Below the pieces are notes generated by a model. The model did no database searches. It saw only the letters and a list, made by a program, of their open reading frames with translations, and was not told where the DNA came from. The translations under genes were made by a program, and so were the position numbers. A stretch of 64,000 nt of DNA from Cyanidioschyzon merolae. Its lineage: Eukaryota. How positions within the stretch are numbered: the stretch's first letter is position 1; each line of letters starts with the position of its first letter. The stretch is from assembly GCA_000091205.1 (NCBI GenBank), contig AP006500.2. One strand, given 5' to 3'. Positions 1-64,000 of the stretch are shown here, piece after piece.

Positions 1-2
1 TG

Positions 3-1655
<1,653 letters not shown>

Positions 1656-2289
1656 ACACGTAAAGTGAATACCCTCAAGATGCCTGCTATCGTCCGCTGC
1701 GGCATTCTCCAAAGCGCGTATCCGCTTGTCGTGGACGCGAATACTGCGTGTCGGCGCTGCAGTTCCGGGACGGCCGCAGGGCCCGCAAGCGCGACACGCC
1801 TCGCTGGCGCGTTCCCGCTGGTAGCTGTCAACGCGAGCTTGTCGTGGGCTTCTCTGCCCAGAGCCGCTGTTATCGGAACCCGGGTTACGGTACTCAAGTG
1901 CGGACAGTGCAGGCAGGGGTCCGCCTAGGTCTGCAACGAGTGCCGCACTGGTCGGCGCCCGCCAGTTCAGATTCGAAGCACATGCCGAAGCGCGTCAGTG
2001 TCACCAGGTCGCTATGAAACGCCAGTGACACTCTCTCCAGATCCAGATACCCAAGTGAGTGACTTATGCTCCTTCAGCGAGTGTCAAGTTCCCGGTGCAT
2101 AAGCTTGCCGAACTGGCGCAGCATGCATCCTGCCAGATGGAAGCAGTTCGATGGTTCACGCTCGCTAGCCTGACGGATCATCTGTAGTCTTTTGTACATA
2201 CCAGGTTTGCAGCCCAGCGAGCCTGGATTCCGATGAAGCACTCGACCGCGATAGCGTACCAGGTCGTCTATTGCAGAGCACGACTTGCA

Positions 2290-3366
2290 TCGATTCTGGA
2301 ATACCGCCACCAAACGCCGTTCGAAAGTCGAACGACGCCAACGGTGTACAGTAGTGGCGAGTGACCCGCCCTAGACAAGACGTCTCCAAGTGACGTGCAG
2401 ACGCCATCCGATCTTTCTCGACCGGCCACCTACGACTACTGCTCCCAACTTCTTCTCATATAGTTCGACTTTTGGAGGTTGTTCCACAAAGTTCTCCCGT
2501 GTCAACTCTGGAGGTCTCGTCTCTATCACCGCACATCTCCTTATATTGGTAGCGGCATTAAGGTCTCGGTTCACAAACTCCATACGTTTCTTGCAATCAT
2601 TGGTTGTACGTACTCATGCGAGTAGCCCTCGAAGTCTCGCTCTCCTTTCCATTTGCTCCTCCGTCAGCGGTCCATACTTTTTTATATCTTCAGGGCTCCG
2701 CTGACACTTTTCCATCTCCACTGTCTGAAGTGTACACCCCTGTTCATGGTGTGTATACGAGGTTCGGAACTCATCTACAGGTATCGTAACGAAACGCCGT
2801 GCGCCCTCCTTGTACGTTCTTGTCGTTGGAGCTGGCGTAGTCCCTTTTTGGGTCTTCCATCGCCTTGCTCCGTACGCTACGACGAGCCTCTGATTTCCAT
2901 CCTCCTTCAGGTCACTCAACTGATTGAAAAAATTCGCGAACGCCCGCTGCTCCCCACAATACAAATTCATTCGCAAACGAGCCCGCCGGGGCTTGGTATA
3001 CTCCTCCCACAGCGCATCCCAATGGGCAACGCGAACTTTCATGAATTTCCGAAAAGCTGCAAAGTCCGCGCCTCGTCTAGTCACCTCGCTCAAAGCTTCC
3101 AGGTGCTCTTTCATTCCTGAGTTCCAAGTCTCGATTTTCTTCCTCGCATTCATTATACCGGATTCTCGATAGTATCTTGCTCTCGAGAGCCTCAAAAGAC
3201 GCATGTCTTTCTGACGTAAGTTACCATCAGTCCCATCTTCCGCACACTTTGGTACAGAGATGGTTATGATGCTCGTATTCCCAGGGTCCGCGCCAACGAC
3301 AAAGTCGTTATCCTGCACCTCCTGCATCGCAGGATCCGCATCATTCTCATCTACATCCTTCGCCAG
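2290..3366 (-). mobile_element. Fanzor/TnpB-like element, copy 1 (5-prime truncated; RuvC core plus conserved 3-prime tail)
   Basis: Minus-strand ORFs 2614..3327 and 2371..2583 together encode VVGADPGNTSIITI (RuvC-I), VAYGARRW...IPVDEFRTSYTHHE (RuvC-II/ZnF region) and FVNRDLNAATNIRRC (RuvC-III). The 3-prime tail 2290-2410 is nearly identical to the tails of copies at 52.3 kb, 56.2 kb and 59.4 kb. The reading frame is broken between the two ORFs. Confidence 0.75.
2371..3327 (-). pseudogene. Fanzor-like RuvC nuclease remnant (frameshifted, N-terminal region missing)
   Basis: The RuvC-I/II/III motifs are present, but the frame changes between ORF 2614..3327 and ORF 2371..2583. Only the C-terminal ~300 aa of the ~800-aa family protein is represented. 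Confidence 0.7.
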
Positions 3367-4420
3367 GGGCGAAGCCGAGGACGGACCAGGAAGCGGGCCC
3401 GACGGCGCTGGAGGTGCAGAAGAACGCGTTTGTCGTTGGCGTGGATCCCGGGAACACCCACATCGTTACCATCGCAGCACCCAAGCGTGAGGAAGATGGC
3501 TCTGTCGGCAACTTACGTCAGAAAGACATAAGTCTGTTGAAGCTCTCATGAGCGAGATATTACCAAGAATCCGGTATAATGAATGCGACGGAGAAAAGTG
3601 AGACATCGAACTCAAGAGTGAAGGGAATTTGGAAGCGATCAGCCGGGTGACGAGCCGCGGAGCCGACATTGAAGCGTTTCGAGAGGTTATGAGCATTCAC
3701 GCAGCTGATGACGAGAGCTTTTGGAAAGAATGCACAAAGTTCAGGTGGGCTCGTCTGCGTATGAACCTGTACTGTAGGAAGCAGCGAGCATACGCCAGCT
3801 TTTTCAATCAATTGAGCGCCCTCAAGGAGGACATGAGCCAAAGGCTCGGAGTAGCATACGGGGCAGGGCGCTGGATGACCCAAAAAGGGTGTACACCAGC
3901 TCCAACGACAAGAACGTACAAGGAGTGCGCACATCGTTATGTCGAAATACCTTTAGATGAGTTTCGAACATCTCATACACACCACGAGCTGTGTTGTACA
4001 CTTCAGAGGGTCGCGATGGAGAAAAGCCAGCGGCTCGCTGACGGAAATGCAAATAGCAAGGAGGGCGAAACTTCGAGGACTACTCGCTTTGGTTCGTAAA
4101 ACTAATGATAGGAAGAAACGAATAGAGTTCCTGGACTGAGACTTTAACGCCGCCATCAGTATAAGGAAATGTGCAGTACTGGAAAGAAGACCCCCGGAGT
4201 TGGCGAGAGCCAACTTTGCGGGGCAACCTCTTAAAATGGAGTGATACGAGAAGAAGTTGAAACCAGTAGTAGGTGGCCAGTTGCTGAACGCCAGCACAGT
4301 CGTCTGCACATCATTGGGTAGACAATCGGTCTACGGCGGACGGTGTGAGAAACGCCACCATTGTACACTGGCTTTCCAGCGTTTCTCTTTTGCAAGGCGT
4401 TTGGTGGTGTTTCCAGAGAC
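3367..4420 (+). mobile_element. Fanzor/TnpB-like element, copy 2, inverted relative to copy 1 (heavily frameshifted pseudogene)
   Basis: The plus strand from 3406 encodes EVQKNAFVVGVDPGNTHIVTIAAPK, matching RuvC-I. ORF 3629..4099 carries VAYGAGRWMTQKG...IPLDEFRTSHTHHELCC. From 3957 the sequence encodes RIEFLD, and after a frame change FNAAISIRKCAVLERRPPEL. There are multiple frame breaks. A diverged version of the conserved tail lies at 4280-4400 as the reverse complement of the other copies' tails. Confidence 0.65.
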
Positions 4421-5457
4421 GAATTGTTTACCAAAAACGTCTTCTATCGATCTTCGAAACCAACGTGCTGCTTCCTCTGTGCGGCACGGGGCGTACGCTA
4501 TGCGCTTTTCTGCTGATTGACAGCGGAAGCGACGAGTCCGGTTACTGCCTTGAAGACTTTGACGCTTTGGAGAGACCATCATATCGATGGTTTCAGTTTT
4601 CTGACCTCCTCCTAACCACCACGCTCGGATCTCTGTTGCAACGGCACGCGCAGCAGCTCTCATGGCAGCCAAAGCTGAACCCGGGCATCGAGAGAGTGGA
4701 AAGCTGCATCAAAGGTGGCGGAAAGCCAATGAAGCTGGTTATCTGAGCAAGCTTGCATCACCTGCAGAGCTGCGAGCACTCGTCCAAGCGAAACTGACAC
4801 CCGAGGAGCAAGTGCGTTTTGGGATGCAGTGTGCAGGGCTGGCAGCCAAGGCACTTGAGGTACTCGACAAGTCGCTTACATCTTTAGAGCAAGACATAGA
4901 GAACGAGTCTTGTGACTGGGAAATAGAATCGGACGATGCCATGGACCGTGTTGCGAGACGATTCCTTGCCGATCTCGAACAGCTAAAGCAGACTGGCAGC
5001 ACGCGTCGACTCACCCAACTCAGTATTTGGCGTCGCATCAGTCGCTAGGTCGTACTGGCGGAAAGGCGAGCATGAACTGCAGGCTGAAGGCAGTCCTCTT
5101 GTGAGGCAAGTCGCGAAGATCGCGGACCAGGCATCCAAGACTCCGGGATACCGCCAGGTCGTTGCCTGGGAGCATCTGGAAGAGCTCGCAGATGCGGCAA
5201 CTGCAGATGGTGTATTCGGTTCGCAGTCGCGGTCGATGTCACGTATCTTACGTCGCCCAGAAAGTCGGTTTCGACTCTTGCTCACGAAACTAGAGCTTGG
5301 TGAGGAGCTCTGCACACGCGACGAGCGGCGTTTGATGCTAGCATTGGATACCTCTGATGCGAGACTTGAACCCGAACGCATGCGCTCGAGGAAGAGGGCA
5401 CCTGGTGGAGCGCAGGATGGCGCCTCTGCAAAGCGCGACCACGGGAGGTCTGCATCC

Positions 5458-5485
5458 GTTTCGTCGTCGTCGTCGTCGTCGTCGT
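5458..5485. repeat. (TCG)9 microsatellite encoding a poly-Ser run in ORF 5101..5610
   Basis: A direct tcgtcgtcg... run is visible in the sequence. Confidence 0.9.
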
Positions 5486-6604
5486 TAGAGCCAGAGCACG
5501 AGGATCACGTGCACCCAGCGGCCAAGAACGCGTCTTCCGCGAGAAAGAAAAGACGACATCATCGGCGACGATCATCCAACAAAAACGAAACCCTGGAGAA
5601 TCCTCAGTAAGCTAGCATTTGAGCGAGATTGCTGCCGAATCATCGCCGTGCCCTGGCCCAGTGGATATCGCATGATGCATCGTTTACAGCGTTTCAGTCA
5701 TGATCCTGGGTGGTGATTATCCCCGCCGGAATACCTCAGGACTAGATCGCGGATCGTTGGAAGCTACGCTCGCGTCCATCGCGTGTACCATGCGCTGCAA
5801 AAGTGGTGCTTGTCTGCAGCTCCTCAAAGAGCACATGATCGCTTGCTGTGCTGCGAGCACCACGCCGCCGGCCTCTGTCGGCAAACGCGCTCAAAGGCGT
5901 ACTCGCGACAAGCATGAATTCAGCAGGAATATTGGCGCTGGTTGAGGCACTGCGACTGACTATCGAGAGACCAATCTCAGCAACCGCAGCATGCGTCGAT
6001 CACTGGGGCGCAGCTTAAACTCCAGCAGCGATGCGGCAGTGTCAGAGCCAGACCTGCAGACTAGTGGACAGAGCGCAGCATGCCTCGTTCTGGATTTCGC
6101 AGAAGTACCCGCCAGAGACGCTTTTCAGGGTAGCCAGTGGCGGATCGCGTCTATTTCGCTACCGGGAATTCGGACGGATTCCGCGTCCAGTCGACCGGGG
6201 ACGGTTCACGCTCTCCACTCGGACGTCAACGCGTTTCACTTTGGTGATGAAGGTGCTGCATTCATCGACCGACCAGTCTGCATGACGATTCGAAGAACAT
6301 CGGGCGGAATCTTTGATGCATACCTCTGGAGCATGATTCGCAGAGGTGTACTTTTTTGCGGGTCGTCGAGGTGGAGCGTGTGGCGAGAGCCACATATTTG
6401 AGCGACCTCGCACCGGGCGTGATCCAAGTCACCATTCGGCTGATGCTCAAGCGTGCCTCGCGTACCCGACATGTCGTTGCTCACCTTCGTGATGCTGGTG
6501 TGCTTCTGTGGGTAGCGCACTTGCGCCCGTTTGCGAAGCGTAGCGGACCTTGAGGACAAATGGCACGCTCCAGCAGCCATGCGCTTGCATAGGTCATGCA
6601 TTCA

Positions 6605-7264
6605 TCATGTGATGCTTTCCAAAGCAGCACCCAGGGCGTGGTCATCAAACACGTCGTGGAAATCCCAGAACTGCACATTCCAGCGGGGGTGGTAGCGCCG
6701 ACACCAGCGCTCAAACCCCTGGATATATGCGGGTCGCAGGTGCGCATCCAAAGCGTTCCGGAACGCCACCATGGACTCCTCGATGATCGAGGGATCCATG
6801 AGAATGCTCCCCGACAACGGATCCAGCATCACCTTGACCGGAACATGCTCATAACCCCAGAAAGGCAGTTTCGTCCCGATATCGCCGACCGCTGCCCATC
6901 GGAATGAAAACGGCACATGTCGCTGGAACGCTGCAGCGAAAGCGCGATTCCCGACTCGAGGCGACCCAAAAGTCACACTCATCACCAGATCCGATGACAG
7001 ACGCAACGACTGTGAATTCTCAAAACACGTCATATCGAGGGCAGCGATGCTTGCCAGAGCCCCGCCGAGAGAGTGACCTCAAAAGATCACCGGTTTGTGG
7101 TTGCAAGATGCACTATCCAAGGAGTTCATCGCACTACACGGTTGCGCTTCGCTCGCATCTGCATCTGCTGCTGCTGCTGCTGCTGCTGCATAGGTCAGTT
7201 GAGCGTTCTGTGCAGTCTCTGCTTCCCAGCGGCTGGGGTGCCGGCTGCACTGGGGTCCGCGCAT
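6605..7264 (-). pseudogene. Class 3 (fungal-type) lipase domain gene with an in-frame TGA immediately before the GHSLGGA nucleophile motif; it may be a pseudogene, or may carry an intron or sequencing error
   Basis: The minus-strand translation reads ...CNHKPVIF*GHSLGGALASIAALDMTCFENSQ...VTFGSPRVGNRAFAAAF. The Lipase_3 hallmarks are present: GHSLGG around the catalytic Ser and G-PRVGN. The stop falls exactly where the conserved Thr/Val of yk.vvTGHSLGG normally sits. The upstream part contains poly-Ala derived from a (CTG)8 run at 7165-7189. Confidence 0.55.
7165..7189. repeat. (CTG)8 microsatellite
   Basis: Direct read of the sequence. It encodes poly-Ala on the minus strand within the lipase-like region. 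Confidence 0.9.
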
Positions 7265-7767
7265 CGAGATCCTATCAGGTTGAGGCTTTCCGAACGATAC
7301 CGTCCATCAGGAAGCTTATCCATGATCCACGAATGCATCCTGATGTGCTGTTCAAGGAGCAGGTTGCTTCTTTCCATGCATAGCTCATGCACCGCTGACA
7401 GGTGCCGCGTACGGACGCACGCACGGCTCGCGCAAAGCCGCCCAGACACTCAAAGGCGTCTGCGAAACCGTTCCATCAAATCAGACTTGACGCTAAAACG
7501 ACAGCACTGTTCTGGTTGCAGCGTAACGTGGACGCGTCCGTATCGGAGTCGAGGTCTGGTCCTCGGGTCCAAGCAGCGTCGGTGCATCGCCTAGTACCTG
7601 GTTCAAACGAGGGAACACCTGCGTGGATGCGGCTTCATGTGGAGTGTCCTATTTGTACAGTATACGACAACGATGCGCTGGAGAGGATATTTTGGAACAA
7701 TCATATATATTTAGGACAATAGTCCGCCGAGCGTTTCGGGATTTCAAATGCAAACGCCTCGGAACGG

Positions 7768-10700
7768 ATGCGCCCGTCGGCCGGGCACACTGCGCAGCTG
7801 CAGCGCGCTCCCGCTCCAAAACACCCTATCGCTCTAGTTCACAAAACACTTCAAGCAATGACGTCTGCGGAAGCGTTTCTGCTCCCGTTCCATTGGGAAG
7901 ATGTGGTTCTGGATCCGGACCTCAGGAGCAAGCACCCCGCGAGAGGGCCGGTTGCTCCGCGCTACGCCGTTTCCGTGGACGCATTCGACCTCTCCGACCC
8001 TGATATGGTACAGAGCGCTGTGGCGCTCGCCTCCGGTCACGTTTCCGACCATGCTGCCAACGCGCTGCTCATACCCGAAGACGTTGCGGAAAACGAAACC
8101 ATCCAATGTTTGGACTCGCTTGCCGGTGTCGATGGCGACCAGTCCCTGTCCTGGTGGCTCGCTCCTCTGAGCGACCGAGCAGCAGCGCAACTGCGCGCTC
8201 TTCTTTGGTGCATTCATCACTGGTGCGGACTGAATGACTTCAGCATCCGGGCACAGCTTTTTACTTGTGTTCAACACGGGATCAAGCAAGCACTACACGT
8301 CATGCGGAACGCAGCCCGCGCTGAGCTCAGTGCAGACCCCGCAAACCGAACCGGTACGGATACCTGGCGCTCTATTCTTCGCTTGGTGGCGTTCGTTAGC
8401 GCCCACTGGCTGCAGGCCGTGGAGCGTGAACTTGCTGAGGACGCTGTCGCCTTAAGTCTGCCGCTTGCCGGTACCTCTGGTGGCAGCAGGGTAACTCGTC
8501 TTGAGAGCAGCTCGGCGCGCACAGGCACCAATCAAGGCGGCACACCGGCGCGCTGTCGGGCGAAGCGCCCCAACCTTCGCAAGAAGACGTCTCGTTTCAT
8601 CGTCGAGTCGGATGCTTCCGATGAGGAATCGCCAGCATACGCAGAAGACCAGGCAACGGTATGCACCGGGGACTTGCCTGGAGAACGCGAGCATGCTGGT
8701 CCAGAGAATTCATGGGCTGAGCTCTACGAGGGCGAGCGCGAGCGTCTCCTAGAGGCATTCGGTGAGCTCCTGCGCCAAGAAGGCATCATCAAACTCGCCT
8801 TTCCCTCAGCAATTCCCGAAGACGCATACCTCTACCTGTTTGTGCGCACGTCCTGTGCCTTGCTCGAGTCGCGTCTGGTATGTCGCAAGGAGCGAGCACG
8901 AGCGCTGCTCGTTGATCTCATCGTAGAGTGCCTCTCGCGCTACGGACAAGCTGGTCGATTGTGTCCCATTCTCGTTCACAGTTTGCAACGGTATGAGCAT
9001 GTAGCCCCGGTTCTCGTCGATATCGTGGTGGTGCTGTGTCAAGATGACGCTGACAGCGGCAACACGCAGCGCCGCAGCGGCTCTAATACCAGGGACGCGC
9101 TCCAGGAATCGTTGACTCGTGGCGATGTACCAGCGCTCTCCGTCAGCCAAGCCGGACGCGATGACTGCATTCGAGACCTGATGACGCAAGTGACCCAGAT
9201 TCCTATTAGTGAACTCGCTCGTGACAATACCTGTGCGCGTCATGTTGCACGGTTTCTCACGGAGCTTGCAGAGCGCTCTCCTGGGACGCTGGTTCCCTAT
9301 TTTGCTGCATGGATTCCGCATTTCGATGGTGAGGCATACTCCGTTCGTAACGCGCTTGTGCAAGCCTTTGGATGTGTCCTGAAGCATCTGGCAGAACACA
9401 GGAGCCCTGAGGCTGTACAGGCGCCTCACCAGGAGCCACACGACGAGTCCATGACGCTCCAAGAGCGCCTGCTGCAGTTGCTCTTGCGACGCCTGGATGA
9501 CGTGCATGCTTTGGCGCGCTCGCGGACGCTCCAGGTCTGGCAACAGCTCATCGAGGCTCGTTGTGTACCCGTCAGCTTGTATGCTACCCTGGCTGCTCAG
9601 GTCGCGCAGCGGCTGCAAGACAAGTCGATGCACGTACGCCGTGCTGCCCTGCAACTTATTGCCGTTGCCATCCGGTTGAACCCGTTTGCTGATCGTCTGC
9701 AGCCGGCATTGTTTATACAGCGCCAAGCTCAGTGCCTCCGTATAGCGCCCGATGACCCCGCCTCAACGTTCGAGATGCCCTTCGCGTTAGCGCAAGAAGG
9801 TGCTTCTTTCTATGCGGGCGCAGCTACTTTTGCGGAAATTCTCAACAAAGCTATCCCGCTGGTCAGCAGGCTGTGTCGTTCCCGTCAGAACGGTGACGTG
9901 CTCGATGCCATTCGTGTCTTGTGCACAGCTTACCAGTTCGAGGTGCCAGCTGCTGTGGCTGAGGCACCCAAGCAGACTTTACGTCTGGGTTTATCCCGGG
10001 AGGAAAGCGTTCAGACAGCAGCGCTCGATGCCTTTTACACCATGTGCTTCGTTCTGCCGCTGGAACAGGTCTTGCGCTCGACAAAGCAGCAACAAGATAT
10101 GGCACTCGCGACAGAAGCGCTGCAGACCATGGGTGTCTTGGCCATCACCAGATCCCTGGTGTCGCTGGTCGCTCGGGCTACTGTTGGCGAACTGACCTGC
10201 TTCGAGCGACTCTTGCCAGCATTGTATCGCAGTGAGCGCCTCGCTCCTTCGGTCCTGCAGTGCTGGTGGGACGTGCTCGCCGGTCGAATTCCCGGTGCGA
10301 ACTTGGAACTCATCCGTGGATGCACCTTCCTCATTCAGTGCGTCGTATCCGCAAAGCCACTCACCAAGTCGCAATGCGAGCTGCTGCGAGAGCACGCGTT
10401 TACTGATCTGGTGACTGCCCGTTGGGCCTGCGCGGCACTTACCCACGGTCTAGCAGCCCAGTCGTTAGACTCCGAAGATGGACTGCTTGTCGGCAAGGTC
10501 GAGGCGCTGCTCGTCGACGACACCAGGAGTGTGTACTGGCCAGCAGCCGCTCAGGCCGCTGTCACATGCCTCTTCCATTGCAGCCGGGATCCTTCGCAGA
10601 GCGTTCATCGGGTTCTGCAGCGCCTTGTGGAGCGGCACCAGGTTGCACAGCAACAGGCGAGAGGCTCGCAAGGCAGCACGGCTCATGGCGACGTGCACCA

Positions 10701-12237
10701 AGACAAACCGCAGGTTCGTTGCGCCAGCTCTTGGCTAAGCCGCCTCTTCACCGTGGGCAGCGCTTTTGCTGTGCACCAACTGCACTTTGCCGTGAAGAGT
10801 GTACGCGCTTGTCTGCGCTCCGAGTCGTCGACGAACCCGGTCGAGACCTGTCTCGCCGAGGCAGTTGCGCAGCTGCAACTCGACGATGCGTCAAAGCAGG
10901 TGGAGGCAACTTTGACGACACCGGCAACGGGCCAAGCGCGACGTGCTCGTCAGTCGCACTCGAAAGCGGCCGCGTCCGTTACGGAAGCTAGCGTCGCGCA
11001 CGTTGGTATCGATCCCGAGCGCCTCCAGTACCTGGAAAGTCGTCTGGATCAGCTGTGCAGCGTGCTGGAGACGGAGCTGACGGCACCGGAGGCACCTCTG
11101 GCGGCGCTGGCACCACTCGCTGCCCATGTGCTGTTACGCGCTTGTGCTTGGACACCGCAGTCGCAGTCGCAGTCGCAGTCGCAGTCGCAGCCTGCTGCAT
11201 CTCTCGAGGACGACTCCAGCGTTACCGCAGCGCAGACGCCTGTGCATGGCGCCCGAGTCCAGCCTCGGTCTAGCGCGGACAATACACTCGGGGCTGCTGC
11301 CGCCCTGTGCCTGGGACGACTCGCCTGTCTCCACGAGTCCGTTGCCGAGCGCTTCCTGCGTGTGCTCTTCACCGCCCTGCAACAAGCATCCAGCGCTGTA
11401 GTGCGCATCAACATTGTGGTCGCACTGGGTGACCTGGTTGCCCGCTTTCCCAACCGGCTCGAGCCGTGGACAGATCAACTGTATACGGTACTGCGCCAGG
11501 ATCAAGACGCTCGGGTGCGTCGCTATATGCTCATGGTGCTGACGCACCTCATTCTTAACGAAATGATCAAAATTAAGGGACACTGGGTCGACCTGGTGCG
11601 CTGTCTGCAGGATTCTGACGCTAGCGTCGCGCGACTCGCTCGAACACTTTTCACTGAAATGCAGCGTAAGCGCGTCAGTGCAGCACAAACGTTCATGCTG
11701 CTGCTTCCGGACCTGGTTTGCAGTCTGTCCCAGGAGGAGGAGGCGGAGGAGGAGGCGGCAACGCTGGTTAGCGGGCACGCACCGAGCCGGCTCACAAAAC
11801 CGAAAGCTCTGCAACCGTCCATATCCACGGAAGCATTCCTGGATATGATGCAATTCCTCTTATCGTTTGTGCGCCAGGAGCGTCTGACAGAGCACCTGCT
11901 GGAACGTTTCTGTTACCGTCTGCGGGGTGCCGCCGATGTGCATACTGCACAACGTTTGGCGCTGTGCCTGCCGCTGTTGCACTGCACCAGCGAGCGTTGT
12001 CTCCGCCGTCTCGTGGAGCTCAGCAAGTGCTACACGCACTGGCTAGCAGACGGTGTCGTAGCGGAGGCTCTGTCCCATGTGCTGGCTCGGGTGCAACGAG
12101 CCGCCAAGCGCCCAGAGCAACGCGAACTCGTCCAAGCGTTCGCACAGTGCCTCGCACGCGGCGCACATGTTGATCAGGGCGTTGGTTGTCACGGGATCAG
12201 CACTGGCGACAATGACGACGATGATGACAAGGGTGGC

Positions 12238-12275
<38 letters not shown>

Positions 12276-12747
12276 GATGACGACACCCGCACGCGTGCCC
12301 CAGCACCTCAGCAACAGCAACAGCAGTAGGTTGTCGATGCTCAGGTCTCCAGACGCGGACTCGCCCGTACTCTGGACACCAGGAGCACCTACAGCAACGA
12401 CAAGGGCAATATCAGCGTCTACATCGACTCCGAAAAACGCGGCTGGTGTGCCTGGGAGCGCTGCACTGTGCACACCAGGCAGCGGCTGGCGAACACCGGC
12501 AAGTGCGCGGCAACTTGCACGAGCGCGTGCTCGCACTGCAATGCAGCAACTACTCCAAGAGCACCTTCATCACCGTCATAATCATAACCATCGTAGTCAT
12601 TCTCGTAAGCAACAACAGAACAGCACCAAGCTGGAGCGTTCGCCCTCGTTTGATCAAGTGACGCCTGAGCGAGGTCGCTCGACAAGTCGTCGTCGTCGTC
12701 GTCGTCGTTGTGCGGGCAGCCCAGGGGCCTCGATACGTTCGCCCTAG
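7768..12747 (+). CDS. Condensin complex subunit 1 (NCAPD2/Cnd1/Ycs4 family). The true start is probably the Met at 7858 (MTSAEAFLLPF).
   Basis: A 1659-aa HEAT-repeat protein. The C-terminal Cnd1 domain reads VVRINIVVALGDLVARFPNRLEPWTDQLYTVLRQDQDARVRRYMLMVLTHLILNEMIKIKGHWVDLVRCLQDSDASVARLARTLFTEMQRK. This aligns closely with the conserved NCAPD2 C-terminal domain (VRSNLMVAMGDLAIRFPN...MTHLILKDMVKVKG...). The tail carries low-complexity poly-Ala, (SQ)n and basic runs. Confidence 0.9.
12238..12272. repeat. (GCA)11 microsatellite encoding a poly-Ala run in the condensin subunit
   Basis: Direct read of the sequence. Confidence 0.9.
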
Positions 12748-14510
12748 ACACCTACATCAGAGGAACGAAGGACTCTTGAAAAACGCAATCCATACATCGC
12801 TTTCGCTACGCATGTGTTCGTGGGGTTACCATACAAGCTCGGTGCGCTTGAGGCAGCGTCGTCGCTTGGCTATGGTCAGGTGTTTCCGTCTATCCAGCAT
12901 CGCTCATCTTCTAAAGCCGGTACAGCGACGCAGGAACGTTCTCTGTTTCATCGCTCGGCACGTATCGTGAACCGGTACAGAGGGCTCCTTTCGATCTCCT
13001 GCTTCATCATCTGCGCCAGGTGCTGTACCAGTCGATCACGGACCGCGGTTTGGCGATCGACTTGACGAGTACGCTGGGTGCTGCAGGTGCAAGCGCACGC
13101 TATGCCGATCGCTCGAAACGACTTGTGGAGTGCGGTACTGTCCAGTATGACTCGAGTACCATACGAAAAACCCAGACCGGTGCCGCAGTCGAGATATCAG
13201 CTCGATCCGTTGGGGCTCTGGTCGGGCGGAGGAGTCACGCGCGCTCCACTGGAAGCGAACGTTGCGAGACCGCTCGCGTCCAAGAAGTTTTTTTTTTGCC
13301 TAGGACCAGAAGAGACCGGGGCCTCGCTGGGACCACAATTGCTCGTGAACGGTTCATGTTGCCGTGGAGTGTCGTTTCGTTGATGTCCATAAAAAGAAGG
13401 CGATCTTTCGTTCTAGCGAAATCGATCATTTGACGTGACAAGCTCCGTGACCATTCGGTATACGCTGGTGAGCAAGTCGTCGAAAGCACGACGTCGTCGA
13501 CGTGCTATGCTCGTCTTTCGAGTAGTGCGAACTGGTGTGCCCGCGAGTTGCCTTGAATCAGGAAAAACGAAAACGTGAAAAATGTCTGATTTCAGCATGC
13601 CATACGGACGGAGATGAGAGGAACAGGGGATTCTGCGCCTGCACTGGATCCCGGTATCGATTACCTTGCGAATGCTTCTTCCGTTGCGTTCCGGATCATG
13701 TTGATTCTGTTGACGACGACGGGAACTCTAGCGCCAAACAGTCTACGAAGCCACATCGAAAAGAAGACCGTGCATCCTGAAGCGACATGCGAGTCCGCAA
13801 GGCCTTGCTCTTCTGCTGCGCTTCGAAATTCGGCACAATGCATATACGAGGGAACACCTCGGAGAACGTCGACGAACAGGTCCAGATCTAGCTGTCCAGT
13901 GTTCCAGTTCAAGCTGAAACTGGTGTCGTGATGCTGGGGCATGGACGGCGAGTCAACCGCTGTCGCACGGCTCGCGGAGGACGCACCCAGGCAACCGCTA
14001 TTGTCGTCCTCGTAACGATGCTGGCACGCTGGAACGCATCGGATGCGTATCGGTAAGCACGAGCACCGGTCGCTACCCGGAATTCAGAACAGGAGTGGCG
14101 TATTCACGAAGCATACGTCGTTTCACAGCATTGATCGTGTACCGCGCACACACATACACAAGCGATCCACGAGTCGGGAGCAGAACGTTACGCCCTGATA
14201 CCCTGAGCTCCTGGTCATTTGCGCGCTTGCGGTAGCGCTCGACGTGACACACGAGGCCGGCGGAAACCTCACGGGAGTGCAGAGCGAAACGAGATGCCAA
14301 AGCGCGCTTACGAAGCATCCCGCACGTCTTGAACCGAGTATCGACACGCGTGACCCAGCGTCGTGCGTATTCTCCCGCTCGGTGCAGCATGACAGCTGCT
14401 CCCAGCGATACCGAAAAACGTCATGCACTCGGCGATGCCTGGTTAGGAGCGACATCCTCGAGAAAGAAAGGCGCTGAACGCAGTCGTAGCATGCCGCCTC
14501 TGGTGTTGGT

Positions 14511-17308
14511 TCAGAGGTTTAGACGTTCACTCACGTCGCTGCTGCGCCACCATACTTGCCCGTAAAACTCCCATGACGCCAGTACCAGTCGATCTGTACC
14601 TGAACTATTTCGCAGAGCTCGTAAGCGAATGTAGCGCAGCAATGGTGCCTGAGCAGCAGCACCGGCAGCATCAGAAGCACCAGCAGCACCAACAGCACCA
14701 GCAGCAGCAGCACCAGCAACGGCAGCTTCAGAAGCACCAGCAGCAGCGCCCCGCTTGTCATGCGGATGCACACCAGTCCACGCTCTGCTTGGCTTGTTCG
14801 GCACTGCGCCCAGCGACCAGACAGCGAACGCATGTGGACTTGTCAGCCGTTCATCGTGGTGCTGGTGCTGGAGCACTACCCAGGGCAACCCATGGGTGGC
14901 GTTCGTTTGCCGTATCCGCTGCGACGATGTCGACGGTGCTGAGCAAGCGCAGGCGACCTGCGTAGGTCCACCGGCTTGAGTGTGCGCCTTGTCAAGCTTC
15001 TGATTCTCGAAATCGACATGATCGTTGTCGTCGGGTCTGCCTTCAAGAATCCATTCACGCAGGTATTCACCATCGCGCTCATCATGACGTAAAGCGTAAT
15101 GCGTCAAGCGAACGCGACGCAAAGCACCCAAGTCAATAGAGACCCATGCAGTGTCATTGTCATTGTCATTGTCGTTCGACTCTTGCAGAGCGGTCACTGG
15201 TCCCGTCTGTGTTATCGAACCGCTGTGCTGTCGCGCAGCACGCCCAGAAGAAAGCGTCGCACGATCCACGTCGTCGTCGTTGTCGTCGTATACAGGCAAC
15301 GAACGTCTGGCTGGCTCCTTGGTCCGCCTCGGAGCGACAAAGCTATGGGCAGCACGCCCCAGATGATCGCAGAGTAGTTCGCAGTTCAGGTTCAGTAACG
15401 AGGAAGCGGTGATGCGCACCATACCAGTTCGATGCGGATTTCTCCACACGCGTCCCTGGGGAAGCGTCCCGAGAAACGACAGGATACCATTGGCTTCTGT
15501 TCCCGGTAGATATCGCACAAAGACGTGCTGCCAGTTTCGTCCGTCTGGTGGCATATTCACTGGATCGCGACTCCATGGCGACGGTTGGAGTACTGAACAA
15601 GCCACGGCTAGCGACACGTGTTCGTCCACGAATGTGTCCAGCTGCGGCGGCACACAAACTCTCGGCCTATAGAACAGATGATCCTCGTCAATGAGTTCGA
15701 GGCTCGGCAAGCAATGCTCGTCGATTTCGTGTCGTTCGATATGGTGCTCCAGACTCGAAACATCGGCAGCTGCTGCGAATGCACAAGCCCATTCCAAAAG
15801 CATATTCGCTCGCTTTGCAGCGGCGTCGGCAGCAGGCCCTACCGCAGATGCTGCTGTCCCCGGTGATCCCATGAGTACCAGCTGCTCGGGTGTGTCGACT
15901 TTCGTGCACGTTGGTGCCTGGGCGCGCGTGTCGAGCCACTGCTGCAGTAGCACGAGCGATGCCTCAGGTCGATTCCAGAACGAAAGCATACCAAGGAGGC
16001 AGTACAAGTCCAGACGCTGCAGTGTCGCCTCGACAAGGGCGTTGGGATCCTCTGGCGGTGTCGAGGTGCTCGAGGCCGAAGCGCACGCTGCACCTCTACT
16101 CTGGCCTTCGAGGATGCCGGTCTGCACCTCCGCGGGTACCCAGGGAGGTACTGGCACGCTCGCTTCCTGTTCGTCGGGCGACGCAGGAGAATGCCACTGT
16201 GGTGACACGTTTTGTTCGGCACTTGGTACCGACGGGCGCGCGTCTGCCGTACTCGCACAACAGTGACTGGTATCGCAACTGCTCTCGCTGCTGCTGCCGC
16301 TGCTGCTGCTACTGCTGCCCGTCATGTCGGTTTGCATCAGGTCCCAGCAGTGATCCAGTGAACGCGCCATCGCTTCCCAGGCGGTGAGGAGCATATCCGA
16401 ACGACTCAGTCGCAGAGCTGTCTCCGCGACAGCTGCAGTCCACGGCAAGTGATGCTCACTCAATGTGCGCATATGGTGCACCAGTGCTCGGGCTGCTTCG
16501 CATTCAAGGTGATCCCATTGAAAAGTATCAGCGAAACAGAGCAGCGCTAGGGCCTGTTCCGGAGTCCAGTGCTCTCGATACGGGGTTTTCGCTTCTCCGG
16601 GGTATCGTTCGAGGAACTGCAGCGCGGTGCGCAGACACCCTGCCGACACGCTAGGTAGCATGATGCCACACAGAGGGTCCGGCTGCTTTACCACCGTTTC
16701 CGATTCGGGTGGTGCCCCAGCACCGGGGCATGTGCTGGTGAGTGATCGGCTCTCTCGCATGCCCGAGGTCTCGAGAAGTGCCCGAAATACCGGCGACACG
16801 GCGATGAGCTGCTGCCGTGGCGCCCATACGGGTACCCACTCGCCAGGCACGTCACTGGTGTTGGTGTTGATGTGCTGCTTCGTTCCGTGGTGACTGCTAG
16901 TGCTGCTGTTACTGTTCTTACGATTCTTAATGCTTTCATCTGTGTTTCTCAGTGCGAGTGCTTCGAGCTCCACTGACAATTTTCTCGGTGATCGATTTGC
17001 TGGAGCGGGCACAGCACCCGTCGTCCACGCAGGCACGTACACGGCATCCTTGGCACACCAGAAGAGCACCAGGTCGCTGCTCGATCGATGCTGGGATGCT
17101 TTCTGGCCCGTGCCGTTCTCTGCATCTCCCTGATCAGGTATTGGCGGGCGTGTTGTTGAGCGCAGGGGTCCAGCCTGCCGACGAAGGCTCGCGTCTTGTG
17201 CACGTGAAGGCAGCGGGCTCGTCGCGTGCTCGCAGCGCACCCGAGCCTGCGCACTGCCATGAACGCCGTCTCCGAGCGCTGTTGTAGAGCCTTCTTCTTC
17301 CTCTTGTT

Positions 17309-17339
<31 letters not shown>

Positions 17340-18071
17340 TATCCACGGTAGCAGCCGAACCTGCGGCAGATGCAGGACATCGACTCGATAGAAGATGACC
17401 GCGGTGTCCCAGCAAGAGAAGCCAATCCATTGAATGGGGCATGATTCGGTGAAAGCGTCCAGCACGCTTCCCGTAGCAACTGTTGTCGTTTGCTCACGCC
17501 GCATTCGCCGGTAATGGAGGTGAGACGACTCGCCCGGCCAACCGAGACCAGCGGCAACATATTCCGGCGAGAGCGCGACCCAGTAGCGTTGCCGACTTTG
17601 TCCATTGAGGAACTCTTGTGAGAGCGGGGCGATATCTCTTCCTGCATTGGTGAACGGGCCACCAGTCGCTACAGAATGCCCGGGAAAAGGCAAAGCAGCT
17701 CCACGGGGTCCAGCATGTGACTCCTGGCTCGCATTGCGTCCCAGTGCAGGACGCTCATATATGTACTCTTGGCGGACAACGCCATGCTCCCGAAGAAGCG
17801 TTCGCGTCCGTCGATGGCTTTGAAAGGATATCTCGAAGCAGGCTCGCGAGCCTTGTGCCTGTGTCTCGACCCGCGAGTCCGCATCGACACCAGTTGAGCG
17901 GTGACAGAGCAGACAAACAATGTCGTGGTCGCCGGCAGCCTCGAACACCACCAGGCCGAGGTTCGGCACCCTCAGGCGATGGGAGGTGAGCCAAACCGGC
18001 CGACCGCGACGGTTTACCAACGCAAAGGCTCCATCAGGATACGTTACCACCGTCGACGAGGAAGCCGGCAT
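14511..18071 (-). CDS. Large low-complexity-rich protein with a BTB/POZ-like domain and a C-terminal discoidin (F5/8 type C)-like segment; function unknown
   Basis: A continuous 1186-aa minus-strand ORF. The BTB-like signature is LIAVSPVFRALLET ... LRTALQFLERYPGEA ... ALALLCFADTFQWDHLECEAARAL. The later stretch ILSFLGT...WRNPHRTGMVRITASS ... WVSIDLGALRRVRLTHYALRH resembles galactose-binding/discoidin-type domains. The sequence has poly-Ala, poly-Ser and poly-Gln/His tracts. Domain assignment is from memory of family signatures, not from a database search. Confidence 0.55.
17309..17338. repeat. (CAG)10 microsatellite (poly-Ala on the minus strand in the BTB protein)
   Basis: Direct read of the sequence. 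Confidence 0.9.
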
Positions 18072-18267
18072 TCACCACCGTGATGCGAGGAGCGTGCGGG
18101 CACGGCGTTTCTCACACGGTGGAGCGCCCCCAGCCCAGCTTTGCCACTCGCGTTTTGCTCTCTGTACCAGATCATGTACGCGTAGAGCGTACAGTTGAAA
18201 AGAGACCCGCCTCGTAACAAGGAATTCGAAGAACGGCTCGTAAACTCCAAGCGAGACAGCGTCGAGC

Positions 18268-18293
18268 ACACAGACAGACAGACAGACAGACAG
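18268..18293. repeat. (CAGA)6 microsatellite in the divergent intergenic region
   Basis: Direct read of the sequence: cacagacagacagacagacagacag. Confidence 0.9.
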
Positions 18294-19005
18294 CGCAGCG
18301 TTGACAGTAGCTGCCAGACGCTGCACCAGAGGACACCTGGTTCCACAACCAGGAGCAACTCAGTCAGGGCCCAAGACCCTGTACGGGTACCGGAACAGCG
18401 TACTACACAGCGCTCGTAGCGTTGTGGAAATCCGTAGTGACACAGCGGCAGCAGCAGTACTGATAGTTCACCAGGTGTCGAGGTACGTTCCGTAGAGGGC
18501 TCGTCTGTACCTGGGGGCTCCACCGCCGCACCGTTTCCCGAGCCAGTCAGTCGAGTCACTCTCGGCGAAAGCGCACAAATCGTGCGATTCTACCAGCAAG
18601 AACGCGTGTCGTAGCAGGCAACCCTACGACACCAGTCACTGTTCAGGCTGGTCCAACGCTCGAGCGCCAACACCTCCTCGATTAGCCTTTCACGCTCCGC
18701 TCCGCTACGACAAGACAAGCTACGCGCTCACAAGTCGGGAACCGTTGACCCGTAGGTATCGTGACTCGTGTCCCAAGGCAGTCCCTCACTGAACCGAAAC
18801 TGATCAGGCTACTCCCTGTCAGTGTTCTTGTTTTACGTCTGAGAAGCACTGTGACTTTTTCGCCTGTAACGCAGTCCCCGCGGTACCGGTACCGGGGCTT
18901 CGCTGCAGCGGCCGATGCTCCCCTGCCCGGTTACGACGCTGAACGCTAAACGCTTCATGCACAAGGCTACCATCGTTACTTTCGAGCCCTAACAAGTATT
19001 TCGGG

Positions 19006-19962
19006 GTGTATTCTCTGCAAGACGAGAGTCACTGCGTAACCGACATCGATGCGATGAACGGCAGTTACGCTCTGGAAGCGCTTGACAGTGAGCGTCGTTG
19101 GATGAAGCGTTCGGAACTGGTGGACTGCAGCCTGGCGGTGCTTGTCGGATGGGTGCTCCCCCTTGTCCTCGATCGATACATACCGCCTCGGGTCACTGCA
19201 GTAGCGTTGGAAGATCCCAGCGTTCAACTTCCGAAACGGGCAGAGCTGGTCCCGGCGCCGCTGCTGCTCCTTTTTGCCTACGTGGCTCCAGTGGGGATGC
19301 TTTGGTGGCAGCAGCAGCAGCAGCAGCAGCGGCTGCGCGAGTCGTTTGGAAACGGCTTCAGATCGAAGGGCGGCACCTTGCTGGATCTTTTAACGGGCGT
19401 TATCGAGGCCAATGGCCTGACACTGCTCGCTACCGTCGTACTGAAGCTGCTGATCGGAAAACCGCGTCCCTACTTTGCACAAGTCTGTGGGCAGTACCTG
19501 GACCCCGTCCTGCGTCACGAGTGTGCCGGTGACCCGTGGCAGGTACGTGAAGCGCGCAAGTCGTTCCCGTCTGGACATGCCGCTTTAGCTTTCAGTGGTG
19601 TCATGCACTGGCAGTGCTGCATCTGGTATCTCGGCATACCGCTGCCCTGGTTCGAGGCATTGCCCAGCGTAACCATGGTTCATTTGCTTTTACGCTTGCT
19701 GCCGTGGACCGGGGCGACCCTGGTTGCGGCCTCACGCGTTCTCGATCATCACCATGACGTGGTTGACGTGCTAGGAGGAGCAGTGCTGGGTTGTGCATTG
19801 TCGCACTTGGTGACCATGAACCGGTTCCTCCGACTCGAGGGACGCGTACCTGGACATCAGAGTACCGCGTCGACGGTTGGTGCACGAAGGACTGCATCCG
19901 CATCGGAGATGGAAGCGATACAGGTTTCCGAGACGACGTCCATTCCTGACGCTGTCGTCTAG
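19006..19962 (+). CDS. PAP2-superfamily lipid phosphate phosphatase (phosphatidate phosphatase type 2)
   Basis: The three PAP2 motifs are present in order: KLLIGKPRPYF (KxxxxxxRP), SFPSGHA (PSGH) and SRVLDHHHDVVDVLGGAVLG (SRxxxxxHxxxD). There are several hydrophobic putative transmembrane segments. Confidence 0.85.
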   Translation: MYSLQDESHCVTDIDAMNGSYALEALDSERRWMKRSELVDCSLAVLVGWVLPLVLDRYIPPRVTAVALEDPSVQLPKRAELVPAPLLLLFAYVAPVGMLWWQQQQQQQRLRESFGNGFRSKGGTLLDLLTGVIEANGLTLLATVVLKLLIGKPRPYFAQVCGQYLDPVLRHECAGDPWQVREARKSFPSGHAALAFSGVMHWQCCIWYLGIPLPWFEALPSVTMVHLLLRLLPWTGATLVAASRVLDHHHDVVDVLGGAVLGCALSHLVTMNRFLRLEGRVPGHQSTASTVGARRTASASEMEAIQVSETTSIPDAVV

Positions 19963-20468
19963 GGCAGCAGGCCTGTAACCAACCGGTGTTTACCCACGAT
20001 ACGTTGCTCTGGGTTCGTCTGGGAGCACGGTGTGGTGAATTCGAGTCGGCGGCTTGCATGTTTCATGCTAAAGAACATTGAGCTGTGGAATAATTGTCCA
20101 TGACTATCAATTGTGGATACGGAGAATCTATGAGGCATCCACACTACTGATCAATCTATGCATTGATCCGTCTCCACCGCTCTACCTGTCTATCGATGGA
20201 TCGCTTCGGGGCAAGCGCCAAGGCGAAGTGCATCGCCTGGAGCGCCGACGGACGCATTGGTAGAACACCAAAACGCATCTAGACTGCTCATCAGTGATAG
20301 AGGAGAAGGCGTGGAGCCCAGTGCTCGTCGAACATGCAATGCTGCCGCACACCAGTGCGTTCACGATAACCCTGCCTCCTCTGGTGCGCTTCTTCCATAG
20401 GCAGCGCCGCGCCTTTGCATACGTTGTGCACAAGGCGTGCTCGATAGCCTCGCTCGACACCGATGCCC

Positions 20469-20508
20469 ATCATTCATTCATTCATTCATTCATTCGTTCG
20501 TTCGTTCA
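20469..20508. repeat. (CATT)7(CGTT)3 microsatellite
   Basis: Direct read of the sequence: cattcattcattcattcattcgttcgttcgtt. Confidence 0.9.
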
Positions 20509-20897
20509 TCCAGCATGATCTTTGTACATCATCATGCTGGAGATCGGTTTTTCCGTTGGCAACGATTACGGCCTGGCTGCACTCTACCGCGTTACAGCAG
20601 TTCAAGCGGACCTGCAACGCGTGTATCGAGAGAAACGGGGCCAGTGGCCCTCTGCATACACTGTATCGACCTTGTCGATGTCGATGCCGCCACCCGCACG
20701 GTATCTTTGCGGCTGTATGGCGCCCACAGGTAGCCAAGCAGGGCGTCGCTGCGTCGCAGAGCCTTGCTCCCACGCGACTGCAAAGCAAAAGCATGTGTAT
20801 GAATGTGTGTCTGTGTCCAGAGATGTTTTACGAATGCGTACGACCAGCATGATGTGTCCCGCTGCTTCCGCTCATACGGCATGCGCGTTTCAGAGCG

Positions 20898-23699
20898 TTA
20901 TCGATCGTAGCCGTGCACCTGTGCCGCCACCGCATCCAACAGCAGAGAACGCATGCGCTCCTGGTGCTGTCGCAGCGTCGACACTGCCGCCCGCACCGTC
21001 TGAAAGCCGAAACGAGCAACCGCATGACAAAGCACTGCCTGCATGGTCTCTGGAAGCAAGCGCTCCGTTCTCGTCGTCAATGTACTCTTACCGGAATCAT
21101 CGGTATGCTCAACCAAGTATTGCCAGATGTGATCCAGGGCTTGCACAACGGCAGGCGCCTCGCCGTGCTCTGTCTGCAAGGCCGCCAAACGAAACCAGAC
21201 GGTAAGCGTTGGCGTCTGAGCCCGCTCTGCAACACCGAGGCAGATACGGTAGGCGCGCTCTGCCATCTCTGGTCGACCGAGTCGCTCGGCCAGTTCACCA
21301 CGTCGAAGCCAATCCACTGGTGCACGTCGTGTTTCGGTAATCAACAATGATTCAGAGACCAGCGCTGGAGATGCAGCACGCTCGGCATTCTCCGCAGCCG
21401 TCGTTTCGTTCGAATGCAGAGACTCATAGAGCGTGGATTCTTCGTGTTGCCAAATCGACCAGGCTCTCAGGTCCTCATACAAGCAATGAATCAGCATATC
21501 CAACCACGCCGTGCAGAGCGCTTTGCTGAGCGCAGCAGGGTGCACCTGACGCCGCGCGTCCGCCAGTGTCAGGGTTGCTTTGGGTTCGCCTTGTTGGTGG
21601 CCGTCCAGGTCGCTTTGGGTAGCGCCAAGCGGTCCAGTGCCCGTGCTGTGTACTTGTGTTTCGGTTGCTGGTTCGCGTCTTGAAGACAACGAGATCGTCT
21701 GCAGGGACGGCTCTTCAGCGTTGTCCGTACTTGAGTGCTGCGGAGGGGATTCGTGTGGCGGTGCGGGGCGAGCCTCGGCAGATGCCGTCGACAACTCGAG
21801 AGCTCCAGTACCAGCCGACTCCAAAGGCAATACATCCGACTCCATGATAAAGACTCGATTGCGAATGAGAAGGAACTCATCCCAACCGATTTGGTTGACG
21901 ATCTTCACCAGGATATCGAATGCTTCCCGCTCCTCCGGGCTGAGTACACTCGCTGTGAGATCACCCAGCAGGCGATCGGCGTGGTGTTGCTCACGACCCT
22001 TGCCAAAGGCGCCTGCTCCTATACGTTCCTCCGAGAGGCGACGCGCCAGTACTCGAACACCGTCGGTTCCGGCTGCAAAGCCCGGACGAGGCTGTGTCAA
22101 CTGCCGCATCTTGCTTGTTTTCCCCTCAATCCCAGGGCTTGAATCGGGTGCTGTCACCTGCCTCAGAAACCAGTCCATCTGCGGCGGTTCCACATCTGCT
22201 ATATTCAACGAGCGGAGCGCGGACTCATACTCCCCAGTTTGTACATAGAGGCGCGCGAGCAGGAAACAGGCGAGACGTCCAAGTTCACCTGGTGCAGCGA
22301 TCCGAACGTTGGCGCTCTCTTCGTCGCTTGCTTCGACGGCATCAGTCGTATTCAGGTGCTTGGTGCGTTCCTCTTGAGCAGCTGCTCCAGTAGCCGATGA
22401 TTCTGGAGACGTGTGCGTACCGAAGCACTCCGGAATCACCGTACCCTGGATGCGATCCGTAGCTTCGATCAGGTTGCCAAGCTCGAGCTCACATTCCGCG
22501 AGCGTCAGTTCGAGCAGCAGTCGATCGATACCAGGAAGTTCGGCGCAAGCTGCCTGATCCAAAAGCAGCTCTTCCAGCTTTTTCTGAGCAATCTGATGTT
22601 GGCGCTGGCCCATCAACGATCGAGCGACGTAGAGCACGAGTGCCGGCTCGTGGCATGACGTCGCGAGCGTCTGGAAGAAATCCTGAGCGGCCTGATAACG
22701 AGCGTAACGTGCGAAATACTCCCAAACGCCCTCAGCGATGATAGAGCAGGTCGCCGTCGCCTGGGCAGCGTCAACAAAGCGAGAGCCTGCCAGCTTCCAT
22801 TGTGGCAAAGTACGCGCCGCAGCGTCGAGGAAGAGTTGTTCCGCGTTCCACGCTACATCCAACGTAGCAACAACTTTGAGAGCTGGATAGAGGGGATGCT
22901 CACCAGTTGCTTTCACAGAGCGGAGAACAGCACTGACGAAGAGCTGTGCCCATTGGTTCTCGTCATCTTGAGTGTCGGCGACTTGTCGCGTAGCAGGTTG
23001 CCCATTCTCGTTTGCAACGCTTTGGTGGAACGGCTCCGGACCTCTCAGTCGTTTAACCTGCGTACACCCAGGAAAGCGTGCCTCGACAACGGTATCTTCG
23101 TTGGTGAAACAGTTGTAAGCCAGGCAGGCAGCTCGATCGATCCGATAGCTTCCAGTAGCGTACCACGAGGCGCCCTCGAGACCGTGCTTCACGAGGGAGC
23201 CCAGATAGCTCGCTGCGTCCGCAGGTGTTCGATGCCATATCCCGCGAACGAAGTGAAACCAAGCAGCCAGCTGTGCTCCACGACTTTTGAGATCTCCGGA
23301 CGTTACCTCCATGGCTAGGGAGTCTGGGGTGCTCGTTGCCGGCACTTCGGCACCGGCACCGCTAGAAATGTTCACTTTGGTGCTGTTTGCACGCCCGTCG
23401 CTTCCGCTCGCAAGCACAGTCCTCCAGCTTTTGTAAACGACACATAGATCAGGTGGCCCCAGCGTACGCCGGAAAGTCGGTAAGAGTACCTGACGTACGC
23501 GTATCGAGCGCGCTACCCAGAGGTCTTCGTTCAACGTCGACGCGGCGTCATGTGTTGCAGTTCCTGTGTTTGCGTCAACGCCTGCCAGCACCGCTTCGTG
23601 CACACCAACAAACGGATCCGACACTTCAACGGTACCACGAATGGTTTCCGTCGTCATCAAGGTCCGGACTGACGTATAACCGCTGTACACGAACACCAA
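20898..23699 (-). CDS. TPR-like helical-repeat protein, 933 aa, function unassigned
   Basis: A long uninterrupted minus-strand ORF with several TPR-like helix pairs, for example LLARLYVQTGEYESALRSLNIAD and LAECELELGNLIEATDRIQG. No catalytic motif was recognised. Confidence 0.55.
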   Translation of the reverse strand: MVFVYSGYTSVRTLMTTETIRGTVEVSDPFVGVHEAVLAGVDANTGTATHDAASTLNEDLWVARSIRVRQVLLPTFRRTLGPPDLCVVYKSWRTVLASGSDGRANSTKVNISSGAGAEVPATSTPDSLAMEVTSGDLKSRGAQLAAWFHFVRGIWHRTPADAASYLGSLVKHGLEGASWYATGSYRIDRAACLAYNCFTNEDTVVEARFPGCTQVKRLRGPEPFHQSVANENGQPATRQVADTQDDENQWAQLFVSAVLRSVKATGEHPLYPALKVVATLDVAWNAEQLFLDAAARTLPQWKLAGSRFVDAAQATATCSIIAEGVWEYFARYARYQAAQDFFQTLATSCHEPALVLYVARSLMGQRQHQIAQKKLEELLLDQAACAELPGIDRLLLELTLAECELELGNLIEATDRIQGTVIPECFGTHTSPESSATGAAAQEERTKHLNTTDAVEASDEESANVRIAAPGELGRLACFLLARLYVQTGEYESALRSLNIADVEPPQMDWFLRQVTAPDSSPGIEGKTSKMRQLTQPRPGFAAGTDGVRVLARRLSEERIGAGAFGKGREQHHADRLLGDLTASVLSPEEREAFDILVKIVNQIGWDEFLLIRNRVFIMESDVLPLESAGTGALELSTASAEARPAPPHESPPQHSSTDNAEEPSLQTISLSSRREPATETQVHSTGTGPLGATQSDLDGHQQGEPKATLTLADARRQVHPAALSKALCTAWLDMLIHCLYEDLRAWSIWQHEESTLYESLHSNETTAAENAERAASPALVSESLLITETRRAPVDWLRRGELAERLGRPEMAERAYRICLGVAERAQTPTLTVWFRLAALQTEHGEAPAVVQALDHIWQYLVEHTDDSGKSTLTTRTERLLPETMQAVLCHAVARFGFQTVRAAVSTLRQHQERMRSLLLDAVAAQVHGYDR

Positions 23700-25452
23700 T
23701 ACCGAGCAGTTAGGCCCGTACCAAGCCGCGTGGTATGCCGAGTCACGAGCACAGCTGCTATTGCGCTCGTCTACGACGACATCGTCTACATCCTGTGGAT
23801 GCTACTCAGAACTGGTGCATCGTTCGTGCGTTCGTTCTATGTCGATTTTCGACTAGATGGGAATGGGTTCCCAAACCAAACACGAGGCTACACACGAAAG
23901 TTCGCGTCTCTTCCCAGTGTCATGAGCGTTGGAATCTGCAGCCTGTTTTTGCTTGTGCGACTGCTTCCGTTTCCTGTGTCTCTGATTTCCGCCTTGAACG
24001 ACGCCTGCCTCTTCTGTGCTTCGAGATCGGTGATCAGCAGTCATTGGATATTGATGATGGCGTTCAAATCCCGATATCGGTGCTTTGGATTGTTGCCGAC
24101 GCATTTCATGCACAAGCGGTCGATACGAAATGCGCTTGGCTTGCCACTTTCATCCGCTTGGTAGACCGTCCTGTACGCCAGTTGCAACGGTGACACTTGG
24201 TTGTGTTCTGGGATACCTGTATGCCAACTGCAGCTTCGCTTAGTGAGGTCGCCCTATGGCTTGTGTGAACGTTCGCATCATCGCCGGTCACATGTCCTTG
24301 ACGAGCTCCGAGGGATGCCTCTGACGTTCGCATCAGACTCCGCACTCGGTATCGTGTCCTGGGATCAGCGGCTTCTTCTTCGTGGTCTTGTCTGCGAGTT
24401 TACGTTATAGAGCGCCCGCCGGTGCACGATGTTCCAATCGATCGAGGATTTGTGGAAGGCGCGTTGTTGTCCCTGATGAAACAGGAATCAAAAAGGAAAA
24501 TTCCAGGATGGAGAAGTGGAGAGCGTCTGATCCATCTGCGATTCCTTCAAGCAAGGCGGTGACAGTCGCTCCACTTGTCGAGATCGCTACGATGACTCGA
24601 ATCCGAATCCAACACCATTATCCATGCAAACGGAAGCACCGGGAGTCTCTGGAAGCATATCCAGATAGAGGACTCATGCAGACGCGGAATGCCGTCGCCT
24701 CCATGACCGCAAAGAGAGCAGTTTTTGTGTTTGGAATGGCATGTTTTACTTGACAGTTTCTTTGAACATTGTGTAGGAGCTTGCGCGAGAATCACCAACG
24801 CACGACCTAGCGTACTTCTCCTTGTCGATCCAGAGGCGCTCATCGTTGCACCATTCGCTTACGTTGATGCACAAAAATCTAAAACTTGGAGAATGCCAGA
24901 TTTTGAAGCATGCTGCACGCAAGGCAAGCAGAAGAAAAGAGACCTGCAGGTACGCATTGGATAAGGACATGGGAGAGGCTACGAGCCCGTGTTCAAGAGC
25001 GTCGCGATTGATCCTGACTCCATCGATCGAACATGTTGCAGCGGCAGAGCGTCTAAGGAACGCCCTGGAAAGGACGACTGAGAATTCTTGTAACCCACGT
25101 ATGAATCCAAAATTGATTGTGACTGCAAACAGATGTTCAATGCTCAGTCTCGAAAAAAGTTCGGAAAAAAACCGAAACGCACGAACGAATCGATCAGGTT
25201 CGAATACCACGTTCATTGGACTAGGGCGTCGCAGGGACGTTCGCTCGACAAGCGCCTCACCGCCACTGCAACTGGTAGCTAGCTAGGTATTCCTTCGAGA
25301 TCAAAGGCGGAATCGCTTATCATTGTGTGGACGGAAACAACTGAGCACGCCACGGGAGACTTCTGGTACGGAATCTGGGAACTCGCTCAGCGCTTCGTTT
25401 CGGGGAAGCGAGCAAGGCACGACCCCAGCCTCCTGCTCGCTGCAGCGAAGTC

Positions 25453-27240
25453 GTGTGCCCAGGATCGTATCACGCTACGACTCGCTCTGTAAATTTCCTG
25501 CATCGAAACAGTGCGTCGTTTCAAGCGGTTCACAGGACGCTGTCAGTCACCAGAATGGAGAGCGCCAACCAGCGACCAGCAGGGGACGTAGCAACAGATG
25601 CAACGGCAACCCGTACACCGCTGTCGTCGAACCTGTCTGCGGAAACCGCGTCTCCGGGTACGGCACCAGCAGCGCTGCACCCGGAGACTGCTGGACCAGA
25701 GTCCGCTGTTTCGGCTTCAGAAGCCCTGGACAACTGGCGCAGACGAGTATGCAAAGCACTACACAAACTTACGACAGCGGAGTCGATCTCCTCCATAACC
25801 TCTGGGCTTCAGGTGCATAGAGGAAAGCTTGCAGCCCTCGCAGACCTACTCGAGGAGCTCCACTTCATCGAGTGCTGGGTACACGAGCTCGCCCTTCGTC
25901 GCGAAGCCGCACGCCTCGCATCCGACTGTGCTTCACCGGAGCAGTCAGCAACCCGCGAAGAACCGCTCGTTATTCCCGATATTCCAGCGTGTTTTGCCGA
26001 CTCCCTCCTGAACTGGCAGGGCATATTCACGGAAACTTGCAAGCCATCACCGCTCGACATAGCCCTGTATACCTGGCGAACATGTTTCGGAGTTCTTCTG
26101 GCGGCTGCGATCCAGCATGCAGTCGCTATCGATGGCCACGCGCTGGTCCTCGATTACCTAACCTCCTTCCTGACCCGCACTGGCTACTTTCAACAGAGCG
26201 TCTGCAGCGCATGCCTGGCGAAACAGGCCACCACAACGCACCACCGGATACACGGCTGGCAACCGCTACTCGATATGGTACCAAACGCGCTCAATCTCTG
26301 GGAGACGACGCAGCTCGTTCAGCTTCTGCTTTGTATCATGCGAGGGTTCCTTTCCCTGTTAGCCATCGAGTGCGCCGTAGCGACACTGCAGCTTTGCGAG
26401 CAAATTCTCAAGCGACTGCAGTTGCTGGCCGGAGAAACCGGTATACGCGCACCCGACACCGCCGACACCGCCCCGCGTGCGGAGATTTTCCAGGTACCCG
26501 ACGAAACACCAGAGTCGATGATCCAGAGTCAAGAGCGTCCACGCGAAACGCTGCCCATTCCAGTGGCTCCCGAAATGCCGTCCAGTGCGTCCACGGGGGA
26601 AGCGCTGCCAGAGCGCACGTCGTTCGAAGCTGTCCCTGCAATGACCTCCGATATCGTCCAGGGGCAAAGTCGAATAGCGCAACCCGCTCTGGAAATGACC
26701 GTGCAAGCGTTGCGGGCATTGCTGTTGTTTCATCGCGGCCTTCTGGACGGTATGCGCGGTGCCCACGAGGACAGCATTGATGCCTTCGATGCGGCAGTGA
26801 TTCTGTGTGAATCGCTCGATCATGGCGACTGGGCGTTAACCCCAGAATCCGAAGCGATGCTGCCGTCGGCAGCGGTGCCCAGCGGCCTATTCCGTACTGC
26901 ACCTATTCGGGACTGGGTTCGAGTTGCCTACAACAACAGCGCCCTCTGCAGTGTGCAAGTGGAAGATCTTGCGGATGCTCTGGAGAAACTTGATCAGGCG
27001 AAGCGTTTCTCGGTTTCAGCAGCGACGGCATGGCTATCGGATCCGTGTTCGTTAGGACGCAACGAGGACGTGGAGCGCTCTGCGGAGATGCCGCTGCATT
27101 CCGAGGAGCACTGTGTGCATGCCCATTACGCCTGGGTTGCGGAGCGTGTGCCGTGGGAGCTGCAGCCTACCGACCATAGTGCGGCCCTAGAATGGTCCTC
27201 GGTTATCCAGCAATTCGAGGATACGAGTCTCAGACGCTGA
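25453..27240 (+). CDS. Hypothetical protein (595-aa ORF; the likely start is MESANQ at ~25553)
   Basis: A long ORF with typical local codon bias and no recognisable domain. Confidence 0.4.
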   Translation: MCPGSYHATTRSVNFLHRNSASFQAVHRTLSVTRMESANQRPAGDVATDATATRTPLSSNLSAETASPGTAPAALHPETAGPESAVSASEALDNWRRRVCKALHKLTTAESISSITSGLQVHRGKLAALADLLEELHFIECWVHELALRREAARLASDCASPEQSATREEPLVIPDIPACFADSLLNWQGIFTETCKPSPLDIALYTWRTCFGVLLAAAIQHAVAIDGHALVLDYLTSFLTRTGYFQQSVCSACLAKQATTTHHRIHGWQPLLDMVPNALNLWETTQLVQLLLCIMRGFLSLLAIECAVATLQLCEQILKRLQLLAGETGIRAPDTADTAPRAEIFQVPDETPESMIQSQERPRETLPIPVAPEMPSSASTGEALPERTSFEAVPAMTSDIVQGQSRIAQPALEMTVQALRALLLFHRGLLDGMRGAHEDSIDAFDAAVILCESLDHGDWALTPESEAMLPSAAVPSGLFRTAPIRDWVRVAYNNSALCSVQVEDLADALEKLDQAKRFSVSAATAWLSDPCSLGRNEDVERSAEMPLHSEEHCVHAHYAWVAERVPWELQPTDHSAALEWSSVIQQFEDTSLRR

Positions 27241-28924
27241 CCTCATTCCCCAGGCCGTGACTCCATCTCTGAGACGTTCACCTCACTCGACGGGCATCAG
27301 AAGCATCCTGGTGCGCAGGGCACTTCATGTTGATGATTCCTATCGCTGTGCTTTAGGGGTCTGGATGCGCGACCGCTTCGCGAACCTGCACCGCTCGGTA
27401 CCGTTTGAAATGATCACGACGTTCTGGTCAAGCAACGACGTGTGCAGCGGATCGCCAACGCTTTGGAAGAGCGAGCGAGCGAGCGAGCGAGCCAGCTACG
27501 TCCATATCGAAAGAGGGACTGGACTAGGTTCACGTGGCTGACTCTGGCGTGCACGCTCGAGTTTGGACCTATTGACATCGTTGTGAACATCAGCATGTTT
27601 GCGACGCTTTTGTAACCGTGTCGTTTTCCCCACTCTTATATCCGACTGTGAAAACATTGGTCTGTCTTTTGACGCCAGATGTGTTGCCGTCAGTCGAAGG
27701 ACGTTGATGGTCGCGTGCAAGTCCCGAATGCACCGCCATTGCCTCTTGTCGACGCTTTTTATGAACAGGCGCATGAGGAGATCTTCGCTTTGCTTGACGG
27801 TTTCATTCTGTTTGCAGACAGCCTCGGTGCACGCTTCGCAGCAGTGACACTTTGCTGCGGTCCGGTATTCGCAGGCGTCCACCTGACCTGGTCTCTCGCC
27901 GGCCGTCATAGTTGGTGCGTAAAAGCTTGCCTCGTCGCTCGTTACGTGCCTGTGACGGGTACAGAGGGTGCCCCTTCGACGCTGTCGTCCGTTTTCCGCG
28001 CCCGTGGTGTACGCTTCGATCACCGGCTTCTTCTGGGCGATGCTCTCCGCGCGAGTACTCCGTCTGCCGCACACACGCGCACGCGTTTCCGTTCGTGAAA
28101 GGATTTGTGGAACGGAACCCGTCCGTGATGAAAGAAGAACTGGAAGCACAATCCATTCTGGAGAGCAGTCCCAAAAGTTCGAACTGTCTTCGCCACCTTG
28201 AAGCGATTGCCGTTATGACTCAAGCCCGAATGACTGCCAGACACGCTCCCATGCACACCCAAGAGCTGGGCACGTCTCGGAGCATATCCCGTGATACGTT
28301 GCATGCTGGAGTCGAATGGCGTCTCGTCAAAGCGTAGATCCCGATGGAGACGAGTTTTACCACCAGAAGCGATTGTTTCGCAAGTTCATTGAACTTTCCG
28401 CACGAACCTGTGAACAAGTCGTCGAGGGACAATGGCTCGTGCTTTCCATCGTGCATTGCGCGGCGAGTACTGATGCAACCACAAGTTTATTTCGAAAAAG
28501 AACGATAAAAAACTTGGAGAATGCCTGAAACAAGCGTGCTACCCGAATGGAAAGGACAAGTCTTAAACCCATTCCGAATGTATTCGATATTCATAGATCG
28601 CATACCTTACGAAAGCTTCATTGAGAGCGTCGTAAATCATCCTGATTTCAATCGCATCACGATTTCCAGCTGCCGAGCATCTAAGCAGCCACTCCGGAAA
28701 CAACTCTCAAGGAATCCGTAGAATTTGATTTTCAAATGCCGATTTTCGGCACTTTACAATTAGGAAAATACTTCGAAAACAGATATCGCAAGCCAGGACC
28801 ATACCGAACACTTCACTACCCGGTTTCTTTCTCTGACACGGTTGTAGCCGCAATACTGAGGTTTCGAATATCGAGCGCATGCCTTACTAACGTCCTCGCA
28901 GTTGCCTCCGTGCATCGATACCCA

Positions 28925-31654
28925 CTAGATGGCGAAAGCAAACCAGCGACTGAGAACCGAACGACTGCGATGCAGATGCGCTGTAAACTCCTCGGGTTCG
29001 TGGTATTCGAATACAACGTGCAAAGGCAGGTTCGGGATCGTGTACAGTGTCAGCATTTCAAAGGAGTTTGTCGCTTGTCGTGTCTTCAGAGCAAGTTCCA
29101 GCTCTCGTTCAAGCGTCTCCCACATGGCAATTTTCTCGTGGATCGAGTCCACATAGAGGCACTCGGTTATGGCAATGTTCCACGCCAGGCGCAAGCTGGC
29201 ATACAAAAGCTCCACCGGGGCACGCGAGCCACACCAGATGAAGAGACGCGTATCGCCGAGCCATTCGTTCTCCTCGGGACGCACGGCAGCCAGTGCATGA
29301 CTCGGTGGATCGTGCACCATCGATTGGGTACCGACCGAGACCGAACGGCGATGTCGTACCCGATTGACTGGTTCAGCGGCGGGCTCTGGAGCTGAACCCG
29401 TGGGATACCGCTCCAGAATGGAGTCCGCCAGACGCCCTAAGAAGGTAGCGCTGAACGGTGTATGCAGCACGTAGCATCGATCGGAGGCGATGCGAATTCG
29501 TCGCTGCAGTTTGCCGGTGTAGAAGCTGTGGCATCCCGACGCTCGTCGTACGCTACGCTGCGTAGTGGCGGCGTCCTGCTGGGCGCCACTGCCAGCATCC
29601 AGAGCACCGACGCTGTGCGGTTCCCCGGAGCGCTCTGTTTCATGCCCCGGGGAAAGCGGTGATCGGAACGAGCGCAACAGCAACAGGTATCGCATTCCGC
29701 GGTGACCTGTGGGACTCGGCATGCCGCGGTATTTTTCGAGGCGAAACAGCCGTAGCTTGAGCAGTTCATCAACCTCCTCGGGACGCAGCAGCGTGCACTT
29801 ATCCGATGTATGTGGTTGCGTATCTGCAGGACACTCTGTTGATGAACCCAGAGTCCACATCGAAAGCAGGTTCGTTAGTCGGCTCGTGGAAAACTGGGAG
29901 ATGCAGCGAAATGGTGCTGCGTTTGCTACCGTACTCGAAGCGCGGCCAGATGAGGCTCTCTCTCCCGATGGCATTCGTTGTGCATAACCGCAGTTCGTCG
30001 CAATGGAGCGCTCTCTGACTTTGTGTTTCGCAGCTTCTCCGGTAGAGGCAGCGCCATCACTCGCTGTTGGCGACGCTGCAGACGTGGGCATCGAAGGCTC
30101 CAGTGCCCGATTCTGGTGATGCGTCGCCGCGAACGTGTTCTGGAAGAGAGCGTTGCGCGCGGTCATCGCAGCGTAGGCAAAGTCTCCGGTCTGGCCAAGG
30201 AGGGCGTTGCGCATTGCGGCGCGGTAGCGCCCAATAAGAATGCGAAGTTCGATCTCAGACAGTGCATCCAGAAAAGCCGCGTTCGGGCAGGCGGTTGGTC
30301 GAACCCGCAGCAGCTGGCGGACGGCCTCCTCCAAAGGCCAGATACTTTCCCTAATCAGCAGGTAAGCGAGAGCGAGTGCACTCGACCGTGAGATGCCTTG
30401 ATAGCAATGAATGAGAACTCGCCCGCCTGCTACTCGAGCAGCGTCTATGAAGTCGCAAACTGGATAAAAGAGTTGCATCATTTCTTCGGTTGCGAAGCGT
30501 TCATCCCGATCCTGGATGAAGAGCGGCAGATAACGGAATTCGTTTTCAAAGAAATTCGGCACTTCGAGTCCCGAGGCGTTCACAATATGCGTGATGCCGT
30601 GGTGCTGAAGCAGAGCCGCATTGGCAGCTGGTTTTCGCCCACTGACGCCTAGATAACTGCGAACGAACGAAATGCTCTCCGACAGGTGCTGCACAAGGCT
30701 CGATACGTCCTGCCCGGATACGGGCGTTACGGGTGGTAACGTTGCCTCCGTATAGCCTGCAGCTTTCCCTGAAGTTGTGGACGCGTCCGGTGTGAGCGAT
30801 TCCGGTCGCCCCGACGCTGCGGTCGCGTGCAGCCGAAGCGGCGACCGACTGCGAAGGCGGCTCACCCAGCCCAAGGATCCAGCACGCGACCGATGGCCGA
30901 CACCATTTTCAGTACCGTAAACAGACCGATTTCCAGTCTGGGATGACCGAGGCTGACCCGAGCTCGTTCCCGGAGGTGACAACGGTTGGGCTGCATCCGT
31001 GCGACGTTCAGTGCTGCAGTCAGCGTTCGCGCGCTGCGCTGCCGGGCAATCGGGACTCTCGGATCCCGTGCTGCACTTGGTTTTCCGAGTCTCGGCTTCT
31101 ACCTGCGAAGCCAAATCTTGCCACCAATCGTCTCGTTCGCCATTGGATCGAGAACGGCTTCGGAACCGCCTTCGTGTCATGTTGCCCTCAATACTCCAGC
31201 CCAGTTCAGAGAGAAAATGTTTGGATTGCTGTTGTTGTTGTTGTTGTTGCTGCTGCTGCTGATCTTCTGCGGCCGGTATTGCAAAGCGTGCGAGCCCATC
31301 TTCGTTTGCAGCACACGATCGGCTGCAGGTCGCGGCGAGTTCCGAACGATAAATCGGACATGTCGCCACCGTGCTGAGATCCAAACTAGGCAGGCTTGTG
31401 GGTGTTGAGGTTCGACTCCCCAGTGAGCGCGCGCTGTTCAAGTCCTCTGCGTGTGAAGCTCTTATCGGTGTCGTCGGAATTACGAGGGTATCTGGCTTTG
31501 CATATTCGGCGGAGAAGCGCACCTCACTCCCGTGGCCTAGCTGTGGGCCAGTCCCGCGTTGCGAGCAAGAATGACAGGGTCGTGCATGGGCGTCCGGCGT
31601 TTTCGGCAGCCCGAAATGTTTCGCGTGCTCGCCGCTCTCCAGCAAAGGACACAT
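28925..31654 (-). CDS. Dual-specificity protein phosphatase (DUSP) domain protein, 909 aa, with polyQ
   Basis: The central region reads HGITHIVNASG...VLIHCYQGISRSSALALAYLLIRE...RVRPTACPNAAFLDAL, which contains the HCxxGxxRS catalytic P-loop of the DUSP/CDC14-like fold. A Q12 run derives from a (CTG/TTG)n stretch at 31228-31260. Confidence 0.8.
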   Translation of the reverse strand: MCPLLESGEHAKHFGLPKTPDAHARPCHSCSQRGTGPQLGHGSEVRFSAEYAKPDTLVIPTTPIRASHAEDLNSARSLGSRTSTPTSLPSLDLSTVATCPIYRSELAATCSRSCAANEDGLARFAIPAAEDQQQQQQQQQQQQSKHFLSELGWSIEGNMTRRRFRSRSRSNGERDDWWQDLASQVEAETRKTKCSTGSESPDCPAAQRANADCSTERRTDAAQPLSPPGTSSGQPRSSQTGNRSVYGTENGVGHRSRAGSLGWVSRLRSRSPLRLHATAASGRPESLTPDASTTSGKAAGYTEATLPPVTPVSGQDVSSLVQHLSESISFVRSYLGVSGRKPAANAALLQHHGITHIVNASGLEVPNFFENEFRYLPLFIQDRDERFATEEMMQLFYPVCDFIDAARVAGGRVLIHCYQGISRSSALALAYLLIRESIWPLEEAVRQLLRVRPTACPNAAFLDALSEIELRILIGRYRAAMRNALLGQTGDFAYAAMTARNALFQNTFAATHHQNRALEPSMPTSAASPTASDGAASTGEAAKHKVRERSIATNCGYAQRMPSGERASSGRASSTVANAAPFRCISQFSTSRLTNLLSMWTLGSSTECPADTQPHTSDKCTLLRPEEVDELLKLRLFRLEKYRGMPSPTGHRGMRYLLLLRSFRSPLSPGHETERSGEPHSVGALDAGSGAQQDAATTQRSVRRASGCHSFYTGKLQRRIRIASDRCYVLHTPFSATFLGRLADSILERYPTGSAPEPAAEPVNRVRHRRSVSVGTQSMVHDPPSHALAAVRPEENEWLGDTRLFIWCGSRAPVELLYASLRLAWNIAITECLYVDSIHEKIAMWETLERELELALKTRQATNSFEMLTLYTIPNLPLHVVFEYHEPEEFTAHLHRSRSVLSRWFAFAI

Positions 31655-34278
31655 TGTGCTGGACTAGGCGTCTGTGAGCGACCACGCAGAACTCTATCAC
31701 CAGCGCAAGATCCGCGCCAAGTATCTGGCCCAGCGCTGTAGCAATTATATCCGCAAGAAACACCCTCAAAAGCTCGTTCAACCAGGCTCGGCTGGGTGCC
31801 ACCTCAAGAGCGCCCTGTGAGCGTGTACTGCCGTCGGTTCGCACGGCACCAATTGCCCCTCTACCGCGGGATCCCGTGTCTCAGAATAGGGTCCGAAGTA
31901 CCTGCGTTGAAAAGTCTGAGGTTACTTTCACCTCAGCGCTTCGCTAACTCGGTGAGCGCTCAGAAGAGGCGCTGCGGCGTTACCGCTACGAACGTGGTCC
32001 ACCGCGAGGTTCGTGTTCCCCCTGAAGACCGTCTCGACGAGCAGCCAAGCTCGCGTTTTCGTCTCTCCAAGCAACGTAAAGTTTCGCCCTCCAAAACAGA
32101 CAGAATACCTCTGCAACGAGGCTTTGGCACGTTGATGAATTCCTTCACGAGCGTTTGCGTTTCAGAGCGTTCTGCACAGCACCAGCGCTATGCCCCGGAG
32201 TACTTACACCACACGAAGGCGTTTGAGCAAGCGCGAGCACAGTCCAAAACTGGATCAGGCACTGCTTCACCTGACAACTCGACGATGCGCGAGATGAAAA
32301 CGCTCGGTTCCTGAGTCGATACCAAACGAAAACAAAACCTGTACGCGTTGTGCTGCCTTGCCGCGCTACAAACAGTTTCGGATGCGTGTTATTCGGGGCG
32401 AGGCGTCGTGCGCCCAGCGTGTGACACGTGTCCGTACACACGCATCATCGCTTTGGCATGGACATGCGCGAGGTACGATGCAACTGGGCGAATTTTTTTT
32501 TGTTTCACGGAACGTTTCCATGGATCAGGGATTCCAGATTGCGGGATGCGTATTGGTATTCGGAAAATGAGGGAAAATGCTGCATTCTACGTCCAAGTTC
32601 CATGACCAACACTTCCTCTAGGATATACTGGTCGTTTCGTACGTTCTATCGTGCACCGTGTACCTGCCTTGCTGCACGCGCCTTGGCGCGTATACCGTTG
32701 GTGCGGATGCAGTACGGAGACAGAACGGGATTGGCGTGCCGATGAGGGCTTCCGCTCGAGGAATGTTAGACCCGATACGGAGTCAGAATTCATTATGATT
32801 CTGGGGGCCTGCAAGTTGCGCAGACAGAAGTACTTTATGCGACAGCGCGAAGCGAGATACTAGGACTCAACTGCGACCGGGGCGACGTCCAGACGCAAGC
32901 TACCCGCTCCTAGTCGCAGAAAGAAGTGCATTTCAGACGAGTTGCTGAGATACCACCAAAGTACCCGCCATTTGTGGAGCATGAAGCACTCCACAGACAG
33001 ACTCGTGCGGCTCGCGGGACTTTCCATTTAAAAGGTGAATCTTCGACAATACGGGATCCTTTTCTTCCCTGCAACGCTTGCTGCAGAGCTGGGAAGAAAT
33101 TGCTCTCTCGTTGCTAGGTAGTAGTTCGGTTCTGTTTGTTTTTGCCAGTTCTTCGACATGGAGCGCAGCCCTGATCGCACATCGCCGATGGCAAGAGGCG
33201 GTATCTGCGCGACCAGGTGTGCCTCTGTGCTGCATGGTTAGGGATACTGGTTGCGCAAATGGCAAGCAAGTTGTTGTCGCTGTTGCGTTCAGACCGACGT
33301 CTGCGTGCTCGCACTCCCACACCGGCGCATGGGTATGGTAGAGCATTTTCCAGTTCCGTGCGTTTGGAATCAACAGTTGATTTAGGAAGTCGTCGCAAGT
33401 ACCTACATTGAATGCAGAAGCAGGAGCAGGTGTTGCTGGTTTTGGGAGCCGCCGTCCGACTCCCGCGAGCGCCTCGTAGCACCAGGTCTTGGACCGTTGA
33501 CGCAAAGGCACGGCGTGATTTCTCTGCGGCAAGAGCTGTCTGTCGGGTTTCGGCATGCCGGGCACACTGGACCCTAGCCAAATCCGGACCGGGTCGGGAC
33601 GAAGCTCCCGTATGGCGCACTTGTGTCTGAAACGGTCTGCCTGCGCATCCGGAAACGTTCTCGTTCAGCTGCGCGTCATGTCCAGATGATACCGGGCACC
33701 CGTCGAGCCGCCACAGAAACACGTCGTCCATCTGGGCACGCTTCAAGAGAAATGGGAATGTAGAGGCTGCTAAATGCCAGAGATAGCGCGCATTTACGTC
33801 CTGTTCCCACGAAACCGAGATCTATGCCGCGTCTTTTCCTTCTATCTCACCCGAAGGCACAACGTTCCAGCGGGTCGGATACGTCCGTGATACCTCTATC
33901 GACAAAGAGAACGCGCGAGTGCCACGGTAGGCGCGTATGAACCGTCCGGAAAAGAAGATGCGGACCATCCAGTGGCAGTCTGGAGCCTAACACCCACCAC
34001 CTCAATTGCATACAACGACGATGACGGCTGCCAGAGGCACCCCGACCGAAACTACTTTTCATCAGTGACATTGCAACAACGTATTGGCCGTCCCCAAGGT
34101 ATGATACAGCAGCAAAGCGGGTCCATTCGCAACGCGCACACGTCCTGCACGCACGATAGCCACGCATCGCCCGTGCGGCAACGGCATCGGATGCCCGCAG
34201 CAGCGCCTCGTTTGCCGGATCGCGCGAAACAGGCCCTGGTGCACTCCCATATTGTTCTATTTTGTCCATGCGATCCTA

Positions 34279-34299
34279 TGTGCGTGCGTGCGTGCGTGC
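34279..34299. repeat. (GTGC)5 microsatellite
   Basis: Direct read of the sequence. Confidence 0.85.
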
Positions 34300-34351
34300 C
34301 GCTCGACCTTATCCATGCGATCGGATTCGTGTGCGCGCGTGTATGTGCGGC

Positions 34352-36742
34352 TCACGCCCGCGTCCGCAGTGCAGATGAGGATGACGATTCCGAAGTGCTC
34401 GCGCCCACGCTGCGTTCCTGATGCATAGAGACTGTTGCCGTAGAGTCTCTGTGGCAGGAATGTACCGGGTGCAGTTGGCACACGGTTCGATGCTTCGCGA
34501 GCGCTACCCGCGTATCATATGCGAACACACGAACGAACTCGTCGATCGCAAAAGTATTCAGTTCGTTGAGAGCGTACATGTTCCGAAACGCAGCAACGGC
34601 CCGACGGTAAGCGCACGGGTCATAGTAGAATCCCTGCAAGGCCAAGGAGTGGGCTCGTTGCATATCCAGCCTACCGTGCACGGCAGCAGCAGTCTGTGCG
34701 GAGCAGATTGAGCATGAAGCCTGGTCTGCCACAAAGGCACGAATGTAGGCCTCCTCGCCGATGCCGCAGCACACATCCGGTGGAAATCGAGCCATTAACG
34801 CAGCCAGTCGATAGACACCAAGGGCGTACAGCTTTGACAGCGACTGATGCGCATTGCGCACCAGCGCAATGATTCTGCTGATGCTCGGAATTTCACGCGT
34901 CAGCGGAAGTGGCGGTATCGAAGCAAGCAACTGTCCAGCATGTTTGATTTCCCGAACGGTTGGCGCAAGCTCCTTAAGATCGGTCAACACGGGGCGCTCA
35001 CCGTTGGTCCGCAGGGACGGGTGCGTCCACAGCGACGCGGCAGGCGCACTGCCGTCCGCCAGCGGGTGAGCAACAGCATCTGCAACTGACAATGCAGACG
35101 GCGCATGAGGTAAATCCCCCTGGTGATGCGACGCTTCGGATGCAGCGGATGCAGAAGCATTGGTCCTCCCTACAACCTTTTGTATTCCGGGTGTTTGCTG
35201 CGCAAACTGCTGGCAATGCGTCAGCGATCCCCTCTTCTGCTCAGCCTCGGTGCATTCCAGATGATTTCCTTGGAGCATGCGCTCGCCGCTGCGATTCCGC
35301 GCTGCTGAGCGCGCTGCCGGCGCCATAAACAAAGGTGACCAGGCCTCCTCTGGTTCAGTGCCCTGAGAATCGGTTCGCGAGCACCGCCGATCAACCGTTG
35401 CCGTCGCGCTTGTCTTGAGGCATACCCGCGAATACGGGTCCGTCATGTCAACAACGCTCGATTCCAGATTGGACGCATTTGTACAGAATGAACGATCGTT
35501 CTCTTGAACACAGAATCCGTGGACGGCGGCGACCATGAAAGCCTCTTCAGAAGCGCTCATCAACCCCTGTTCGCGTGGATGCGTTCCATGCGATACCGAA
35601 AAAACGGAACAGGCAGGATCCCCGACGTTTCCGGCATAGATGCGCGATAAATCTTGATCCATGCGGTGCGTGCTTTCCCATCCGGGGTATTCGCCAAGCA
35701 CAAAGTTTGCGTCCGTGGACGCAACCCGCTCGTCTTCGTTATCTTCGGCGGCGATCGTGCGATGGCTCACTTCACCGTAACCCGAGCTGGCCAGGGGCCA
35801 TGCTGAAAGCATTGGCATCCGCTCCCCCAGCCAGGCATCCTCAACATTGTCGTATAGCGTCTGATCCGCCATCAGACGATGCTCGCTCGACACCCCAGAG
35901 TTCGTGGTATTCGCCTGGTCATCCACGACAACGCTGTGGCAGCGATCCCTTGGCGATGAGTGCTCACCTTCATCGGCATCGTCCCCTTCTGAAGGAAAAC
36001 AAGTCCAGAGATTGGCTGGGAGTCTCGCAGATGCGTACGTTGTTTCTGATTGGTCCCCTCCCGGTACCGCCTGCTGATACTCGTGTAACGGTGCGAGACT
36101 GACTGCCGATGCGGAGCGCTGGAGTCTCCCGAATCGAGCTTGCTCGCCGCTGACGATGGGGCCCCTGCGACGCCGACCGCGACCCGGCTTACCCACGCCG
36201 CTGAGAGACCATGAAGCATCTCCAAACTGTGCCCAGGAAGCGCTCCGTGGAAGCGTATGCGTCGCACCGCGAACAGATACCCTAGTCTGGCTTCGGCTAC
36301 GGGCCAGCGAGCGCTCGCGCCCTTGAGGCTGCGTGATGCGGCGGTTCAGTGTTGCAGGTGTCGCACGACTACGACTGTTTTGAGCGCCAGTGCCGAACTG
36401 GCGACTTCTCCCAGCAGCGGATCCACGATCGGCTGCTTTGCGCACCTCATCTGTTGTCGGTGCTGAAGACGTTTCTTCCCCGTCCACGATCGGTCGCCGG
36501 TTCGTGGACGCACCCTGCGCGAAGCCTTTTCCGAAACCCCGGGGTGCCGCACTGCCACGGGTTGCGTTCACCGCCAAATCTCCGTAGGAGTAGGTCACCC
36601 CGTCGATCACAAGCGCAAGCTTCCCCTTCTTCCACTTGACCCCACAAGCGTTGCACAGTGTCTTGGCACCCGTAGGTCCCGCCCGCCACAGGGGCGTGTC
36701 GTTCGTCGAGCACGATATGCAACGCAAACTGTTCGAAACCAT
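34352..36742 (-). CDS. GATA-type zinc-finger transcription factor (N-terminal C-x2-C-x18-C-x2-C finger), 796 aa
   Basis: The N-terminus reads CISCSTNDTPLWRAGPTGAKTLCNACGVKWKKGK. This is a GATA finger with the TPLWR core and an 18-residue loop, the plant/fungal-type spacing. The rest is a Ser/Ala/Arg-rich low-complexity region. Confidence 0.8.
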   Translation of the reverse strand: MVSNSLRCISCSTNDTPLWRAGPTGAKTLCNACGVKWKKGKLALVIDGVTYSYGDLAVNATRGSAAPRGFGKGFAQGASTNRRPIVDGEETSSAPTTDEVRKAADRGSAAGRSRQFGTGAQNSRSRATPATLNRRITQPQGRERSLARSRSQTRVSVRGATHTLPRSASWAQFGDASWSLSGVGKPGRGRRRRGPIVSGEQARFGRLQRSASAVSLAPLHEYQQAVPGGDQSETTYASARLPANLWTCFPSEGDDADEGEHSSPRDRCHSVVVDDQANTTNSGVSSEHRLMADQTLYDNVEDAWLGERMPMLSAWPLASSGYGEVSHRTIAAEDNEDERVASTDANFVLGEYPGWESTHRMDQDLSRIYAGNVGDPACSVFSVSHGTHPREQGLMSASEEAFMVAAVHGFCVQENDRSFCTNASNLESSVVDMTDPYSRVCLKTSATATVDRRCSRTDSQGTEPEEAWSPLFMAPAARSAARNRSGERMLQGNHLECTEAEQKRGSLTHCQQFAQQTPGIQKVVGRTNASASAASEASHHQGDLPHAPSALSVADAVAHPLADGSAPAASLWTHPSLRTNGERPVLTDLKELAPTVREIKHAGQLLASIPPLPLTREIPSISRIIALVRNAHQSLSKLYALGVYRLAALMARFPPDVCCGIGEEAYIRAFVADQASCSICSAQTAAAVHGRLDMQRAHSLALQGFYYDPCAYRRAVAAFRNMYALNELNTFAIDEFVRVFAYDTRVALAKHRTVCQLHPVHSCHRDSTATVSMHQERSVGASTSESSSSSALRTRA

Positions 36743-36989
36743 AGCCGCCGTACACGCACAGACTCAAACAAACGCTTCGTTTTGATCGCACGCGGTACGG
36801 CAACGGCCGAAGCGAGCCCAGCTTCGCACGAAACGAAGAAGTTTCGGTGGCGTCCGCCGCTTACCAGCGAGCAGCTCCGCCCCCAGCAATAACGGACGAG
36901 TGTTCGTTGCGGCTTGTAAGGTACTTGTTAGCAATAACGACCGCAGCAACACAAGGATTGCGCAAAACCCGGGACCCTGAGCAAGCACA

Positions 36990-38950
36990 ACGCTACCGGC
37001 AACGAGAAGGCCGCGAATCCGACGCCGCCACGGGCGATATTCGGAGGTGGTGGCGGCTGCGGCCGCCCGCCGTTGCCAGGATTTCTGGCGGTACGCCTCC
37101 CGGTCTACTTGGACTAGGCACCTGCTGCTGATTTTGTTTTCTGCTTATATGATATCACCTTAAGAGGTTGCCCGACAAAGCTGGCTCTCATTAGCTCCGG
37201 GGGTCGCTTAATCATCAACACGCATCTTTCTATATTGATAGCGGCGTTAAAGTCTCGGTTCACAAACTCTATACGTTGATTGCCGTCGGTAGTTGTACTC
37301 ACCAGTGCGAGTAGTCCAGGAACTTTTGCCCTGCTTTCCATTTGCTGTTTGGTCAGCGCTCCGTACTTTTTTATATCCTCAGAGTTCCACTGGCACTTTT
37401 GCATCTCGACCCTTTGGATTGTACACCTCGGCTCGTGGTGTGTATGTATGACGTTCGGAACTCATCTATCGGTATTGTGAGAAAACGGTGTGCGTACTCG
37501 TTGTACGCTCGTGTCGACGGAGCGGGCGTAGACTCTTTTTCGGACGCCCAGTGCCCTGATCCGTACGCTACTATAAGCCTTTGTCTCTCGTCTTCGTTCA
37601 GGGCACTCAACTGGTTGAAAAAGTTGGCAAATGCACGCTGCTTCCCATAGTATAAGTTCATGTGCTGACGAGCCCACCGGGCGGCTTGGTATACTCCTTT
37701 CACAGCTCCTCGTCATGAGCAGCGCGAAGTGGTATGAATTCTCAGAGGGCTCGAAAGTTCGCTCCGCGACTCGTCATTTTGCTGAACTCCTCCCTGCTTA
37801 CATCGAACTTCGGACTGATCTCTTTCATGATGCCGTAAAGGGCTGCGGAGTCGATTGTCACAAAATGTGCATTGATCTCGCATAACGGAACGACATGGAA
37901 GCGCTTACCCGGAAACGCAGCCATTCGTTTCTCCGACTCTTCATTTGCTTGCACACCTGGTTCCATCTCCGCCTTGCGTTCGAGTTCTCGGTCCAAAAAC
38001 ACGAAAGGGCGCAGGATTAGGCGATAGCATCTTTCTTCATCTTTTTTCAACGCTGGCATCTTTTTGTGCTCAGTTGACAAACCCTAGGACCGTGCGGCGC
38101 TCTTGGATGGCCACATGGAGTAGAGAAGCTTCATTCCTTCTCCTGCGTGACGTCTTCCTGTCGACGAATTCGATCTTCTGTTCATGCTGGCGATCGTCCG
38201 AAATGCCATTGATGATGGTCCGTATCCTTTTGCGAGAGAGGCGCGGGTAGAGTCCAAACATGGAACGTATCATGAAACGTTCGAGGTTCATGTTCAAATG
38301 GTTTTTCAGATTCGTGAGACACTTTTTAGACCCGTATTCATACATATTATCGTGACCCCTGTATCGAGTACTGTTGGAGCGGAATTTGGCGTAATTTTCG
38401 TGGAGGCCCTGCACTCGCTCATTTCTCCTCGACATTTCATATGTGCCCAGTATCAAGTGGCGAATGAAGGTCTTGTTGAAAAATTCCTTCGGAATCTCGG
38501 TTGTTTCCATATGCGTCACGTCGCGATTCGTCTCCCACACCAAATGCACGAGTCCTGAAGAACCGTTTCGAATGCTACTGGAGTAGGACGCCACACGCTT
38601 TCTGATAGTCTCGTCCATCCTTGTCTCGTACGGATCCTTGCAATGTCCAAGAAGACAGGGTTTCACTACCATCTCGATGCACTGTCGTCTTTCTTGCAGC
38701 CATTGACGTCTGGCCTCCTGCCTTAGCTTCTTCGTGTTGTCTCGTTCATCCGGGATCGGCTCTGTTTTCGTTTCTTTCCGTCAGCCGGCGACAGTGGTCC
38801 TCCAGGATCCTCCACTTCCATGTCCATAGCTTGCCTTTTTACTTTTGAAAAAGAACGCACTTTAGACACTTCTGCTATAGACCCCGGAAAATCACTTGAG
38901 TAGACTATACTGGAGATTAAAGTACAATGGAGATGAAAAACTATGCTTCG
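36990..38950 (-). mobile_element. Fanzor/TnpB-like element, copy C (RuvC core partly deleted; N-terminal extension retained)
   Basis: Minus-strand ORFs 37114..37404 (FVNRDFNAAINIERC = RuvC-III), 37371..37703 (VAYGSGHW...IPIDEFRTSY), 37742..38080 and 38070..38672 are homologous to the N-terminal ~400 aa of the 52-55 kb copy, at roughly 55% aa identity. For example, HENYAKFRSNSTRY...KKCLTNLKNHLNMNLERF aligns with HENYAEYRFERTRY...KKYLTNLKNHLTMYPERF. The flanking ends are homologous to copy A at both LE (38760-38950) and RE (36990-37130). The RuvC-I region is absent. Confidence 0.7.
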
Positions 38951-40628
38951 ATATGACTTTAACGCGTATGCACCTTGTACGTTAGATAAACACGCTAAGT
39001 GTAAGGATCGCATTTCCCTTCAATCACGAGATGCGCTTCCTATCTCACGCCTGCCAGATATGATGCTGCGAGTATCGACTGCACTATATAGAAAATAGAA
39101 CAGAAATTATCCAATAACTAGCAACGAGATTGGGATTCCTTTCCGTCTCTACGATAAACGTTAAAAGGAGGAAAACGTTTCCACACGTTCAAAAGTCTAC
39201 CGTATAGGCGGAAGGTCCAGCGACCCGGAAGAGTGCGCCGGGCTCGTGCTCCATACCCCCAATAGCAGGTGCTTTAGAGCGATCTGAGCAGCTCGTATCG
39301 AGCGCAATTCATTCTGGGATTCGAAGCGGGTAGTACGCGCCTGCGCGTCGCCCTGGTCTCCTTAGATATCGATTCGCGCTGTCGCAGGCAGTAGGTCCGT
39401 CTGCGCAGCTTGCAGGCTCCCAGCATGATCATTAGCCCTGATCCCGTGTCAGGTGTTGCGTTATTCGAGTCGACACCCTCAGTGGTATGGCGAAGCCGTT
39501 TTGTCTCCGTGCAGCACCCGCTCCAGCGATATAGGCGCTATGGTAGGTTCCCAGGACAGGCACTTGGCTTACGATAGAACGCAAGAAACGACCGGTGCGT
39601 CCGAAAGAATGCATAAGTAATGGAGCTTGAAGGTAGATGCTTCATGATGGACGCTTTCCAGATCATCAATACCCGTCCCGCAGCAAGGGATCCATGGTCA
39701 CGATAAACGTTTCGTCATCTGAAAAAATGACAGCGGCTGCACGAAAGATTGCGCAAAGCGTTGGCTGATCGCCGCATATTGTTTGTTGGATGCGAGCATG
39801 TTGTCGATGCGTCTACATGGGTACGGCAATGGCAGCGCCTATTTGTTTGAACGCACTATGATTCCTGAAAGCAAGTCTGAGCGGCTAGTCGCACGACCTG
39901 TGGACTTGTGCAGCATGACGAATGCTGGTCTTGATACTGATCGTCATCGCACCGTTGGGGTTCCCAGGCTCGGTTCAACGATCCCACTCGATTCGAAAAA
40001 TCGATTCTGGAGCGTCCAAGCAGCACGTGCCTACTCAAGAAACCCTCATGGAAGGCACCAGCGCGCTTCTTCGCTCCACAGAGCCGACGAAGGTCAGTGG
40101 CAGCAAGGCGGTATCGATGCTGATATCACGGGCGGAAGATCTCACGAACGTAAACAGCCCCCGTTTAGCCATTTTTGACACGGAGGAAGCCCTGTCACAA
40201 CGCCACGGTTCCGCCCAGTGTGCCAGTGAAACACGGAAACCGCGATGCATGTTTCCGAGCTTCGCACATCTCATCAAGGCTTTCACGTTTGTTCTGCGTA
40301 GTCCTCTGAAAAATTTCCGGTGTGCCTTGGAGCCGGCCCCGGTTTCCATTTACAAAATAGAGGATTCTGTAAGCCAAAGGTCTTCCTATGCGTACAACAG
40401 CGCTGCTGGTCGGATGTGTTTCAGCAGTATCGAACACCTTGCGCAGCGTTGCGAGGCGAGAGCCCCGTTCACGGCACCCGATGCGGTCGATAGCCCTGTA
40501 TCATCATCCACGTGAGCATCCCGCACAACATTAACCGGCTTCGCAAGGCAGCACTAACCGTGGAATACGCACCGGCATCCGGTTCACGGACTCTGCAAGA
40601 TACATTCACTGCGCGTCAGTGCAGGCCG

Positions 40629-41807
40629 TTACACGGTTCCCGTCGGAACTGCGGCACTGTCATAAGCGCCGGGTTCGACGCTACCCAGTATACGGCCACG
40701 GCCTCGCGAGCGACGCGTTGTCGCTGCTCGATCTGGTCGATCGTCTGGACATCGCAATCGGGCAAGGAATACGTGGCGTTCTAGGGCATCATCTTCGTCA
40801 TCACCGCTTTGCCTGTATATTCGCGTCGAGTCCCGAGTCTCCGAGTCCGTGTCGGGCTCCAGCAATGGATCAGTGTAGCTGACTCGGGGCAACGTAGCAA
40901 CCGCCCGGGGTTCGCATCGTCTTGTCGGTGGCTCTGGTTGCTCCAAAGACGATTTTTCATCGGCCTTGCGTTGGGCTTGCCTCCTACCAGGCACCCTGGG
41001 CAGATGATCATCAATCGATCGCGACCGCAGCGTCTGCCTTGCGCGTGCTTGAACCGTATCTTGAAGCTTTTCGTGGTCCCCGGACATCTCCATACGAGAC
41101 GCACGCTGCAAATCATTCGTTCTCTGATGCATCCGACTGCGTATGTCACTTCGAAGCGACGACACAGCGTCTGGTGGAAGGACAGCACCAACCGCATGGG
41201 AGCGTTTGCGCATGCCGCTGCTTGCAACGTTATGCGGGGCGGAAAAAGCATGCCTGGGTCCCTCCAGTGCCTCTGTGAGTTTCTCTGGGCTCTTGTCTGG
41301 AATATCAGCGGCACCACTGGACACTTGTTCCCGAAGCTGTCGCGCTATGCGGGCACGAAAACGCCTGATCAGTTTCAGAGCGCGCGGTGAGTGACCACCT
41401 TTCGGAAAGAGTGCCACGTATTTCACGCCCGCCGGAAAGTGCCGCACGTATTCTAGGTCTCGCTCCAGCTGCGCCTTTTTCGAGTCATAGTCCGGAACGT
41501 CCTCCGGTCGTTCTTCCAGCAGGCGCTGAAGCTCGTTGCAGAGCTTGCGCTCCTCTCGCTTACGAATAGGAAGGTACTTACGCGTAATAGCATCCTTTTC
41601 GGACTGGCGTTTTCTTCTATGAAGTAGACGCTGCAGACTTTCAAGTTCTTGGATTTTGGCTGCCCGCGCACCGGTAGCAAGGTTCTCCCAGCGTAGGAGA
41701 CGCTCAAGTGCCCGAATGCGATTTCGAAGCGAGCGCGACCTCCGCTGAACCCCTTCCTCCAGTGCAAGAGCACCATCTTCGAAGAGTCCAACCATATCTA
41801 CCTTCAA
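40629..41807 (-). CDS. Coiled-coil basic protein, possibly an rRNA-processing Efg1-like protein
   Basis: A 392-aa Arg/Glu-rich coiled-coil ORF. The segment DLEYVRHFPAGVKYVALFP is reminiscent of the Efg1 family motif. The assignment is from memory and is weak. Confidence 0.35.
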   Translation of the reverse strand: MKVDMVGLFEDGALALEEGVQRRSRSLRNRIRALERLLRWENLATGARAAKIQELESLQRLLHRRKRQSEKDAITRKYLPIRKREERKLCNELQRLLEERPEDVPDYDSKKAQLERDLEYVRHFPAGVKYVALFPKGGHSPRALKLIRRFRARIARQLREQVSSGAADIPDKSPEKLTEALEGPRHAFSAPHNVASSGMRKRSHAVGAVLPPDAVSSLRSDIRSRMHQRTNDLQRASRMEMSGDHEKLQDTVQARARQTLRSRSIDDHLPRVPGRRQAQRKADEKSSLEQPEPPTRRCEPRAVATLPRVSYTDPLLEPDTDSETRDSTRIYRQSGDDEDDALERHVFLARLRCPDDRPDRAATTRRSRGRGRILGSVEPGAYDSAAVPTGTV

Positions 41808-42191
41808 CTGACGGACATAGTATGCATCCCAGCAGAGTCTTGTAGTTAGCTAAAAAGCGTCGACGCAAGGGCCCACAATCCCCCCAGTCCGCTTACGTGC
41901 TGCTTCGAGCGCGCTCGCAGATGGATACCAGCGAAGGGGTTCGATGTCCACGACCTGCCAAAACTTACCCTAATCTAGACTTCATTTGATGCGCACCGCG
42001 GCATTTTCTTCCTGTTTGCGATCAGGCCGCTTCCAGTTTTTAGCCTATACTCCTAGGCTCATTCATCGAGCCATCTGGACTTTTGCGAGCAGCCCGGTAG
42101 CGCGTGCCGTGCACGCGTGGATTTGCCAAGTGCCGCGTCGTCTCTGCAAGGAGAGTCGGTTGCGCTCCGGTTTATAGAGGCGAGGAATGTC

Positions 42192-44807
42192 CTATGGCTC
42201 CTGGAAAGAGACTCGTTGGCTGCGTCGAGCCGTTCCAATATCACAGGCGTTCACCTTGGCAGCGAATCGCAGACTGCAGAGCGACTCGGGGAAACTCTCC
42301 GCTGTTGGGCTTATATTCACAAACATGAGTGTCTTTGAGTCACCGCCAAGCGAGTCTTGGAGCAAAAAAGTCAGCTTGCTGTTGCGAAATGGTACGTGTT
42401 TGTCCTTGTTCGCCAAGGCGGCGATCACATCTCCCAAGGCGCTCAGTGACTTGTTGATGTGCTGGGTCTCGCGAAGACGTTCGCCCTCGCTGCCGCTGCG
42501 CGCAAGCCGTTCGCTTCCGGCTAGATCGATCAAGTTCAGTAGACCGTGGATTTTCTGCTGCATTTCGCGATTCTCTCCCCGAATGTACAGGCGAAAGACG
42601 GAATGCGAACGCGATGAGCGCTCGTTCATATTTGTTGAGGCGGTCATACGGTTGCGGGCGCTGATCGTCAAGAGGCGTTCTACGTCGTCAGCATTGCGGA
42701 CTTGCACCATTTGCAAATCACTAACATAGGTACTGCCAGTGGCTCGATCCACCTTAATGGTGTATTTGTTCGTTTCGGAAGTCTCCGTCGACGCGGAGCC
42801 GTTGTCTTTCGCAAGCAAATCCCGAATATGCTCGTTATAGATCTCCAAAAAGCAAGCCTCGAAGGAGAACGTGAAGCCTTGCTCGGAGAGCCTAGCAGCA
42901 TGGGCGAAAACCTGGCGCACCGAGAGCGGAATCATGCCCGGATTTTGCCGATCACCGATCATCGTGAACGTCTTCCCGCTCCCCGTTTGCCCGTACGCGA
43001 AAATGCAGACTTTGTAACCGTCCAGAGCACTCTGAACAAGTTGAGATATCTCTTCAAATACCTGGACTTGAGTGGAAGAAGCATCGAAAACTCGATCAAA
43101 CTGGAATACCCATCTTGGTCGATCGTGCGTTGCAGCAGTGGATGCTACCTCTCCGCCGGACGACGGGCGATCAGTCCGGAAGCAGCTGCCACGCTTCTGA
43201 TCACAAGGCGCATACACTTCGAGGCCTCTACCGGAAGAGCGCGCAACCGGTTGGAAGAGTACATCGGGGTTGCATTGGCGTTCTTCAGACAACAATGGAC
43301 GTATTCGACAGAAAACTCGTATATTTCCCTTCAGTTCTTGAACCATGTTGTGGAGTTCTCGTCGAACCTTTTCATCTTCCCGAGCTTGCTCCTCAAGCTC
43401 CCGGACCATTTGTTCCCGATCCGCAAGCTTTGCGCGAAGTTCCATGATCTCGTTGTCATTCTGTTCGAAACGTTGTTCATGCGAACCCAGCATGGCTTCC
43501 ATAGAGAGCTTCTCTGCTCGTATAGTTTGCAACGCAGTCTCGAGACTTTGACAAGCCGCTTTCAACGCAGCATTATCTTGACGGCACCGTTCGAGCGCTT
43601 GCTCGATCGCTTGTTTGGCCTCCTCTGCGCTGCGAAGTTCGTTGCGCAAACACAGCAGATCACTGTCAAGCTGCCTGCATTTTTGCTCGTGCTCGCTTTG
43701 ACGCTCCAGATTCTCCCGCATTTGAGTCTCTAAGAGACGAACGCGATCACGGAACGCGTTGGCTTCCGATTCTTTCTCAGCCAAGTGCAACCGTAGACGT
43801 TCGCATTCTTGACGCACTTCATCCGCATGGACTCGCTCCTTATGGATGGATTGGCGGATTTTTTCGGCAGACTCCTCCTCTAATTGCAGACGCACTCGAG
43901 CAATTTCAGCGTCTTTTTCCTCAACGATTCGCAACCGCTGCCGTTTTTCTGCCGCAAGAGCCTCCTCCAGCTCGGCACAGTCGCGCTCTAGCGCACGCAG
44001 TTTCCCCAGCTCTTTCTCGCTGAGGTGCTGCTGTTGCGAGCGGGCTTCCTCGAGTTCCTTTGCTAGTTGCCGCATGCGCCTTTCAGTCTCCTGCAGAGCA
44101 TTTTTAAGCTCCATGACTTCCCGCTCTATCATTTGTTTTGCCAGACGCTCTGTTTGCAAAGCGTTCACAACCTGAGCCTTTTCGAGCTGTAACGAATCGA
44201 TGAGGTGCTTCTGCGACGAGATCATGGTATGCAACGCCTCCATCTCCGCCGCTGCAGCGCCTTGGCCGCGGTTATATCCCGCTGGCGCAGCACTGCTCGA
44301 AAGCTGCTTCTGGTGTAGACGGATCATGGCTTGCAGACGTCGTTCCTGCTCTTCCATTCGCCGCCGTGTCTCCTCTATAAACGTCGACAGCTGCGATGGC
44401 CCCGATTCACTCGGGAGCGACGTGTGAGGGAGACTGGCGGGAAACTGAGACGTTAGTTGCAAACCGGAGGCCGCAGGGCCGGCACCCTTACCCGTGTCTT
44501 CCGTCACAGGCGTTTCTGATCGAGACTCAACCGTTTGCCCGACTGGCTCCTTAGACGCGGCCGGTGCCGACCCGGCTGCCTTGCAGCCACCTTCGCCGTC
44601 ACTGTTTCCGGGGGCCTTATTCTCACGCTCTACCACAGTGCTCGCAGCACCAGTGCGAGTCAAAAGCAGGCTGCCTACGCCCTCCAGCGAAGTGTTGATC
44701 GGGGTTGGTGGGCGCAGTCGCGAGGCTGGAACCCTGTCTCGAATCATTGCGCAGGCGCACTTGTGACGAGACCTTTGCCTTGCGGCTTTAACAAGAAACT
44801 TTTGCAC
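42192..44807 (-). CDS. Kinesin-14 (C-terminal motor kinesin, KIFC1/Ncd/Kar3-like)
   Basis: A long N-terminal coiled coil is followed by a C-terminal motor: NIRVFCRIRP, P-loop FAYGQTGSGKTFTM, switch I SSRSHS and switch II LIDLAGSER. The motor at the C-terminus preceded by a neck is diagnostic of kinesin-14. Confidence 0.92.
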   Translation of the reverse strand: MQKFLVKAARQRSRHKCACAMIRDRVPASRLRPPTPINTSLEGVGSLLLTRTGAASTVVERENKAPGNSDGEGGCKAAGSAPAASKEPVGQTVESRSETPVTEDTGKGAGPAASGLQLTSQFPASLPHTSLPSESGPSQLSTFIEETRRRMEEQERRLQAMIRLHQKQLSSSAAPAGYNRGQGAAAAEMEALHTMISSQKHLIDSLQLEKAQVVNALQTERLAKQMIEREVMELKNALQETERRMRQLAKELEEARSQQQHLSEKELGKLRALERDCAELEEALAAEKRQRLRIVEEKDAEIARVRLQLEEESAEKIRQSIHKERVHADEVRQECERLRLHLAEKESEANAFRDRVRLLETQMRENLERQSEHEQKCRQLDSDLLCLRNELRSAEEAKQAIEQALERCRQDNAALKAACQSLETALQTIRAEKLSMEAMLGSHEQRFEQNDNEIMELRAKLADREQMVRELEEQAREDEKVRRELHNMVQELKGNIRVFCRIRPLLSEERQCNPDVLFQPVARSSGRGLEVYAPCDQKRGSCFRTDRPSSGGEVASTAATHDRPRWVFQFDRVFDASSTQVQVFEEISQLVQSALDGYKVCIFAYGQTGSGKTFTMIGDRQNPGMIPLSVRQVFAHAARLSEQGFTFSFEACFLEIYNEHIRDLLAKDNGSASTETSETNKYTIKVDRATGSTYVSDLQMVQVRNADDVERLLTISARNRMTASTNMNERSSRSHSVFRLYIRGENREMQQKIHGLLNLIDLAGSERLARSGSEGERLRETQHINKSLSALGDVIAALANKDKHVPFRNSKLTFLLQDSLGGDSKTLMFVNISPTAESFPESLCSLRFAAKVNACDIGTARRSQRVSFQEP

Positions 44808-47800
44808 AAGTAGCCAGATTTGTGTCTGTAAATGTCACCAAGAAGTAACTATATGACGCGAAAAAGCGCGGACTGTGTCTGCGTCGTTTTGGAGGCCTGC
44901 TTTGTGGTGCGCTGTATGCAGAACAACGTGTCGCTGAACCCCAGCGACTTCCAATGAGGCATTCAAATTGCGCAACGGTTTCATGGCCGGACACACCGGC
45001 GTCGCTGCTGCAGCGCTGCCGGATAGATTTCTCACGAGAGGGACATAGATAGATAAATATGTATAAAAGGGTTTTTATGACGTAGGACGGCGCCCGCAGC
45101 GCTGCCGGATTGATTTCTCACGAGAGGGCCATAGATAGACAATTAGTCAAAAAGGCGTACTTATGCAGCGGGGCGGTACCTGGATCGCTGCAGGATCGAT
45201 CCGCTGCGAGCTGTATATCATTAGATAACGTGGACCTATGTGTGTTCGCACAACGCAGCGTCGAGGATTCGAAGATGCCGTCCGCGCGGCTTTTTACGTC
45301 GAAACCTAAGGAAATACGAAAGGCGATTCCCCGCGATAGCATACACGCCATCTCGACTCACGTCTTGTCATCCAAATATCTCTCAGGCACTTGTGCAAAG
45401 GCTACTTTACAACCAGCCTTAAAAGATATACCCTCAAACTTACAAAGCGTAGAGCGGTGAGTGCAATCTACCCGAAAAGGGAGAACTGCAGCTCTACAAA
45501 TGGATTCCAATTGGTGCTTCTTCATTATTTGTAGTATCCTCCGGTTGTTGAGCTATAGGCGGCGAGTACTTCCTCAAATAAGATTCATCAAGATTAGAGA
45601 TGCTTTTAACGCTCAGAGGCAAGAGAGTCCAAAGGCCGACTTGGCGTCCGCATCGAAGTCGGACACCTAAGTGAGAATGAAATGAAAGCGGTCCCCTCAC
45701 TGAACGCGACCGTGCACGCTGAGGTTCATGTCTCTTTCCAATGTAATCAACACCAGCAGCTGCAGGCTTTTTGTTTGACAGCTTCCTTTTCCTCCCATTT
45801 GTATCCAGCTTTGAATATGCCAGTCTCTCCTTCCAGATCACTTGTTTGCTGTGGAAGGACCTTGACGGCAGCATTAAGGTCCCACTGATGCTGTTTCCCG
45901 AGGCTTCCAACGCATTTTATGCAAACCCTGTGGTGTTGACGCACGCTTCGGTGGCCGTGCCCATCTTCTTTGTGTCGTGCATCGATGCGCCTTTCGCACG
46001 GTAGCACTCGGCCGTGGTTAGGTGCCCCAACGTGACCATCACAGCTCGTCTTCCGAGGGCCACTCTGTGGCGCGTGATCGCTTGCGATAGCGCTAGGTTT
46101 ATGCCCTTGTCGAGGACAGATGGCAACCCTTGATGCTTTTCTCCATTTCCGCATCCGGTTCGGCACCCTAAGATCACGGGCTCCTTCTTTGAGATCTTCT
46201 CAATGCGTACGCTGACGGCTGCACGGAGAAGCGCGCGATTTCCATTCGAAAGAGAATTTGTGGAACGCAGTCTTGTCCGAGATGAAAAAAATATCGGCAG
46301 GAAAATCCAGGCCAGAGAACAAATCTAGAAACTGTCATTCGTGCACATTCCTTTTCTAAGACGGAGCGACACGCGCTTCACATGACGCGATCTCTACGAT
46401 GACCAGAGTTTGGCTCCAAGAATCTTTTCCATGCAAAAAGAGCAGAAGAGATGGGAGCATCTGTAAGCATATCCCGTCGCAAATGCTATGCTGCTGTCGA
46501 ATGGCGTTTCTTTGATGGATACAAAGGGCGGTGGATTTGTATTTCGATCAGCATTGATACTTTGACGTGACAACTACAATGGATTTTCAGTGTACGCTTG
46601 TGAAAAGCCTTAAGTTCAGTGGCTCGAGTAGGCGCGCTCACAACTCGTCTCGAAACGGGAAGATCGAGAATTTTAAGAATGCGTGATCTAGGCATACACC
46701 GCCTAAGGGCAGGAGAGGGAAGGAGGCATGTACACATGGACTAGATAACACTATCAGTTTTTCCTCAAACGCATGTTCGATGGCATCCCGGATCATCTTG
46801 ATTCCTGTACCCAAATGAGCTTCGGCGGCAACGATATGAGGGACCAACTCCGAAAAGACGACCGAGAACCATGAAAATAAGTCTAAATAAGTTGACCCTC
46901 CTTGTTACTCTTCTATTTTCAAGGCGACATACCGAAGGAAAACTTCAGGGAAAAATCGAAATACAGGAACGGAACGAGAAGTTCGGTGTTCTCATTCACT
47001 GCGACACGGGTGTGGCTCGTCACCTCAAAGAGCATTGAAAACGTTTCTATCCTAAACGAAAACGTTACCTGCAGGGATACCATCGACGATTCGTCAACTA
47101 CGACTGGCACCCGCGAAGAACTACACCATTCATGCTCCTGCCAGTGAATTGCGCTATCGCTGTCAGGAATTCAGGGAAATGAGCTCCAACTGAACTCGCC
47201 CCAGCAGCCTGTGACGCGAGTTTCGCTGCTTGCATAAAGTTCGCTGACATATGCGTTCCTATATCCAGATGGGCTGTACATATCCCCCGAAGGCGTACCA
47301 TCAGGAAAACAAAATAGGAAACTTGTCGAGCTACGGCACTGGGCGATCGCAAAGGTCTAGCGAGGCCGCCTAACCTAAAGCAGGCACTCACAGGCGTAGG
47401 TACGGGACAGAACCTCTATTCTAGGGGATCGCTAGCGAGCAGACGCCCTCCAGAGCGACCCCGCGTCATCGCAAGGTCTCGGCACCCGGTAGCGTTAGAA
47501 CAGAGCACAATCTCAAGTAGCCGACGGGGGGCAGGGTATCTGTAGCAGTAACGAACGCTCGTGAGTCCTAAACTTGAGTGGTTCAAGCTCCATCGTACTT
47601 GAACAACAGCCTCAACACGTCCGCACGCTGAACCACGACAGGAACCTAGTGCACCGCTCGGCCCGCGCTGCGTTCACTCGACCTCTCCAGCCGACTGCAA
47701 GCTCCAACGTTAGAAAGCAGCCACGACGCCAAAACGGTTCCGTCTCGGTGTTCGTGTTGATCCCGACGCGCACCACAGCCTTGGAGCAGTGCACGGTTAG

Positions 47801-48411
47801 CAAACTGCGCAATGTCGCTTGCGGCTGCCAGTGTTTCTGATCTCACCGCTTTGCCTCACTGGAGAGGCCAGGCTACTGGTCGCCCTCCACGGTGTCGATA
47901 CGTCCATCGCATTGTTGGTTCGTTCAGGTTCACGAGAAACGAGATACAGCGTCAGCAAAGGCTCACGTTCGATAATCATAACTGGCTCTGACGATAACAG
48001 AGTTCACCGTACGGCCTCGCTCTAGAAGTCGCCTGCTGCTCGAACGCCACCGTTTGCCGAAACATCTATATGATATTCCATGTAGATACTCCAAAGTTTC
48101 CTGTCATACTAGAGAGTCCAAGGAATATAACGTACGTTTCCACGTCTTCGTCGATTTGCTGCTGTACGCTCGAAGGCACAGCGTCTATACAGAATAGCTT
48201 TGAAGCGCGGTGTACGCACGCGCGATGCGCTGCGCTGCGCGCCCAGATGGCACCCGGGTTCGGATTCGTTCGCGTTATCTCCCCGAACGTTGCCGGTACG
48301 CGGCAAACGTGTACCATAAACCGCACTTGGGAGGCTGTCACTACGATTCGTGACTGTGAGTGCCACTGATAGAACCGGAACGAGTTTGTAGCGAAGACCA
48401 AGGTTAGTGCG

Positions 48412-51400
48412 GTGTCGTTCGCGGTGGCAATGGCGTTCGTTACTTTCGGGGTCGTGTCTGGAGGCACCGGGCGGCAACCGCTAGCTGACAGGTCACCGGC
48501 GTTCTTGAATCAGCACCCAAGAAAGACAAGCCGATCGGTGCGGTGTCGACGGCGAAGATTCTCGCGTAAAGTGTCTCGAAGATGTCTGCTGAAGCTCTGC
48601 AGCGTTGCTGAACGACAGTCATCCGACTCGGTGCGACGAGAGCAGGGACAGAAGCGGGGCAGCAGTAGCAGCGCCAGCAGCCGTGATGAGCGCTATGCGC
48701 GGAACGCAGCGGAACAGCGCCAGGCAAGCGACTCTGTATCGACGGAGACGCGAGCCCGAGTGTCTCGAGCGCTCCTACAGGGCGCGCAGGGGGTGGGCCT
48801 CGGCCTCTACTGGATTGCTCGGCAAGCGGTGCGTGTATGTGTGCCGATGGCTCGCTCGGCGTTTAGCCAGCTGTCAACGCTTGTGCAAGACCATTCCAGT
48901 CGCGCGTTCACCTCAGTGGGGGTCCAATCACAGCCAGAACCGCATCATAAGCCGTACGTTGCATCTGAAGCGGACGAGGCAGCGCGGGCGCGGCCTAACG
49001 ACACAGCCGTTGGTGCGGATCGTGCTCAGCGGCGATCTAATCATAAGAAACGGGGGCCACGTTCAGGTCCACCATCGGGAGCGAATGCTCCAGAGCAAGC
49101 AGACGAGATGTCAGCTCGACTGCGGAGAAAGTACCTTCGATCGTTTGGGAGCATTCCGGAAGTTGTACTCTTTGACCTTGTCGCCGAATGTGAAATGCGA
49201 AAGCAATTTGCGCTACCAGAGGAGACTCCATCAAATATGTCGCTTTTAGGGCAGCGAGCCTGCTATATCCCGTATGAGCTGCAGCGCATTATTTTCGACG
49301 AAATTTTGACGCCAGATTTTGCCGCCTCTGACGCTGACCGCGATCTGTTTCAGAGCAGCAATACATCCATTCCGCTCGGCGCCAAACACACGTTGCGAGC
49401 TACAGACGGCTCAGCGGCGTCCACCCCGAGAGCACCCGAGGTCGCTGTGCCGGTTCCCGTTCATATCATGGATTCGCTGGTGGCGGCTGTGGCACCCTGG
49501 AGCGCCGGCACTGGGAGTCCGGGGAGCGCACCAAAGGCGGCAAATTCGCCGAATGATTGGAGTCAAACTGCGACAGCGCCTCGAGTCGGGGTCCAGGGCG
49601 AGTCGCCGGCATCTACTTCCAACCTGGACGATATGGTACCTGCAGCAGCAGCAGCAGCGGCAGCAGCAGCAGGGCAAGTATCCGTGGATTCTTCCGCCCG
49701 CAGGGGCAGCATGCTGTACATCCCGATATCGGCGCTCGGGAGCTTGTGGCAAGCCATCTCGGCAATGAGTGCGGGCGGACGCAAACGGCGCGAGGAGGCG
49801 CAACGTATTCGTACGTACTCGAATGCCGCCGACGCTATGGCTCGCGAGGATGCCGTTATGGCGGGTCTCGCTGGCGCAGACGGTGGAAGCACCATGGCCT
49901 CGGCATTTGCAACAGCGAGCGCCATTATGGCGAGCACACCGACGCGATCGCCATCGATACCCGTGCAGGGCGCCGAGGCTGGAACTACCGCTAGTACGCG
50001 CGAAACGGAACAGAAGGCCTCGCGTCCAACAAATGGATCCGTGGAATCAATCGAGGTATTGAGCAGACCGCAGGCATCGGCTGCCAACTTGGGCAATCAG
50101 CAGAAGCGAGATCGCACGGAGTCGAAAGAGGGGACGGGTGCGAAGCAGAGCGCACCAGTGAACCCGTCATCAGCGTCTGCTGCATCCGCTGCAGCTACCA
50201 GTACAGAAGTAGCTGCAGCGGATGCAGCAGAAAGTCCTCTGTCGAAAGACAAGACGAGAAACTGGTGGTCGACGCTTTTCTCGTTTACTTGGCCACGCCC
50301 GCGGAACGCTGTCGACTCGGGATCTGCGACTGCGACTAACTCGGAGGATCATGCAATTGAATCCATCCAGCGCCTGTTGCTTTCACGACATTACGGGGCA
50401 GGCGCTGGCCATGGCCCTGTGGATGCTGCCGTCTTCGATGAGCTCGTCGATCGAGTGGAGCAGCTGACGCTTCGCGCTGCAGCAGAAGCGGCCATGGCGA
50501 TTCGCACGCGAAAACAAGCCATTGCATTTCTGGAAGAGGTAGGTGTGGCACCGTTGTTGAATGCACTGAGCATGACGGACTCGCTGCAGCTCTCGAGGCC
50601 GGATGCTGGACGCCGCAGGAACAGCAACAGCAACACCAACCTAGACGATGAAACCGCATCACAGAGAAAGCGCCCACAACAAGAACAGCAACGTGAAGCC
50701 GCCTTCACGGTATCCCTAGCTGTGGCTGCACTCGCAAATCTGACCAACGTCTTGCCTCGCTGCAAACCGCAAATCCTTCGTTATCCAGGCCTCTTGGATG
50801 GTCTGTTGCGTATCTTGGAAGCACCGGTAGCCGGAGAGTCATGGGAGATGCAAGGCAAGTGGAGCGCATGTATGCTCATCGGCACCCTGATGATGGATGC
50901 TGCCACGAGCGATCGTGCCCTCTTCTTCCGGAATCGTCGACTGGTTCGCGTGCTCGAGTCCATGGCAGGCGGCACACGGGTCGGCTACCCGGAGGATGTT
51001 GCACGGGCATCGCGTCGGGCGCTCGCTTGTCTGGGCGTGCATCACTGGAGGCCGCGCGTTCGAGGCCAGCGCGGTTTGCGCATCCTTGCACTTGACGGAG
51101 GTGGCACTCGGGCGCTCATGTCTTTCGAGATTCTGAAGCACCTAACCAAATTGACTGGCTGCCAGTTGCATGAAATGTTCGATATCATTTGCGGAACCTC
51201 GACGGGGGCGATTATTGCCGGCTCGTTGGGGATTCGCCGGCGTCCAGTTGAGGAGGTCGAGAGCCTCTACCGTGAACTAATCGGCAAAATTTTCGCCAAA
51301 AAGCTGAGCAGTGCGCCGAAAATGTTGCTCACTCGGGCCTACTACGATACGGACTTGTTTGAGAGCATTCTGAAACGTGAGGCAGGCTCATTGCGGATGA

Positions 51401-52284
51401 TTGATTCCACCATGGACCGGGATATGAACTACGTGTTCTTCGTAAGCTCCGTGATGAATCGACGTCCGCACCAGCTGCATCTGTTTCGAAACTATTGCCA
51501 CGCACCAGGCCAGGAGTCCAGATACCCAGGGACTGTGGATGCAACCCTATGGCAGGGTATGCGGGCCTCGTCGGCGGCTCCGACGTTTTTTTCGGAAATT
51601 GTATTGAATGGACTCATTCACGCAGATGGAGCTCTGGTTGCGAATAATCCCGCAGGGGTGGCAGCGCACGAGGCACGCCGCTTGTTCCCGAATGTGCCTA
51701 TCGAGCTCTTGGTGAGCGTGGGAACCGGAGTCGCCGAGAAGACTAGCCCTCTATCGCCGCTAAGCACCACGGACAGTGGTGTGTCCACGGGCACCAGAGA
51801 GGGCAGCGGTGGCGACGGCGGTGCCTCAACCGAGAGCGAAGCTGCGAGTGCGCTTCGTGAAGCTGCCACGACTTCGGCGATTTCCGCAAGTGGTGGTGAT
51901 GGTGCAGATGCCGCAGCTGCTGCCGTCCCGAGCCGAATGAGCTGGAACGACGTGATCAACTCGATTGTGGACTCTGCAGTCGGCACCGAGAGTGTGCATC
52001 ACATCCTGGAAGATGTGTTGCCTGCAGATGTTTATTTTCGATGCAATCCAGAGATCAGCGTGATGAATATTGATGAGGTTCGTCCCGGCAAGCTCATGGA
52101 AATGATTCGATGTGCACAGGACTACATCGCCGCGAATGCTGATCGCTTTGATGAGTTAGCGGCACGGCTGCGCCCGAAAATGCCCCAGAATTTACTAGAA
52201 CGGATCCGTTTTGAGCTGCAACAGGAGGCCAGTCTGATTCTCGACTTGGACGATGCACGGGAAGGGCCACTTCCTGCGCTTTAG
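48412..52284 (+). CDS. Patatin-like phospholipase (iPLA2-like) with long N-terminal low-complexity and ARM/HEAT-like region, 1290 aa
   Basis: The patatin catalytic motifs are the oxyanion-hole LALDGGGTRAL, the nucleophile elbow GTSTGAI (GxSxG) and the catalytic Asp in IHADGALVANNPA (DGA/G). They are preceded by repeats such as LANLTNVLPRC...LLDGLLRILEA. The N-terminal ~600 aa is low complexity, and the true start may be downstream of 48412. Confidence 0.85.
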   Translation: MSFAVAMAFVTFGVVSGGTGRQPLADRSPAFLNQHPRKTSRSVRCRRRRFSRKVSRRCLLKLCSVAERQSSDSVRREQGQKRGSSSSASSRDERYARNAAEQRQASDSVSTETRARVSRALLQGAQGVGLGLYWIARQAVRVCVPMARSAFSQLSTLVQDHSSRAFTSVGVQSQPEPHHKPYVASEADEAARARPNDTAVGADRAQRRSNHKKRGPRSGPPSGANAPEQADEMSARLRRKYLRSFGSIPEVVLFDLVAECEMRKQFALPEETPSNMSLLGQRACYIPYELQRIIFDEILTPDFAASDADRDLFQSSNTSIPLGAKHTLRATDGSAASTPRAPEVAVPVPVHIMDSLVAAVAPWSAGTGSPGSAPKAANSPNDWSQTATAPRVGVQGESPASTSNLDDMVPAAAAAAAAAAGQVSVDSSARRGSMLYIPISALGSLWQAISAMSAGGRKRREEAQRIRTYSNAADAMAREDAVMAGLAGADGGSTMASAFATASAIMASTPTRSPSIPVQGAEAGTTASTRETEQKASRPTNGSVESIEVLSRPQASAANLGNQQKRDRTESKEGTGAKQSAPVNPSSASAASAAATSTEVAAADAAESPLSKDKTRNWWSTLFSFTWPRPRNAVDSGSATATNSEDHAIESIQRLLLSRHYGAGAGHGPVDAAVFDELVDRVEQLTLRAAAEAAMAIRTRKQAIAFLEEVGVAPLLNALSMTDSLQLSRPDAGRRRNSNSNTNLDDETASQRKRPQQEQQREAAFTVSLAVAALANLTNVLPRCKPQILRYPGLLDGLLRILEAPVAGESWEMQGKWSACMLIGTLMMDAATSDRALFFRNRRLVRVLESMAGGTRVGYPEDVARASRRALACLGVHHWRPRVRGQRGLRILALDGGGTRALMSFEILKHLTKLTGCQLHEMFDIICGTSTGAIIAGSLGIRRRPVEEVESLYRELIGKIFAKKLSSAPKMLLTRAYYDTDLFESILKREAGSLRMIDSTMDRDMNYVFFVSSVMNRRPHQLHLFRNYCHAPGQESRYPGTVDATLWQGMRASSAAPTFFSEIVLNGLIHADGALVANNPAGVAAHEARRLFPNVPIELLVSVGTGVAEKTSPLSPLSTTDSGVSTGTREGSGGDGGASTESEAASALREAATTSAISASGGDGADAAAAAVPSRMSWNDVINSIVDSAVGTESVHHILEDVLPADVYFRCNPEISVMNIDEVRPGKLMEMIRCAQDYIAANADRFDELAARLRPKMPQNLLERIRFELQQEASLILDLDDAREGPLPAL

Positions 52285-52500
52285 GGGATGGACAAGCCAC
52301 CACCGCCGTTCTAAGTCGAACGACGCCAACGGTATACAGTAGTGGCGACCGGCGCCCTAGACGAAACGTCTCCAACTGACGTGCAGACGCCTCCCCGCCT
52401 TTTTGGACCGGCCACCTACTACTGCTTCCAACTTTTTCTCGTATAGTTCGACTTTGAGAGGTTGTCCAATAAAGTTCCCTCTTCATGACTTTGGAGGTGT
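52285..52500 (-). ncRNA. Predicted omega-RNA (guide RNA scaffold) region of Fanzor-like copy A, overlapping the C-terminal codons and the 3-prime tail
   Basis: The ~200 nt at the 3-prime end of the element is far better conserved at the DNA level between copies (2290-2410, 52285-52480, 56160-56280, 59385-59500) than the ORFs are. It contains the block gcgtctgcacgtcagttggagacgtttcgtctagggcgcc and the block gccactactgtacaccgttggcgtcgttcgac (minus-strand reading). In TnpB/Fanzor systems the omega-RNA maps here. Confidence 0.4.
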
Positions 52501-54794
52501 TTTCTCCAGCACCGCACATCTCCGTATATTGATAGCGGCATTAAAGTCTCGGTTCACAAATTCCATACGTTTCTTCCCATTGGTAGTTGTACTTACTAGT
52601 GCACCTAGTCCTCGCACTTTCGCTCTACTTTCCATTTGCTCCTCCGTCAGCGGTCCATACTTTTTCATATCCTCAGGGCTCCTCTGGAAATTTTCCATAT
52701 CCACTCTCTGAAGTGTACAACCCAGCTCATGGTGTGTGCAGGACGTTCGAAACTCATCTACAGGTATTGTAACAAAACGCCTTGCGCACTCCTTGTACGT
52801 TCTTGTCGTTGGAGCTGGCGTAGTTCCTTTTTGGGTCTTCCAGCGCCCTGCTCCATACGCTATTACGAGCCTTTGAGTCTTGTCTTCTTTGAGGGCGCTC
52901 AACTTATTGAAAAAGTTCGCGAATGCCCGCTGCGTCCCACCGAATAGATTCATTCGCAAACGAGCCCACCGGGGCTTGATATACCCCTCCCACAGCGCAT
53001 CCCAATGGGCAACACGAACTTCCATGAATTTCCGAAAAGCTTCAAAGTCCGCGCCTCGGCTCGTCACCTCGCTCGAAGATTCCAGGTGATCCTTCATTCC
53101 TGCATTCCATGCAGCAATTTTCTTCCTTGCATTCATTATACCGGACTCTCGATAGTATCTTGCTCTCGAGAACCTCAACAAATGCATGTCTTTCAGACGT
53201 AAGTTGCCGTCAATGCAATCTTCCGCACACTTTGGTGCTGCGATGGTAATGATATTCGTGTTCCCAGGGTCCATGCCAATGACAAAGTCGTTATCCTGCA
53301 CTTTCTGCGCCGCAGGACCCGCCTCGTTCTTTTCTTCATGCTTCGTCGCGTCAAGCATAAAGGCGTTATCCTGCACCTCCTGCATCACAGGATCCGCCTC
53401 CTTCCCAACTTCATCCTTCGTCACATCAACGATAAAGTCGTTACCCTCAATCTCCTGCGCCACAGGATGCTCCTCTTTGTTTTCTTCATGCTTCGCCGCG
53501 TCAACGACAAGCTTGTTATCCTCCACCTCCTGCGTCGCAGGTTCCGCCTCCTTCTCATCTCCATCCTTCGCCACGTCAACGAGAAAGTCATTATCCTCCA
53601 CCTCCTGCGTCGCAGGATACACCTCTTTGTTTTCTTGATCCTTCGTCACGGGTGCAGCCGAGTGAGGGACTGGCCGATCTCTCTTCAACCGCCGATAGTG
53701 TGCACACAAGGCTACTCCATCGGTTTCGATCATCCCAGTGAACAACTTTTGCTTGCTCACTCTCAGGCGTTTGAAATCGAAGATGTTCTTCCAGTACGTC
53801 TTCCGGTTTTCACCGGAGAATTCCTCCCTGCTGACACTGAACCCCGGACTGATCTCCTTAAAGATGCCGTAAAGGACGCCGGAGTCGATAGTCTCAAAAC
53901 TTGAATTGATCCTGGACAACGGATCAGCGTGGGAGCGATTCTCCAGAAGCGCAGCCTTCCCTCTCTCCGACTATTCGTTTTTTCCACACCCGGCTCCATG
54001 TCGGCCTTGCGTCCGTGCTTTCGGTTCAGAAACATGAAACAGCGCAGGATTAGTTGATAAAATCTCTCTTCGTGTTTTTTCATATTAGGTAATTTTCCTG
54101 TTGGACTGAGTAGCCCCAAGACCGCACGGTGCTCTTGAATAGTCGCGCGGATTACGGAAGCTCCATTTGTGCTCCTGCGTGATGTCTTCTTATCGACAAA
54201 TTCGATCTCATCTTCATACTTTCGATCGTTCGTGATGCCGTTGATCATCCCCCATATTCCTTTGCGAGAGATGCCCGGGTAGAGTGCAAACACGGCGCAT
54301 ATCATGAAACGTTCCGGGTACATAGTTAAATGGTTCTTCAGATTCGTGAGGTACTTCTTCGGCCCGTAGGCGTAAATACACGAGTCAACCCTGTATCGGG
54401 TACGCTCGAAGCGGTATTCGGCGTAGTTTTCGTGGAGAGCGTGCACTAGCACATTTTCCTTCCGCGCTTCCCCTGTACCAAGCATCAGGTGACGAATAAA
54501 GGTCTTGTGGAAAAACTCGTCTGGAATCTAGACCGTTTCCATGTGCGCCACATCGCGATACATCTCCCTCGCCAAATGCATCAGTCCTGACGACGTCTTG
54601 ACAATACTCTTGGAGTACGAGTCGACACGTTTTTTGATAGCGTCCCGCAACTTTTCCTTGTAGGGATGCTTGATATGTCCAAGAAGAAAGGTTTTCACCA
54701 CCATCTCGTCGTACAGCCGTCTTCCTTGCCGCCTTCGACGTAGGGCCTTACCGTTTCGGTCCTTCTTCTCTTCTTTTTGTTCTGGACTCGGCAC
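52483..54794 (-). pseudogene. Fanzor-like RNA-guided endonuclease homolog (TnpB-like RuvC nuclease with N-terminal extension), disrupted by one in-frame stop and one frameshift as assembled
   Basis: Motifs as for the parent element. D-x-NAA-x-NI is the TnpB/Cas12 RuvC-III signature and G-x-D-x-G-x-T/N the RuvC-I signature. The lesions could be real or could reflect unannotated introns or assembly error. Confidence 0.7.
53270..53650. repeat. About six units of a ~63-bp tandem repeat inside the copy A ORF (encodes acidic 21-aa repeats EVxDNxFxVDxxKxExxKEAxPA)
   Basis: Visible as repeated ...tcaacga(c/g)aa(a/g)(g/c)t(c/t)(g/a)tt(a/c)tcct(g/c)cacctcctgc(g/a)tc(a/g)caggat(c/a)c(g/a)cctcc.. units. 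The last unit runs straight into the RuvC-I motif [13 protein letters not shown]. Confidence 0.8.
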
Positions 54795-55238
54795 TATATT
54801 TGGGTTTTTTTGGCAGCCGGCGACACTGGGCCTCCAGGATCGTCGACTTGCTATTTACTAGCTTTTCCGTTTTTTAGTTTTTTTTTGAAAAAGAACACTC
54901 TTTGAACGCTTCTTTTATATTCTACGAATAAACACTTGACTAGACTTGTTTGAGGGCTGGAACAAAAACGAACTGAAAGACTGTACCTGGCTAAGACCTC
55001 AACAGAAAACCAACTTTTTACAGCTGAACACCACGCTATTGATACCAATCGAGTTTCCCTTTAACGGCGACGCGGCGCTTTCGGAACTCGATCCGCCGCA
55101 TCTCCCGGCTGGATCCTGCTGCGGTTCAGAGACCGCAAGTCGAAAAGTGTGTGGCTGTAGTTGAAGGCAAATATGGTGCACCACGCGGCAGTAAACAACA
55201 GAAATAGGTTGTGAGACGCGACAGTCGTGCGATGAAGT

Positions 55239-56030
55239 GTGTGGCGGCTTCTGCAGCGCTCGTCGTCAGCCACTCTTTTAAAACATATTGTCGTTCTTCT
55301 ATCAACTGTGTTTGCAGAAGACTCTACTGTAAAACGTTTGACCAGGTGTGATTCGAAACGATCGGAAATGTTGCGCAAAGTATCCTTAGTGTTCCTGGTG
55401 ACCCTGCTCTACGTGCTCGCTGCAGTTGTGTCGAAGCCGGTGCGTGGGCTCTCTCAGAGCAGCACGATTGCCGAGCTGCTCGCTGCGTCTCCAAGCTCGT
55501 ACCTGCAGAACGCGCTCACAAGCGGTGCGTTTCTCGTGAATAACTCAGCCGGAAGTATTCAGTTGTTTGACGTTACACAGAACTCGTTGTTAACGAGCGT
55601 GGGCCTCTCTACCCTGATATCCACGTTGAACAAGTGCGGTATCCAGGAGCTGCACGTGCAGACGGACGCGATCGAGTACGCGTACGTTGTTGAGGGTGAG
55701 GGCACTTTCACGCTGTGGTCGTCTAACGGCTCGGTGGTATTGTTGAAGGCCCCCTTGAAGCCTGGCGACGTGGCGATTATTCCAGCCGGCTGGCCGCACT
55801 TTTTCACCGGGTCCGAGACGTCCACGACGCCGCTGGTCTTTGTCTCGACATTCACCAGCGGAGAGCCACAGGTTTATTTCCTGGCTGGTGCTGGGAATCT
55901 ATTCGCGAACGTGCCATCCGAGGTCGGTAGCAGTCTGTTTAATGTTACCGCGTCGCAGTACGGATCGTTTTTCAGAGCGGAATCGACTGTGGGTGTCGTC
56001 TTTAATGAGACCTGTTTGGGGAATGCCTGA
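55239..56030 (+). CDS. Cupin/germin-like protein with an N-terminal hydrophobic anchor or signal
   Basis: A 263-aa ORF with a hydrophobic stretch LVFLVTLLYVLAAVV. Cupin motif-2 is matched by PGDVAIIPAGWPHFFTG (G-x5-P-x-G-x2-H-x3-G/N). A motif-1-like region reads GIQELHVQTDAIEYAYVVEGEG. The gene sits between two Fanzor-like elements. Confidence 0.5.
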   Translation: MWRLLQRSSSATLLKHIVVLLSTVFAEDSTVKRLTRCDSKRSEMLRKVSLVFLVTLLYVLAAVVSKPVRGLSQSSTIAELLAASPSSYLQNALTSGAFLVNNSAGSIQLFDVTQNSLLTSVGLSTLISTLNKCGIQELHVQTDAIEYAYVVEGEGTFTLWSSNGSVVLLKAPLKPGDVAIIPAGWPHFFTGSETSTTPLVFVSTFTSGEPQVYFLAGAGNLFANVPSEVGSSLFNVTASQYGSFFRAESTVGVVFNETCLGNA

Positions 56031-56159
56031 ACGATTTGAAATCGGGAGATATCAGTGCTGCTTGCGAATGCTGTCGGGGATGTAGCTCTGCTGCGCTCCG
56101 TTGGTTACATGGACAGGAAATTTGCGGATTCTTAAAAGATAGATACGTGACGCCGCTGC

Positions 56160-58640
56160 TAGCGAGCCCCTTTCAAAACAAAAACGCTGCCGCTATCAGT
56201 ACAAAAGTGGCTACCAACGCGCCCTAGACGAAACGTCTCCAACGGACGTGCAGACGCTTCCCAGTCTTTTTGGACCGGCCACCTACTACTGCTTCCAACT
56301 TTTTCTCGTATAGTTCGACTTTGAGAGGTTGTCCAACAAAGTTCTCTCGTGTCCACTCTGGAGGTCTTTTCTCCAGCATCGCACATCTCCGTATATTGAT
56401 TGCAGCGTTAAAGTCTCGGTTCACGAATTCCATACGTTTCTTGCCATCGTTCGTTGTACTCACCAGTGCGAGTAATCCCCGAACTTTCGCCCTCCTTTCC
56501 ATTTGCTCTTCCGTCAGCGGTCCGTACTTTATTATATACTCAGGGCTCCTCCGACGCTTTTCCATCTCAACCCTTTGAAGTGTGCACCCCAGTTCATGGT
56601 GTGTAAACGATGTTCGGAACTCATCTATTCGTATCGTAACGAAACGCCTTGCGCACTCCTTGTACGTTCTTGTCGTTGGAACTGGCGTGCTCCCTTTTCC
56701 GGGTACCCAGAGCCCTGCTCCATACGCTACTACAAGCCATTGGCTCGTCCCCTTTGAGGGTGCCCGACTCATTGAAAAAGTTGGCAAATGCACGCTGTTT
56801 TCCGCAGTACAGATTCATATGCAGACGAGCCCACCTGAGCTTCGCGTACTCTTCACACACCTCCTCGTCATGAGAAACGCGAATTTTCATGAATTTCGGA
56901 AGAAAAAAAGAAAGTTCAATCGACGGCTCGTCACGTGCCTGATCGCTTCCAGATTCTCCTTCACTCTTGCGTTCCATTTCTCACTTTGATTCCTCGCATT
57001 CATCATTGCTTGTTCTCTGTACTAACTCTCTCTCGAGAACTTTAAACGACGCATGTCGCTCTGGCATAAGTTGTCGTCAGCGCCATCTTCCAAACGTTTG
57101 GGTGCTACGATGGTTATTACATTCGTGGTCCCGAGGTTAAGGCCGACGACAAGATCGTTATCCTGGGGATTATACGTGCCAGGGCCCGTCTTCTTGTGTT
57201 CGTGCTTCGGCAAGGGCGACAATGTAGATGAGGTAGGACGATCTGCCTTCAAGCGCTGATAGTGTACACATATGGATTTCCCATTGTAATCGATCGTCCC
57301 CGTGAATGCCATTTTTTGCTCGTTTTGAGGCTCTTGAAATCGAAGATATTCTTCCAGTACGTCTTCCGGTTTTCACCGGAGAATTCCTCCCTGCTGACAC
57401 TGAACACCGGACTGATCTCCTTAAAGATGCCGTAAAGGACGCCGGAGTCGATAGTCACAAAACTTGAATTGATCCTGGACAACGGATCAGCGTGGGAGCG
57501 ATTCTCCAGAAGCGCAGCCTTCCCTCTCTCCGACTATTCGTTTTTTCCACACCCGGCTCCATGTCGGCCTTGCGTCCGTGCTTTCGGTTCAGAAACATGA
57601 AACAGCGCAGGATTAGTTGATAAAATCTCTCTTCGTCTTTTTTCAAATTAGGTAATTTTCCTGTTGGACTGAGTAGCCCCAAGACCGCACGGTGCTCTTG
57701 AATAGTCGCGCGGATTACGGAAGCTCCATTTGTGCTCCTGCGTGACGCCTACTTGTCGACAAATTCGATCTCATCTTCATGCATGCGATCGTTCGTGATG
57801 CCATTGATAATTGCCCAGAATCCTTTGCGAGAGATGCCCGGGTAGAGTGCAAACACGGCGCATATCATGAAACGTTCCGGGTACATAGTTAAATGGTTCT
57901 TCAGATTCGTGAGGTACTTCTTCGGCCCGTAGGCGTAAATACACGAGTCAACCCTGTATCGGGTACGCTCGAAGCGGTATTCGGCGTAGTTTTCGTGGAG
58001 AGCGTGCACTAGCACATTTTCCTTCCGCGCTTCCCCTGTACCAAGCATCAGGTGACGAATAAAGGTCTTGTGGAAAAACTCGTCTGGAATCTAGACCGTT
58101 TCCATGTGCGCCACATCGCGATACATCTCCCTCGCCAAATGCATCAGTCCTGACGACGTCTTGACAATACTCTTGGAGTACGAGTCGACACGTTTTTTGA
58201 TAGCGTCCCGCAACTTTTCCTTGTAGGGATGCTTGATATGTCCAAGAAGAAAGGTTTTCACCACCATCTCGTCGTACAGCCGTCTTCCTTGCCGCCTTCG
58301 ACGTAGGGCCTTACCGTTTCGGTCCTTCTTCTCTTCTTTTTGTTCTGGACTCGGCACTATATTTGGGTTTTTTTGGCAGCCGGCGACACTGGGCCTCCAG
58401 GATCGTCGACTTGCTATTTACTAGCTTTTCCGTTTTTTAGTTTTTTTTTGAAGACGGACGCGTTTCTTACGTGTCTACTATAAACCACGAAAAACACTTG
58501 ACTAGATATGTTTGAGGTGTGAAACAAAAACGAACTGAAAGACTGTACTTGGCTACGACCTGAACGGAAATCCAACTTTTTTCGGTAGAACAACACGCTA
58601 CTGATCAGGATGGCGTTCCCCTTCGACGAAGGCATGCGCA
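56160..58640 (-). mobile_element. Fanzor/TnpB-like element, copy B (rearranged, internally deleted)
   Basis: Minus-strand ORF 56224..56793 carries VAYGAGLW...IRIDEFRTSFTHHELGC...FVNRDFNAAINIRRC and the full C-terminal tail ...GKRLHVRWRRFV. The fragments 57022-57682 and 57749-58357 are near-identical to 54000-54900 of copy A. ORF 58091..58357 is 88/88 aa identical to ORF 54528..54794. Confidence 0.75.
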
Positions 58641-59384
58641 TCGTGTCAGTTGACTGACTGATCTCCCAGTTGCGCTCATTTAGCGCAATGCATCCACTGC
58701 GCGCGACGCTACTCCGATCGATGAAGGACACGTGTCCGATACCCCGCCTTGGCACATGCGTGTTCGCATCCCACTGCAGCCAAAATAAAGTATCGTAGAT
58801 CGCAAACTCACGTAGAATGATCTCTTGCTACAGGCTCTGTCGCTGGTGCCCATTGCAGTACCGCCCTGACATACGTGGAGATGTAGGGGCCTGGCACGAT
58901 ACCTCGCGATGCTTCTAACAAAAGCATCGCGTTCTCTGCGGCTTACACTTGTGTGGATAAGGTACACAACACTGTACTCAATAGAAATTTCGTTAATTTT
59001 ATTGATCGTATATAAACAAGACACGGAATGATTCCTGACCAAGGATATTCGTTTAATCAATATGCTTGTTATGCATGCCGCACCGACACTGGAATAAGGA
59101 CCTGAACTGAAATTTGCATCTATCCGGCGTCATGGGCTGGAACTGATACCCGTTCAAGTCATTGCCATCCTGCCGTGGTTGTCCAAGTAATGGTGCCTGC
59201 TTCGTCCTCCGGATCCGGCGATCTTGGCAGAGGCAGAGCACGTAGGTAGCGTCCAAGTCTGCCACGAGGTTTGAGCCTTGCATCTCGCCTGGCACGATCG
59301 TGGCACTTGACAAAAGCGCATACTGTATTCTGGTCTACTCTATCAGATTATTTTCAAGAGCCTAACCCGTACATCGAGCCCGAA

Positions 59385-59650
59385 CGAGGCACCCCTGGAA
59401 AGAAACGCCTTTCGAAAGTCGAACGGCGCCAGCGGTGTACAGTAGTGGCGAGTGGCCCGCCCTAGAAATGACGTCTGCAACTGACGTGCAGACGCATCCA
59501 AAATAAGATACCACCTCAGGAAATTTCCTTATACCTCCTCTACGGTATTCGTCGGCGAGCTACGTGGAAGTTCGTCTACGATTGTTGTGATCTCTGAGCG
59601 CAGCACTGCGGAACCCTTGGCACCAATTACTGATGAGGTTGTTGATGGGA
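59385..59650 (-). mobile_element. Isolated 3-prime tail fragment of the Fanzor-like family (copy D; no adjacent nuclease ORF)
   Basis: The stretch ctggaaagaaacgcctttcgaaagtcgaacggcgccagcggtgtacagtagtggcgagtggcccgccctagaaatgacgtctgcaactgacgtgcagacgcatcc is near-identical to the tails at 2290-2410 and 52285-52400. Similarity decays by ~59650, and no RuvC-encoding ORF is seen between 59650 and 59880. Confidence 0.65.
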
Positions 59651-59880
59651 AGCATAGGAGTTCTGTCTAGTTTCTGAAAAAGACACTGAGCGCTTGTGCT
59701 AGATGTGCTCAACGCTAGACAGTCTACGGGAGATTTAGGTCGGACTCTGGACAATTGACGGGCGATCACTCGTGCAGCTACGCAAAAGAAGTTTTTTGCT
59801 GGATACGCACACCTATGCGAGCGATTCTAGCCGGTGACGTGATCGGCAGCTTTGCACCGGAGAAAATCTAATCCAAGAAA

Positions 59881-61090
59881 ATGCAAGCCCTATTCGTTTC
59901 TGTTCCGCTGTACCAGGAAAGACATATTGTTTGCGCGCGCGCTGCAACTCGAGCACCGTTCCCGCTGTGTACCGAACATGACAGGTGCTTCGCAGCTCGA
60001 TACCGTCACCGCTGTCACCATCCGCTGCCCGTGGGGGTGCAGCGTTCGCCTGTAGTGCGCCGGCATCGTATGCCGCATCTTCGTATGGGCCCGAAACAGT
60101 CGCAGATCGCCGTGATCACTGGCTCGTCCTCTGGGGTCGGTCTGTATGCAGCTCGCGCTCTGATCAACAAGGGCAACTGGAACATCGTCATGGCATGTCG
60201 TGACGTCGACCGGGCGGAACGTGCAGCAAACAGCGTGAACCTTCCAAAGGACGCCTATACAGTGCTGCATTGTGATCTGGCAGATTTCGCCTCTGTGTTG
60301 AAGTTTGTGAGAGCGCTATCGAGTGTGGCGCGCATCGATCACCTGGATGCCCTGATCTGCAATGCCGCAATATGGCATCCGCAGGACAAGAAACCGCGTT
60401 TCACGGTGGGCGGCATCGAGGAAACCATGCAGGTTTGCCATCTGAGCCATTTGCTTCTCTGTGGGGAGCTGTTGCCGAAGCTGAAAAAATCGCGCAGGCG
60501 CATTGTGTTTCTGACGACTCAGACACACTCGCCGAATTCGTTGCCGGGAAAGATCCCCCGCTGGCTCGTCTCGGGGATTCGTCTAGTCTAGCCGCGGGGC
60601 TTGGTCCGCAGACGACGGACATGGTAGAAAGTGGCCCGTTTGAGCCCACAAAAGCTTTCAAAGACGCCAAAGCCGAGAACGTGTTGACAATGAAGGCGCT
60701 CAGTGATCGATACGGCCGCGACGGGGTGACCTCTGTGGCGATTTTCCCGGGATGTGTCGCCGACAGCAACCTCTTCCGCGAAAAGCGTGGCTGGTTCCGC
60801 TACGTATTCTTCCCGATTCTTCAGAAGTACATCACTCGGCAATACTTTCCCAATGATGAGGCCGGACGCCGTGTAGCCGAAATGGCGACCCAGGGACAGT
60901 TCTCGGACTCGGGCTCGTATTATCAGTGGCGTGGCAAATATACGGATGGGGGATAGAAGACGAAACCGCAGGTTATTGAACCAACGTACGAAATCGACAA
61001 GGCAGATCAGCTTTACGAACTGAGTCTTGATCTGATCGACCAGGCTTTACGGAGGCGAGGCCTCAAGTCGACTACCTTGGTCCCTGTCTA
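59881..61090 (+). CDS. Light-dependent NADPH:protochlorophyllide oxidoreductase (LPOR, SDR family). As assembled it has a 1-nt frameshift in a C5 run at ~60553-60557 and an in-frame TAG at 60957-60959. The mature domain probably starts near 60100.
   Basis: Frame 1 reads IAVITGSSSGVGLYAARALINKGNWNIVMACRDVDRAERAA...YTVLHCDLADFASVLKFV...LICNAAIW. Frame 2 reads GKDPPLARLGDSSSLAAGLG...AFKDAKAENVLTMKALSDRYGRDGVTSVAIFPGCVADSNLFREKRGWFRYVFFPILQKYITRQY. Together these align colinearly with plant and algal POR (ITGASSGLG...VIMACRD...YT.MHLDLAS...NAAVY...YKDSKVCNMLTMQE...YPGCIATTGLFREH..LFP.FQKYIT.GY). After the TAG the frame continues KTKPQVIEPTYEIDKADQLYELSLDLIDQAL, which aligns with the POR C-terminal helix. 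Confidence 0.8.
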
Positions 61091-61437
61091 AGGTTTGTTA
61101 GTGATGAATATGGGATGCGCCTTCGAAGCGCAGACCGCTGCGTCAAGGACGCATGTGGGAGCAACAGCGTAACGATGAAACGGCAACCCACTGTTACGAT
61201 CGGATAGTGATCGGGTGAAAGGGCACTCCTCCTGATGTGGAGAACCAAAATTGCTTCGCAAGTCATAAAGCGTACTGCAGTAGTGATTAATATAGCTATA
61301 GCTATGACCTACTTCGCATCGAATGCGCCAGAGAATGCTAACTGCGGTCGTTCAAGAGGGCAGAGCGCGTTTATTTGGGTAATCTGTAACTCTTTTTGCC
61401 ATAAAGGATACGGCAATAGAGGCGAACTTGCAGACGT

Positions 61438-62757
61438 TTGAACAATATGTGGGTATTCGATATCAAACTGGGTCAACGGGCATGGATTAATGGAAGCTCG
61501 GTAGTGAATACTCCAGCAAGATATGGAGCATTGAGCGAGTCAGGCCCGAATAGTGTACCAAGTACTCGCTATGGATCAGCTTTCTGGAACATCAGATGGA
61601 CCGATTCGATCATATTTGTTGGAAATGGATACATAAACACGAGCGGCAGTTACTTTCTCAATGATGTGTTTGCATTGAGGAAAGCATTTCCTACTCCAAC
61701 ACCAAAACCTACGCGGACACCCACCCCCATCTGCACCGATGAGCTCTGCGGATCTCCAGGACAGTGCATCAACCAGGACGCTTACGAGCGAGTCGGGTGC
61801 TGCTTCAACGCCCAGACAAACGCGTGCACCCTGAAGAGCGTCTCAGCGGCGTGAAGCGCTGTTCCAGTGACGCAGCGCGTCACCTGCGGTTGGAGCTACA
61901 TCTACCCTGATGAGTGCACTGCGATACCGGGATGCTGCTGGCAGCCCACAGCGAACGGCATCCTCGCGCCCTGGTGCTACTACGACATCGACCATGCACC
62001 CCAGGCTTCTGTAGCGCTGCAGGAGGTGCAGGCACCGGTTCCCGTCTGCCCGTCACCGGGAGCGCAGCGCCAGCCGTGCGGCAACGCGGGTATCAACCAG
62101 TTTACCTGGTATGCCCAGGGCTGCTGCTACGACTCGCAGGCGCAGAACCAGTGGGTGCAGAACGGCAAGCAGCAGAGCGACTTTGCGTCGAACCCGTACT
62201 GCTTCCAGCCCGAGAAGACGTGCGCGGTGGGCGAGCTTGAGCGCCAGCCGCGCACGAACGCGCTGAATCAGAACCAGCAGCTGACCAACAATAACATCAA
62301 CAACAATAACCAGTTTGTGCGTCTGCTGAACACGCTCCAGTGCGGAGAGCAGCACGGGACGCAGCGCACGAGCTACGCGCCGTAGCAGTGTCTGGAGGCT
62401 GGTTGCTGCCTGGGGCTCGGCAACGAGTGCTTCCAGCCGGTTACTGAGTACGTGTGCCAGACCTACGGGTACGTCTCGAACTCGCTGAGCGGCACGACCG
62501 GCAACGTGTCGAACTCGACGTATATTCCGTGCGGCCCGGAGTGCTGCAACGCCGAGATAGAGAACTGTACGTACAACCCGTTCAGCAACAGCAAGAACCT
62601 GCGACAACAGCAGCAGCAGCAACAGGTGCTGTTGCCGTCATTCTGTGTATGCAAGGACCCTACAAAGCAGTGCGGGACGTACCTGATCCCTTCGGACAAC
62701 CTTGTGAACAAGGTGCGTTCCTGCCGCTCTGATCAGGAGTGCATCAGCAACGAGTGA
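61438..62757 (+). CDS. Putative secreted kelch-repeat plus Thr/Pro linker plus trefoil(P-type)-like cysteine-rich protein; probably multi-exon, with frames changing at ~61855 and ~62390
   Basis: ORF 61438..61854 reads PARYGA...RYGSAFW...IIFVGNGY (kelch-like), then TPTPKPTRTPTP, then CTDELCGSPGQCINQDAYERVGCCFN. ORF 61867..62385 reads CPSPGAQRQPCGNAGINQFTWYAQGCCYDSQAQNQWVQNGKQQSDFASNPYCFQP, which matches the trefoil consensus (RxxCG..GI...C...GCCfD....pwCF). ORF 62452..62757 is a further Cys-rich segment with a Q7 run. Confidence 0.4.
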
Positions 62758-63661
62758 TTGTTGATTAGTCCTACTCCGACTCCGAGTGCCGTTATTTCGA
62801 CTGGAACTGCGTCTCCAGGTGCGTCGGTATTGGTGTCGACCTCGACGCGTGCCTCAGCAAGTGCTTCAGTATGAACCACTGCGTTGACGCCAGCTATCTG
62901 TACGGCCCCGCGCGCGTACACAGAACCAAAATATGTTTCAGTTATTGATATACTCATTCCATGAGGATCTTGGTTGTGCAATATAGTTCGCACGTGCATG
63001 CACGCAACCTTTCAGTCCGGGTTGGGGGCCCATAATTTAATGTTGAGGGTATCTGGACACCAAACATACCCCTAGACGGGATGTCAACAAATATACAGAT
63101 GGCGTGCGGAAAGAGGGAGTTTTTCGTACTGGGGCACAGCAGGCCGGGTCCGAATGTGCGACGGGCATGCTATTAGACCTTTTGGGTGTTTGGACTCTGC
63201 ATGTGTATCTGAAACACGACTGCGGCGTAGACGACTATCTTGCATTGCCATTACGAGAGCGCCATCATGAAACTCAGTAGCAGGCGCTGCAAAATATCTT
63301 TGGCCGTTTATTATAGAAATGTCGTGTTGTGGGAGCGCCGTGCGCAGATCTGCGTCATTCAGACGGCGGTGCTTGACGCGCTCCCGTGCTGCTTACCTCA
63401 GAATACTTCGTGGAGCCTGGTGGTGGTAAGGACGGAGACAACAGTGACAACAGTACCAGCAGCTGGAGGCTCTCCTATCCCTGTAGATTCTAAGCAACTC
63501 GTTTCCCTGGGAGGTGTTTTCTTTTCACTGGTGCAGAACCCCTTTCGTATCCTATATGCGAAAAAGATATTTTTCCATAGTGAGACTCCTGGTGGTAGTA
63601 TTGGTTGTGTCGAGTACACACACAGTTCGTGGAGTTTTGTCCTCCGAAGATACTTTTTTAT

Positions 63662-64000
63662 GGACCTGGATCGGTGGCAGTAACTCTACCGGCAGTTCAG
63701 GTAGCTACGGTGTTCAGGGTGTGCCGAACACCAGCAACGTGCCTCCGGCGCGGTACGGTGCGGTCTTCTGGACCGGCGCTGACGGGGTGCTCTGGTTGTT
63801 TGGTGGTGGCAGCGACTTGAGAGACGTCTTCGGTGATCTCTGGAACTACAATCTAAGCACGTTCTCTTGGACCTGGGTTGGAGGCTCTGCATCCCTCAAC
63901 TCTGCAGGGGTATACGGCTCCCGCGGAGTTCCCAACAAGAGCAACAATCCGCCTTCGAGGACGGAATCCGCTTCATGGAGCGACAGCTACGGAAACCTTT
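63662..64000 (+). CDS. Kelch-repeat protein, 5-prime partial; continues beyond the window end
   Basis: An open frame with no stop to the window end: STGSSGSYGVQGVPNTSNVPPARYGAVFWTGADGVLWLFGGGSDLRDVFGDLWNYNLSTFSWTWVGGSAS.. These are kelch blade signatures and are similar to the repeats at 61.4 kb. Confidence 0.4.

Follow-up and report, generated by a model that had tools for sequence, protein, structure and literature searches.

Is the conserved 3′ tail of a repeat found several times on Cyanidioschyzon merolae contig AP006500.2 the scaffold of an omega-RNA, overlapping the end of the gene for its nuclease? In the stretch examined here (64,000 nt, hereafter the window; GC 55%, with long uninterrupted ORFs) the tail is the 3′-terminal module of a multicopy, decayed Fanzor1 family and, judged by homology with published systems, probably encodes such a scaffold.

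Copies of the repeat in the window

One repeat family accounts for six pieces of the window, here called copies A to F. Copies A (2295-3365, minus strand) and B (3367-4417, plus strand; diverged and inverted) are 71.6% identical and lie head to head as an inverted pair. A degenerate Fanzor1 copy is copy C (37093-39039, minus strand), with the 5′ region that we call 'group 2', and copies D (52296-55075), E (56199 to at least 58910) and F (59403-59499, without an ORF in front), all on the minus strand, make up a tandem array F-E-D in a single orientation. Homology in copy F begins 40 nt before the stop position, and this piece is the 5′ end of a ~0.8-kb extension ('group 1') upstream of copy E.

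Scanning the window with a covariance model of 35 related tails recovered the tails of copies A (2304-2415, minus strand; 120.5 bits, E 1e-33), D (52293-52401, minus strand; 110.3 bits), F (59395-59506, minus strand; 101.6 bits), E (56156-56268, minus strand; 88 bits) and B (4288-4410, plus strand; 34.6 bits, E 1e-8). Beyond these five (E 1e-33 to 1e-8) the scan of the window returned no significant match, and the model missed the tail of copy C. The matches agree with the coordinates that the preliminary description had given for the tail copies, including the inverted one, and the sequence blocks listed there are present; they correspond to the 3′ ends of the copies, read on the plus strand.

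The tail of copy A (2308-2415, minus strand) spans the last ~14 codon positions and ~65 nt past a stop-equivalent TAG (2371-2373, minus strand), which was located by aligning copy A to copy E, whose end is intact; the reading frame of copy A is broken upstream of it. In copy E the ORF 56224-56793 ends in RRFV (C-terminal peptide ...RPPEWTRENFVGQPLKVELYEKKLEAVVGGRSKKTGKRLHVRWRRFV) before its stop codon at 56224-56226. Copy D ceases to match the other copies at 52296, which is 12 nt beyond the stop codon of a convergent patatin-like ORF (48412-52284). Every window copy carries frameshifts, stops or truncations: these are pseudogenes, and the system is dead here.

The ORF family belongs to Fanzor1

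The ORFs had been taken for homologues of TnpB-type RNA-guided nucleases, which profile and Foldseek comparisons bear out, pointing specifically to Fanzor1. Copy D retains ORF remnants of 478 aa and 240 aa (52483-54485, minus strand), mutually out of frame, with the RuvC motifs DPGNTN, DEFRTS and NRDFNAA (NRDFNAAINIR); copy A retains 237 aa (2614-3327, minus strand), 5′-truncated and frameshifted near the 3′ end. The RuvC triad (D421, E592, D659) is invariant in the family alignment, and every window copy is interrupted. A PDB profile search with 44 diverse family members matched only the Fz1 proteins of Parasitella (PpFz1, 2e-22), Spizellomyces (SpuFz1, 1.5e-15) and Guillardia (GtFz1, 2.4e-7). 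An AF2 model computed from the family alignment (pLDDT 85.9, pTM 0.82) represents the relative P0120 (699 aa, 46% identical to the window ORF) and not a window copy. Foldseek of this model against the PDB placed Fz1 structures in the top seven positions (E 1e-18 to 1e-16, TM 0.53-0.75), followed by Cas12 proteins, as expected of a Fanzor/TnpB fold with its WED, REC, RuvC and TNB domains. Because profile matches and the predicted fold agree, the assignment of the ORF family to Fanzor1, the eukaryotic TnpB-like RNA-guided nuclease homologues, can be considered secure.

Simpler searches were uninformative. Against the window ORFs, Pfam and NCBIfam produced nothing beyond a sub-threshold PF07282 (E 0.024), a Pfam scan of five homologues was empty though their precomputed annotation is PF26935, a single-sequence PDB search with the window ORF returned noise, and single-sequence AF2 was unusable (pLDDT 34). 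The canonical CxxC...CxxC zinc-finger motifs of the target nucleic-acid-binding (TNB) domain are not evident.

Relatives and their elements

A word-indexed search yielded 166 close relatives, nearly all from JGI metagenomes, and an exhaustive search with full-length P0120 yielded 1362 clusters at 50% identity. One of the sample sets that contain relatives, Ga0078972, is a Yellowstone metagenome (PMC8986864). A scan of metagenome contigs returned 474 relatives; 79 loci were kept (L numbers; 77-100% protein identity), which collapse to ~45 distinct insertions. Since an open frame of at least 600 aa is retained in only 3 of 45 related insertions, much of the variation among them is neutral decay.

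The proteins P0120, P0121, P0123, P0124 and P0125 are 46-53% identical to the window ORFs, carry the precomputed annotation DUF8286/PF26935 and are encoded directly downstream of a DDE_3 transposase gene. The elements of P0120, P0123, P0124 and P0125 end in inverted repeats (...CATGAGTATA or ...CTCGAGTATA) 125-240 nt past the stop, and for P0121 there is too little downstream sequence to place the repeat. Six P0120-element insertions agree fully as far as the inverted-repeat end and diverge beyond it. The idea that the 5′ extensions of the window family are degraded DDE_3 genes was rejected, as tblastn detected no DDE_3 homology there or in the window. A few related copies do have DDE_3 homologues nearby; a search for inverted repeats around those of L048, L080 and L010 gave no convincing case.

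On distant Fanzor1 loci (L001-L006, L088-L090) the best match of the tail model is misplaced and has an E of 0.92, which indicates that the tail module is specific to the subfamily. A 'hairpin + UAC[UA]GUA' arrangement, seen by eye in P0120, L088 and the window tails, was dropped because the covariance model fails to recover it.

A sharp right end and ragged left ends

In an all-against-all comparison the 3′ edge of the repeat is sharp in every insertion. Across 45 distinct insertions, coverage by other copies falls from 44 to 0 within 100 nt of the stop, and the flanks past this point are unrelated between copies. The tail therefore lies at the right end of the repeat unit, as had been proposed, with a boundary common to 45 insertions. 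In 35 copies, the final conserved GGCGTT is followed by 10-15 nt that are A-poor, G/T-rich and unalignable, beyond which base composition is even; identity falls to 0.34 in this zone and then to 0.24. In copy A the fuzzy zone covers 2296-2312 (minus strand) and gives way to unrelated flank.

Ragged ends characterise the 5′ side. Here the shared core begins close to a palindrome, GCGCTCA-G-TGAGCGC, located ~300 nt before the ORF start; in front of this core lies either of two alternative 0.7-0.8-kb extensions, 'group 1' or 'group 2', the latter also found alone and inverted. With ragged ends and two alternative extensions, neither the left end nor the TAM can be fixed. In the group-1 composite the same ~110-nt tail is also found at the 5′ end, in direct orientation: L041 and L050 share the tail-plus-extension arrangement of copy F. 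Tandem arrangements with one shared orientation, as in F-E-D, recur in L048 and L071. No terminal inverted repeats were found in copies D and E, nor was a target-site duplication. The flank of copy A, GAATCGATGCAAGTCG, was considered as a relic of a mariner-type terminal inverted repeat (TIR) and rejected: it has a similar counterpart only in L034, so that the resemblance is consistent with chance.

The exact 3′ end, the ragged 5′ ends, the A-poor G/T-rich stretch, the tandem arrays and the two-tailed composite allow us to speculate that this Fanzor1 lineage lost the DDE_3 transposase and inverted repeats and nevertheless multiplied to dozens or hundreds of copies by propagation defined at the 3′ end, a scenario that we judge decidedly doubtful. 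Such propagation may have been RNA-mediated, by rolling-circle copying, or by nuclease-driven homing or gene conversion from the omega-RNA end, as opposed to cut-and-paste. We do not regard the unusual copy anatomy (no transposase or inverted repeats, exact 3′ end, ragged 5′ ends, two-tailed composite, tandems) as established.

Position-specific constraint in the tail

The preliminary description credited the tail with nucleotide-level conservation far above that of the remaining ORF. Its identity does not exceed that of the ORF: mean pairwise values for copies A, D and E are 0.78-0.90 in the last 40 codons vs 0.72-0.95 in the 3′ half of the ORF, and in 47 distinct insertions they are 0.78-0.88 in the tail vs 0.79-0.91 in the ORF body. 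The conserved stretch of 80-200 nt assumed beyond the stop was likewise too long. Identity is 0.72 at +1 to +30 and 0.60 at +31 to +60, and reaches background (0.29, 0.24) from ~+61, with GGCGTT at ~+62 as the final conserved bases; one subfamily runs on to ~+76 (TTTCCAGGGG). Conservation thus ends ~62-76 nt past the stop, and the whole module measures ~105-120 nt, comprising the last ~14 codons (possibly up to ~60) and the 62-76 nt that follow the stop.

What does stand is nucleotide-level constraint as such, including over the last codons. In the 110 codons upstream, identity is 0.89, 0.91 and 0.72 at codon positions 1, 2 and 3, respectively. Over the last 60 codons, identity at third positions climbs from 0.717 to 0.784 (p=0.026), first-position identity drops from 0.887 to 0.844, and the gap between positions 1+2 and position 3 narrows from 0.182 to 0.073 (Mann-Whitney p=0.0035). 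Several of the longest related ORFs (L016; proteins P0005 and P0014) stop at NF[IF]G, 35 codons before the usual stop, which argues that the terminal codons are weakly needed as protein. Past the stop, conservation is patchy: the short blocks GGCG...CGCC, CCACTACTGTA and GAGGCGTCTGCACGTCAG reach identities of at least 0.9 beside a loop and a linker with 0.36 and 0.31, respectively, the latter directly following CCACTACTGTA, where identity is mostly 0.8-0.99. Such a pattern in a non-coding tail is not produced by neutral decay. Given the codon-position shift, the early-stop ORFs and the patchy non-coding conservation, nucleotide-level constraint overlaps a weakly constrained C-terminus. Antisense ORFs of ~100 aa over the 3′ end of the ORF (copies A, B, D and E) were also considered and set aside: they are not kept open in related copies.

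Predicted structure on the sense strand

The sense strand of the tail is predicted to fold into three hairpins, SL-a, H1 and H2 (coordinates for copy A, minus strand). SL-a (2379-2405; GGCGUCU/13-nt loop/AGACGUC) has a 7-bp core inside the last 12 codons and appears in the MFE folds of A, D, F, L014 and L063; 84.5% of its cells are paired, one compensatory change occurs (L034, C-G to U-A), and several pairs are broken in 6-10 of 35 copies. H1 (2356-2370; GGCG/variable 5-9-nt loop/CGCC) lies directly past the stop with 95% of cells paired and pairwise identity of 0.93-0.94 in the stem arms vs 0.36 in the loop; because its stem is invariant, it shows no covariation. Between H1 and H2 lies a predicted single-stranded motif, ACUACUGUACAC (2344-2355), which has most columns at 0.8-0.99 identity and is unpaired in most MFE folds. 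H2 (2313-2339; GGCGUCGUUCGA-CUU-UCGAACGGCGUU) has 11-12 bp and ends at GGCGTT. In a second subfamily it is replaced in the same place by a hairpin of different register (CGUUUUUC-UUUU-GAAAGGCG), and L032 and L078 show a G-C to U-A double change across it.

The sense fold of copy A reaches -44.8 kcal/mol (z -3.28), vs -29.4 kcal/mol (z -1.37) for the antisense strand, which is ~15 kcal/mol weaker. Among seven tails the sense-strand z ranges from -1.7 to -4.7 (A -3.3, F -3.1, L014 -4.7, L063 -3.3), with weaker folds in D, L013 and L032 (-1.7 to -2.1). The strand asymmetry comes from G-U pairs, which fits an RNA in the orientation of the ORF.

The preliminary description had named the lack of a covariation-supported structure as an outcome speaking against an omega-RNA, and this is the outcome obtained. 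The RNAalifold consensus reaches -6.2 kcal/mol with a covariation term of -0.02, and the three-hairpin structure drawn by hand, with 84% of cells paired, scores 0.112 vs a shuffled mean of 0.121 (445 of 500 shuffles equal or exceed it) in an alignment of 77% mean column identity, where power is low; with closely related copies, most of them decaying pseudogenes, the test is a weak one. The alternative register of H2 does no better in covariation. Rfam gave 0 matches at the gathering score over the window and 0 at E<=1 over 2150-2750.

Three further pairings were considered and rejected. A closing helix suggested by RNAalifold (GGCGUC/GGCGUU) contains three G-U pairs and shows no covariation. 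Long-range pairing of AAAGUCGAAC with GUUCGACUUU conflicts with L032, whose change has its compensating partner in the local hairpin alone. Pairing of the G/T-rich terminal stretch with ACUACUGUACAC is slightly better than in shuffles (p=0.004) but is not specific, since a reversed-motif control does equally well (-10.45 vs -10.72 kcal/mol). As a separate observation, D, L067, L055 and A carry GUGGCG, complementary to CGCCAC.

What the tail may encode

We favour an omega-RNA scaffold because the module has the place, size, strand and boundary expected from published Fanzor1 systems. The nuclease family, the right end, the constraint over the last codons and the sense-only fold side with this reading as originally put forward; the covariation result does not. 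By analogy, the scaffold would be transcribed with the 3′ end of the nuclease mRNA, or processed from it, would be bound by the nuclease protein and would run on into 15-20 nt of flanking DNA serving as guide. The guide had been placed immediately beyond ~2290 and ~52285; its putative start, 62-76 nt beyond the stop, shifts slightly inward, to ~2296-2313 in copy A and ~52296 in copy D.

The same right end could mainly be a cis-acting DNA signal, i.e., the terminus of a mobile element (for example a subterminal hairpin) read by the machinery that copies or moves it. The sharp 3′ boundary beside ragged 5′ ends would suit such a signal, as would the position of H2, which ends just 2 nt before the last conserved bases, the tail in direct orientation at the 5′ end of the group-1 composite (F/E; L041, L050) and the same-orientation tandems (F-E-D; L048, L071). 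Yet recognition of double-stranded DNA would require neither strand-asymmetric nor G-U-dependent folding, the constraint reaches ~180 nt into the ORF, neither a terminal inverted repeat nor a target-site duplication was found, and distant relatives move in DDE_3 elements whose ordinary TIRs, 125-240 nt past the stop, are unrelated to the tail. We therefore think a predominantly DNA-level role unlikely; it does not exclude an omega-RNA, because the right end of OMEGA systems has both roles.

Somewhat less probable still is that the tail has no special function, its copies merely descending recently from one master sequence and its hairpins being incidental. This would explain why tail identity is no higher than that of the ORF, why covariation is absent, why most copies are pseudogenes and why the tail is undetected in other Fanzor1 subfamilies. 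Uniform neutral decay, however, predicts neither identities of 0.93 vs 0.36 in adjoining non-coding positions, nor the codon-position shift (p=0.0035), nor sense-strand z values down to -4.7, nor a boundary common to 45 insertions. An ordinary 3′-UTR element of the nuclease mRNA, signalling 3′-end formation or stability, would also sit directly past the stop, on the sense strand, with stable hairpins. We consider it very improbable, given that the constraint starts within the coding region, that the conserved unit ends exactly at the repeat end, that copy F exists without an ORF in front and that no canonical signals were seen.

If the omega-RNA scaffold reading holds, the tail would mark the limits of scaffold and guide in a large Fanzor1 clade (1362 clusters) that is labelled only DUF8286. 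We found no tested member of this clade, though we made no systematic search. If Ga0078972, which we take to be a hot-spring sample, has that origin, the clade would offer a thermotolerant compact eukaryotic RNA-guided nuclease of interest to genome editors. The codon-position shift together with the early-stop variants would be an example of a guide-RNA gene taking over the end of a nuclease reading frame. Direct biological consequences for the window itself are small, since its elements are dead relics.

Comparison with known systems

The DDE_3 (Tc1/mariner/IS630-type) carriers of Fanzor1 (P0120, P0121, P0123-P0125) belong to the same protein clade as the window family, and their non-coding stretch of 125-240 nt from the stop to the right end can be likened to the window tail. 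They differ in having an upstream transposase and inverted repeats, both missing from the window family, and the tail model does not match them. The omega-RNA (reRNA) of bacterial TnpB in IS200/IS605 elements, e.g. ISDra2, follows the same logic: the scaffold overlaps the nuclease gene's 3′ end together with the transposon right end, and the flank supplies the guide. Here, in contrast, we have a eukaryotic host and a protein that groups with Fanzor1 and not with bacterial TnpB; TnpA is absent and there is no Rfam match.

The closest likeness is to the Fanzor1 OMEGA systems (SpuFz1, GtFz1, PpFz1), from which the window family departs by the lack of detectable inverted repeats and of a linked transposase and by its local copies being pseudogenes; by inspection, the window tail has no sequence similarity to the published Fz1 omega-RNAs. 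Published Fanzor1 systems encode their omega-RNA at the right end. That of SpuFz1 combines a scaffold of 75 nt, located from the stop to the 3′ repeat, with a 14-15-nt guide, and that of GtFz1 overlaps 17 codons (Saito et al. 2023, PMC10432273). Known scaffolds measure 75 nt (SpuFz1), ~55 nt (PpFz1) and ~135 nt (GtFz1) (PMC10432273, PMC11423790), and in the three Fz1 structures the first stem-loop, SL1, consistently has 7 bp, the remaining scaffold being variable (Xu et al. 2024, PMC11423790). The 7-bp core of SL-a recalls this SL1, as a resemblance only. The window family shares with these systems a homologous profile, the predicted fold and the D-E-D RuvC motifs, and its module, which adjoins the ORF at its 3′ end or overlaps it, stops at the right end and is of comparable size. 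An omega-RNA at the 3′ end of a Fanzor1 gene would thus be no surprise, but what the known Fanzors lead one to expect.

Tail copies, composite units and flanking repeats

The candidate omega-RNA scaffold, hereafter the tail, is not confined to the 3′ end of the Fanzor ORF. Copy E is preceded by an extension of ~0.8 kb that carries at its own 5′ end a tail copy beginning 40 nt before the stop position, so that the composite of extension and copy E has a tail at either end. The composite (tail 59395-59506, extension 58642-59400 in the window) was also found in two other loci on metagenome contigs, L041 (1-1018) and L050. A further repeat of ~700 nt (L080 254-1000; L033 383-991, inverted; L014 3749-3920; L046 5996-6476; ~39040-39300 in the region upstream of window copy C) precedes some ten Fanzor copies and also occurs solo and inverted; it may be a separate element. 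Copies A and B (2295-4417) form a head-to-head palindrome centered at ~3366, with 71.6% identity between the arms, and both are 5′-truncated at their junction.

Considering 35 copies, positions +3 to +16 past GGCGTT, the last conserved bases of the tail, are A-poor, G/T-rich and not alignable (e.g., window 2296-2312), TGGTG or GGCGG being frequent there. A subset of these stretches is complementary to CGCCAC of H1, the hairpin directly after the stop codon. Variants of the tail itself were observed: in L028 (703-800) a 50-nt segment within it (CCGCCACTAC...GGCGTTT) is present as two tandem copies, against one in the sister locus L036, and in L038, L041, L042, L047 and L050 GCGCGCACACACGCACGAATGCG-type repeats stand directly 3′ of the ORF in place of the tail.

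Coding sequences of the Fanzor copies

The longest related ORFs end at an early stop, NF[IF]G* (CAA to TAA or TAG), 35 codons short of the usual one (L016 3406-3408; proteins P0005 and P0014; also L031 and L045), and for this reason the last 35 codons seem dispensable for the Fanzor protein. Four window copies present an antisense ORF of ~100 aa over the Fanzor 3′ end, at 2390-2704(+), 52403-52711(+), 56270-56578(+) and 3953-4309(-). These are probably due to chance, given that the corresponding frames hold on average 2-3 stops each in 45 related copies. Directly 5′ of the RuvC-I motif, copy D harbors about five tandem 75-nt (25-aa) units (53277-53650), whose number varies between homologues P0003, P0005 and P0014.

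Host genes and transposase homologues

Two host ORFs, named by eye from their translations as DEAD-box-helicase-like (111-1655) and patatin-like (48412-52284), are long and without interruption, and this feature and the GC content of 55% are suggestive of an intron-poor eukaryote. The patatin-like ORF (1290 aa) is convergent with copy D, whose right end lies 12 nt beyond the stop codon of this ORF (interval 52284-52296).

DDE_3 (Tc1/mariner-type) transposase homologues, none of them in the window, are located near some family copies, yet outside the Fanzor copies themselves, in L080 (5436-6086), L048 (4267-5081, minus strand) and L010 (5478-6295). Their identity to the transposases that accompany distant Fanzor1 genes is ~32%.

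Follow-up and report, generated by a model that had tools for sequence, protein, structure and literature searches.

In a 64-kb window of the Cyanidioschyzon merolae genome, which is the whole stretch of DNA analysed here, the right end of a mobile element lies almost directly behind the stop codon of a phospholipase gene. This arrangement raises the question of where the gene ends and the element begins, which sequence serves as the 3′ end of the mRNA, and whether placement of this kind is an accident or a habit of the element family. C. merolae is a fully sequenced and nearly intron-free model in which gene targeting is available. To our knowledge, next to nothing has been established about the natural biology of Fanzors, the nucleases that this family carries (their movement, their targets, and their cost or benefit to the host); work so far has been on biochemistry and genome editing.

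The phospholipase gene and its stop codon

A Pfam search identified a patatin domain in the phospholipase ORF (PF01734, E=9e-26), and the product read from its ATG is identical at 1284/1284 residues to C. merolae 10D XP_005538690.1/BAM82654.1. The plus strand around the stop reads ...cct gcg ctt TAG ggg atg gac aag cca cca ccg ccg... (coordinates in Table 1). The protein ends in ...DLDDAREGPLPAL, and orthologues of 58% identity likewise finish in ...GPVPAL. Since both the C-terminus and the stop match those of the orthologues, the TAG is, on this comparison, the native stop codon, and the protein is not truncated.

The neighbouring element belongs to a Fanzor1 family

The DNA from 52288 to ~55110 represents one copy, on the minus strand, of a Fanzor1-bearing repeat of C. 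merolae 10D, which we refer to as copy A. Six copies or fragments of this repeat (A-F) are present in the 64 kb at 70-94% identity. Copies B and C (2297..4403) face one another in a palindromic arrangement, and the solo stub E has orthologous or paralogous stubs elsewhere (L014, L071, L075, L078, L086, L087, and L095).

Single-sequence searches with the 478-aa ORF of copy A gave no match in Pfam, NCBIfam, or the PDB (phmmer), nor did a 25-sequence profile or a Pfam search on 10 distant members, and an AF2 model built from a shallow alignment was uninformative (pLDDT 33). Identification worked only with a 94-sequence alignment built from a representatives search, in which 2127 family members were found. 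The resulting family profile matched PpFz1 (9cf0, E=3.7e-23), SpuFz1 (8gkh, 2e-16), and GtFz1 (9cer, 6e-10) in the PDB, and the AF2 model from the same alignment (pLDDT 75.5, pTM 0.70) is predicted to adopt the Fanzor/TnpB fold, with a WED domain and a RuvC domain that has an inserted helical domain. Foldseek placed SpuFz, PpFz, and GtFz structures at PDB ranks 1-7 (E=8e-9 to 8e-7), followed by TnpB (8h1j), Fanzor2, and Cas12. The RuvC triad of D217 (GMDPG), E389 (VDEFRTS), and D458 (NRDFNAAINI) is invariant or nearly so among the 94 family members. Judging from profile homology to the three characterised proteins (E=4e-23 to 6e-10), the predicted fold, and the RuvC D-E-D residues, the protein family of copy A is Fanzor1. 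The C. merolae protein differs from characterised Fanzor1 proteins in an insertion of five 25-aa acidic repeats, and this segment is predicted to be disordered (residues 83-201, pLDDT <50).

The nuclease gene of copy A appears slightly decayed and, as read, is defective: there is one frameshift near 53946-53979, which is common to copy D, and the tblastn frames place its stop six codons ahead of the family C-terminus. We considered whether the ORF was badly truncated and rejected this, as only ~6 C-terminal residues are missing relative to the family. Copies A, D, and F contain no long coding sequence other than the Fanzor gene, no TnpA transposase (Y1 HUH or serine) was found in the element, and no other Pfam domains were found in it. 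By its predicted coding content, the element does not carry the transposase of the IS200/IS605 or IS607 type. Neither a left terminus nor a TAM was found for the copies in the window: homology continues past 55066, and the subfamilies differ. The motif TTTCCCTT(C/T)AA at 55056-55066 was considered as the left terminus and rejected, as homology runs further in other copies.

A Fanzor1 element of C. merolae has been described before. CMe-1A, named by Bao and Jurka (2013, Mob DNA 4:12; PMC3627910), is ~3 kb long and has ~150 copies that are ~80% identical to the consensus, with no TIRs and no definable TSDs. The family in the window comes from the same genome, encodes a Fanzor1 protein, and has copies (A-F) that fit the published description, so the window family is CMe-1A, matched by that description and not by alignment to the consensus. 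The original paper (PMC3627910) does not include the right-end tail, the 5′-truncated stubs, the phospholipase junction, or the ORF-boundary bias described below. The element itself is thus already described, and what is new is how the junction is laid out, the likely borrowing of a 3′ UTR by the phospholipase gene, and the bias seen across the family.

Table 1. Positions of the phospholipase gene, copy A and its parts, and the other copies of the repeat in the window.
Feature	Position	Strand	Remarks
Calcium-independent (patatin-like) phospholipase A2 gene, 1284 aa	48430..52284	+	Start ATG 48430; ORF 48412-52284, closed by TAG 52282-52284
Three nt (ggg) between stop and estimated terminus	52285..52287	.	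Read from sequence
Predicted omega RNA guide template, 5'-CCCCUAAAGCGCAGGAAGUG-3'	52268..52287	-	From Fanzor architecture and the terminus estimate
Variable tail of right end	52288..52301	-	C/A-rich on +, G/T-rich on Fanzor strand
Conserved non-coding right end, putative omega RNA scaffold	52302..52482	-	Conserved in 25 aligned copies
First TAAA after phospholipase stop (in AATAAA 52468-52473)	52470..52473	+	186 nt into 3′ region
Second TAAA, candidate poly(A) site	52542..52545	+	Two short contigs finish at 52551 and 52552
Fanzor1 C-terminal two thirds (WED, RuvC D-E-D)	52483..53979	-	478-aa ORF 52483-53919
Five tandem 75-bp units in Fanzor ORF (25-aa acidic repeat linker)	53272..53651	-	Repeat families D6, D8
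Fanzor1 N-terminal third, other frame	53946..54794	-	tblastn of full-length family member P0027
5′ (left) non-coding part of copy A	54795..55110	-	Similarity to other copies fades at ~55110
Copy B	2297-3365	Fanzor on -	5′-truncated, right end kept
Copy C	3390-4403	Fanzor on +	5′-truncated, right end kept
Copy D	56153..58635	-	Same orientation as A; right end ~125-135 nt past stop (56030) of convergent cupin gene
Fragment E, solo right-end stub of ~95 nt	59403..59499	-	
Copy F, divergent subfamily	37000..39380	-	Right end ~260-350 nt upstream of ATG (36742) of co-directional GATA-type gene

Position of the junction

A first-pass annotation made from the sequence had placed the boundary of copy A within a few bp of the phospholipase stop, and this was borne out by our comparison of copies. 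The string quoted there, AGCCACCACCGCCGTTCTAAGTCGAACG (52295-52322), occurs in that exact form only once in the window, but diverged versions of it exist. Homology in blastn to the other copies in the window begins at 52296 for B, 52304 for E, 52335 for D, 52353 for C, and 52387 for F. Using ~30 independent copies on hot-spring contigs, we defined the start of a universally conserved core at the position corresponding to 52302 (AACGCC, which reads ACCGCC in copy A). On the plus strand, 5′ of this core, the ~30 aligned copies have a variable C/A-rich tail of 2-20 nt, with examples such as CCACC, CAACAA, and CACACA. The tail of copy A, ATGGACAAGCCACC, can be aligned with the tails CTGGAATACCGCCACC (copy B) and CTGGAAACACCACC (copy C), the three having a TGGA(A/C) motif in common, and CTGGAA is also present in the tails of E, L084, and L099. 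Because the tail of copy A aligns with those of B and C and CTGGAA recurs, we estimate the terminus at 52288/52289, and the element most likely ends 3-4 nt past the TAG. The three nucleotides in between may themselves be derived from the element; in one further copy (L123), GGGG is found at a comparable distance from the core.

As no empty site was found, this terminus is best given as a range of 52285-52301, or 0-17 nt past the stop, and part of this stretch could be native 3′ UTR, given that the tail is variable and of low complexity. In its strongest form this argument would end the element at its core (~52296-52302) and leave GGGATGGACAAGCC as a remnant of native 3′ UTR, in keeping with blastn homology that starts only at 52296 and universal conservation that starts at 52302. 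We consider such a mis-assignment improbable, as TGGA(A/C)-N(3-5)-CCACC stands in register in copies A, B, and C and CTGGAA is found in three further independent copies. Even if it were correct, the element would lie at most 17 nt from the stop with no room for a UAAA, and the biological conclusion would be the same.

The comparison with an empty site that the first-pass annotation had proposed was carried out and gave no usable empty site. All nine other C. merolae-like contigs with the phospholipase gene are filled and show the same junction, five of them by direct read-out (L001, L002, and L006-L008) and four by full-length alignment (L129-L132). Loci with the 58%-identity orthologue (L003-L005) are without the element; outside the CDS they are too diverged for use as empty sites. 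A blast of flanks against all loci found no polymorphic empty site for any copy. Since the nine other gene-carrying contigs have an identical junction and none is empty, copy A is an old insertion that has become fixed in the lineage of C. merolae. Taken together, copy A is quite probably an old and slightly decayed CMe-1A Fanzor1 element whose right end lies ~3-4 nt (0-17) past the native TAG.

A probable 3′ UTR supplied by the element

The poly(A) signal of C. merolae is UAAA, with cleavage 3-35 nt downstream (PMC8831791). A motif scan found no TAAA between the stop and the element, so by sequence the phospholipase mRNA would have to read into the element and use an internal UAAA. The AATAAA at 52468 was considered as an adaptation specific to copy A and rejected: most other copies have C in place of the T at 52470, the same T is seen in 3/25 aligned copies, and a TAAA is present at the site in 6/25 copies, unlinked to convergent genes.

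We also identified seven short single-gene contigs that run from ~48223-48303 through the stop to 52411...53095, thereby including 127-811 nt of the element. Five of the seven alignments begin within 48288-48303, and two of the contigs finish 6-7 nt past the TAAA at 52542. These contigs are probably transcripts; they are unstranded, two have non-colinear 5′ leaders, and they could instead represent mRNA merged with antisense element transcripts or DNA contigs broken at repeats. The supplementary data on poly(A) sites in C. merolae list rRNA probe sequences only and give no sites for individual genes (PMC8831791). The earlier suggestion that the element provides the 3′ UTR and poly(A) signals of this gene is therefore favoured by the missing TAAA ahead of 52470 and by putative transcripts that enter the element, and is weakened by the contigs being unstranded. 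The phospholipase mRNA likely has no host 3′ UTR, is antisense to the 3′ end of the Fanzor gene, and takes its UAAA from within the element. If the whole 3′ UTR consists of transposon sequence antisense to the nuclease gene, transcription of the two would be convergent, with possible antisense regulation.

The right end as a putative guide RNA locus

In Fanzor systems, the omega RNA abuts the right end of the element, and the guide corresponds to the 14-21 nt beyond it. Copy A resembles Fanzor1 OMEGA loci in having a conserved non-coding region on the coding strand that runs from the 3′ end of the ORF to the right end. Its orientation, with the right end facing the 3′ end of the phospholipase gene, fits the Fanzor guide architecture, as does the first-pass suggestion that the C-terminal phospholipase codons are the putative source of the guide. 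By analogy, we infer that the guide of any omega RNA made from copy A would be antisense to the final codons and the stop of the phospholipase gene. Within the right end are two blocks, CGCCACTACTGTACAC and GGCGTCTGCACGTC, together with a hairpin at the terminus, CGTCGTTC...GAACGGCG. Folding of the minus-strand RNA of 52268-52485 gave -84.1 kcal/mol (z=-3.1), compared with z=-0.6 for the plus strand. Covariation in the right end was not above that of shuffled alignments (RNAalifold and explicit pair counting), and for this reason we claim no specific RNA fold; the right end matched no Rfam family. One further difference concerns the termini: SpuFz1 loci are bounded by inverted repeats of 30 nt and carry CA as a left-end motif, and no inverted repeats or TAM were found in the copies here.

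Right ends are enriched at ORF boundaries across the family

Our analysis showed that, across the family, the right end and not the other end lies against start or stop codons far above random placement. The set used for this comprised ~24 copies drawn from a mixture of environmental strains, and genes were represented by ORFs of ≥150 aa. In 6/24 independent copies the right end is at most 25 nt from a long ORF boundary, against 0.5 expected (binomial P=8e-6), the null of 2.1% being taken from 60 element-free inter-ORF gaps, and in 14/24 it is at most 160 nt away, where 3.1 would be expected. For the opposite end, the nearest ORF is ≥500 nt away in 7/7 copies (Fisher P=0.009 versus the right end). 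The bias covers the start codons of co-directional genes as well as stop codons. Convergent stops lie 8-18 nt from the core at copy A, a MetAP2 gene (L046), and a SHAQKYF-type MYB gene (L086), and co-directional ATGs lie 14-24 nt from the core at an anion-exchanger gene (L027), NDUFS8 (L056), and a MAPR progesterone-receptor-like gene (L122). The idea, raised from copy A alone, of a target-site preference near gene ends is supported by the 6/24 bias, though a preference at insertion is inseparable from later retention or erosion.

The reading that we prefer has two parts. Copies may be tolerated at ORF boundaries because an outward-transcribed right end would supply a UTR, terminator, or promoter in a compact genome, and a guide and target in constrained coding sequence would favour their long-term retention. 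A broader proposal, that cyanidiophyte Fanzor1 right ends lie systematically against start or stop codons, with a guide of 16-20 nt drawn from terminal codons and the outward-transcribed element end serving as 3′ UTR and poly(A) region or as 5′ UTR and promoter, is one that we advance tentatively, as a serious possibility that falls short of being probable. If true, it would mean that an RNA-guided transposon follows a new logic of targeting or retention, either homing without disruption of the ORF or self-guided erosion of the flank, and a route for OMEGA elements into the structural parts of genes in a streamlined genome. If the bias holds genome-wide, it would provide a handle on coding-sequence guides, on self-erosion of the flank by the nuclease, and on co-opted terminators and promoters.

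The simplest alternative is that elements land at random and only harmless insertions survive, so that the geometry would reflect coincidence and purifying selection with neither preference nor function. The genome is compact, with a median element-free inter-ORF gap of 934 nt and 10% of gaps <150 nt, and the window also has copies with no ORF directly beside them (B at 659 nt, C at 2506 nt, and F at ~300 nt). Chance of this kind would nevertheless have to account for the excess both within 25 nt and within 160 nt, and for the opposite ends of the same elements never being close (0/7). An insertion 10 nt upstream of the ATG of NDUFS8, an essential gene, should moreover be highly harmful and not among the safest. 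For these reasons we hold this explanation to be quite unlikely.

It is also conceivable, though rather doubtful, that the elements inserted further off and that the intervening DNA was deleted up to the limit set by selection, the tail being a repair scar. The variation of the tail in length and sequence (2-20 nt) would fit with this, as would the fact that adjacency halts exactly at start and stop codons. Deletions in or around the elements do occur, since in one strain variant the element at NDUFS8 is reduced to a right-end stub of 68 nt, and cutting by Fanzor is known to produce deletions of 2-35 bp at the target's distal end (PMC10530073). The tails of A, B, and C can, however, be aligned, which suggests inheritance rather than independent scars, and the phospholipase junction is identical in all sampled strains. 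There is also no known TAM and no sign that the right-end terminus mimics one. An attempt to find an empty site at the NDUFS8 locus gave only a too-distant Cyanidiococcus locus and the stub allele. As for how such erosion might proceed, the options are general deletion pressure, or end joining after Fanzor has cut the flank that matches its own guide.

The retention part of our preferred reading can also be framed as the sole cause, with copies persisting when the right-end flank is constrained coding sequence that remains a conserved homing target and the element sits just outside the ORF. TnpB-type elements are reported to be maintained through guide-directed cleavage of the vacant site (10.1101/2023.11.20.567912). 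Where the right end is nearest to an ORF (six cases), terminal codons make up nearly all of the 20 nt just outside it, and the bias is specific to the right end, as would be expected of such a process. C. merolae is regarded as a largely clonal alga, and homing by its putative nuclease would need outcrossing or ectopic repair; many copies, including A, are decayed. Homing as the sole cause is rather unlikely.

Finally, the bias could be set at insertion by machinery that recognises gene boundaries, such as nucleosome-free regions, transcription start or termination complexes, or nicks used for target-primed copying. Its presence at both start and stop codons is consistent with this, as are the 5′-truncated copies with intact right ends (B, C, and E; stubs L014, L053, and L136) and a simple-repeat-like 3′ tail that recalls target-primed or one-ended copying. 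Neither a transposase nor a reverse transcriptase is encoded by the element, no TSDs or TIRs are defined here or in PMC3627910, and no common target motif is visible at the junctions. We therefore give targeting at insertion only a small chance.

Comparison with other mobile elements

Several other systems can be compared with this family. Truncated copies that retain the right end and a variable, G/T-rich 3′ tail were seen, which recalls non-LTR or SINE-like (target-primed) repeats; such repeats depend on a reverse transcriptase and have variable TSDs, and no reverse transcriptase or TSDs were identified in the present element. Homing endonuclease genes reside in introns and inteins, have conserved sites in essential genes as their targets, and are spliced out. 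The likeness to copy A, drawn by analogy, would be a recognition site in constrained coding sequence together with an intact protein product; the difference is that homing endonucleases sit inside the gene, while this element lies just outside the ORF and its recognition would be RNA-guided. For IS200/IS605 TnpB, the expected logic is similar, in that the right-end flank provides the guide and cutting at the vacant site brings the element back (10.1101/2023.11.20.567912). The element in C. merolae differs from these in being without TnpA (Y1) or a serine recombinase, in its eukaryotic host, and in having decayed copies that are fixed in the lineage. The putative borrowed 3′ UTR would be closest to the import of AATAAA into dog 3′ UTRs by SINEs, where a mobile element is reported to give a host gene its 3′ UTR and poly(A) signal (PMC11699766). 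In contrast to the dog SINEs, the 3′ UTR of the phospholipase gene would be element sequence in all but ~3 nt, antisense to a nuclease and its guide RNA, and would use the red-algal UAAA.

Identity of the repeat

The 478-aa Fanzor ORF of copy A carries TnpB-like motifs (GMDPG, VDEFRTS and NRDFNAAINI), and single-sequence and shallow-profile searches returned no matches for it. An exhaustive profile search recovered 2127 relatives, and a 94-sequence alignment shows little or no variation at D217, E389 and D458. The profile of this alignment matched the solved Fanzor1 proteins of Parasitella (9cf0, E=3.7e-23), Spizellomyces (8gkh, E=2e-16) and Guillardia (9cer, E=6e-10), and the top seven PDB matches of an AlphaFold model built from it (pLDDT 75.5, pTM 0.70) were all Fanzor1 structures, with TnpB, Fanzor2 and Cas12 next in rank. 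The repeat also agrees with the published description of CMe-1A from the same genome, a family of about 150 copies, about 3 kb long and about 80% identical to their consensus, described without TIRs, with TSDs undetermined and class unknown (Bao and Jurka 2013, PMC3627910). The element therefore belongs to a Fanzor1 family already known from this genome and is not new as an object.

Copy A is nearly full-length, with one frameshift near 53946-53979 that is also found in copy D, and its Fanzor stop falls six codons ahead of the family C-terminus. Five tandem 75-bp units within the Fanzor ORF (53272-53651) encode a 25-aa acidic repeat, predicted to be disordered, between the WED strands and RuvC-I; the unit is single in copy B (3289-3365) and occurs several times in P0027, a full-length relative.

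Copies of the Fanzor1 repeat and associated coding features, in window positions
Feature	Position	Strand	Remark
Copy A	52288 to about 55110		
Fanzor ORF of copy A, 478 aa	52483-53919	-	
Copy B	2297-3365		
Copy C	3390-4403		inverted
Copy D	56153 to about 58635		
Fragment E	59403-59499		
Copy F	about 37000-39380		
Phospholipase stop TAG	52282-52284	+	closes ORF 48412-52284

Junction of copy A with the phospholipase gene

The ORF that ends beside copy A contains a Patatin domain (E=9e-26), and from the ATG at 48430 its protein is identical at 1284 of 1284 residues to C. merolae 10D XP_005538690.1/BAM82654.1, a membrane-associated calcium-independent phospholipase A2, which places the window in the nuclear DNA of that strain. 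Two orthologues at 58% identity, from Cyanidiococcus yangmingshanensis and one further cyanidiophyte, end in identical residues, ...GP(L/V)PAL*, so on this sequence evidence the stop is native and the phospholipase is not truncated. The repeat is absent downstream of the gene at both orthologous loci. The C. merolae gene terminates with TAG and both element-free orthologues with TGA (L003:9817-9819 and L005:9790-9792), a change of stop that may or may not be linked to the insertion. In the orthologue from Cyanidiococcus, a TAAA follows 6 nt past the stop.

On the plus strand the junction reads ...cct gcg ctt TAG ggg atg gac aag cca cca ccg ccg ttc taa gtc gaa cg..., and blastn placed the start of copy A homology at 52296 (against B), 52304 (E), 52335 (D), 52353 (C) and 52387 (F). 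An 18-nt pattern taken from the conserved end and run against metagenome contigs picked out about 30 independent copies, all on hot-spring cyanidiophyte contigs. All copies share a core beginning at the equivalent of 52302 (AACGCC(G/T)TTC...), ahead of which lies a variable, C/A-rich tail of 2-20 nt (CCACC, CAACAA, CACACA). The tail of copy A, ATGGACAAGCCACC, aligns in register with those of copy B (CTGGAATACCGCCACC) and copy C (CTGGAAACACCACC), and CTGGAA is seen again in E and in two contigs (L084 and L099). Judging by this tail alignment, our best estimate of the terminus is 52288/52289, with a defensible range of 52285-52301; it lies 3-4 nt past the stop, in agreement with the ~3-5 bp proposed in the first-pass annotation.

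The same exact junction occurs in nine other contigs with the phospholipase gene, read directly in L001, L002 and L006-L008 and as a 99%-identity alignment across the junction in L129-L132. All nine are filled, leaving no empty site for copy A among them, and the contig data contained no vacant allele for any other copy. The copy A insertion is old and fixed.

Right end and putative omega RNA

In Fanzor and TnpB elements a conserved non-coding stretch at the nuclease gene's 3' end gives rise to the omega RNA, which runs up to the right end; its guide is the 14-21 nt transcribed from the flank past that end (Saito 2023, Jiang 2023). It is exactly this end of copy A that faces the phospholipase stop. 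The 180 nt from the Fanzor stop to the tail are strongly conserved across 25 aligned copies, and the minus-strand RNA of the right end folds at -84.1 kcal/mol (z=-3.1 against shuffled controls; z=-0.6 for the plus strand). Covariation in this RNA was not above background and Rfam gave no match, so we label the region a putative omega RNA scaffold. Any omega RNA made from copy A would be expected to carry the guide 5'-CCCCUAAAGCGCAGGAAGUG-3', in antisense to the final codons and stop of the phospholipase gene.

The phospholipase 3' UTR

In C. merolae, 93% of primary poly(A) sites use the signal UAAA and are cleaved 3-35 nt past it (PMC8831791). TAAA is absent from the final 60 nt of the phospholipase CDS and from the 3-17 nt that separate its stop from the element, and the first two on the plus strand (52470 and 52542) are both within the element, antisense to the Fanzor 3' end. 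The gene is present on long multi-gene contigs of 13-22 kb (L001, L006-L008), and seven other samples each yielded one short phospholipase-only contig (L002, L129-L134). Alignments of the short contigs start at 48223-48303, four of the seven at 48288 or 48289, and all pass the stop, ending at 52411, 52551, 52552, 52593, 52623, 52675 and 53095; two thus stop 6-7 nt past the TAAA at 52542. This pattern resembles that of transcript assemblies, and an RNA origin is presumed from it; the contigs are unstranded, and two to three of the seven have non-colinear 5' leaders.

The first-pass annotation had the element supplying the phospholipase 3' UTR and poly(A) signal. None of the seven short, presumed-transcript contigs ends at or before the junction (52285), and this reading is reasonable given that no host TAAA precedes the element and that the contigs read into it. 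What is new, modest but concrete, is a host gene whose entire 3' UTR would be antisense to the putative omega RNA region of a Fanzor.

The leaders on the short contigs (L132:1-83, L133:1-40 and L130:1-77) differ from one another, and those of L132 and L133 both join at 48289, each ending ...GTGCGGT before the join. They may reflect misassembly, a structural variant or chimeric RNA.

Right ends lie close to ORF boundaries

Each independent right end was scored by how far its conserved core lies from the nearest flanking ORF of at least 150 aa. As the distances tabulated below also count the 8-20 nt tail, the true gaps there are roughly 0-10 nt.

Right ends closest to ORF boundaries
Right end	Adjoining boundary	Distance from core (nt)
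Copy A	stop of convergent phospholipase	18
L046	stop of convergent MetAP2, ...GDDF* TGA	12
L086	stop (TGA) of convergent SHAQKYF-type MYB	9
L027	ATG of co-directional anion exchanger	17
L056	ATG of co-directional NDUFS8	15
L122	ATG of co-directional membrane-associated progesterone-receptor-like (MAPR) protein	24

Three further right ends lie at 35-70 nt, one beside a NAT10 gene with a canonical N-terminus, and the ORFs adjoining right ends resemble real genes. Given the side, a random point in 60 element-free inter-ORF gaps of the same contigs has a 2.1% chance of falling within 25 nt of an ORF and 5.8% of falling within 70 nt. Right ends did so in 6 of 24 (P=8e-6) and 9 of 24 cases (P=5e-6), and 14 of 24 were within 160 nt (P=2e-7). 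At the opposite element end no ORF came closer than 500 nt in any of the seven measurable cases (Fisher P=0.009). Target-site preference near gene ends, raised in the first-pass annotation, thus gains statistical support, and the excess covers start codons as well as stop codons. This measurable, right-end-specific bias of the family toward ORF boundaries is new, again modest but concrete, and is worth a whole-genome test.

Of four candidate explanations for the excess, plain survivorship of insertions is disfavoured by the right-end distances themselves. The other candidates are that gene boundaries are targeted at insertion, that the flank is lost once the element is in place, perhaps through self-guided erosion that left the variable tail as its repair scar, or that elements may be retained where the guide or target lies in constrained coding sequence, following a homing-endonuclease logic.

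The right end would have to be transcribed outward for its guide, and this transcription could serve adjoining genes, as a 5' leader or promoter for co-directional neighbours and as a 3' UTR and terminator for convergent ones. Such service would make boundary positions tolerable. Many 5'-truncated copies retain the right end (B, C and E, and stubs in L014, L053 and L136), which would fit copying from the right-end side; speculatively, such copying would be expected if, at a guide-directed break, the flank on the right-end side primed the repair.

Truncated, mosaic and neighbouring copies

Copies B and C (2297-4403) are truncated at almost one internal point and lie head to head, about 24-47 bp apart, as a palindromic pair of right-end-keeping fragments that form an inverted repeat (3110-3342 / 3390-3622). 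Copies A (52335-55061) and D (56200-58623) are mosaic: their 5' halves are 94% identical and have the frameshift in common, whereas their 3' halves, including the putative omega RNA region, are only 78% identical, a sequence pattern suggesting that copies have recombined or undergone gene conversion with one another.

Fragment E (59403-59499), a right-end stub standing alone and about 95 nt long, lies inside other repeated sequence, and the 350 nt upstream of it match a paralogous locus in L075 and L086 at 79-86% identity. Stubs also occur in L014, L071, L075, L078, L086, L087 and L095, and they are reminiscent of the free-standing omega RNA "ghost" loci described from Spizellomyces and Chlamydomonas. 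At the NDUFS8 locus alleles differ (L136:200-268 vs L056:8259-8400): one strain has an element stretch of at least about 400 nt, reaching the contig end, upstream of the ATG, whereas in another the element is reduced to a right-end stub, the final 68 nt beside the ATG (GGTTTTTCGCCACTACTG...GGTGAA|ATG), and unrelated sequence stands ahead of it. In L121:520-640 the terminal 48-nt right-end unit is duplicated in tandem (AAACGCCGCTCGAAAGTCGAACGACGTCGGGCGTGTACAGTAGTGGCGG, twice).

Comparison of left-end regions (window 55040-55420 and 38997-39380 for copies A and F; L016, L033 and L084) defined no left terminus or TAM. Beyond the motif TTTCCCTTCAA, element homology continues for >300 nt in copy F and several environmental copies, whereas in copy A it fades after about 45 nt; the left-end region may correspond to the 635-bp segment in common with TE-N2_CMe of the 2013 paper. 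Between copies A and D lies a gene for a germin-like cupin that has a signal peptide (55368-56030); the left part of A lies upstream of it, and D has its right end about 125-135 nt past the cupin stop. Two tandem 86-bp units with 77% identity at 45010-45181 are intergenic and unrelated to the Fanzor element.

Follow-up and report, generated by a model that had tools for sequence, protein, structure and literature searches.

RNA-guided nuclease activity of Fanzor proteins was demonstrated in 2023. [quoted passage not shown] H3K27me3 silencing was reported for these 'WSV repeats'. CMe-1A from C. merolae was assigned to the Fanzor1 class as an element of ~150 copies without TIRs, the published consensus of which encodes CMe-1, a protein of 734 aa, while TE-N2_CMe was listed as a separate element of ~70 copies (Bao and Jurka, 2013; Mobile DNA 4:12, PMC3627910). 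CMe-1A and the 'WSV486-like interspersed repeat' are one and the same, and the family is already known, as a repeat from 2007 and in its Fanzor1 class from 2013.

Here, a stretch of 64,000 nucleotides of C. merolae 10D chromosome 18, close to its right end, was analyzed (in the following the window). Two proteins of the window are identical to proteins from C. merolae 10D chromosome 18. When the window was compared by blastn with itself and with the 3169-bp CMe-1A consensus of Bao and Jurka (supplementary file 2 of PMC3627910), a single repeat family emerged. It is represented by one solo 5' module and by an element of ~3.2 kb that occurs five times, as copies or fragments. These repeats are very probably decayed copies of CMe-1A, the Fanzor1-carrying interspersed repeat known from C. 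merolae. They resemble CMe-1A in size and in the lack of TIRs, they share 77–89% DNA identity with its consensus (five copies and the solo module, blastn), and the protein read from copy A after repair is identical to published CMe-1 in 548 of 708 aligned residues (~77%; 1058 bits, BLASTP). Using the CMe-1 protein as query, tblastn covered aa 4–734 in copies A and B.

Copy A (52304..55070, minus strand) corresponds to consensus positions 702–3169 with 82–89% identity in blastn and is truncated at its 5' end; its 3' end was located by inspection of the sequence itself. Two frameshifts and three in-frame stops disable the nearly complete ORF, the tblastn match being spread over three reading frames. 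All three motifs of a RuvC nuclease are present on the minus strand, i.e., the RuvC-I motif GMDPGNT with the catalytic Asp (53257..53277), a position occupied by Asp in 74 of 74 relatives, the RuvC-II motif VDEFRTS with the catalytic Glu (52741..52761) and the RuvC-III motif NRDFNAAINI with the catalytic Asp (52525..52554). Just N-terminal of RuvC-I, Tandem Repeats Finder detected a 75-bp in-frame tandem repeat of five units of 25 aa (53277..53650, minus strand). The number of these units varies across the family, with one in the consensus, two and three in the family members L001 and L002, respectively, and five in copy A, and the region is predicted to be disordered (pLDDT<50 for residues 375–469 of the AF2 model).

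The core of copy B (56169–58663 within 56169..59828, minus strand) corresponds to consensus 671–3167 and is followed by an alternative 5' region of ~1.2 kb, which extends to at least position 59828. It is a pseudogene with at least three frameshifts and six stops, and the RuvC-I Asp is replaced by Asn (GLNLGTT; 57124..57144, minus strand). The alternative 5' region is common to five metagenomic copies, one with 97% identity (L017) and four with 76–82% (L072, L006, L047 and L059); the main text of Bao and Jurka (2013; PMC3627910) makes no mention of this B-type subfamily. Inside the region lies a 94-bp duplicate of the element 3' terminus (59406..59499, minus strand; consensus 3073–3169), which is not an independent insertion, because it is embedded in a 5' region that copy B has in common with all five of these metagenomic copies. 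That this duplicate is a separate fragment or a terminal direct repeat was considered and rejected, as B-type copies are homologous over at least 330 bp further upstream.

Copies C (2315..3391, minus strand; consensus 2093–3169) and D (3358..4399, plus strand; consensus 2110–3169) comprise the 3' third of the element only and are arranged head-to-head with arms that are 72% identical; copy C encodes aa 397–734 in a single reading frame with one stop. Copy E (37093..39719, minus strand; consensus 2–3080) has a TE-N2-type 5' end. Its consensus positions 1951–2400 are deleted, RuvC-I included, on its 3' side it breaks off at consensus 3080, and it contains seven stops. Equivalents of the RuvC motifs were located in window copies other than copy A as well. 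A solo 5' module similar to TE-N2_CMe is present at 32511..33136 (plus strand; consensus 10–632, blastn against the CMe-1A consensus).

Truncation, or stops and frameshifts, affect every copy in the window; all are pseudogenes, none could make protein, and nothing in the window is functional or evidently proliferating. An earlier note, made by reading the window without database searches, had described a proliferating family of at least six copies, 55–90% identical to each other. A multi-copy family is indeed present, made up of five independent copies or fragments, the supposed sixth (59385–59650) being part of the copy B 5' region; the pairwise DNA identity between window copies was measured at 71–94% and the window gives no evident sign of proliferation. 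Copy A, described as nearly full length at ~800 aa, does read 808 aa, only once its two frameshifts and three stops are repaired. Copy E runs on to 39719 instead of ending at 38950, and the solo module at 32511–33136 had been missed.

The copies show traits of transposable elements, i.e., differing flanks, numerous lesions and 5' truncations combined with an exact 3' end that they share. A near-intact ORF was found in just one type across 80 related loci from metagenomes. Conservation by codon position in the 80 metagenomic copies follows the order p2>p1>p3, with for example values of 0.95/0.95/0.76. As judged from these comparisons, it was shown that the protein has been under purifying selection while the family diversified.

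The 3' boundary of copy A is formed by a terminal hairpin, CGTCGTTC-GACTTA-GAACGGCG (52304..52325, minus strand), which is a candidate for a transposon-end signal or for the 3' stem of a guide RNA. Column-wise counts under-rate the hairpin, because its two common variants pair in different alignment registers, and per-copy folding was therefore used. This showed that 38 of 55 copies keep the terminal hairpin (z<-2) and that the stem at this position exists in three versions unrelated in sequence. Over the final ~170 nt of the ORF, third codon positions are moreover more strongly conserved. In a five-helix RNA model built by hand for the final 160 nt, covariation did not exceed that of shuffles, RNAalifold returned just three pairs for the last 230 nt, and the Rfam and tRNA scans were empty. 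Since covariation is not significant and there is no Rfam match, the guide RNA is hypothetical; it could plausibly lie at the conserved 3' hairpin.

No transposase ORF was found in or beside any window copy, in line with the earlier note and with Bao and Jurka (2013). Other ORFs in the 5' regions gave no Pfam match, in two metagenomic contigs the elements have ordinary host genes as neighbours, and neither a TIR nor a TSD was identified for the element. The element might be a non-autonomous rolling-circle transposon of the Helitron2/Helentron-like type that carries Fanzor1 as cargo, and the lack of TIRs and TSDs, the precise, conserved 3' end with its terminal hairpin, the variable or chimeric 5' ends and the T-rich 5' flanks of TE-N2-type copies would be in agreement with this. 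A protein relative is also present in the volvocine alga Tetrabaena, and Fanzor1 elements of Chlamydomonas are, according to the literature, non-autonomous Helitron2 elements. In the consensus, a 10-nt inverted match connects 5' positions 5–14 with a site 69 nt from the 3' end, which was reached in none of 300 shuffles; however, this match is confined to the consensus and is kept in none of ten individual full-length copies. Canonical Helitron termini are absent, and Bao and Jurka left CMe-1A unclassified in the same paper in which they defined Helitron2 (PMC3627910). A rolling-circle origin is, as a whole, rather unlikely. It concerns the mobility class only and is compatible with the explanation of the window repeats as decayed CMe-1A copies.

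The assignment of decayed CMe-1A copies to Fanzor1 was followed at the level of protein families and fold. A Pfam and NCBIfam scan of the window ORFs gave nothing beyond a weak, sub-threshold match of PF07282 at the copy A RuvC-III motif (E=0.22), and the precomputed label PF26935 reads merely 'DUF8286'. A wider-family search resulted in 1549 relatives at E≤1e-3, from which 74 diverse sequences of ~30% identity were drawn to build profile A2. Compared with PDB sequences, this profile matched PpFz1 (9CF0, E=7.5e-21), SpuFz1 (8GKH, 1.5e-12) and GtFz1 (9CER, 9e-8), and it aligned the GxDPG, DEFRTS and NRDxNAA blocks to RuvC-I, -II and -III of the solved Fanzor1 proteins. The narrow profile A1 of close relatives only gave no match to PDB sequences, and a second, word-seeded homolog search with a broad alignment returned almost solely the same close relatives. 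An AlphaFold model from the shallow close-relative alignment reached a pLDDT of 33 and was discarded; the AF2 model used here has a pLDDT of 81 and a pTM of 0.79. In a Foldseek search of the PDB with this model, Fanzor1 structures take the first seven places (E 4e-15 to 2e-12, TM up to 0.73), and Cas12i and Cas12f come next only at E>0.02. It was shown by profile and predicted structure that the CMe-1A protein is homologous to Fanzor1 and would adopt a Fanzor1-like fold.

No variation occurs among the 74 relatives at residues D484, E656 and D725 (numbered as in P0001). The three residues follow the order Asp (RuvC-I), Glu (RuvC-II) and Asp (RuvC-III) of a split RuvC domain and align with the solved Fanzors. 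Bao and Jurka summarized the Fanzor/TnpB signature as D-X(125,275)-[TS][TS]-X-X-[C4 zinc finger]-X(5,50)-RD; here the D, TS and RD parts are present and the C4 zinc finger is not. Between RuvC-II and RuvC-III, 67 of the 74 relatives lack the finger, with at most two Cys in the interval, and it is absent from all C. merolae sequences inspected. Only one Cys-rich column (72%) exists in this interval, which is occupied by Leu in C. merolae, and the TnpB-type TNB model of Pfam (PF07282) stays below threshold. The CMe-1 clade has evidently lost its C4 zinc finger, to judge from these alignments, and may have kept nuclease activity without it.

The proposal of a Fanzor/TnpB-like family in the earlier note is borne out in the published Fanzor1 CMe-1. 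The HMM and structural similarity and the correspondence of the motif blocks to RuvC-I, -II and -III in the profile alignment, on which the proposal depended, were both found, and the three motifs lie in copy A in the order and at the positions given there. The C-x6-C zinc-finger motif, which had been read into the sequence, is no feature of the family, since the Cys directly after DEFRTS is specific to copy A and is replaced by Tyr in the consensus protein.

The absence of the finger in 67 of 74 relatives and all inspected C. merolae sequences, together with the sub-threshold TNB model, would also fit a family that lost the TNB-domain zinc finger and became nuclease-dead or was re-purposed as an RNA-guided DNA binder. 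However, an Asp/Glu/Asp triad invariant in 74 of 74 relatives as divergent as ~30% identity is unexpected for a dead enzyme, and the overall fold in the AF2 model still matches active Fanzor1 structures in Foldseek, which makes such a loss of activity improbable. The WSSV similarity of the first description and the frequency of Fanzors in large DNA viruses might suggest that the copies do not represent a transposable element, but host genes of a dispersed family or what is left of large-DNA-virus genomes after integration. This reading is most improbable and was rejected because of genomic context and decay, i.e., the copies sit singly among host genes (patatin-like, cupin, SDR) with no viral genes seen in the neighbourhood, have exact 3' ends in common and differing flanks, are truncated and are full of stops.

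For the CMe-1A element of which the window copies are decayed members, the following mechanism is proposed. In its active form, the element measures ~3.2 kb. The 5' module is variable and non-coding, the single ORF of ~734 aa lacks introns, and the short 3' end is closed by a hairpin. The encoded protein is a Fanzor1 that has a basic stretch at its N terminus, REC-like and WED-like helical parts and, as nuclease, a split RuvC domain with the Asp/Glu/Asp triad. As a homologue of SpuFz1, PpFz1 and GtFz1, it most likely binds an omega/fRNA transcribed from the element 3' end; both the RNA guidance and the location of the guide RNA would be transferred from these proteins by analogy. The ribonucleoprotein might then cut DNA matching the sequence directly beyond the element 3' end, which is thought to aid persistence or spread of the element, and transposition itself would be performed by a separate enzyme supplied in trans. 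A far-reaching extension, which we regard as speculative and doubtful as a whole, is that the CMe-1 clade (>1500 relatives, green-algal ones included) constitutes a distinct zinc-finger-less lineage of Fanzor1 with active RNA-guided nucleases, a guide RNA ending in the 3'-terminal hairpin and an unrecognized rolling-circle-type element as carrier in a thermo-acidophilic red alga.

As a discovery the locus offers little that is new, the family having been reported in 2007 as the commonest C. merolae repeat and as Fanzor1 since 2013. It is a useful positive control, as the reading of motifs alone recognized a very divergent Fanzor that is missed by Pfam. C. merolae grows at ~45 °C, and a clade from such an organism without the zinc finger considered typical of TnpB/Fanzor may be of specialist interest; to our knowledge, the red-algal CMe-1 clade has never been biochemically tested. 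If the zinc-finger-less active lineage were true, it would provide a Fanzor of reduced structure with natural heat tolerance, along with a new association of Fanzor and transposon.

Compared with known systems, the window copies do not differ from CMe-1A in any essential respect; the differences lie in their 5' regions. The TE-N2_CMe 5' module of CMe-1A is present in copy E and in the solo copy and missing from copies A and B, copy B having instead the ~1.2-kb region with the 3'-terminus duplicate. SpuFz1 (8GKH, 9CEU), PpFz1 (9CF0) and GtFz1 (9CER) are characterized structurally and biochemically, whereas CMe-1 is known here from its sequence and predicted fold. Their identity to CMe-1 is only 12–15%, and the homology is seen by profile (E 1e-7 to 1e-20) and in the likeness to the CMe-1 model (Foldseek E~1e-15, TM 0.5–0.73). 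All are located on eukaryotic transposons and have the same order of WED/REC parts and RuvC-I/II/III. Unlike these three proteins, the CMe-1 clade has lost the CxxC…CxxC zinc finger between RuvC-II and RuvC-III, and it keeps a canonical RuvC-III motif, RDxNAAxNI, which is nearer to TnpB/Cas12f than the SpuFz1 motif. From bacterial TnpB, the OMEGA nucleases of IS200/IS605 and IS607, CMe-1 is distinguished by its approximately twofold length, a eukaryote-type N-terminal extension, the missing zinc finger and Pfam TnpB models that miss the threshold, and CMe-1A, in contrast to these elements, has no TnpA partner (Y1 HUH or serine recombinase). Bacterial TnpB and CMe-1 nevertheless have in common the split RuvC domain with the D…E…RD signature, and both are transposon-borne with a conserved structured 3' end adjoining the element boundary.

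The segment 52001-55400, used as a blastn query against the window, gave related sequence at each of the places for which the earlier note had proposed a family of multi-copy elements, and the repeats are thus genuine, at a level that chance would not come near. The family is the already known CMe-1A, as follows from two published descriptions. An interspersed 3.2 kb repeat, present in 253 copies and making up ~5% of the genome, was shown to be transcribed and to carry a truncated ORF with weak similarity to WSSV WSV486 (Nozaki et al., 2007). CMe-1A was described as a Fanzor1 family of C. merolae with a consensus of ~3 kb and about 150 copies of ~80% identity to the consensus apiece, without TIRs and with TSDs that could not be determined, its first 635 bp (5') being identical to the separate element TE-N2_CMe (Bao and Jurka, 2013). 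In later work on C. merolae, H3K27me3 was found on half of the annotated repetitive elements ("WSV repeats" and transposons). The 3169-bp consensus, taken together with its 734-aa protein CMe-1 from the supplementary files of Bao and Jurka (2013), matches every window copy with 77-89% DNA identity (blastn). Moreover, the repaired translation of copy A aligns end-to-end with CMe-1 (BLASTP, 548 identities), the gaps corresponding to four extra 25-aa repeat units and to small gaps around the repaired frameshift.

While the family as such was confirmed, the boundaries and the number of the six copies listed earlier had to be corrected, the sixth being a part of the copy B 5' region. None of the window copies can encode the protein. 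Copy A (52304-55070, minus strand; consensus 702-3169) contains two frameshifts and three stops, and copy B (56169-58663, minus; consensus 671-3167) at least three frameshifts, six stops and a mutated RuvC-I aspartate (GLNLGTT). Copies C (2315-3391, minus) and D (3358-4399, plus) each comprise the 3' third of the element and are arranged head-to-head, and copy E (37093-39719, minus) has a TE-N2-type 5' end and lacks consensus 1951-2400, including RuvC-I, and the last 90 bp. A solo TE-N2_CMe-like 5' module (32511-33136, plus; 79% identity to consensus 10-632) was absent from the earlier list. Just upstream of RuvC-I, copy A carries an in-frame tandem repeat of five units of 75 bp (25 aa; 53277-53650), and the in-frame unit count ranges from one to at least five across family members (metagenomic loci L001, 10540-10621, and L002, 11221-11376). 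The internal deletion of copy E and the truncation points of C and D lie in or beside this region. The latter nearly coincide (consensus 2093 and 2110; junction 3358-3391) and fall within the region giving rise to the 75-bp repeats. As the C and D arms are only 72% identical, the pair is either old or the product of two events at a fragile spot.

Between the neighbouring copies A (52335-55061) and B (56200-58623), identity drops from 94% over the 5' half of the ORF to 78-82% over its 3' half, a mosaic suggesting that the two have recombined or undergone gene conversion. In copy B, TE-N2 is replaced by an alternative 5' region of ~1.2 kb (58663-59828, minus), which is common to five metagenomic copies (L017, L072, L006, L047, L059) whose 3' flanks, where available, are unlike one another. 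Copy B belongs to a subfamily with this alternative 5' region. The homology extends to at least 59828, the metagenomic loci being cut at their ends, and a host gene starts at 59881. Within this region, the final 94 bp of the element are present a second time, hairpin included (59406-59499, minus).

The products of two long window ORFs match proteins of C. merolae 10D exactly, namely the GATA factor BAM82651 and CMR487C (chromosome 18). The other large ORFs represent ordinary host genes without introns, among them those for a DEAD helicase, condensin, kinesin and a patatin-like lipase. The patatin-like gene (1290 aa; 48412-52284) converges on copy A, and its stop codon is only ~20 nt away from the 3' end of the copy (52282-52304), so that the element probably overlaps the 3' UTR or terminator of this gene. 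Near the right edge, a short-chain dehydrogenase gene is divided between one ORF at 59881-60591 and a second, overlapping it in another frame, at 60372-60956, and may be a frameshifted pseudogene. It is followed downstream by a trefoil-domain ORF (61867-62385), and this gene content is in line with published accounts of subtelomeric gene sets in C. merolae.

In 80 metagenomic copies and the window, the codon positions are conserved in the order p2>p1>p3 through most of the ORF, so that much of the family divergence built up while the protein was under selection. This agrees with the report that some CMe-1A copies are still intact (Bao and Jurka, 2013). Intact copies are rare, with one near-complete ORF type in 80 metagenomic loci. 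The 3' boundary of the element is exact and common to copies; the 5' ends are variable. When the copies were folded one by one, 38 of 55 had a hairpin in their last ~25 nt (z<-2). Since three unrelated stem sequences occupy the same position, structure rather than sequence seems to be kept at the 3' end. The hairpin is a candidate DNA transposon end or a candidate RNA stem beside the guide; a broader 3' RNA model gave no significant covariation and an Rfam scan no match. Neither a transposase ORF nor TIRs or TSDs could be detected. A possible Helitron2/Helentron-like nature of the element is hinted at by the 3' hairpin, by 5' flanks rich in T and by an inverted match of 10 nt that is confined to the consensus. 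In most TE-N2-type copies a T-run lies just upstream of the 5' end (GATTTTTTT | CGATGAC; e.g., window 39720-39735 and 32495-32510; L033, L060, L072, L080), and the 3' flank frequently starts with TTTG(G/T)TG. Both may stem from a preference for certain target sites, or from terminal bases that have escaped recognition.

The reading of the protein as TnpB/Fanzor-like was supported by profile and structure comparisons. The three motif blocks are present in the order claimed. In Pfam, the TnpB/Cas12f TNB model matches below threshold only, at the RDFNAAINI block. Close relatives come from hot-spring metagenomes only; their profile gave no match among PDB sequences and their alignment no usable structural model. 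An exhaustive profile search yielded 1549 relatives, among them a Tetrabaena socialis protein, and an alignment of 74 full-length relatives with ~30% identity to the C. merolae protein (A2) was used further. The A2 profile matches three solved Fanzor1 proteins (E=7.5e-21, 1.5e-12 and 9e-8), the GxDPG, DEFRTS and NRD blocks aligning with their RuvC motifs, and D484, E656 and D725 (numbering of the near-intact family protein P0001) are invariant in all 74. AlphaFold with this alignment gave a model of pLDDT 81 and pTM 0.79, in which only the tandem-repeat segment is disordered. With Foldseek, the seven best PDB matches are all Fanzor1 structures (E 4e-15 to 2e-12), followed by Cas12i and Cas12f (E>0.02). 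Similarity to the RuvC fold was thus found in both profile and structural searches, and with these Fanzor1 matches the Fanzor interpretation of the repeat family stands.

The C-x6-C zinc-finger motif proposed earlier, by contrast, goes back to a Tyr-to-Cys change peculiar to one copy. The interval from RuvC-II to RuvC-III lacks a C4 zinc finger (window 52660-52760); 67 of the 74 relatives have at most two cysteines there, and the sole column rich in Cys has Leu in C. merolae. Whereas textbook TnpB and Fanzor proteins contain a C4 zinc finger, the whole CMe-1 clade, including the Tetrabaena socialis protein, has none, with the catalytic triad remaining invariant.

Follow-up and report, generated by a model that had tools for sequence, protein, structure and literature searches.

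Mutagenesis and cryo-EM work from 2023-24 revealed that the catalytic RuvC-II glutamate is relocated in Fanzor nucleases (PMC10530073, PMC10432273, PMC11832414), and the observation followed up here is, as such, already known biology. In SpuFz1, residues E541, D383, N385 and D606 coordinate two Mg2+ ions (Saito 2023; PMC10432273). A Gly or Pro stands in for the canonical Glu in these proteins, with an alternative Glu located ~45 residues downstream (Jiang 2023; PMC10530073), and mutation of this alternative residue in ApmFz2 (E467A) abolishes cleavage (PMC10530073; PMC11832414). Further hallmarks given for Fanzor1 are a TDG motif in the WED domain and a DPG signature at RuvC-I (PMC10711439). 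A Fanzor1 element of Cyanidioschyzon merolae, CMe-1A, was described by Bao & Jurka (2013; PMC3627910) as being present in ~150 copies in the genome, each ~80% identical to the consensus and devoid of terminal inverted repeats (TIRs). The same authors listed a C4 zinc finger in the general Fanzor1 motif, noted the occurrence of Fanzor1 in Mariner elements and reported two residues, G500 and E536, as extremely conserved in Fanzor1, but did not interpret this conserved G/E pair as a relocated active site (PMC3627910).

Five copies of a related element were identified by tblastn and blastn in the window, the 64-kb stretch of C. merolae DNA that was analysed. The copy harboring the motifs under study (c52) is located at 52296..55061 on the (-) strand, with its bounds derived by self-blastn. 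No convincing TIRs were found around this copy, and no transposase gene is located beside any of the window copies. The family is almost certainly CMe-1A, as it is a multi-copy element of ~3 kb in the same organism, its copies are ~80% alike and it lacks TIRs. Other open reading frames (ORFs) in the window match C. merolae 10D proteins exactly, namely CMR487C, condensin D2 and a GATA factor.

The longest ORF remaining in c52, comprising 478 codons (52483..53919, (-) strand, as are all features of this copy), spans the end of the WED domain, an acidic repeat linker, RuvC-I and RuvC-II, a degenerate TNB/NUC domain and RuvC-III. The WED hallmark of Fanzor1 is present as IETDG (TDG at 53716..53724), with T66, D67 and G68 being nearly invariant in the family. 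This is followed by a 75-bp tandem repeat in five copies (53277..53650; identified with TRF), encoding acidic 25-amino acid repeats that link the WED domain to RuvC-I. The repeat region is disordered in the AlphaFold2 (AF2) models of both this ORF and an intact relative, and the repeat copy number differs between relatives. The RuvC-I motif GMDPGNTN is located at 53254..53277 (D217 at 53269-53271), the strand LVIAYGAGRW at 52840..52869 (G356 at 52852-52854) and the motif IPVDEFRTS at 52741..52767 (DEFRTS at 52741-52758; D388 at 52756-52758; E389 at 52753-52755). A TNB/NUC-domain equivalent lacking the C4 zinc finger (52561..52740) precedes the RuvC-III motif FVNRDFNAAINI (52525..52560; D458 at 52546-52548).

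The original prediction held that the strand reads L(V/I)(V/I)AYGAGRW without an acidic residue in every copy, and that a conserved D-E pair in (I/V)P(V/I/L)DEFRTS follows about 35 residues downstream. The strand is indeed conserved and free of acidic residues in 5/5 copies, but the consensus was drawn too tightly: LVIAYGAGRW occurs alongside LVVAYGARRW, LGVAYGAGRW, LIVAYGSGHW and LVVAYGAGLW. Similarly, DEFRTS is retained in all five copies, as IPVDEFRTS (twice), IPLDEFRTS, IPIDEFRTS and IRIDEFRTS, the last of which departs from the proposed consensus. The distance estimate was close, with 33 residues separating G356 and E389.

Two independent alignments, one HMM-based and one produced with MAFFT, agree in placing D217, G356, E389 and D458 at SpuFz1 D383, G505, E541 and D606, respectively, such that E389 aligns with a published Mg2+ ligand. 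In the intact relative P0005, the four residues are numbered D484, G623, E656 and D725. Among 75 full-length relatives sharing ~30-40% amino acid identity, D217, G356 and D458 are each present in 75/75 sequences and E389 in 74/75. The RuvC-I DPG motif is complete in 71/75 (D 75/75, P 71/75, G 75/75), while the RuvC-III RD pair, aligning with SpuFz1 R605/D606, is found in all 75. The canonical strand of these relatives holds no conserved Glu; positions 351-360 contain no acidic residue, except in a single sequence at position 357. Since the pattern is held across the 75 relatives, the acid-free strand is not due to chance. In the AF2 model of the 478-codon ORF (pLDDT: 75.1), for which the top Foldseek matches in the PDB are Fanzor1 proteins (e-value: ~5e-8), D217 ends the strand 211-218, G356 ends the strand 350-356, E389 comes after the strand 383-387 and R457-D458 open the helix 457-470. 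The alignments to a solved structure, the fold matches and this predicted secondary-structure topology support a Fanzor-type rearranged RuvC site, as had been predicted, and suggest that the position of E389 is that of the catalytic Glu of the family. Distant relatives carry a conserved Glu in a 'GGKGE.SVPT' loop, which was also considered as a compensating residue, but was rejected, as this position is Thr throughout the C. merolae clade and SpuFz1 has no equivalent of it.

Recognition of the family by sequence comparison is not straightforward. Comparison of the window ORFs against Pfam yielded only a sub-threshold match to Cas12f1-like_TNB (e-value: 0.22), and six close relatives gave no match, while distant family members attain the gathering score of this same Pfam entry. 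Neither phmmer of the ORF against the PDB nor a 15-sequence profile returned anything beyond chance matches, with no Fanzor, TnpB or Cas12 protein among them. As such single-sequence and narrow-profile searches fail, recognition requires either a broader, 82-sequence profile, which detects Fanzor1 proteins PpFz1 (e-value: 2.7e-19) and SpuFz1 (e-value: 1.8e-13), or a structure model. The AF2 model of the intact relative P0005 (pLDDT: 81.9; pTM: 0.79) has Fanzor1 structures as its best seven Foldseek matches in the PDB (e-values: 7e-16 to 3e-13; target TM of at most 0.73), and its full-length bilobed fold (WED/REC/RuvC/NUC) is closer to solved Fanzor1 proteins than to Fanzor2, TnpB or Cas12.

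Profile homology and fold thus coincide with the remaining features of Fanzor1, namely the DPG motif, a Gly with a downstream Glu before [TS][TS], the RD pair, the TDG motif and carriage on a transposable element, and place the family in the rearranged-active-site branch, as the original prediction had proposed. The similarity to SpuFz1, PpFz1 and GtFz1 (8GKH, 9CF0, 9CER) extends over the full-length fold and the profile, and includes DPG, TDG, the Gly at the canonical position, the Glu of (D)E(F/Y)(R/K)TS and RD. However, identity to the window family is only 13-19%, and the latter differs in the replacement of the zinc ligands, in the acidic tandem-repeat linker before RuvC-I and in that no TIRs were found. 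In contrast to canonical TnpB (ISDra2) and Cas12f, the family has an invariant Gly at the end of the RuvC-II strand, where Glu is expected, is alignable in fold over only ~230 residues, and lacks both a zinc finger and an IS200/605 or IS607 TnpA; no TnpA, whether a Y1 or a serine recombinase, was found beside any window copy. Nor does the family show the TnpB-like size and fold and the IS607-type element that characterize Fanzor2. We therefore estimate a probability of about 0.88 that the region derives from a decayed Fanzor1 gene within CMe-1A, of which it forms the RuvC nuclease half, and that intact members of the family carry a Fanzor-type D-E-D triad. The first Asp of this triad would be provided by the DPG motif at the end of β-1 (D217), the Glu by the dEFRTS motif just past β-5 (E389) and the second Asp by RDxNAA, where the last helix begins (D458), while the end of β-4, the position of the Glu in TnpB and Cas12, would be occupied by the invariant G356. 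Homology further predicts that the intact protein would bind an RNA produced from the 3′ end of the element and cleave DNA matching the flanking guide.

In c52, the four zinc-coordinating residues of SpuFz1 are replaced by H396 (for C548), L399 (for C551), L441 (for C586) and a non-Cys residue (for C591). Across the family these positions are occupied by H/D/Y, D/T, C (in 52/75 sequences) and a gap or Q, respectively, and the complete four-Cys set is present in 0/75 full-length members. Given that Bao & Jurka placed the protein of C. merolae in Fanzor1, the absence of the zinc finger is treated here as the mark of a subgroup of Fanzor1 rather than as a reason for exclusion from it. Loss of the zinc finger has been reported for some bacterial TnpB branches. 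A literature search found no report of such loss in Fanzors, and the zinc-finger absence in a Fanzor1 subgroup is the sole, mildly novel point of this analysis. One reading of the missing canonical Glu and C4 zinc finger is that they reflect inactivation, the family being a Fanzor derivative that is catalytically dead or has been exapted, for instance as an RNA-guided DNA binder, and inactivated TnpB derivatives are known (PMC10691335). This is improbable, since the D, E and D residues and the DPG and RDxNAA motifs are essentially invariant in relatives that are only ~30% identical, SpuFz1 and ApmFz2 are active with an equivalent Gly/Glu arrangement (PMC10530073, PMC10432273, PMC11832414), and the family is still multi-copy and carried by transposons.

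With the Fanzor-type triad retained as the preferred reading, it may be asked which residue of the DE pair supplies its third carboxylate. The Asp (D388) directly adjoins E389 and an Asp is also found at this position in SpuFz1 (LLDEYKTS) and PpFz1 (LIDEFRTS), so that it might act alone or together with the Glu. A catalytic role for D388 is nevertheless very improbable, as the Mg2+ ligand published for SpuFz1 is E541 and not D540 (PMC10432273), and the residue is Asp in only 55/75 relatives (C, P, S or N in 18 others), compared to 74/75 for the Glu. The conservation of the pair, as first proposed, hence holds for its Glu but not its Asp, and the alignments point to the Glu as the only relevant residue of the two.

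All five window copies are pseudogenes. In c52, residues 1-752 of the intact relative P0005 are matched by tblastn, but are split over two frames and interrupted by internal stops. A frameshift at 53925..53979, apparent from the three-frame translation and the change of frame between tblastn HSPs, parts the N-terminal gene section (in the frame of the ORF at 53763..54485) from the 478-codon ORF, and an in-frame stop (METV*IPDEF; 54528..54530) occurs in the N-terminal region. Copy c56 (56200..58623, (-) strand) contains this same stop and frameshift, and these lesions are thus inherited, as the 5′ halves of the two copies are 94% identical; it further contains multiple frameshifts and stops and a mutated RuvC-I motif, GLNLGTTN (D to N). 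Copy c2k (2306..3362, (-) strand) is 5′-truncated, with residues 460-751 remaining, and interrupted by an in-frame stop (GLLA*V), while c4k (3390..4338, (+) strand), arranged head-to-head with c2k, carries two frameshifts and a stop in place of the RuvC-III Arg codon (FLD*DFNAA). In c37 (37093..38906, (-) strand), RuvC-I has been lost through internal deletions, and frameshifts and one stop are also present. As every copy is broken, the protein cannot be made from any of the five. That the copies still yield a functional protein via introns, programmed frameshifting or readthrough is a negligible prospect, for although the stop and frameshift common to c52 and c56 could resemble a conserved recoding signal, the intact relatives P0005, P0114 and P0120 pass both sites in one uninterrupted frame, the remaining copies carry different, unrelated lesions, including RuvC-I loss and a stop within RuvC-III, and introns are very rare in C. 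merolae. The uninterrupted frame of the intact relatives likewise led to the rejection of stop-codon reassignment or introns as the cause of the interruptions. Among metagenome loci, the full ORF is kept in only 2 of the 80 retrieved with a C. merolae-clade query.

Homology among 45 copies of the element ends at its 3′ terminus (52296 in c52). The conserved terminal segment of ~100 nt (52296..52396, (-) strand) can be folded into three hairpins, with MFE z-scores of -1.3 to -3.4, and is a candidate omega/reRNA scaffold. A solo fragment of ~97 nt (59403..59499, (-) strand) matches this 3′-terminal hairpin region only. RNAalifold run on the aligned 3′ ends of the 45 copies yielded next to no consensus (-1.5 kcal/mol), local alifold on sub-alignments had the same outcome, and an Rfam search of the 3′ end gave only sub-threshold chance matches (MIR156 and sR30). 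When the three-hairpin structure of one copy was evaluated for covariation, 80% of cells were paired, but the covariation of 0.103 was no better than that in shuffles (0.114), and we can thus only infer an omega-RNA at this position.

Related stretches number more than 380 in hot-spring metagenomes, and the subgroup comprises 2,187 cluster representatives at an e-value of 1e-3 or lower. Relatives sharing ~35-42% identity with the window protein are located directly downstream of a DDE_3 transposase on small contigs with ~30-bp inverted repeats, and a DDE_3-linked relative is also found on a 560-kb contig carrying viral-type RNA polymerase subunit genes. The linkage resembles that of the IS630/Tc1-mariner-linked TnpB/Fanzor systems of giant viruses (Altae-Tran 2023; PMC10691335), from which the C. 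merolae copies differ in having no neighboring transposase. A literature search on red algal Fanzors yielded no recent work. We tentatively suggest that the element of C. merolae is part of a large subgroup of Fanzor1 reaching giant-virus-like contigs and IS630/Tc1-type transposons, and that the members of this subgroup, in all 75 full-length examples of which the NUC C4 zinc ribbon is lost while the D-E-D triad is invariant, would, if active, be zinc-finger-independent RNA-guided nucleases.

As a discovery the finding is small, given that the relocated RuvC-II Glu became textbook knowledge in 2023 and the Fanzor1 element of C. merolae has been in print since 2013. Its value lies in the assignment of the catalytic residues of the family through alignment with a solved structure, in the recognition that this family escapes standard Pfam and PDB sequence searches, and in establishing the death of all five local copies. 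Some proteins of the subgroup derive from a thermoacidophile living at ~45 °C, and the zinc-finger-less subgroup matters both to the mining of Fanzors by CxxC pattern and to the search for thermotolerant editors.

The longest remaining ORF of c52, one of the window copies of the CMe-1A Fanzor1 element (478 codons; 52483..53919, minus strand), encloses the interval for which a non-canonical RuvC-II region was originally predicted. Its translation contains the motifs GMDPGNTN (53254-53277), LVIAYGAGRW (52840-52869), IPVDEFRTS (DEFRTS part at 52741-52758) and FVNRDFNAAINI (52525-52560), all on the minus strand. Five gene copies and one fragment were identified in the 64-kb window by tblastn and self-blastn, namely c2k (2306-3362, minus strand), c4k (3390-4338, plus strand, head-to-head with c2k), c37 (37093-38906, minus strand), c52 (52296-55061, minus strand), c56 (56200-58623, minus strand) and a solo fragment of ~97 nt (59403-59499, minus strand), whose similarity to the element is confined to the 3'-terminal hairpin region. 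The hydrophobic strand reads LVIAYGAGRW, LVVAYGARRW, LGVAYGAGRW, LIVAYGSGHW or LVVAYGAGLW and lacks an acidic residue in all five copies, while the second motif reads IPVDEFRTS (two copies), IPLDEFRTS, IPIDEFRTS or IRIDEFRTS. The predicted acid-free AYG strand with DEFRTS downstream was thus confirmed in 5/5 copies, and the consensus first proposed holds in its overall pattern, except that GARRW, GSGHW, GAGLW, LGV and IRIDEFRTS also occur. The AYG glycine (residue 356) and the DEF glutamate (residue 389) are 33 residues apart, close to the ~35 anticipated. Three further long window ORFs are exact matches to C. merolae 10D CMR487C, condensin subunit D2 and a GATA factor, an origin that accounts for the eukaryote-like character of the sequence, its near lack of introns and its GC content near 55%.

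The family to which these copies belong is Fanzor1, by homology. A Pfam search with the window ORF gave a single sub-threshold match, between the RD motif and Cas12f1-like_TNB (E=0.22), and neither phmmer against the PDB nor a 15-sequence family profile produced a meaningful match. The protein database contains many close relatives from hot-spring metagenomes, including the intact 752-aa protein P0005 (68% identity), and a second, more distant group at ~30-42% identity; 2,187 cluster representatives were retrieved from the full library at E<=1e-3. A few distant members pass the Cas12f1-like_TNB gathering score (P0150, 27.1 bits; P0190, 26.6 bits; cutoff 26.3), and an 82-sequence profile matches the solved Fanzor1 proteins PpFz1 (E=2.7e-19), SpuFz1 (E=1.8e-13) and GtFz1 (E=0.2). 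AlphaFold2 models of P0005 (pLDDT 81.9, pTM 0.79) and the window ORF (pLDDT 75.1) are confident except in a disordered linker. In Foldseek searches against the PDB, the best seven matches of the P0005 model are SpuFz, PpFz and GtFz (E 7e-16 to 3e-13; target TM <=0.73), followed by Cas12 (E ~6e-3), while the window-ORF model matches Fanzor1 at the top (E ~5e-8; 18-19% identity over ~280 columns), followed by ISDra2 TnpB (E=9.8e-4). Furthermore, the published Fanzor signature DPG is present, as is the Fanzor1 signature TDG in the WED domain.

In Fanzors the canonical RuvC-II Glu is replaced by Gly or Pro, and an alternative Glu lies ~45 residues downstream, with E467A abolishing cleavage in ApmFz2 (Jiang et al., PMC10530073); the shifted Glu has been confirmed in the ApmFz2 structure (PMC11832414). 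"DPG + Ealt" has been defined as the Fanzor signature (Yoon et al., PMC10711439), and the TnpB clade RIIr-5 shows the same Glu-to-Gly rearrangement (Altae-Tran et al., PMC10691335). According to the cryo-EM structure of SpuFz1, D383, N385, E541 and D606 hold two Mg2+ ions (Saito et al., PMC10432273). The SpuFz1 PDB chain is an MBP fusion, with an offset of 394 derived from the HMMER alignment (D777=D383, E935=E541, D1000=D606). Across the 75 full-length family members, SpuFz1 D383 (VIDPNKRD) aligns with family vDPGRtnI and window D217 (D in 75/75), G505 (VVMGDWS) with vvAYGsak and G356 (G in 75/75), E541 (LLDEYKTS) with vvdEFRTs and E389 (E in 74/75, one D), and D606 (WNRDMLS) with vNRDlNAA and D458 (D in 75/75, as is R605 conserved in 75/75). 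All four correspondences are reproduced by an independent MAFFT L-INS-i alignment of SpuFz1 residues 248-633, rebuilt from the HMMER alignment, with the 75 members. The homology to Fanzor1 and this residue alignment support the placement of the family in the rearranged-active-site branch. The refuting case named with the original prediction, a Glu within the AYG strand of an intact paralog, was ruled out because positions 351-360 are acid-free in the 75 members, bar one sequence at 357. In the window-ORF model, strand 211-218 has D217 near its end, strand 350-356 ends at G356, E389 comes just after strand 383-387 and helix 457-470 starts at D458, a predicted secondary structure that fits an RNase-H-like site. 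Of the DE pair proposed as conserved, the Glu stands, while the Asp, which aligns to SpuFz1 D540, is variable (D in 55/75, otherwise C, P, S, N or E) and is not a conserved catalytic residue. In most distant relatives a conserved Glu occurs in a 'GGKGE(V/I)SVPT' loop that separates the AYG strand from the alternative Glu, and the C. merolae clade has Thr in its place (KGTTPAPTT).

Textbook Fanzor1 carries a C4 zinc finger, which belongs to the 2013 and 2023 signature patterns and is common to SpuFz1 and ISDra2 TnpB. It is, however, absent from the whole of this Fanzor1 subgroup (75 full-length members; window 52561-52740, minus strand). SpuFz1 C548 corresponds to H, D, Y or C in the family and H in the C. 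merolae clade, C551 to D or T and L, C586 to C in 52/75 (RGLLWC) and L, and C591 to a gap or Q and a non-Cys residue, respectively, such that at most one Cys of the NUC/TNB zinc finger is conserved in the family and 0/4 ligands in the C. merolae clade. Some prokaryotic TnpB branches are reported to have lost the zinc finger (PMC10691335); for Fanzors, the literature searched contained no report of such a loss. A second peculiarity relative to textbook Fanzor1 is a 75-bp tandem repeat in five copies (53277-53650, minus strand), encoding acidic 25-aa units directly upstream of the RuvC-I strand. Copies and relatives vary in repeat number, the AF2 models show the region as disordered, and each unit resembles a degenerate copy of the sequence leading into beta-1.

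All five window copies are pseudogenes and the loci are non-functional. Reading is broken three times in c52, by an in-frame stop at 54528-54530 (METV*IPDEF), by a shift of frame around 53925-53979, and by a further stop that precedes the conserved C-terminal tail by ~seven codons (KS*RGNFIG). The METV* stop and frameshift are also found in c56, together with several further lesions and a RuvC-I Asp to Asn change (GLNLGTTN). Copy c2k is 5'-truncated and contains one stop, the frame of c4k shifts twice and its Arg codon of RD is replaced by a stop, and c37 has lost RuvC-I; a full ORF is retained by only 2/80 related metagenome loci. Copies c52 and c56 are ~94% identical in their 5' halves (53672-55061 and 57236-58623), where they share the stop and frameshift, and only ~78% identical in their 3' halves, which suggests that already dead copies underwent gene conversion or recombination. 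Both c2k and c4k are 5'-truncated, with truncated ends ~28 bp apart, and form a large imperfect palindrome with arms ~73% identical.

No TIRs were found around c52, in agreement with the 2013 CMe-1A description. The 3' end of c52 lies 12 bp from the stop of a convergent host ORF, patatin-like and 1290 codons long (48412..52284; gap 52284-52296), and that of c56 ~170 bp from the 3' end of another convergent host ORF (55239..56030; gap 56030-56200). The metagenome loci L024, L057 and L062 (75-85% identity) and L030 (~94-98%) are collinear with window 56200-60300 across c56 into the flanking host gene, so that c56 has the appearance of an old insertion common to related Cyanidioschyzon-like lineages. 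The solo fragment lies ~780 bp upstream of c56, with an equal arrangement in these four loci. Distant relatives (~35-42% identity; L086 7395-9863, L002-L005) have a DDE_3 (IS630/Tc1-type) transposase gene immediately upstream, matching the IS630-linked viral TnpB/Fanzor group of Altae-Tran et al. (PMC10691335). Those on 4-5 kb contigs lie between the arms of an imperfect ~30-bp inverted repeat; in L002 and L003 the arms are 3.6 kb apart and end TATAC...GTATA. L086 is a 560-kb contig rich in RNA polymerase subunit, TBP and photolyase genes, a content typical of a giant virus.

Homology among 45 copies stops sharply ~190 nt beyond the c52 stop, at ...CGTTCGACTTTCGAACGGCGTT. The last ~100 nt of the element form three predicted hairpins (MFE z-scores -1.3 to -3.4), resembling the three-stem Fanzor1 reRNA of Yoon et al. 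(PMC10711439), and from family membership we infer a putative omega-RNA here. Covariation in the 3' end was no better than in shuffled controls, RNAalifold gave no consensus structure and Rfam no match. In most copies the ORF extends past the c52 stop into the tail NF(I/V)GQPLKVELYEKKLEAVVGGRSKKxGRRLHVxWRRFV* (52296-52483, minus strand; element-copy alignment A6), and the tail thus overlaps the conserved hairpins, paralleling the overlap of the tnpB ORF with its omega RNA. Different premature stops occur in this tail region in c52 and the otherwise intact P0005.

A single Fanzor1 family, CMe-1A, has been listed for C. merolae, with ~150 copies ~80% identical to a ~3 kb consensus, some of them intact, and no TIRs or TSDs found (Bao & Jurka 2013, PMC3627910). 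The same authors described G500 and E536 as "extremely conserved in Fanzor1", and their spacing of 36 residues equals that of SpuFz1 G505-E541. Given this equal spacing and the 2013 and 2023 descriptions, the original prediction found anew a feature that had already been described, in an element that had been described too. Both the relocated Glu and the C. merolae element are already known and the interest is low; the Fanzor1 subgroup without the zinc finger is the sole point that may be worth follow-up.

Follow-up and report, generated by a model that had tools for sequence, protein, structure and literature searches.

Analysis of a 64,000-nt stretch of DNA (the whole sequence analyzed, referred to below as the window) raised the question of what is encoded upstream of the RuvC nuclease motifs of a decayed transposable element. 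The first-pass annotation had described, at positions 53763-54794, a conserved N-terminal extension of about 400 aa. It regarded this extension as being of unknown function, as not assignable by eye to a known REC/WED or DNA-binding domain and as a possible lineage-specific accessory domain. The homology, fold, motifs and selection documented here indicate, with a probability of roughly 90%, that what lies there is the recognition (REC) lobe of an RNA-guided endonuclease of the Fanzor1 type, carried by decayed transposon copies.

The window holds at least five copies of the element, which are dispersed and diverged and have defined ends (Table 1). The limits of copy A were set by BLASTN similarity to copies B and C, to the 2.3-4.3 kb copies and to the metagenome locus L001 (5728-8424). 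The genes neighboring the copies are eukaryotic (GATA zinc finger, Efg1, patatin and cupin_1). The nuclease thus has the setting that defines a Fanzor, a eukaryotic or eukaryote-virus genome and a location within a mobile element. Comparison of the element ends across copies revealed no apparent terminal inverted repeat or target-site duplication. Copies of the 3' end include a solo fragment (59406-59499). For the terminal ~100 nt of five copies, RNAalifold predicted three hairpins, with compensatory change in only 3 of 29 pairs and hence little covariation. A typical Fanzor1 omega-RNA (reRNA) has a scaffold of three stems and is encoded where the 3' end of the element overlaps the end of the ORF; the conserved 3' end may have such a role.

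Table 1. Positions of the element copies, inactivating lesions and predicted protein parts in the window
Feature	Position	Strand	Basis or remark
Copy A, Fanzor1-bearing element, ~2.8 kb, one decayed ORF	52297..55071	minus	BLASTN similarity extent and end alignments
Copy B, N-terminal half	57236..58623	minus	93.7% identical to A, same stop codon
Copy C, N-terminal half	37784..38906	minus	73% nucleotide identity to A; a 744-nt deletion joins it directly to the sequence after RuvC-I
In-frame stop codon, between HMETV and IPDEFF	54528..54530	minus	Also in copy B; Thr in copy C
Frameshift, 2 nt left of a codon, between ...GVEKTN and SERGKAALL...	53971..53972	minus	Copy C and P0001 read through
Second copy A frameshift	upstream of 54794	minus	Translations
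Premature stop in copy A	52483-52485	minus	Translations
Basic N-terminal tail KEEKKDRNGKALRRRRQGRR, candidate nuclear localization signal	54705..54794	minus	Translation
First WED beta-strand, YDEMVVKTF (family motif ETVVK)	54687..54713	minus	AF2 strand 28-36; K34 99% conserved
Helical REC domain, residues 46-284, motifs FIRQLxLG and RxxGDRNIYxxGxKKYxTNLKN	53941..54659	minus	AF2 helices, pLDDT mostly 85-97; family conservation
C-terminal WED part, residues 288-372, strands around FETID and a 16-residue segment	53677..53931	minus	AF2 strands 301-303, 350-358, 362-370
Tandem array of five 75-nt units, each coding for a 25-aa acidic repeat, WED-RuvC linker	53272..53651	minus	Families D6/D8; pLDDT <50
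RuvC-I catalytic Asp, GMDPG (53263-53277), Fanzor "DPG" signature	53269..53271	minus	Column invariant in 76-sequence alignment; aligns to SpuFz1 D383
RuvC-II catalytic Glu, VDEFRTS, alternative position typical of Fanzors	52753..52755	minus	Invariant; aligns to SpuFz1 E541 (DEYKTS)
RuvC-III catalytic Asp, NRDFNAAINI	52546..52548	minus	Aligns to SpuFz1 D606
Conserved element 3' end, overlapping the ancestral ORF end, candidate omega-RNA (reRNA) scaffold	52297..52400	minus	Conserved in five copies

Translation in all frames revealed that the three copy A ORFs on the minus strand (54528-54794, 88 aa; 53763-54485, 240 aa; 52483-53919, 478 aa) are pieces of a single reading frame. All four peptides quoted in the first-pass annotation were located in these ORFs, and its interval spans the 88-aa and 240-aa ORFs. 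The repaired frame of copy A encodes 770 aa, with the RuvC-I Asp (GMDPG) at residue 509. The ancestral start lies upstream of 54794, where VDDPGGPVSPAAKK is encoded in another frame (54797-54847); the homologs P0020 and P0026 carry an upstream DPGG segment in frame.

None of copies A, B and C is intact, and the earlier description of all three as full-length did not hold: A is broken by stops and frameshifts, B (~56.2-58.6 kb as a whole) lacks 303 nt, and C (~37.1-38.9 kb) lacks 744 nt. Because the N-terminal half of copy B is 94-97% identical to that of A and shares its stop codon, copy B does not provide independent evidence. In the C-terminal half, identity to A drops to 78%; copy B is therefore either mosaic or was in part copied anew from an A-like sequence that was already dead. 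The deletion in copy C joins ...SREEFSK to (M)TSRGANF... and removes the C-terminal WED strands through RuvC-I. An identical junction was found in P0020, on a different contig, so that copy C derives from a deletion variant that was propagated. Over 1136 nt (53818-54946 versus 37784-38906), copies A and C align with an identity well above chance.

A search of 5.8 billion proteins identified P0001, whose 752-aa ORF runs without interruption on a JGI metagenome contig of 49 kb and whose protein is 67% identical (BLASTP) to the repaired copy A protein over its whole length. The same search recovered two distant homologs, P0028 (603 aa, 35%) and P0029 (563 aa, 27%). In each of the three, one ORF spans both the N-terminal region and the RuvC part, in agreement with the earlier proposal of a fusion to a Fanzor-kind RuvC nuclease. 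Conserved motifs of the N-terminal region are ETVVK, FIRQLxLG, RxxGDxNIYxYGxKKYxTNLKN, FxTIDxxxLxGIxKE and FTGxIETDG. The RuvC triad (D484, E656 and D725 in P0001 numbering) is invariant or nearly so in an alignment of 76 full-length members; within DPG, the Asp is invariant and the Pro nearly invariant. Copy A retains the complete D-E-D triad, although its ORF is broken elsewhere. The use of DPG rather than D-hydrophobic-G and the alternative RuvC-II Glu, located shortly before the zinc-finger/TNB segment, have been described as Fanzor "molecular fingerprints" (Yoon et al. 2023, PMC10711439). The Glu of VDEFRTS aligns to SpuFz1 E541 in LDEYKTSSVCPRC, and the cysteines that usually mark the distance are absent. 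D383, E541 and D606 of SpuFz1 are catalytic (PMC11423790); to number them in the alignment, an offset of 394 was derived from the MBP-fusion chain.

A family profile searched against PDB sequences matched the solved Fanzor1 proteins PpFz1 (E 2.7e-21), SpuFz1 (5.2e-15) and GtFz1 (4.5e-10), and no non-Fanzor1 PDB family fell below E 0.4 in this search. The PpFz1 alignment covers profile positions 144-451 and comprises the second half of REC (from the KKYxTNLKN helix), the FxGTxETDG WED strand and RuvC-I. With a profile of the N-terminal region alone, PpFz1 was matched at 5e-4 and SpuFz1 at 0.24. The TDG strand aligns with the FxGTxxTDG strand of PpFz1 and SpuFz1, and a TDG in the WED domain is characteristic of Fanzor1 (PMC10711439). 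Conservation of this motif (IETDG) in the 76-member alignment is 93% for T358, 100% for D359 and 99% for G360. The TDG of copy A is encoded within 53686-53748, between the lower end of the interval annotated earlier (53763) and RuvC-I, and belongs to the ~400-aa N-terminal region of the first-pass annotation.

The first ~140 residues were not aligned by HMMER to any solved Fanzor1. The evidence for their assignment consists of the structural scores of the whole chain and one short matching motif, in which the family x-E-T-V-V-K was set by eye and without statistics against L-H21-T22-C-N-K25 of SpuFz1. These three numbered residues contact the first guide nucleotides in SpuFz1 (PMC10432273).

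A structural model was generated with AF2 for the homolog P0001, not for the decayed window copy, from the diverse 76-sequence alignment (pLDDT 82.9, pTM 0.81). Besides the strands and helices listed in Table 1, it predicts disorder at residues 385-469 and RuvC strands from residue 479. Foldseek comparison of the model with the PDB revealed SpuFz1 as a match with an E value of 1.3e-16 and a TM score of 0.72 (normalized to the target, 590 residues). Next came PpFz1 and GtFz1, with E values of about 1e-14 to 1e-15 (TM 0.50 for PpFz1), and Cas12 proteins were far behind. Because RuvC and TNB account for only ~263 residues of the model, most of the N-terminal lobe must superpose. The number of residues over which the full-length P0001 model superposes on SpuFz1 and GtFz1 is far greater than the nuclease half contains. 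An earlier AF2 run with a shallow alignment of close relatives reached a pLDDT of 55 and was confident in the N-terminal helices only; its top Foldseek matches were SpuFz1 (weak, E 4e-3) and GtFz1. Together with the sequence alignment to PpFz1 and SpuFz1 and the TDG motif, the superposition overturns the view that the region cannot be assigned to REC and WED.

The layout found is that of a Fanzor1: a WED strand, an enlarged helical REC and further WED strands, with ~350-450 residues before RuvC-I. On this reading the lobe has four parts, which are, in order, a short basic tail, the opening beta-strand of WED, the helical REC domain (~240 aa, inserted in WED) and the rest of the WED strands, among which is the TDG. 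The solved SpuFz1 has the same domain order and nearly the same numbering (H21, T22 and K25 in WED, R96-R268 in REC and R291-Y345 in WED; PMC10432273). The basic tail is visible in copy A as KKDRNGKALRRRRQGRR, with the family consensus RPDRxxKLxxRK. N-terminal nuclear localization signals have been documented and validated for other Fanzors (PMC10530073), and by analogy the tail is probably a nuclear import signal. The AF2 model contains no second canonical WED-REC unit between the region and RuvC-I, only a disordered repeat linker. The region of ~400 aa before RuvC-I is real, with the correction that ~125 of the 508 residues of copy A before RuvC-I are the 25-aa tandem repeat, and the folded part comprises ~380 aa.

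By analogy with solved Fanzor1 complexes (PMC10432273, PMC11423790), the WED strands would hold and position the first guide nucleotides, and WED together with the N-terminal end of a REC helix would read the transposon-adjacent motif (TAM) on duplex DNA. REC would line the channel for the guide-DNA heteroduplex. The WED-RuvC loop would begin unwinding, after which the downstream RuvC would cut. The RNA and DNA contacts of the REC lobe are proposed on this analogy, as is the activity of intact relatives. The nearly invariant RxxGDRN opens a long helix (140-171) and shows a weak, non-significant pairing with the TAM-reading residues Q129, Q130 and N133 of SpuFz1; as a TAM reader it is a lead only.

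The alternative that survives best accepts the region as a REC lobe and places it in a derived Fanzor1 subfamily with a shifted mechanism, in which TAM reading, unwinding or regulation could differ. None of the 76 members has two CxxC motifs between RuvC-II and RuvC-III, i.e., a CCCC zinc finger; one Cys column is common, and the distant relative P0080 retains CxxC...CxxC. The WED-RuvC linker of the window's lineage is 114 aa long compared to a family median of 27, and the number of acidic repeat units varies from 1 to ~6 among close homologs, with zero in P0028 and P0029. The loop at this position bears an unwinding residue in GtFz1, SpuFz1 and PpFz1 (PMC11423790). However, the zinc finger, present in the TNB/NUC domain of SpuFz1 and ISDra2 TnpB (PMC10432273), has been reported for "many," not all, TnpBs and Fanzors (Yoon et al., PMC10711439). 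Since the zinc finger is not strictly defining, its absence marks a variant and does not exclude the family from Fanzor1. The repeat is disordered, most family members do not have it, and it may be neutral; it is the lineage-specific part, confined to the window's lineage. A shifted mechanism is rated as unlikely. What is unusual here is not the REC lobe but the absence of the zinc finger, common to the whole family, and the acidic repeat of one lineage. It is likewise doubtful, though conceivable, that the family represents a distinct Fanzor1 lineage, found so far almost only on metagenome contigs, that lost the TNB zinc finger and whose sub-lineage in the window gained variable 25-aa acidic repeats in the WED-RuvC loop. 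If zinc-finger loss and repeats were functional, engagement of the target DNA by the REC lobe would change.

The first-pass reading, an accessory domain of unknown function specific to one lineage and fused before an otherwise complete TnpB/Fanzor core, is very improbable. Single-sequence searches with the repaired copy A gave nothing useful from Pfam or PDB sequences, and the region is far longer than the part preceding RuvC in bacterial TnpB, both of which would suit such a domain. Against this, an N-terminal-only profile (320 positions, built from exact homolog segments) scored against 1.84 billion cluster representatives matched 770 clusters at E<=1e-3, 417 at E<=1e-10 and 161 at E<=1e-30. 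Full-length matches among the best 150 of the 770 are ~600-650 aa long and carry the region at ~20-345. The 76 full-length members have a median of 373 residues before the RuvC-I Asp (range, 288-458). Occurrence of the region in 770 clusters, at the same position and with similar length, indicates that it is an integral and widespread part of the family and not a lineage-specific addition, and the whole-chain TM score to SpuFz1 likewise speaks against the accessory domain. Moreover, because the region holds the WED strands and the TDG that every Fanzor1 needs, there is no separate "complete core" behind it. No Pfam model matches the N-terminal part of the members, and a Cas12f1-like TNB domain was the only Pfam match, in 21 of the 76; a literature search on DUF8286, a weak Pfam match (PF26935), gave nothing.

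With the region identified as the Fanzor1 REC lobe, one false lead falls away: all Fanzor1 proteins have the lobe that was taken for an "unknown 400-aa extension," and no new domain or function is required. WED, REC and TDG can now be annotated in a Fanzor1 family whose N-terminal half Pfam does not describe. The family comprises many diverse Fanzor1 sequences without a zinc finger, including the intact 752-aa ORF, and may be of interest in the search for compact RNA-guided nucleases.

Separate upstream genes, e.g., for a transposase or a partner protein, that merely adjoin the nuclease ORF would account for the 88-aa and 240-aa ORFs being distinct from the 478-aa ORF in the window. However, what separates these ORFs is one stop codon and one frameshift, neither of which occurs in copy C or in P0001, the latter being read as a single ORF; each of the distant homologs is also one ORF, and in the AF2 model WED is built from strands on either side of the supposed boundary. 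This explanation is even less probable than an accessory domain.

To determine the selection on the region, copies A, B and C and L001, the DNA of the intact homolog, were aligned, codons were counted in the intact frame, and dN/dS was calculated by the Nei-Gojobori method with 1000 bootstrap replicates. Over the N-terminal region, dN/dS was 0.46 for A versus C (294 codons, 60% amino acid identity; 95% CI, 0.33-0.66), 0.62 for A versus P0001 (341 codons, 65%; 0.46-0.86) and 0.58 for C versus P0001 (297 codons, 56%; 0.41-0.82). All three values are significantly below 1, and none of the 1000 A-C replicates reached 1. The identity of ~55% estimated by eye for A and C was thus close to the computed value, and the past purifying selection on a folded region that had been proposed was confirmed. 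For the RuvC half, the three pairs gave dN/dS values of 0.20-0.31 (201-273 codons, 64-81% amino acid identity; 95% CI, 0.13-0.48). Constraint on the N-terminal region is thus weaker than on the nuclease half, and some of its divergence must have arisen by neutral decay once the copies were inactivated. Of the 29 N-terminal residues most conserved in the family, copy A retains 26. Because the window copies are all pseudogenized, this conservation stems from selection during the active period of the element family, not from a present function of the locus. Capture of a host gene fragment by the transposon (transduction) has a negligible probability: eukaryotic DNA transposons do capture host fragments and every window copy is decayed, but within the window copy A (51800-55600) matches other element copies only, profile matches place the region at the N terminus of Fanzor-sized ORFs, it is conserved down to 27-35% identity alongside the nuclease half, and no RuvC-less host family occurs among the best 150 matches.

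Comparison with known systems revealed the closest structural counterpart in SpuFz1 from Spizellomyces punctatus (PDB entries 8GKH and 9CEU-9CEZ). Both have a bilobed fold with ~380 residues before the RuvC-I Asp and the order WED strand, REC, WED strands. The H/E-T-x-x-K strand, FxGxIxTDG, DPG, the Glu of DE[YF][KR]TS and the Asp of RDxN align. SpuFz1 differs in that sequence identity is only 13-15%, its NUC/TNB domain has the CCCC zinc finger absent from this family, and its WED-RuvC linker is without the acidic tandem repeat. PpFz1 from Parasitella parasitica (PDB entries 9CF0-9CF3) is the best sequence match, aligning from the REC KYxxNxKxH helix through WED into RuvC, but is larger (~720 modeled residues) and has extra insertions and a zinc finger. 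GtFz1 from Guillardia theta (PDB entry 9CER) is 14% identical and has a longer variable WED insert of 73 aa (PMC11423790).

ISDra2 TnpB (PDB entry 8H1J) and Cas12f were also compared. ISDra2 TnpB, with a total length of 362 residues, has a much smaller REC, that of SpuFz1 being larger by 136 residues (PMC10432273), and it carries DxG with a hydrophobic residue in place of DPG and the Glu at the canonical position (PMC10711439). The region looks like an "extension" because the TnpB REC is so much smaller. Solved Fanzor1 proteins have a comparable region, as in SpuFz1 with its ~380 residues before D383, and it is an extension relative to bacterial TnpB only.

Comparison of copies A and B, two decayed copies of the Fanzor1-bearing element, revealed that copy B is a mosaic relative to copy A. 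The N-terminal half shows 93.7% identity, a dS of 0.07 and an identical stop codon in both copies; the C-terminal half shows only 78% identity and a dS of about 0.6. This mosaic pattern of identity suggests that the B/A pair arose by gene conversion or partial segmental duplication and not by two independent insertions. Copy C shares an internal deletion junction, REEFSK / [M/V]TSRGA[N/D]F, with the protein P0020, which lies on a contig unrelated to that of copy C. The common junction points to a propagated nuclease-dead deletion derivative, presumably mobilised in trans. Each of the two 3' halves that form an inverted pair contains the RuvC part and one repeat unit, with 73-84% identity to copy A.

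The window also carries eukaryotic host genes, encoding a GATA zinc finger, an Efg1 rRNA-processing protein, a 1290-aa patatin-like phospholipase that contains long low-complexity stretches, a cupin_1 protein and a short-chain dehydrogenase. The cupin_1 gene is positioned between copies A and B. The element cluster has a GC content of about 50%, against 55-60% elsewhere.

Features of the element and its surroundings (window positions unless stated otherwise)
Feature	Coordinates	Strand	Remarks
Five tandem 75-nt units	53272-53651	minus	WED-RuvC linker; encode 25-aa acidic repeats
3' terminal ~100 nt	52297-52400, 56160-56265, 2300-2410, 59395-59500; 8320-8432 in L001		L001, metagenome locus with the DNA of P0001
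Solo 3'-end fragment	59406-59499		91% identity to 2312-2404; no attached ORF
Two element 3' halves	2306-3365 and 3390-4338		head-to-head inverted pair, about 25 nt apart
Copy B	56200-58623		compared with copy A at 52335-55061
Copy C	37093-38906		
RuvC-II to RuvC-III region	52546-52755		
Host genes	34352-36742, 40629-41807, 48412-52284, 55239-56030, 59881-60591		

The acidic repeats of the linker follow a consensus of roughly PATQEVxDNDFxVDxxKxExxKEA, and the segment immediately ahead of the RuvC-I strand (NDFVIG) recurs in each unit. Close homologs have 1 to about 6 units and distant homologs have 0. The AF2 prediction of the repeat stretch is disordered. Many close homologs (P0001, P0003-P0009 and others) carry a weak precomputed Pfam match to PF26935 (DUF8286), for which the literature search returned no match.

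A CCCC zinc finger, present in SpuFz1, PpFz1 and TnpB, was found between RuvC-II and RuvC-III in none of the 76 members of the family alignment (A5); only a single Cys column is common in this region. The distant relative P0080 (857 aa) has retained CxxC...CxxC. Five copies of the element have kept the ~100 nt at its 3' end, for which RNAalifold predicted three hairpins, one of them a 7-bp stem (CGTTCGA/TCGAACG). The predicted hairpins would fit the reported shape of Fanzor1 reRNA, which has three stems, but covariation is minimal. The solo 3'-end fragment is similar to the "ghost" omega-RNA loci that stand alone and have been mentioned in connection with SpuFz1.
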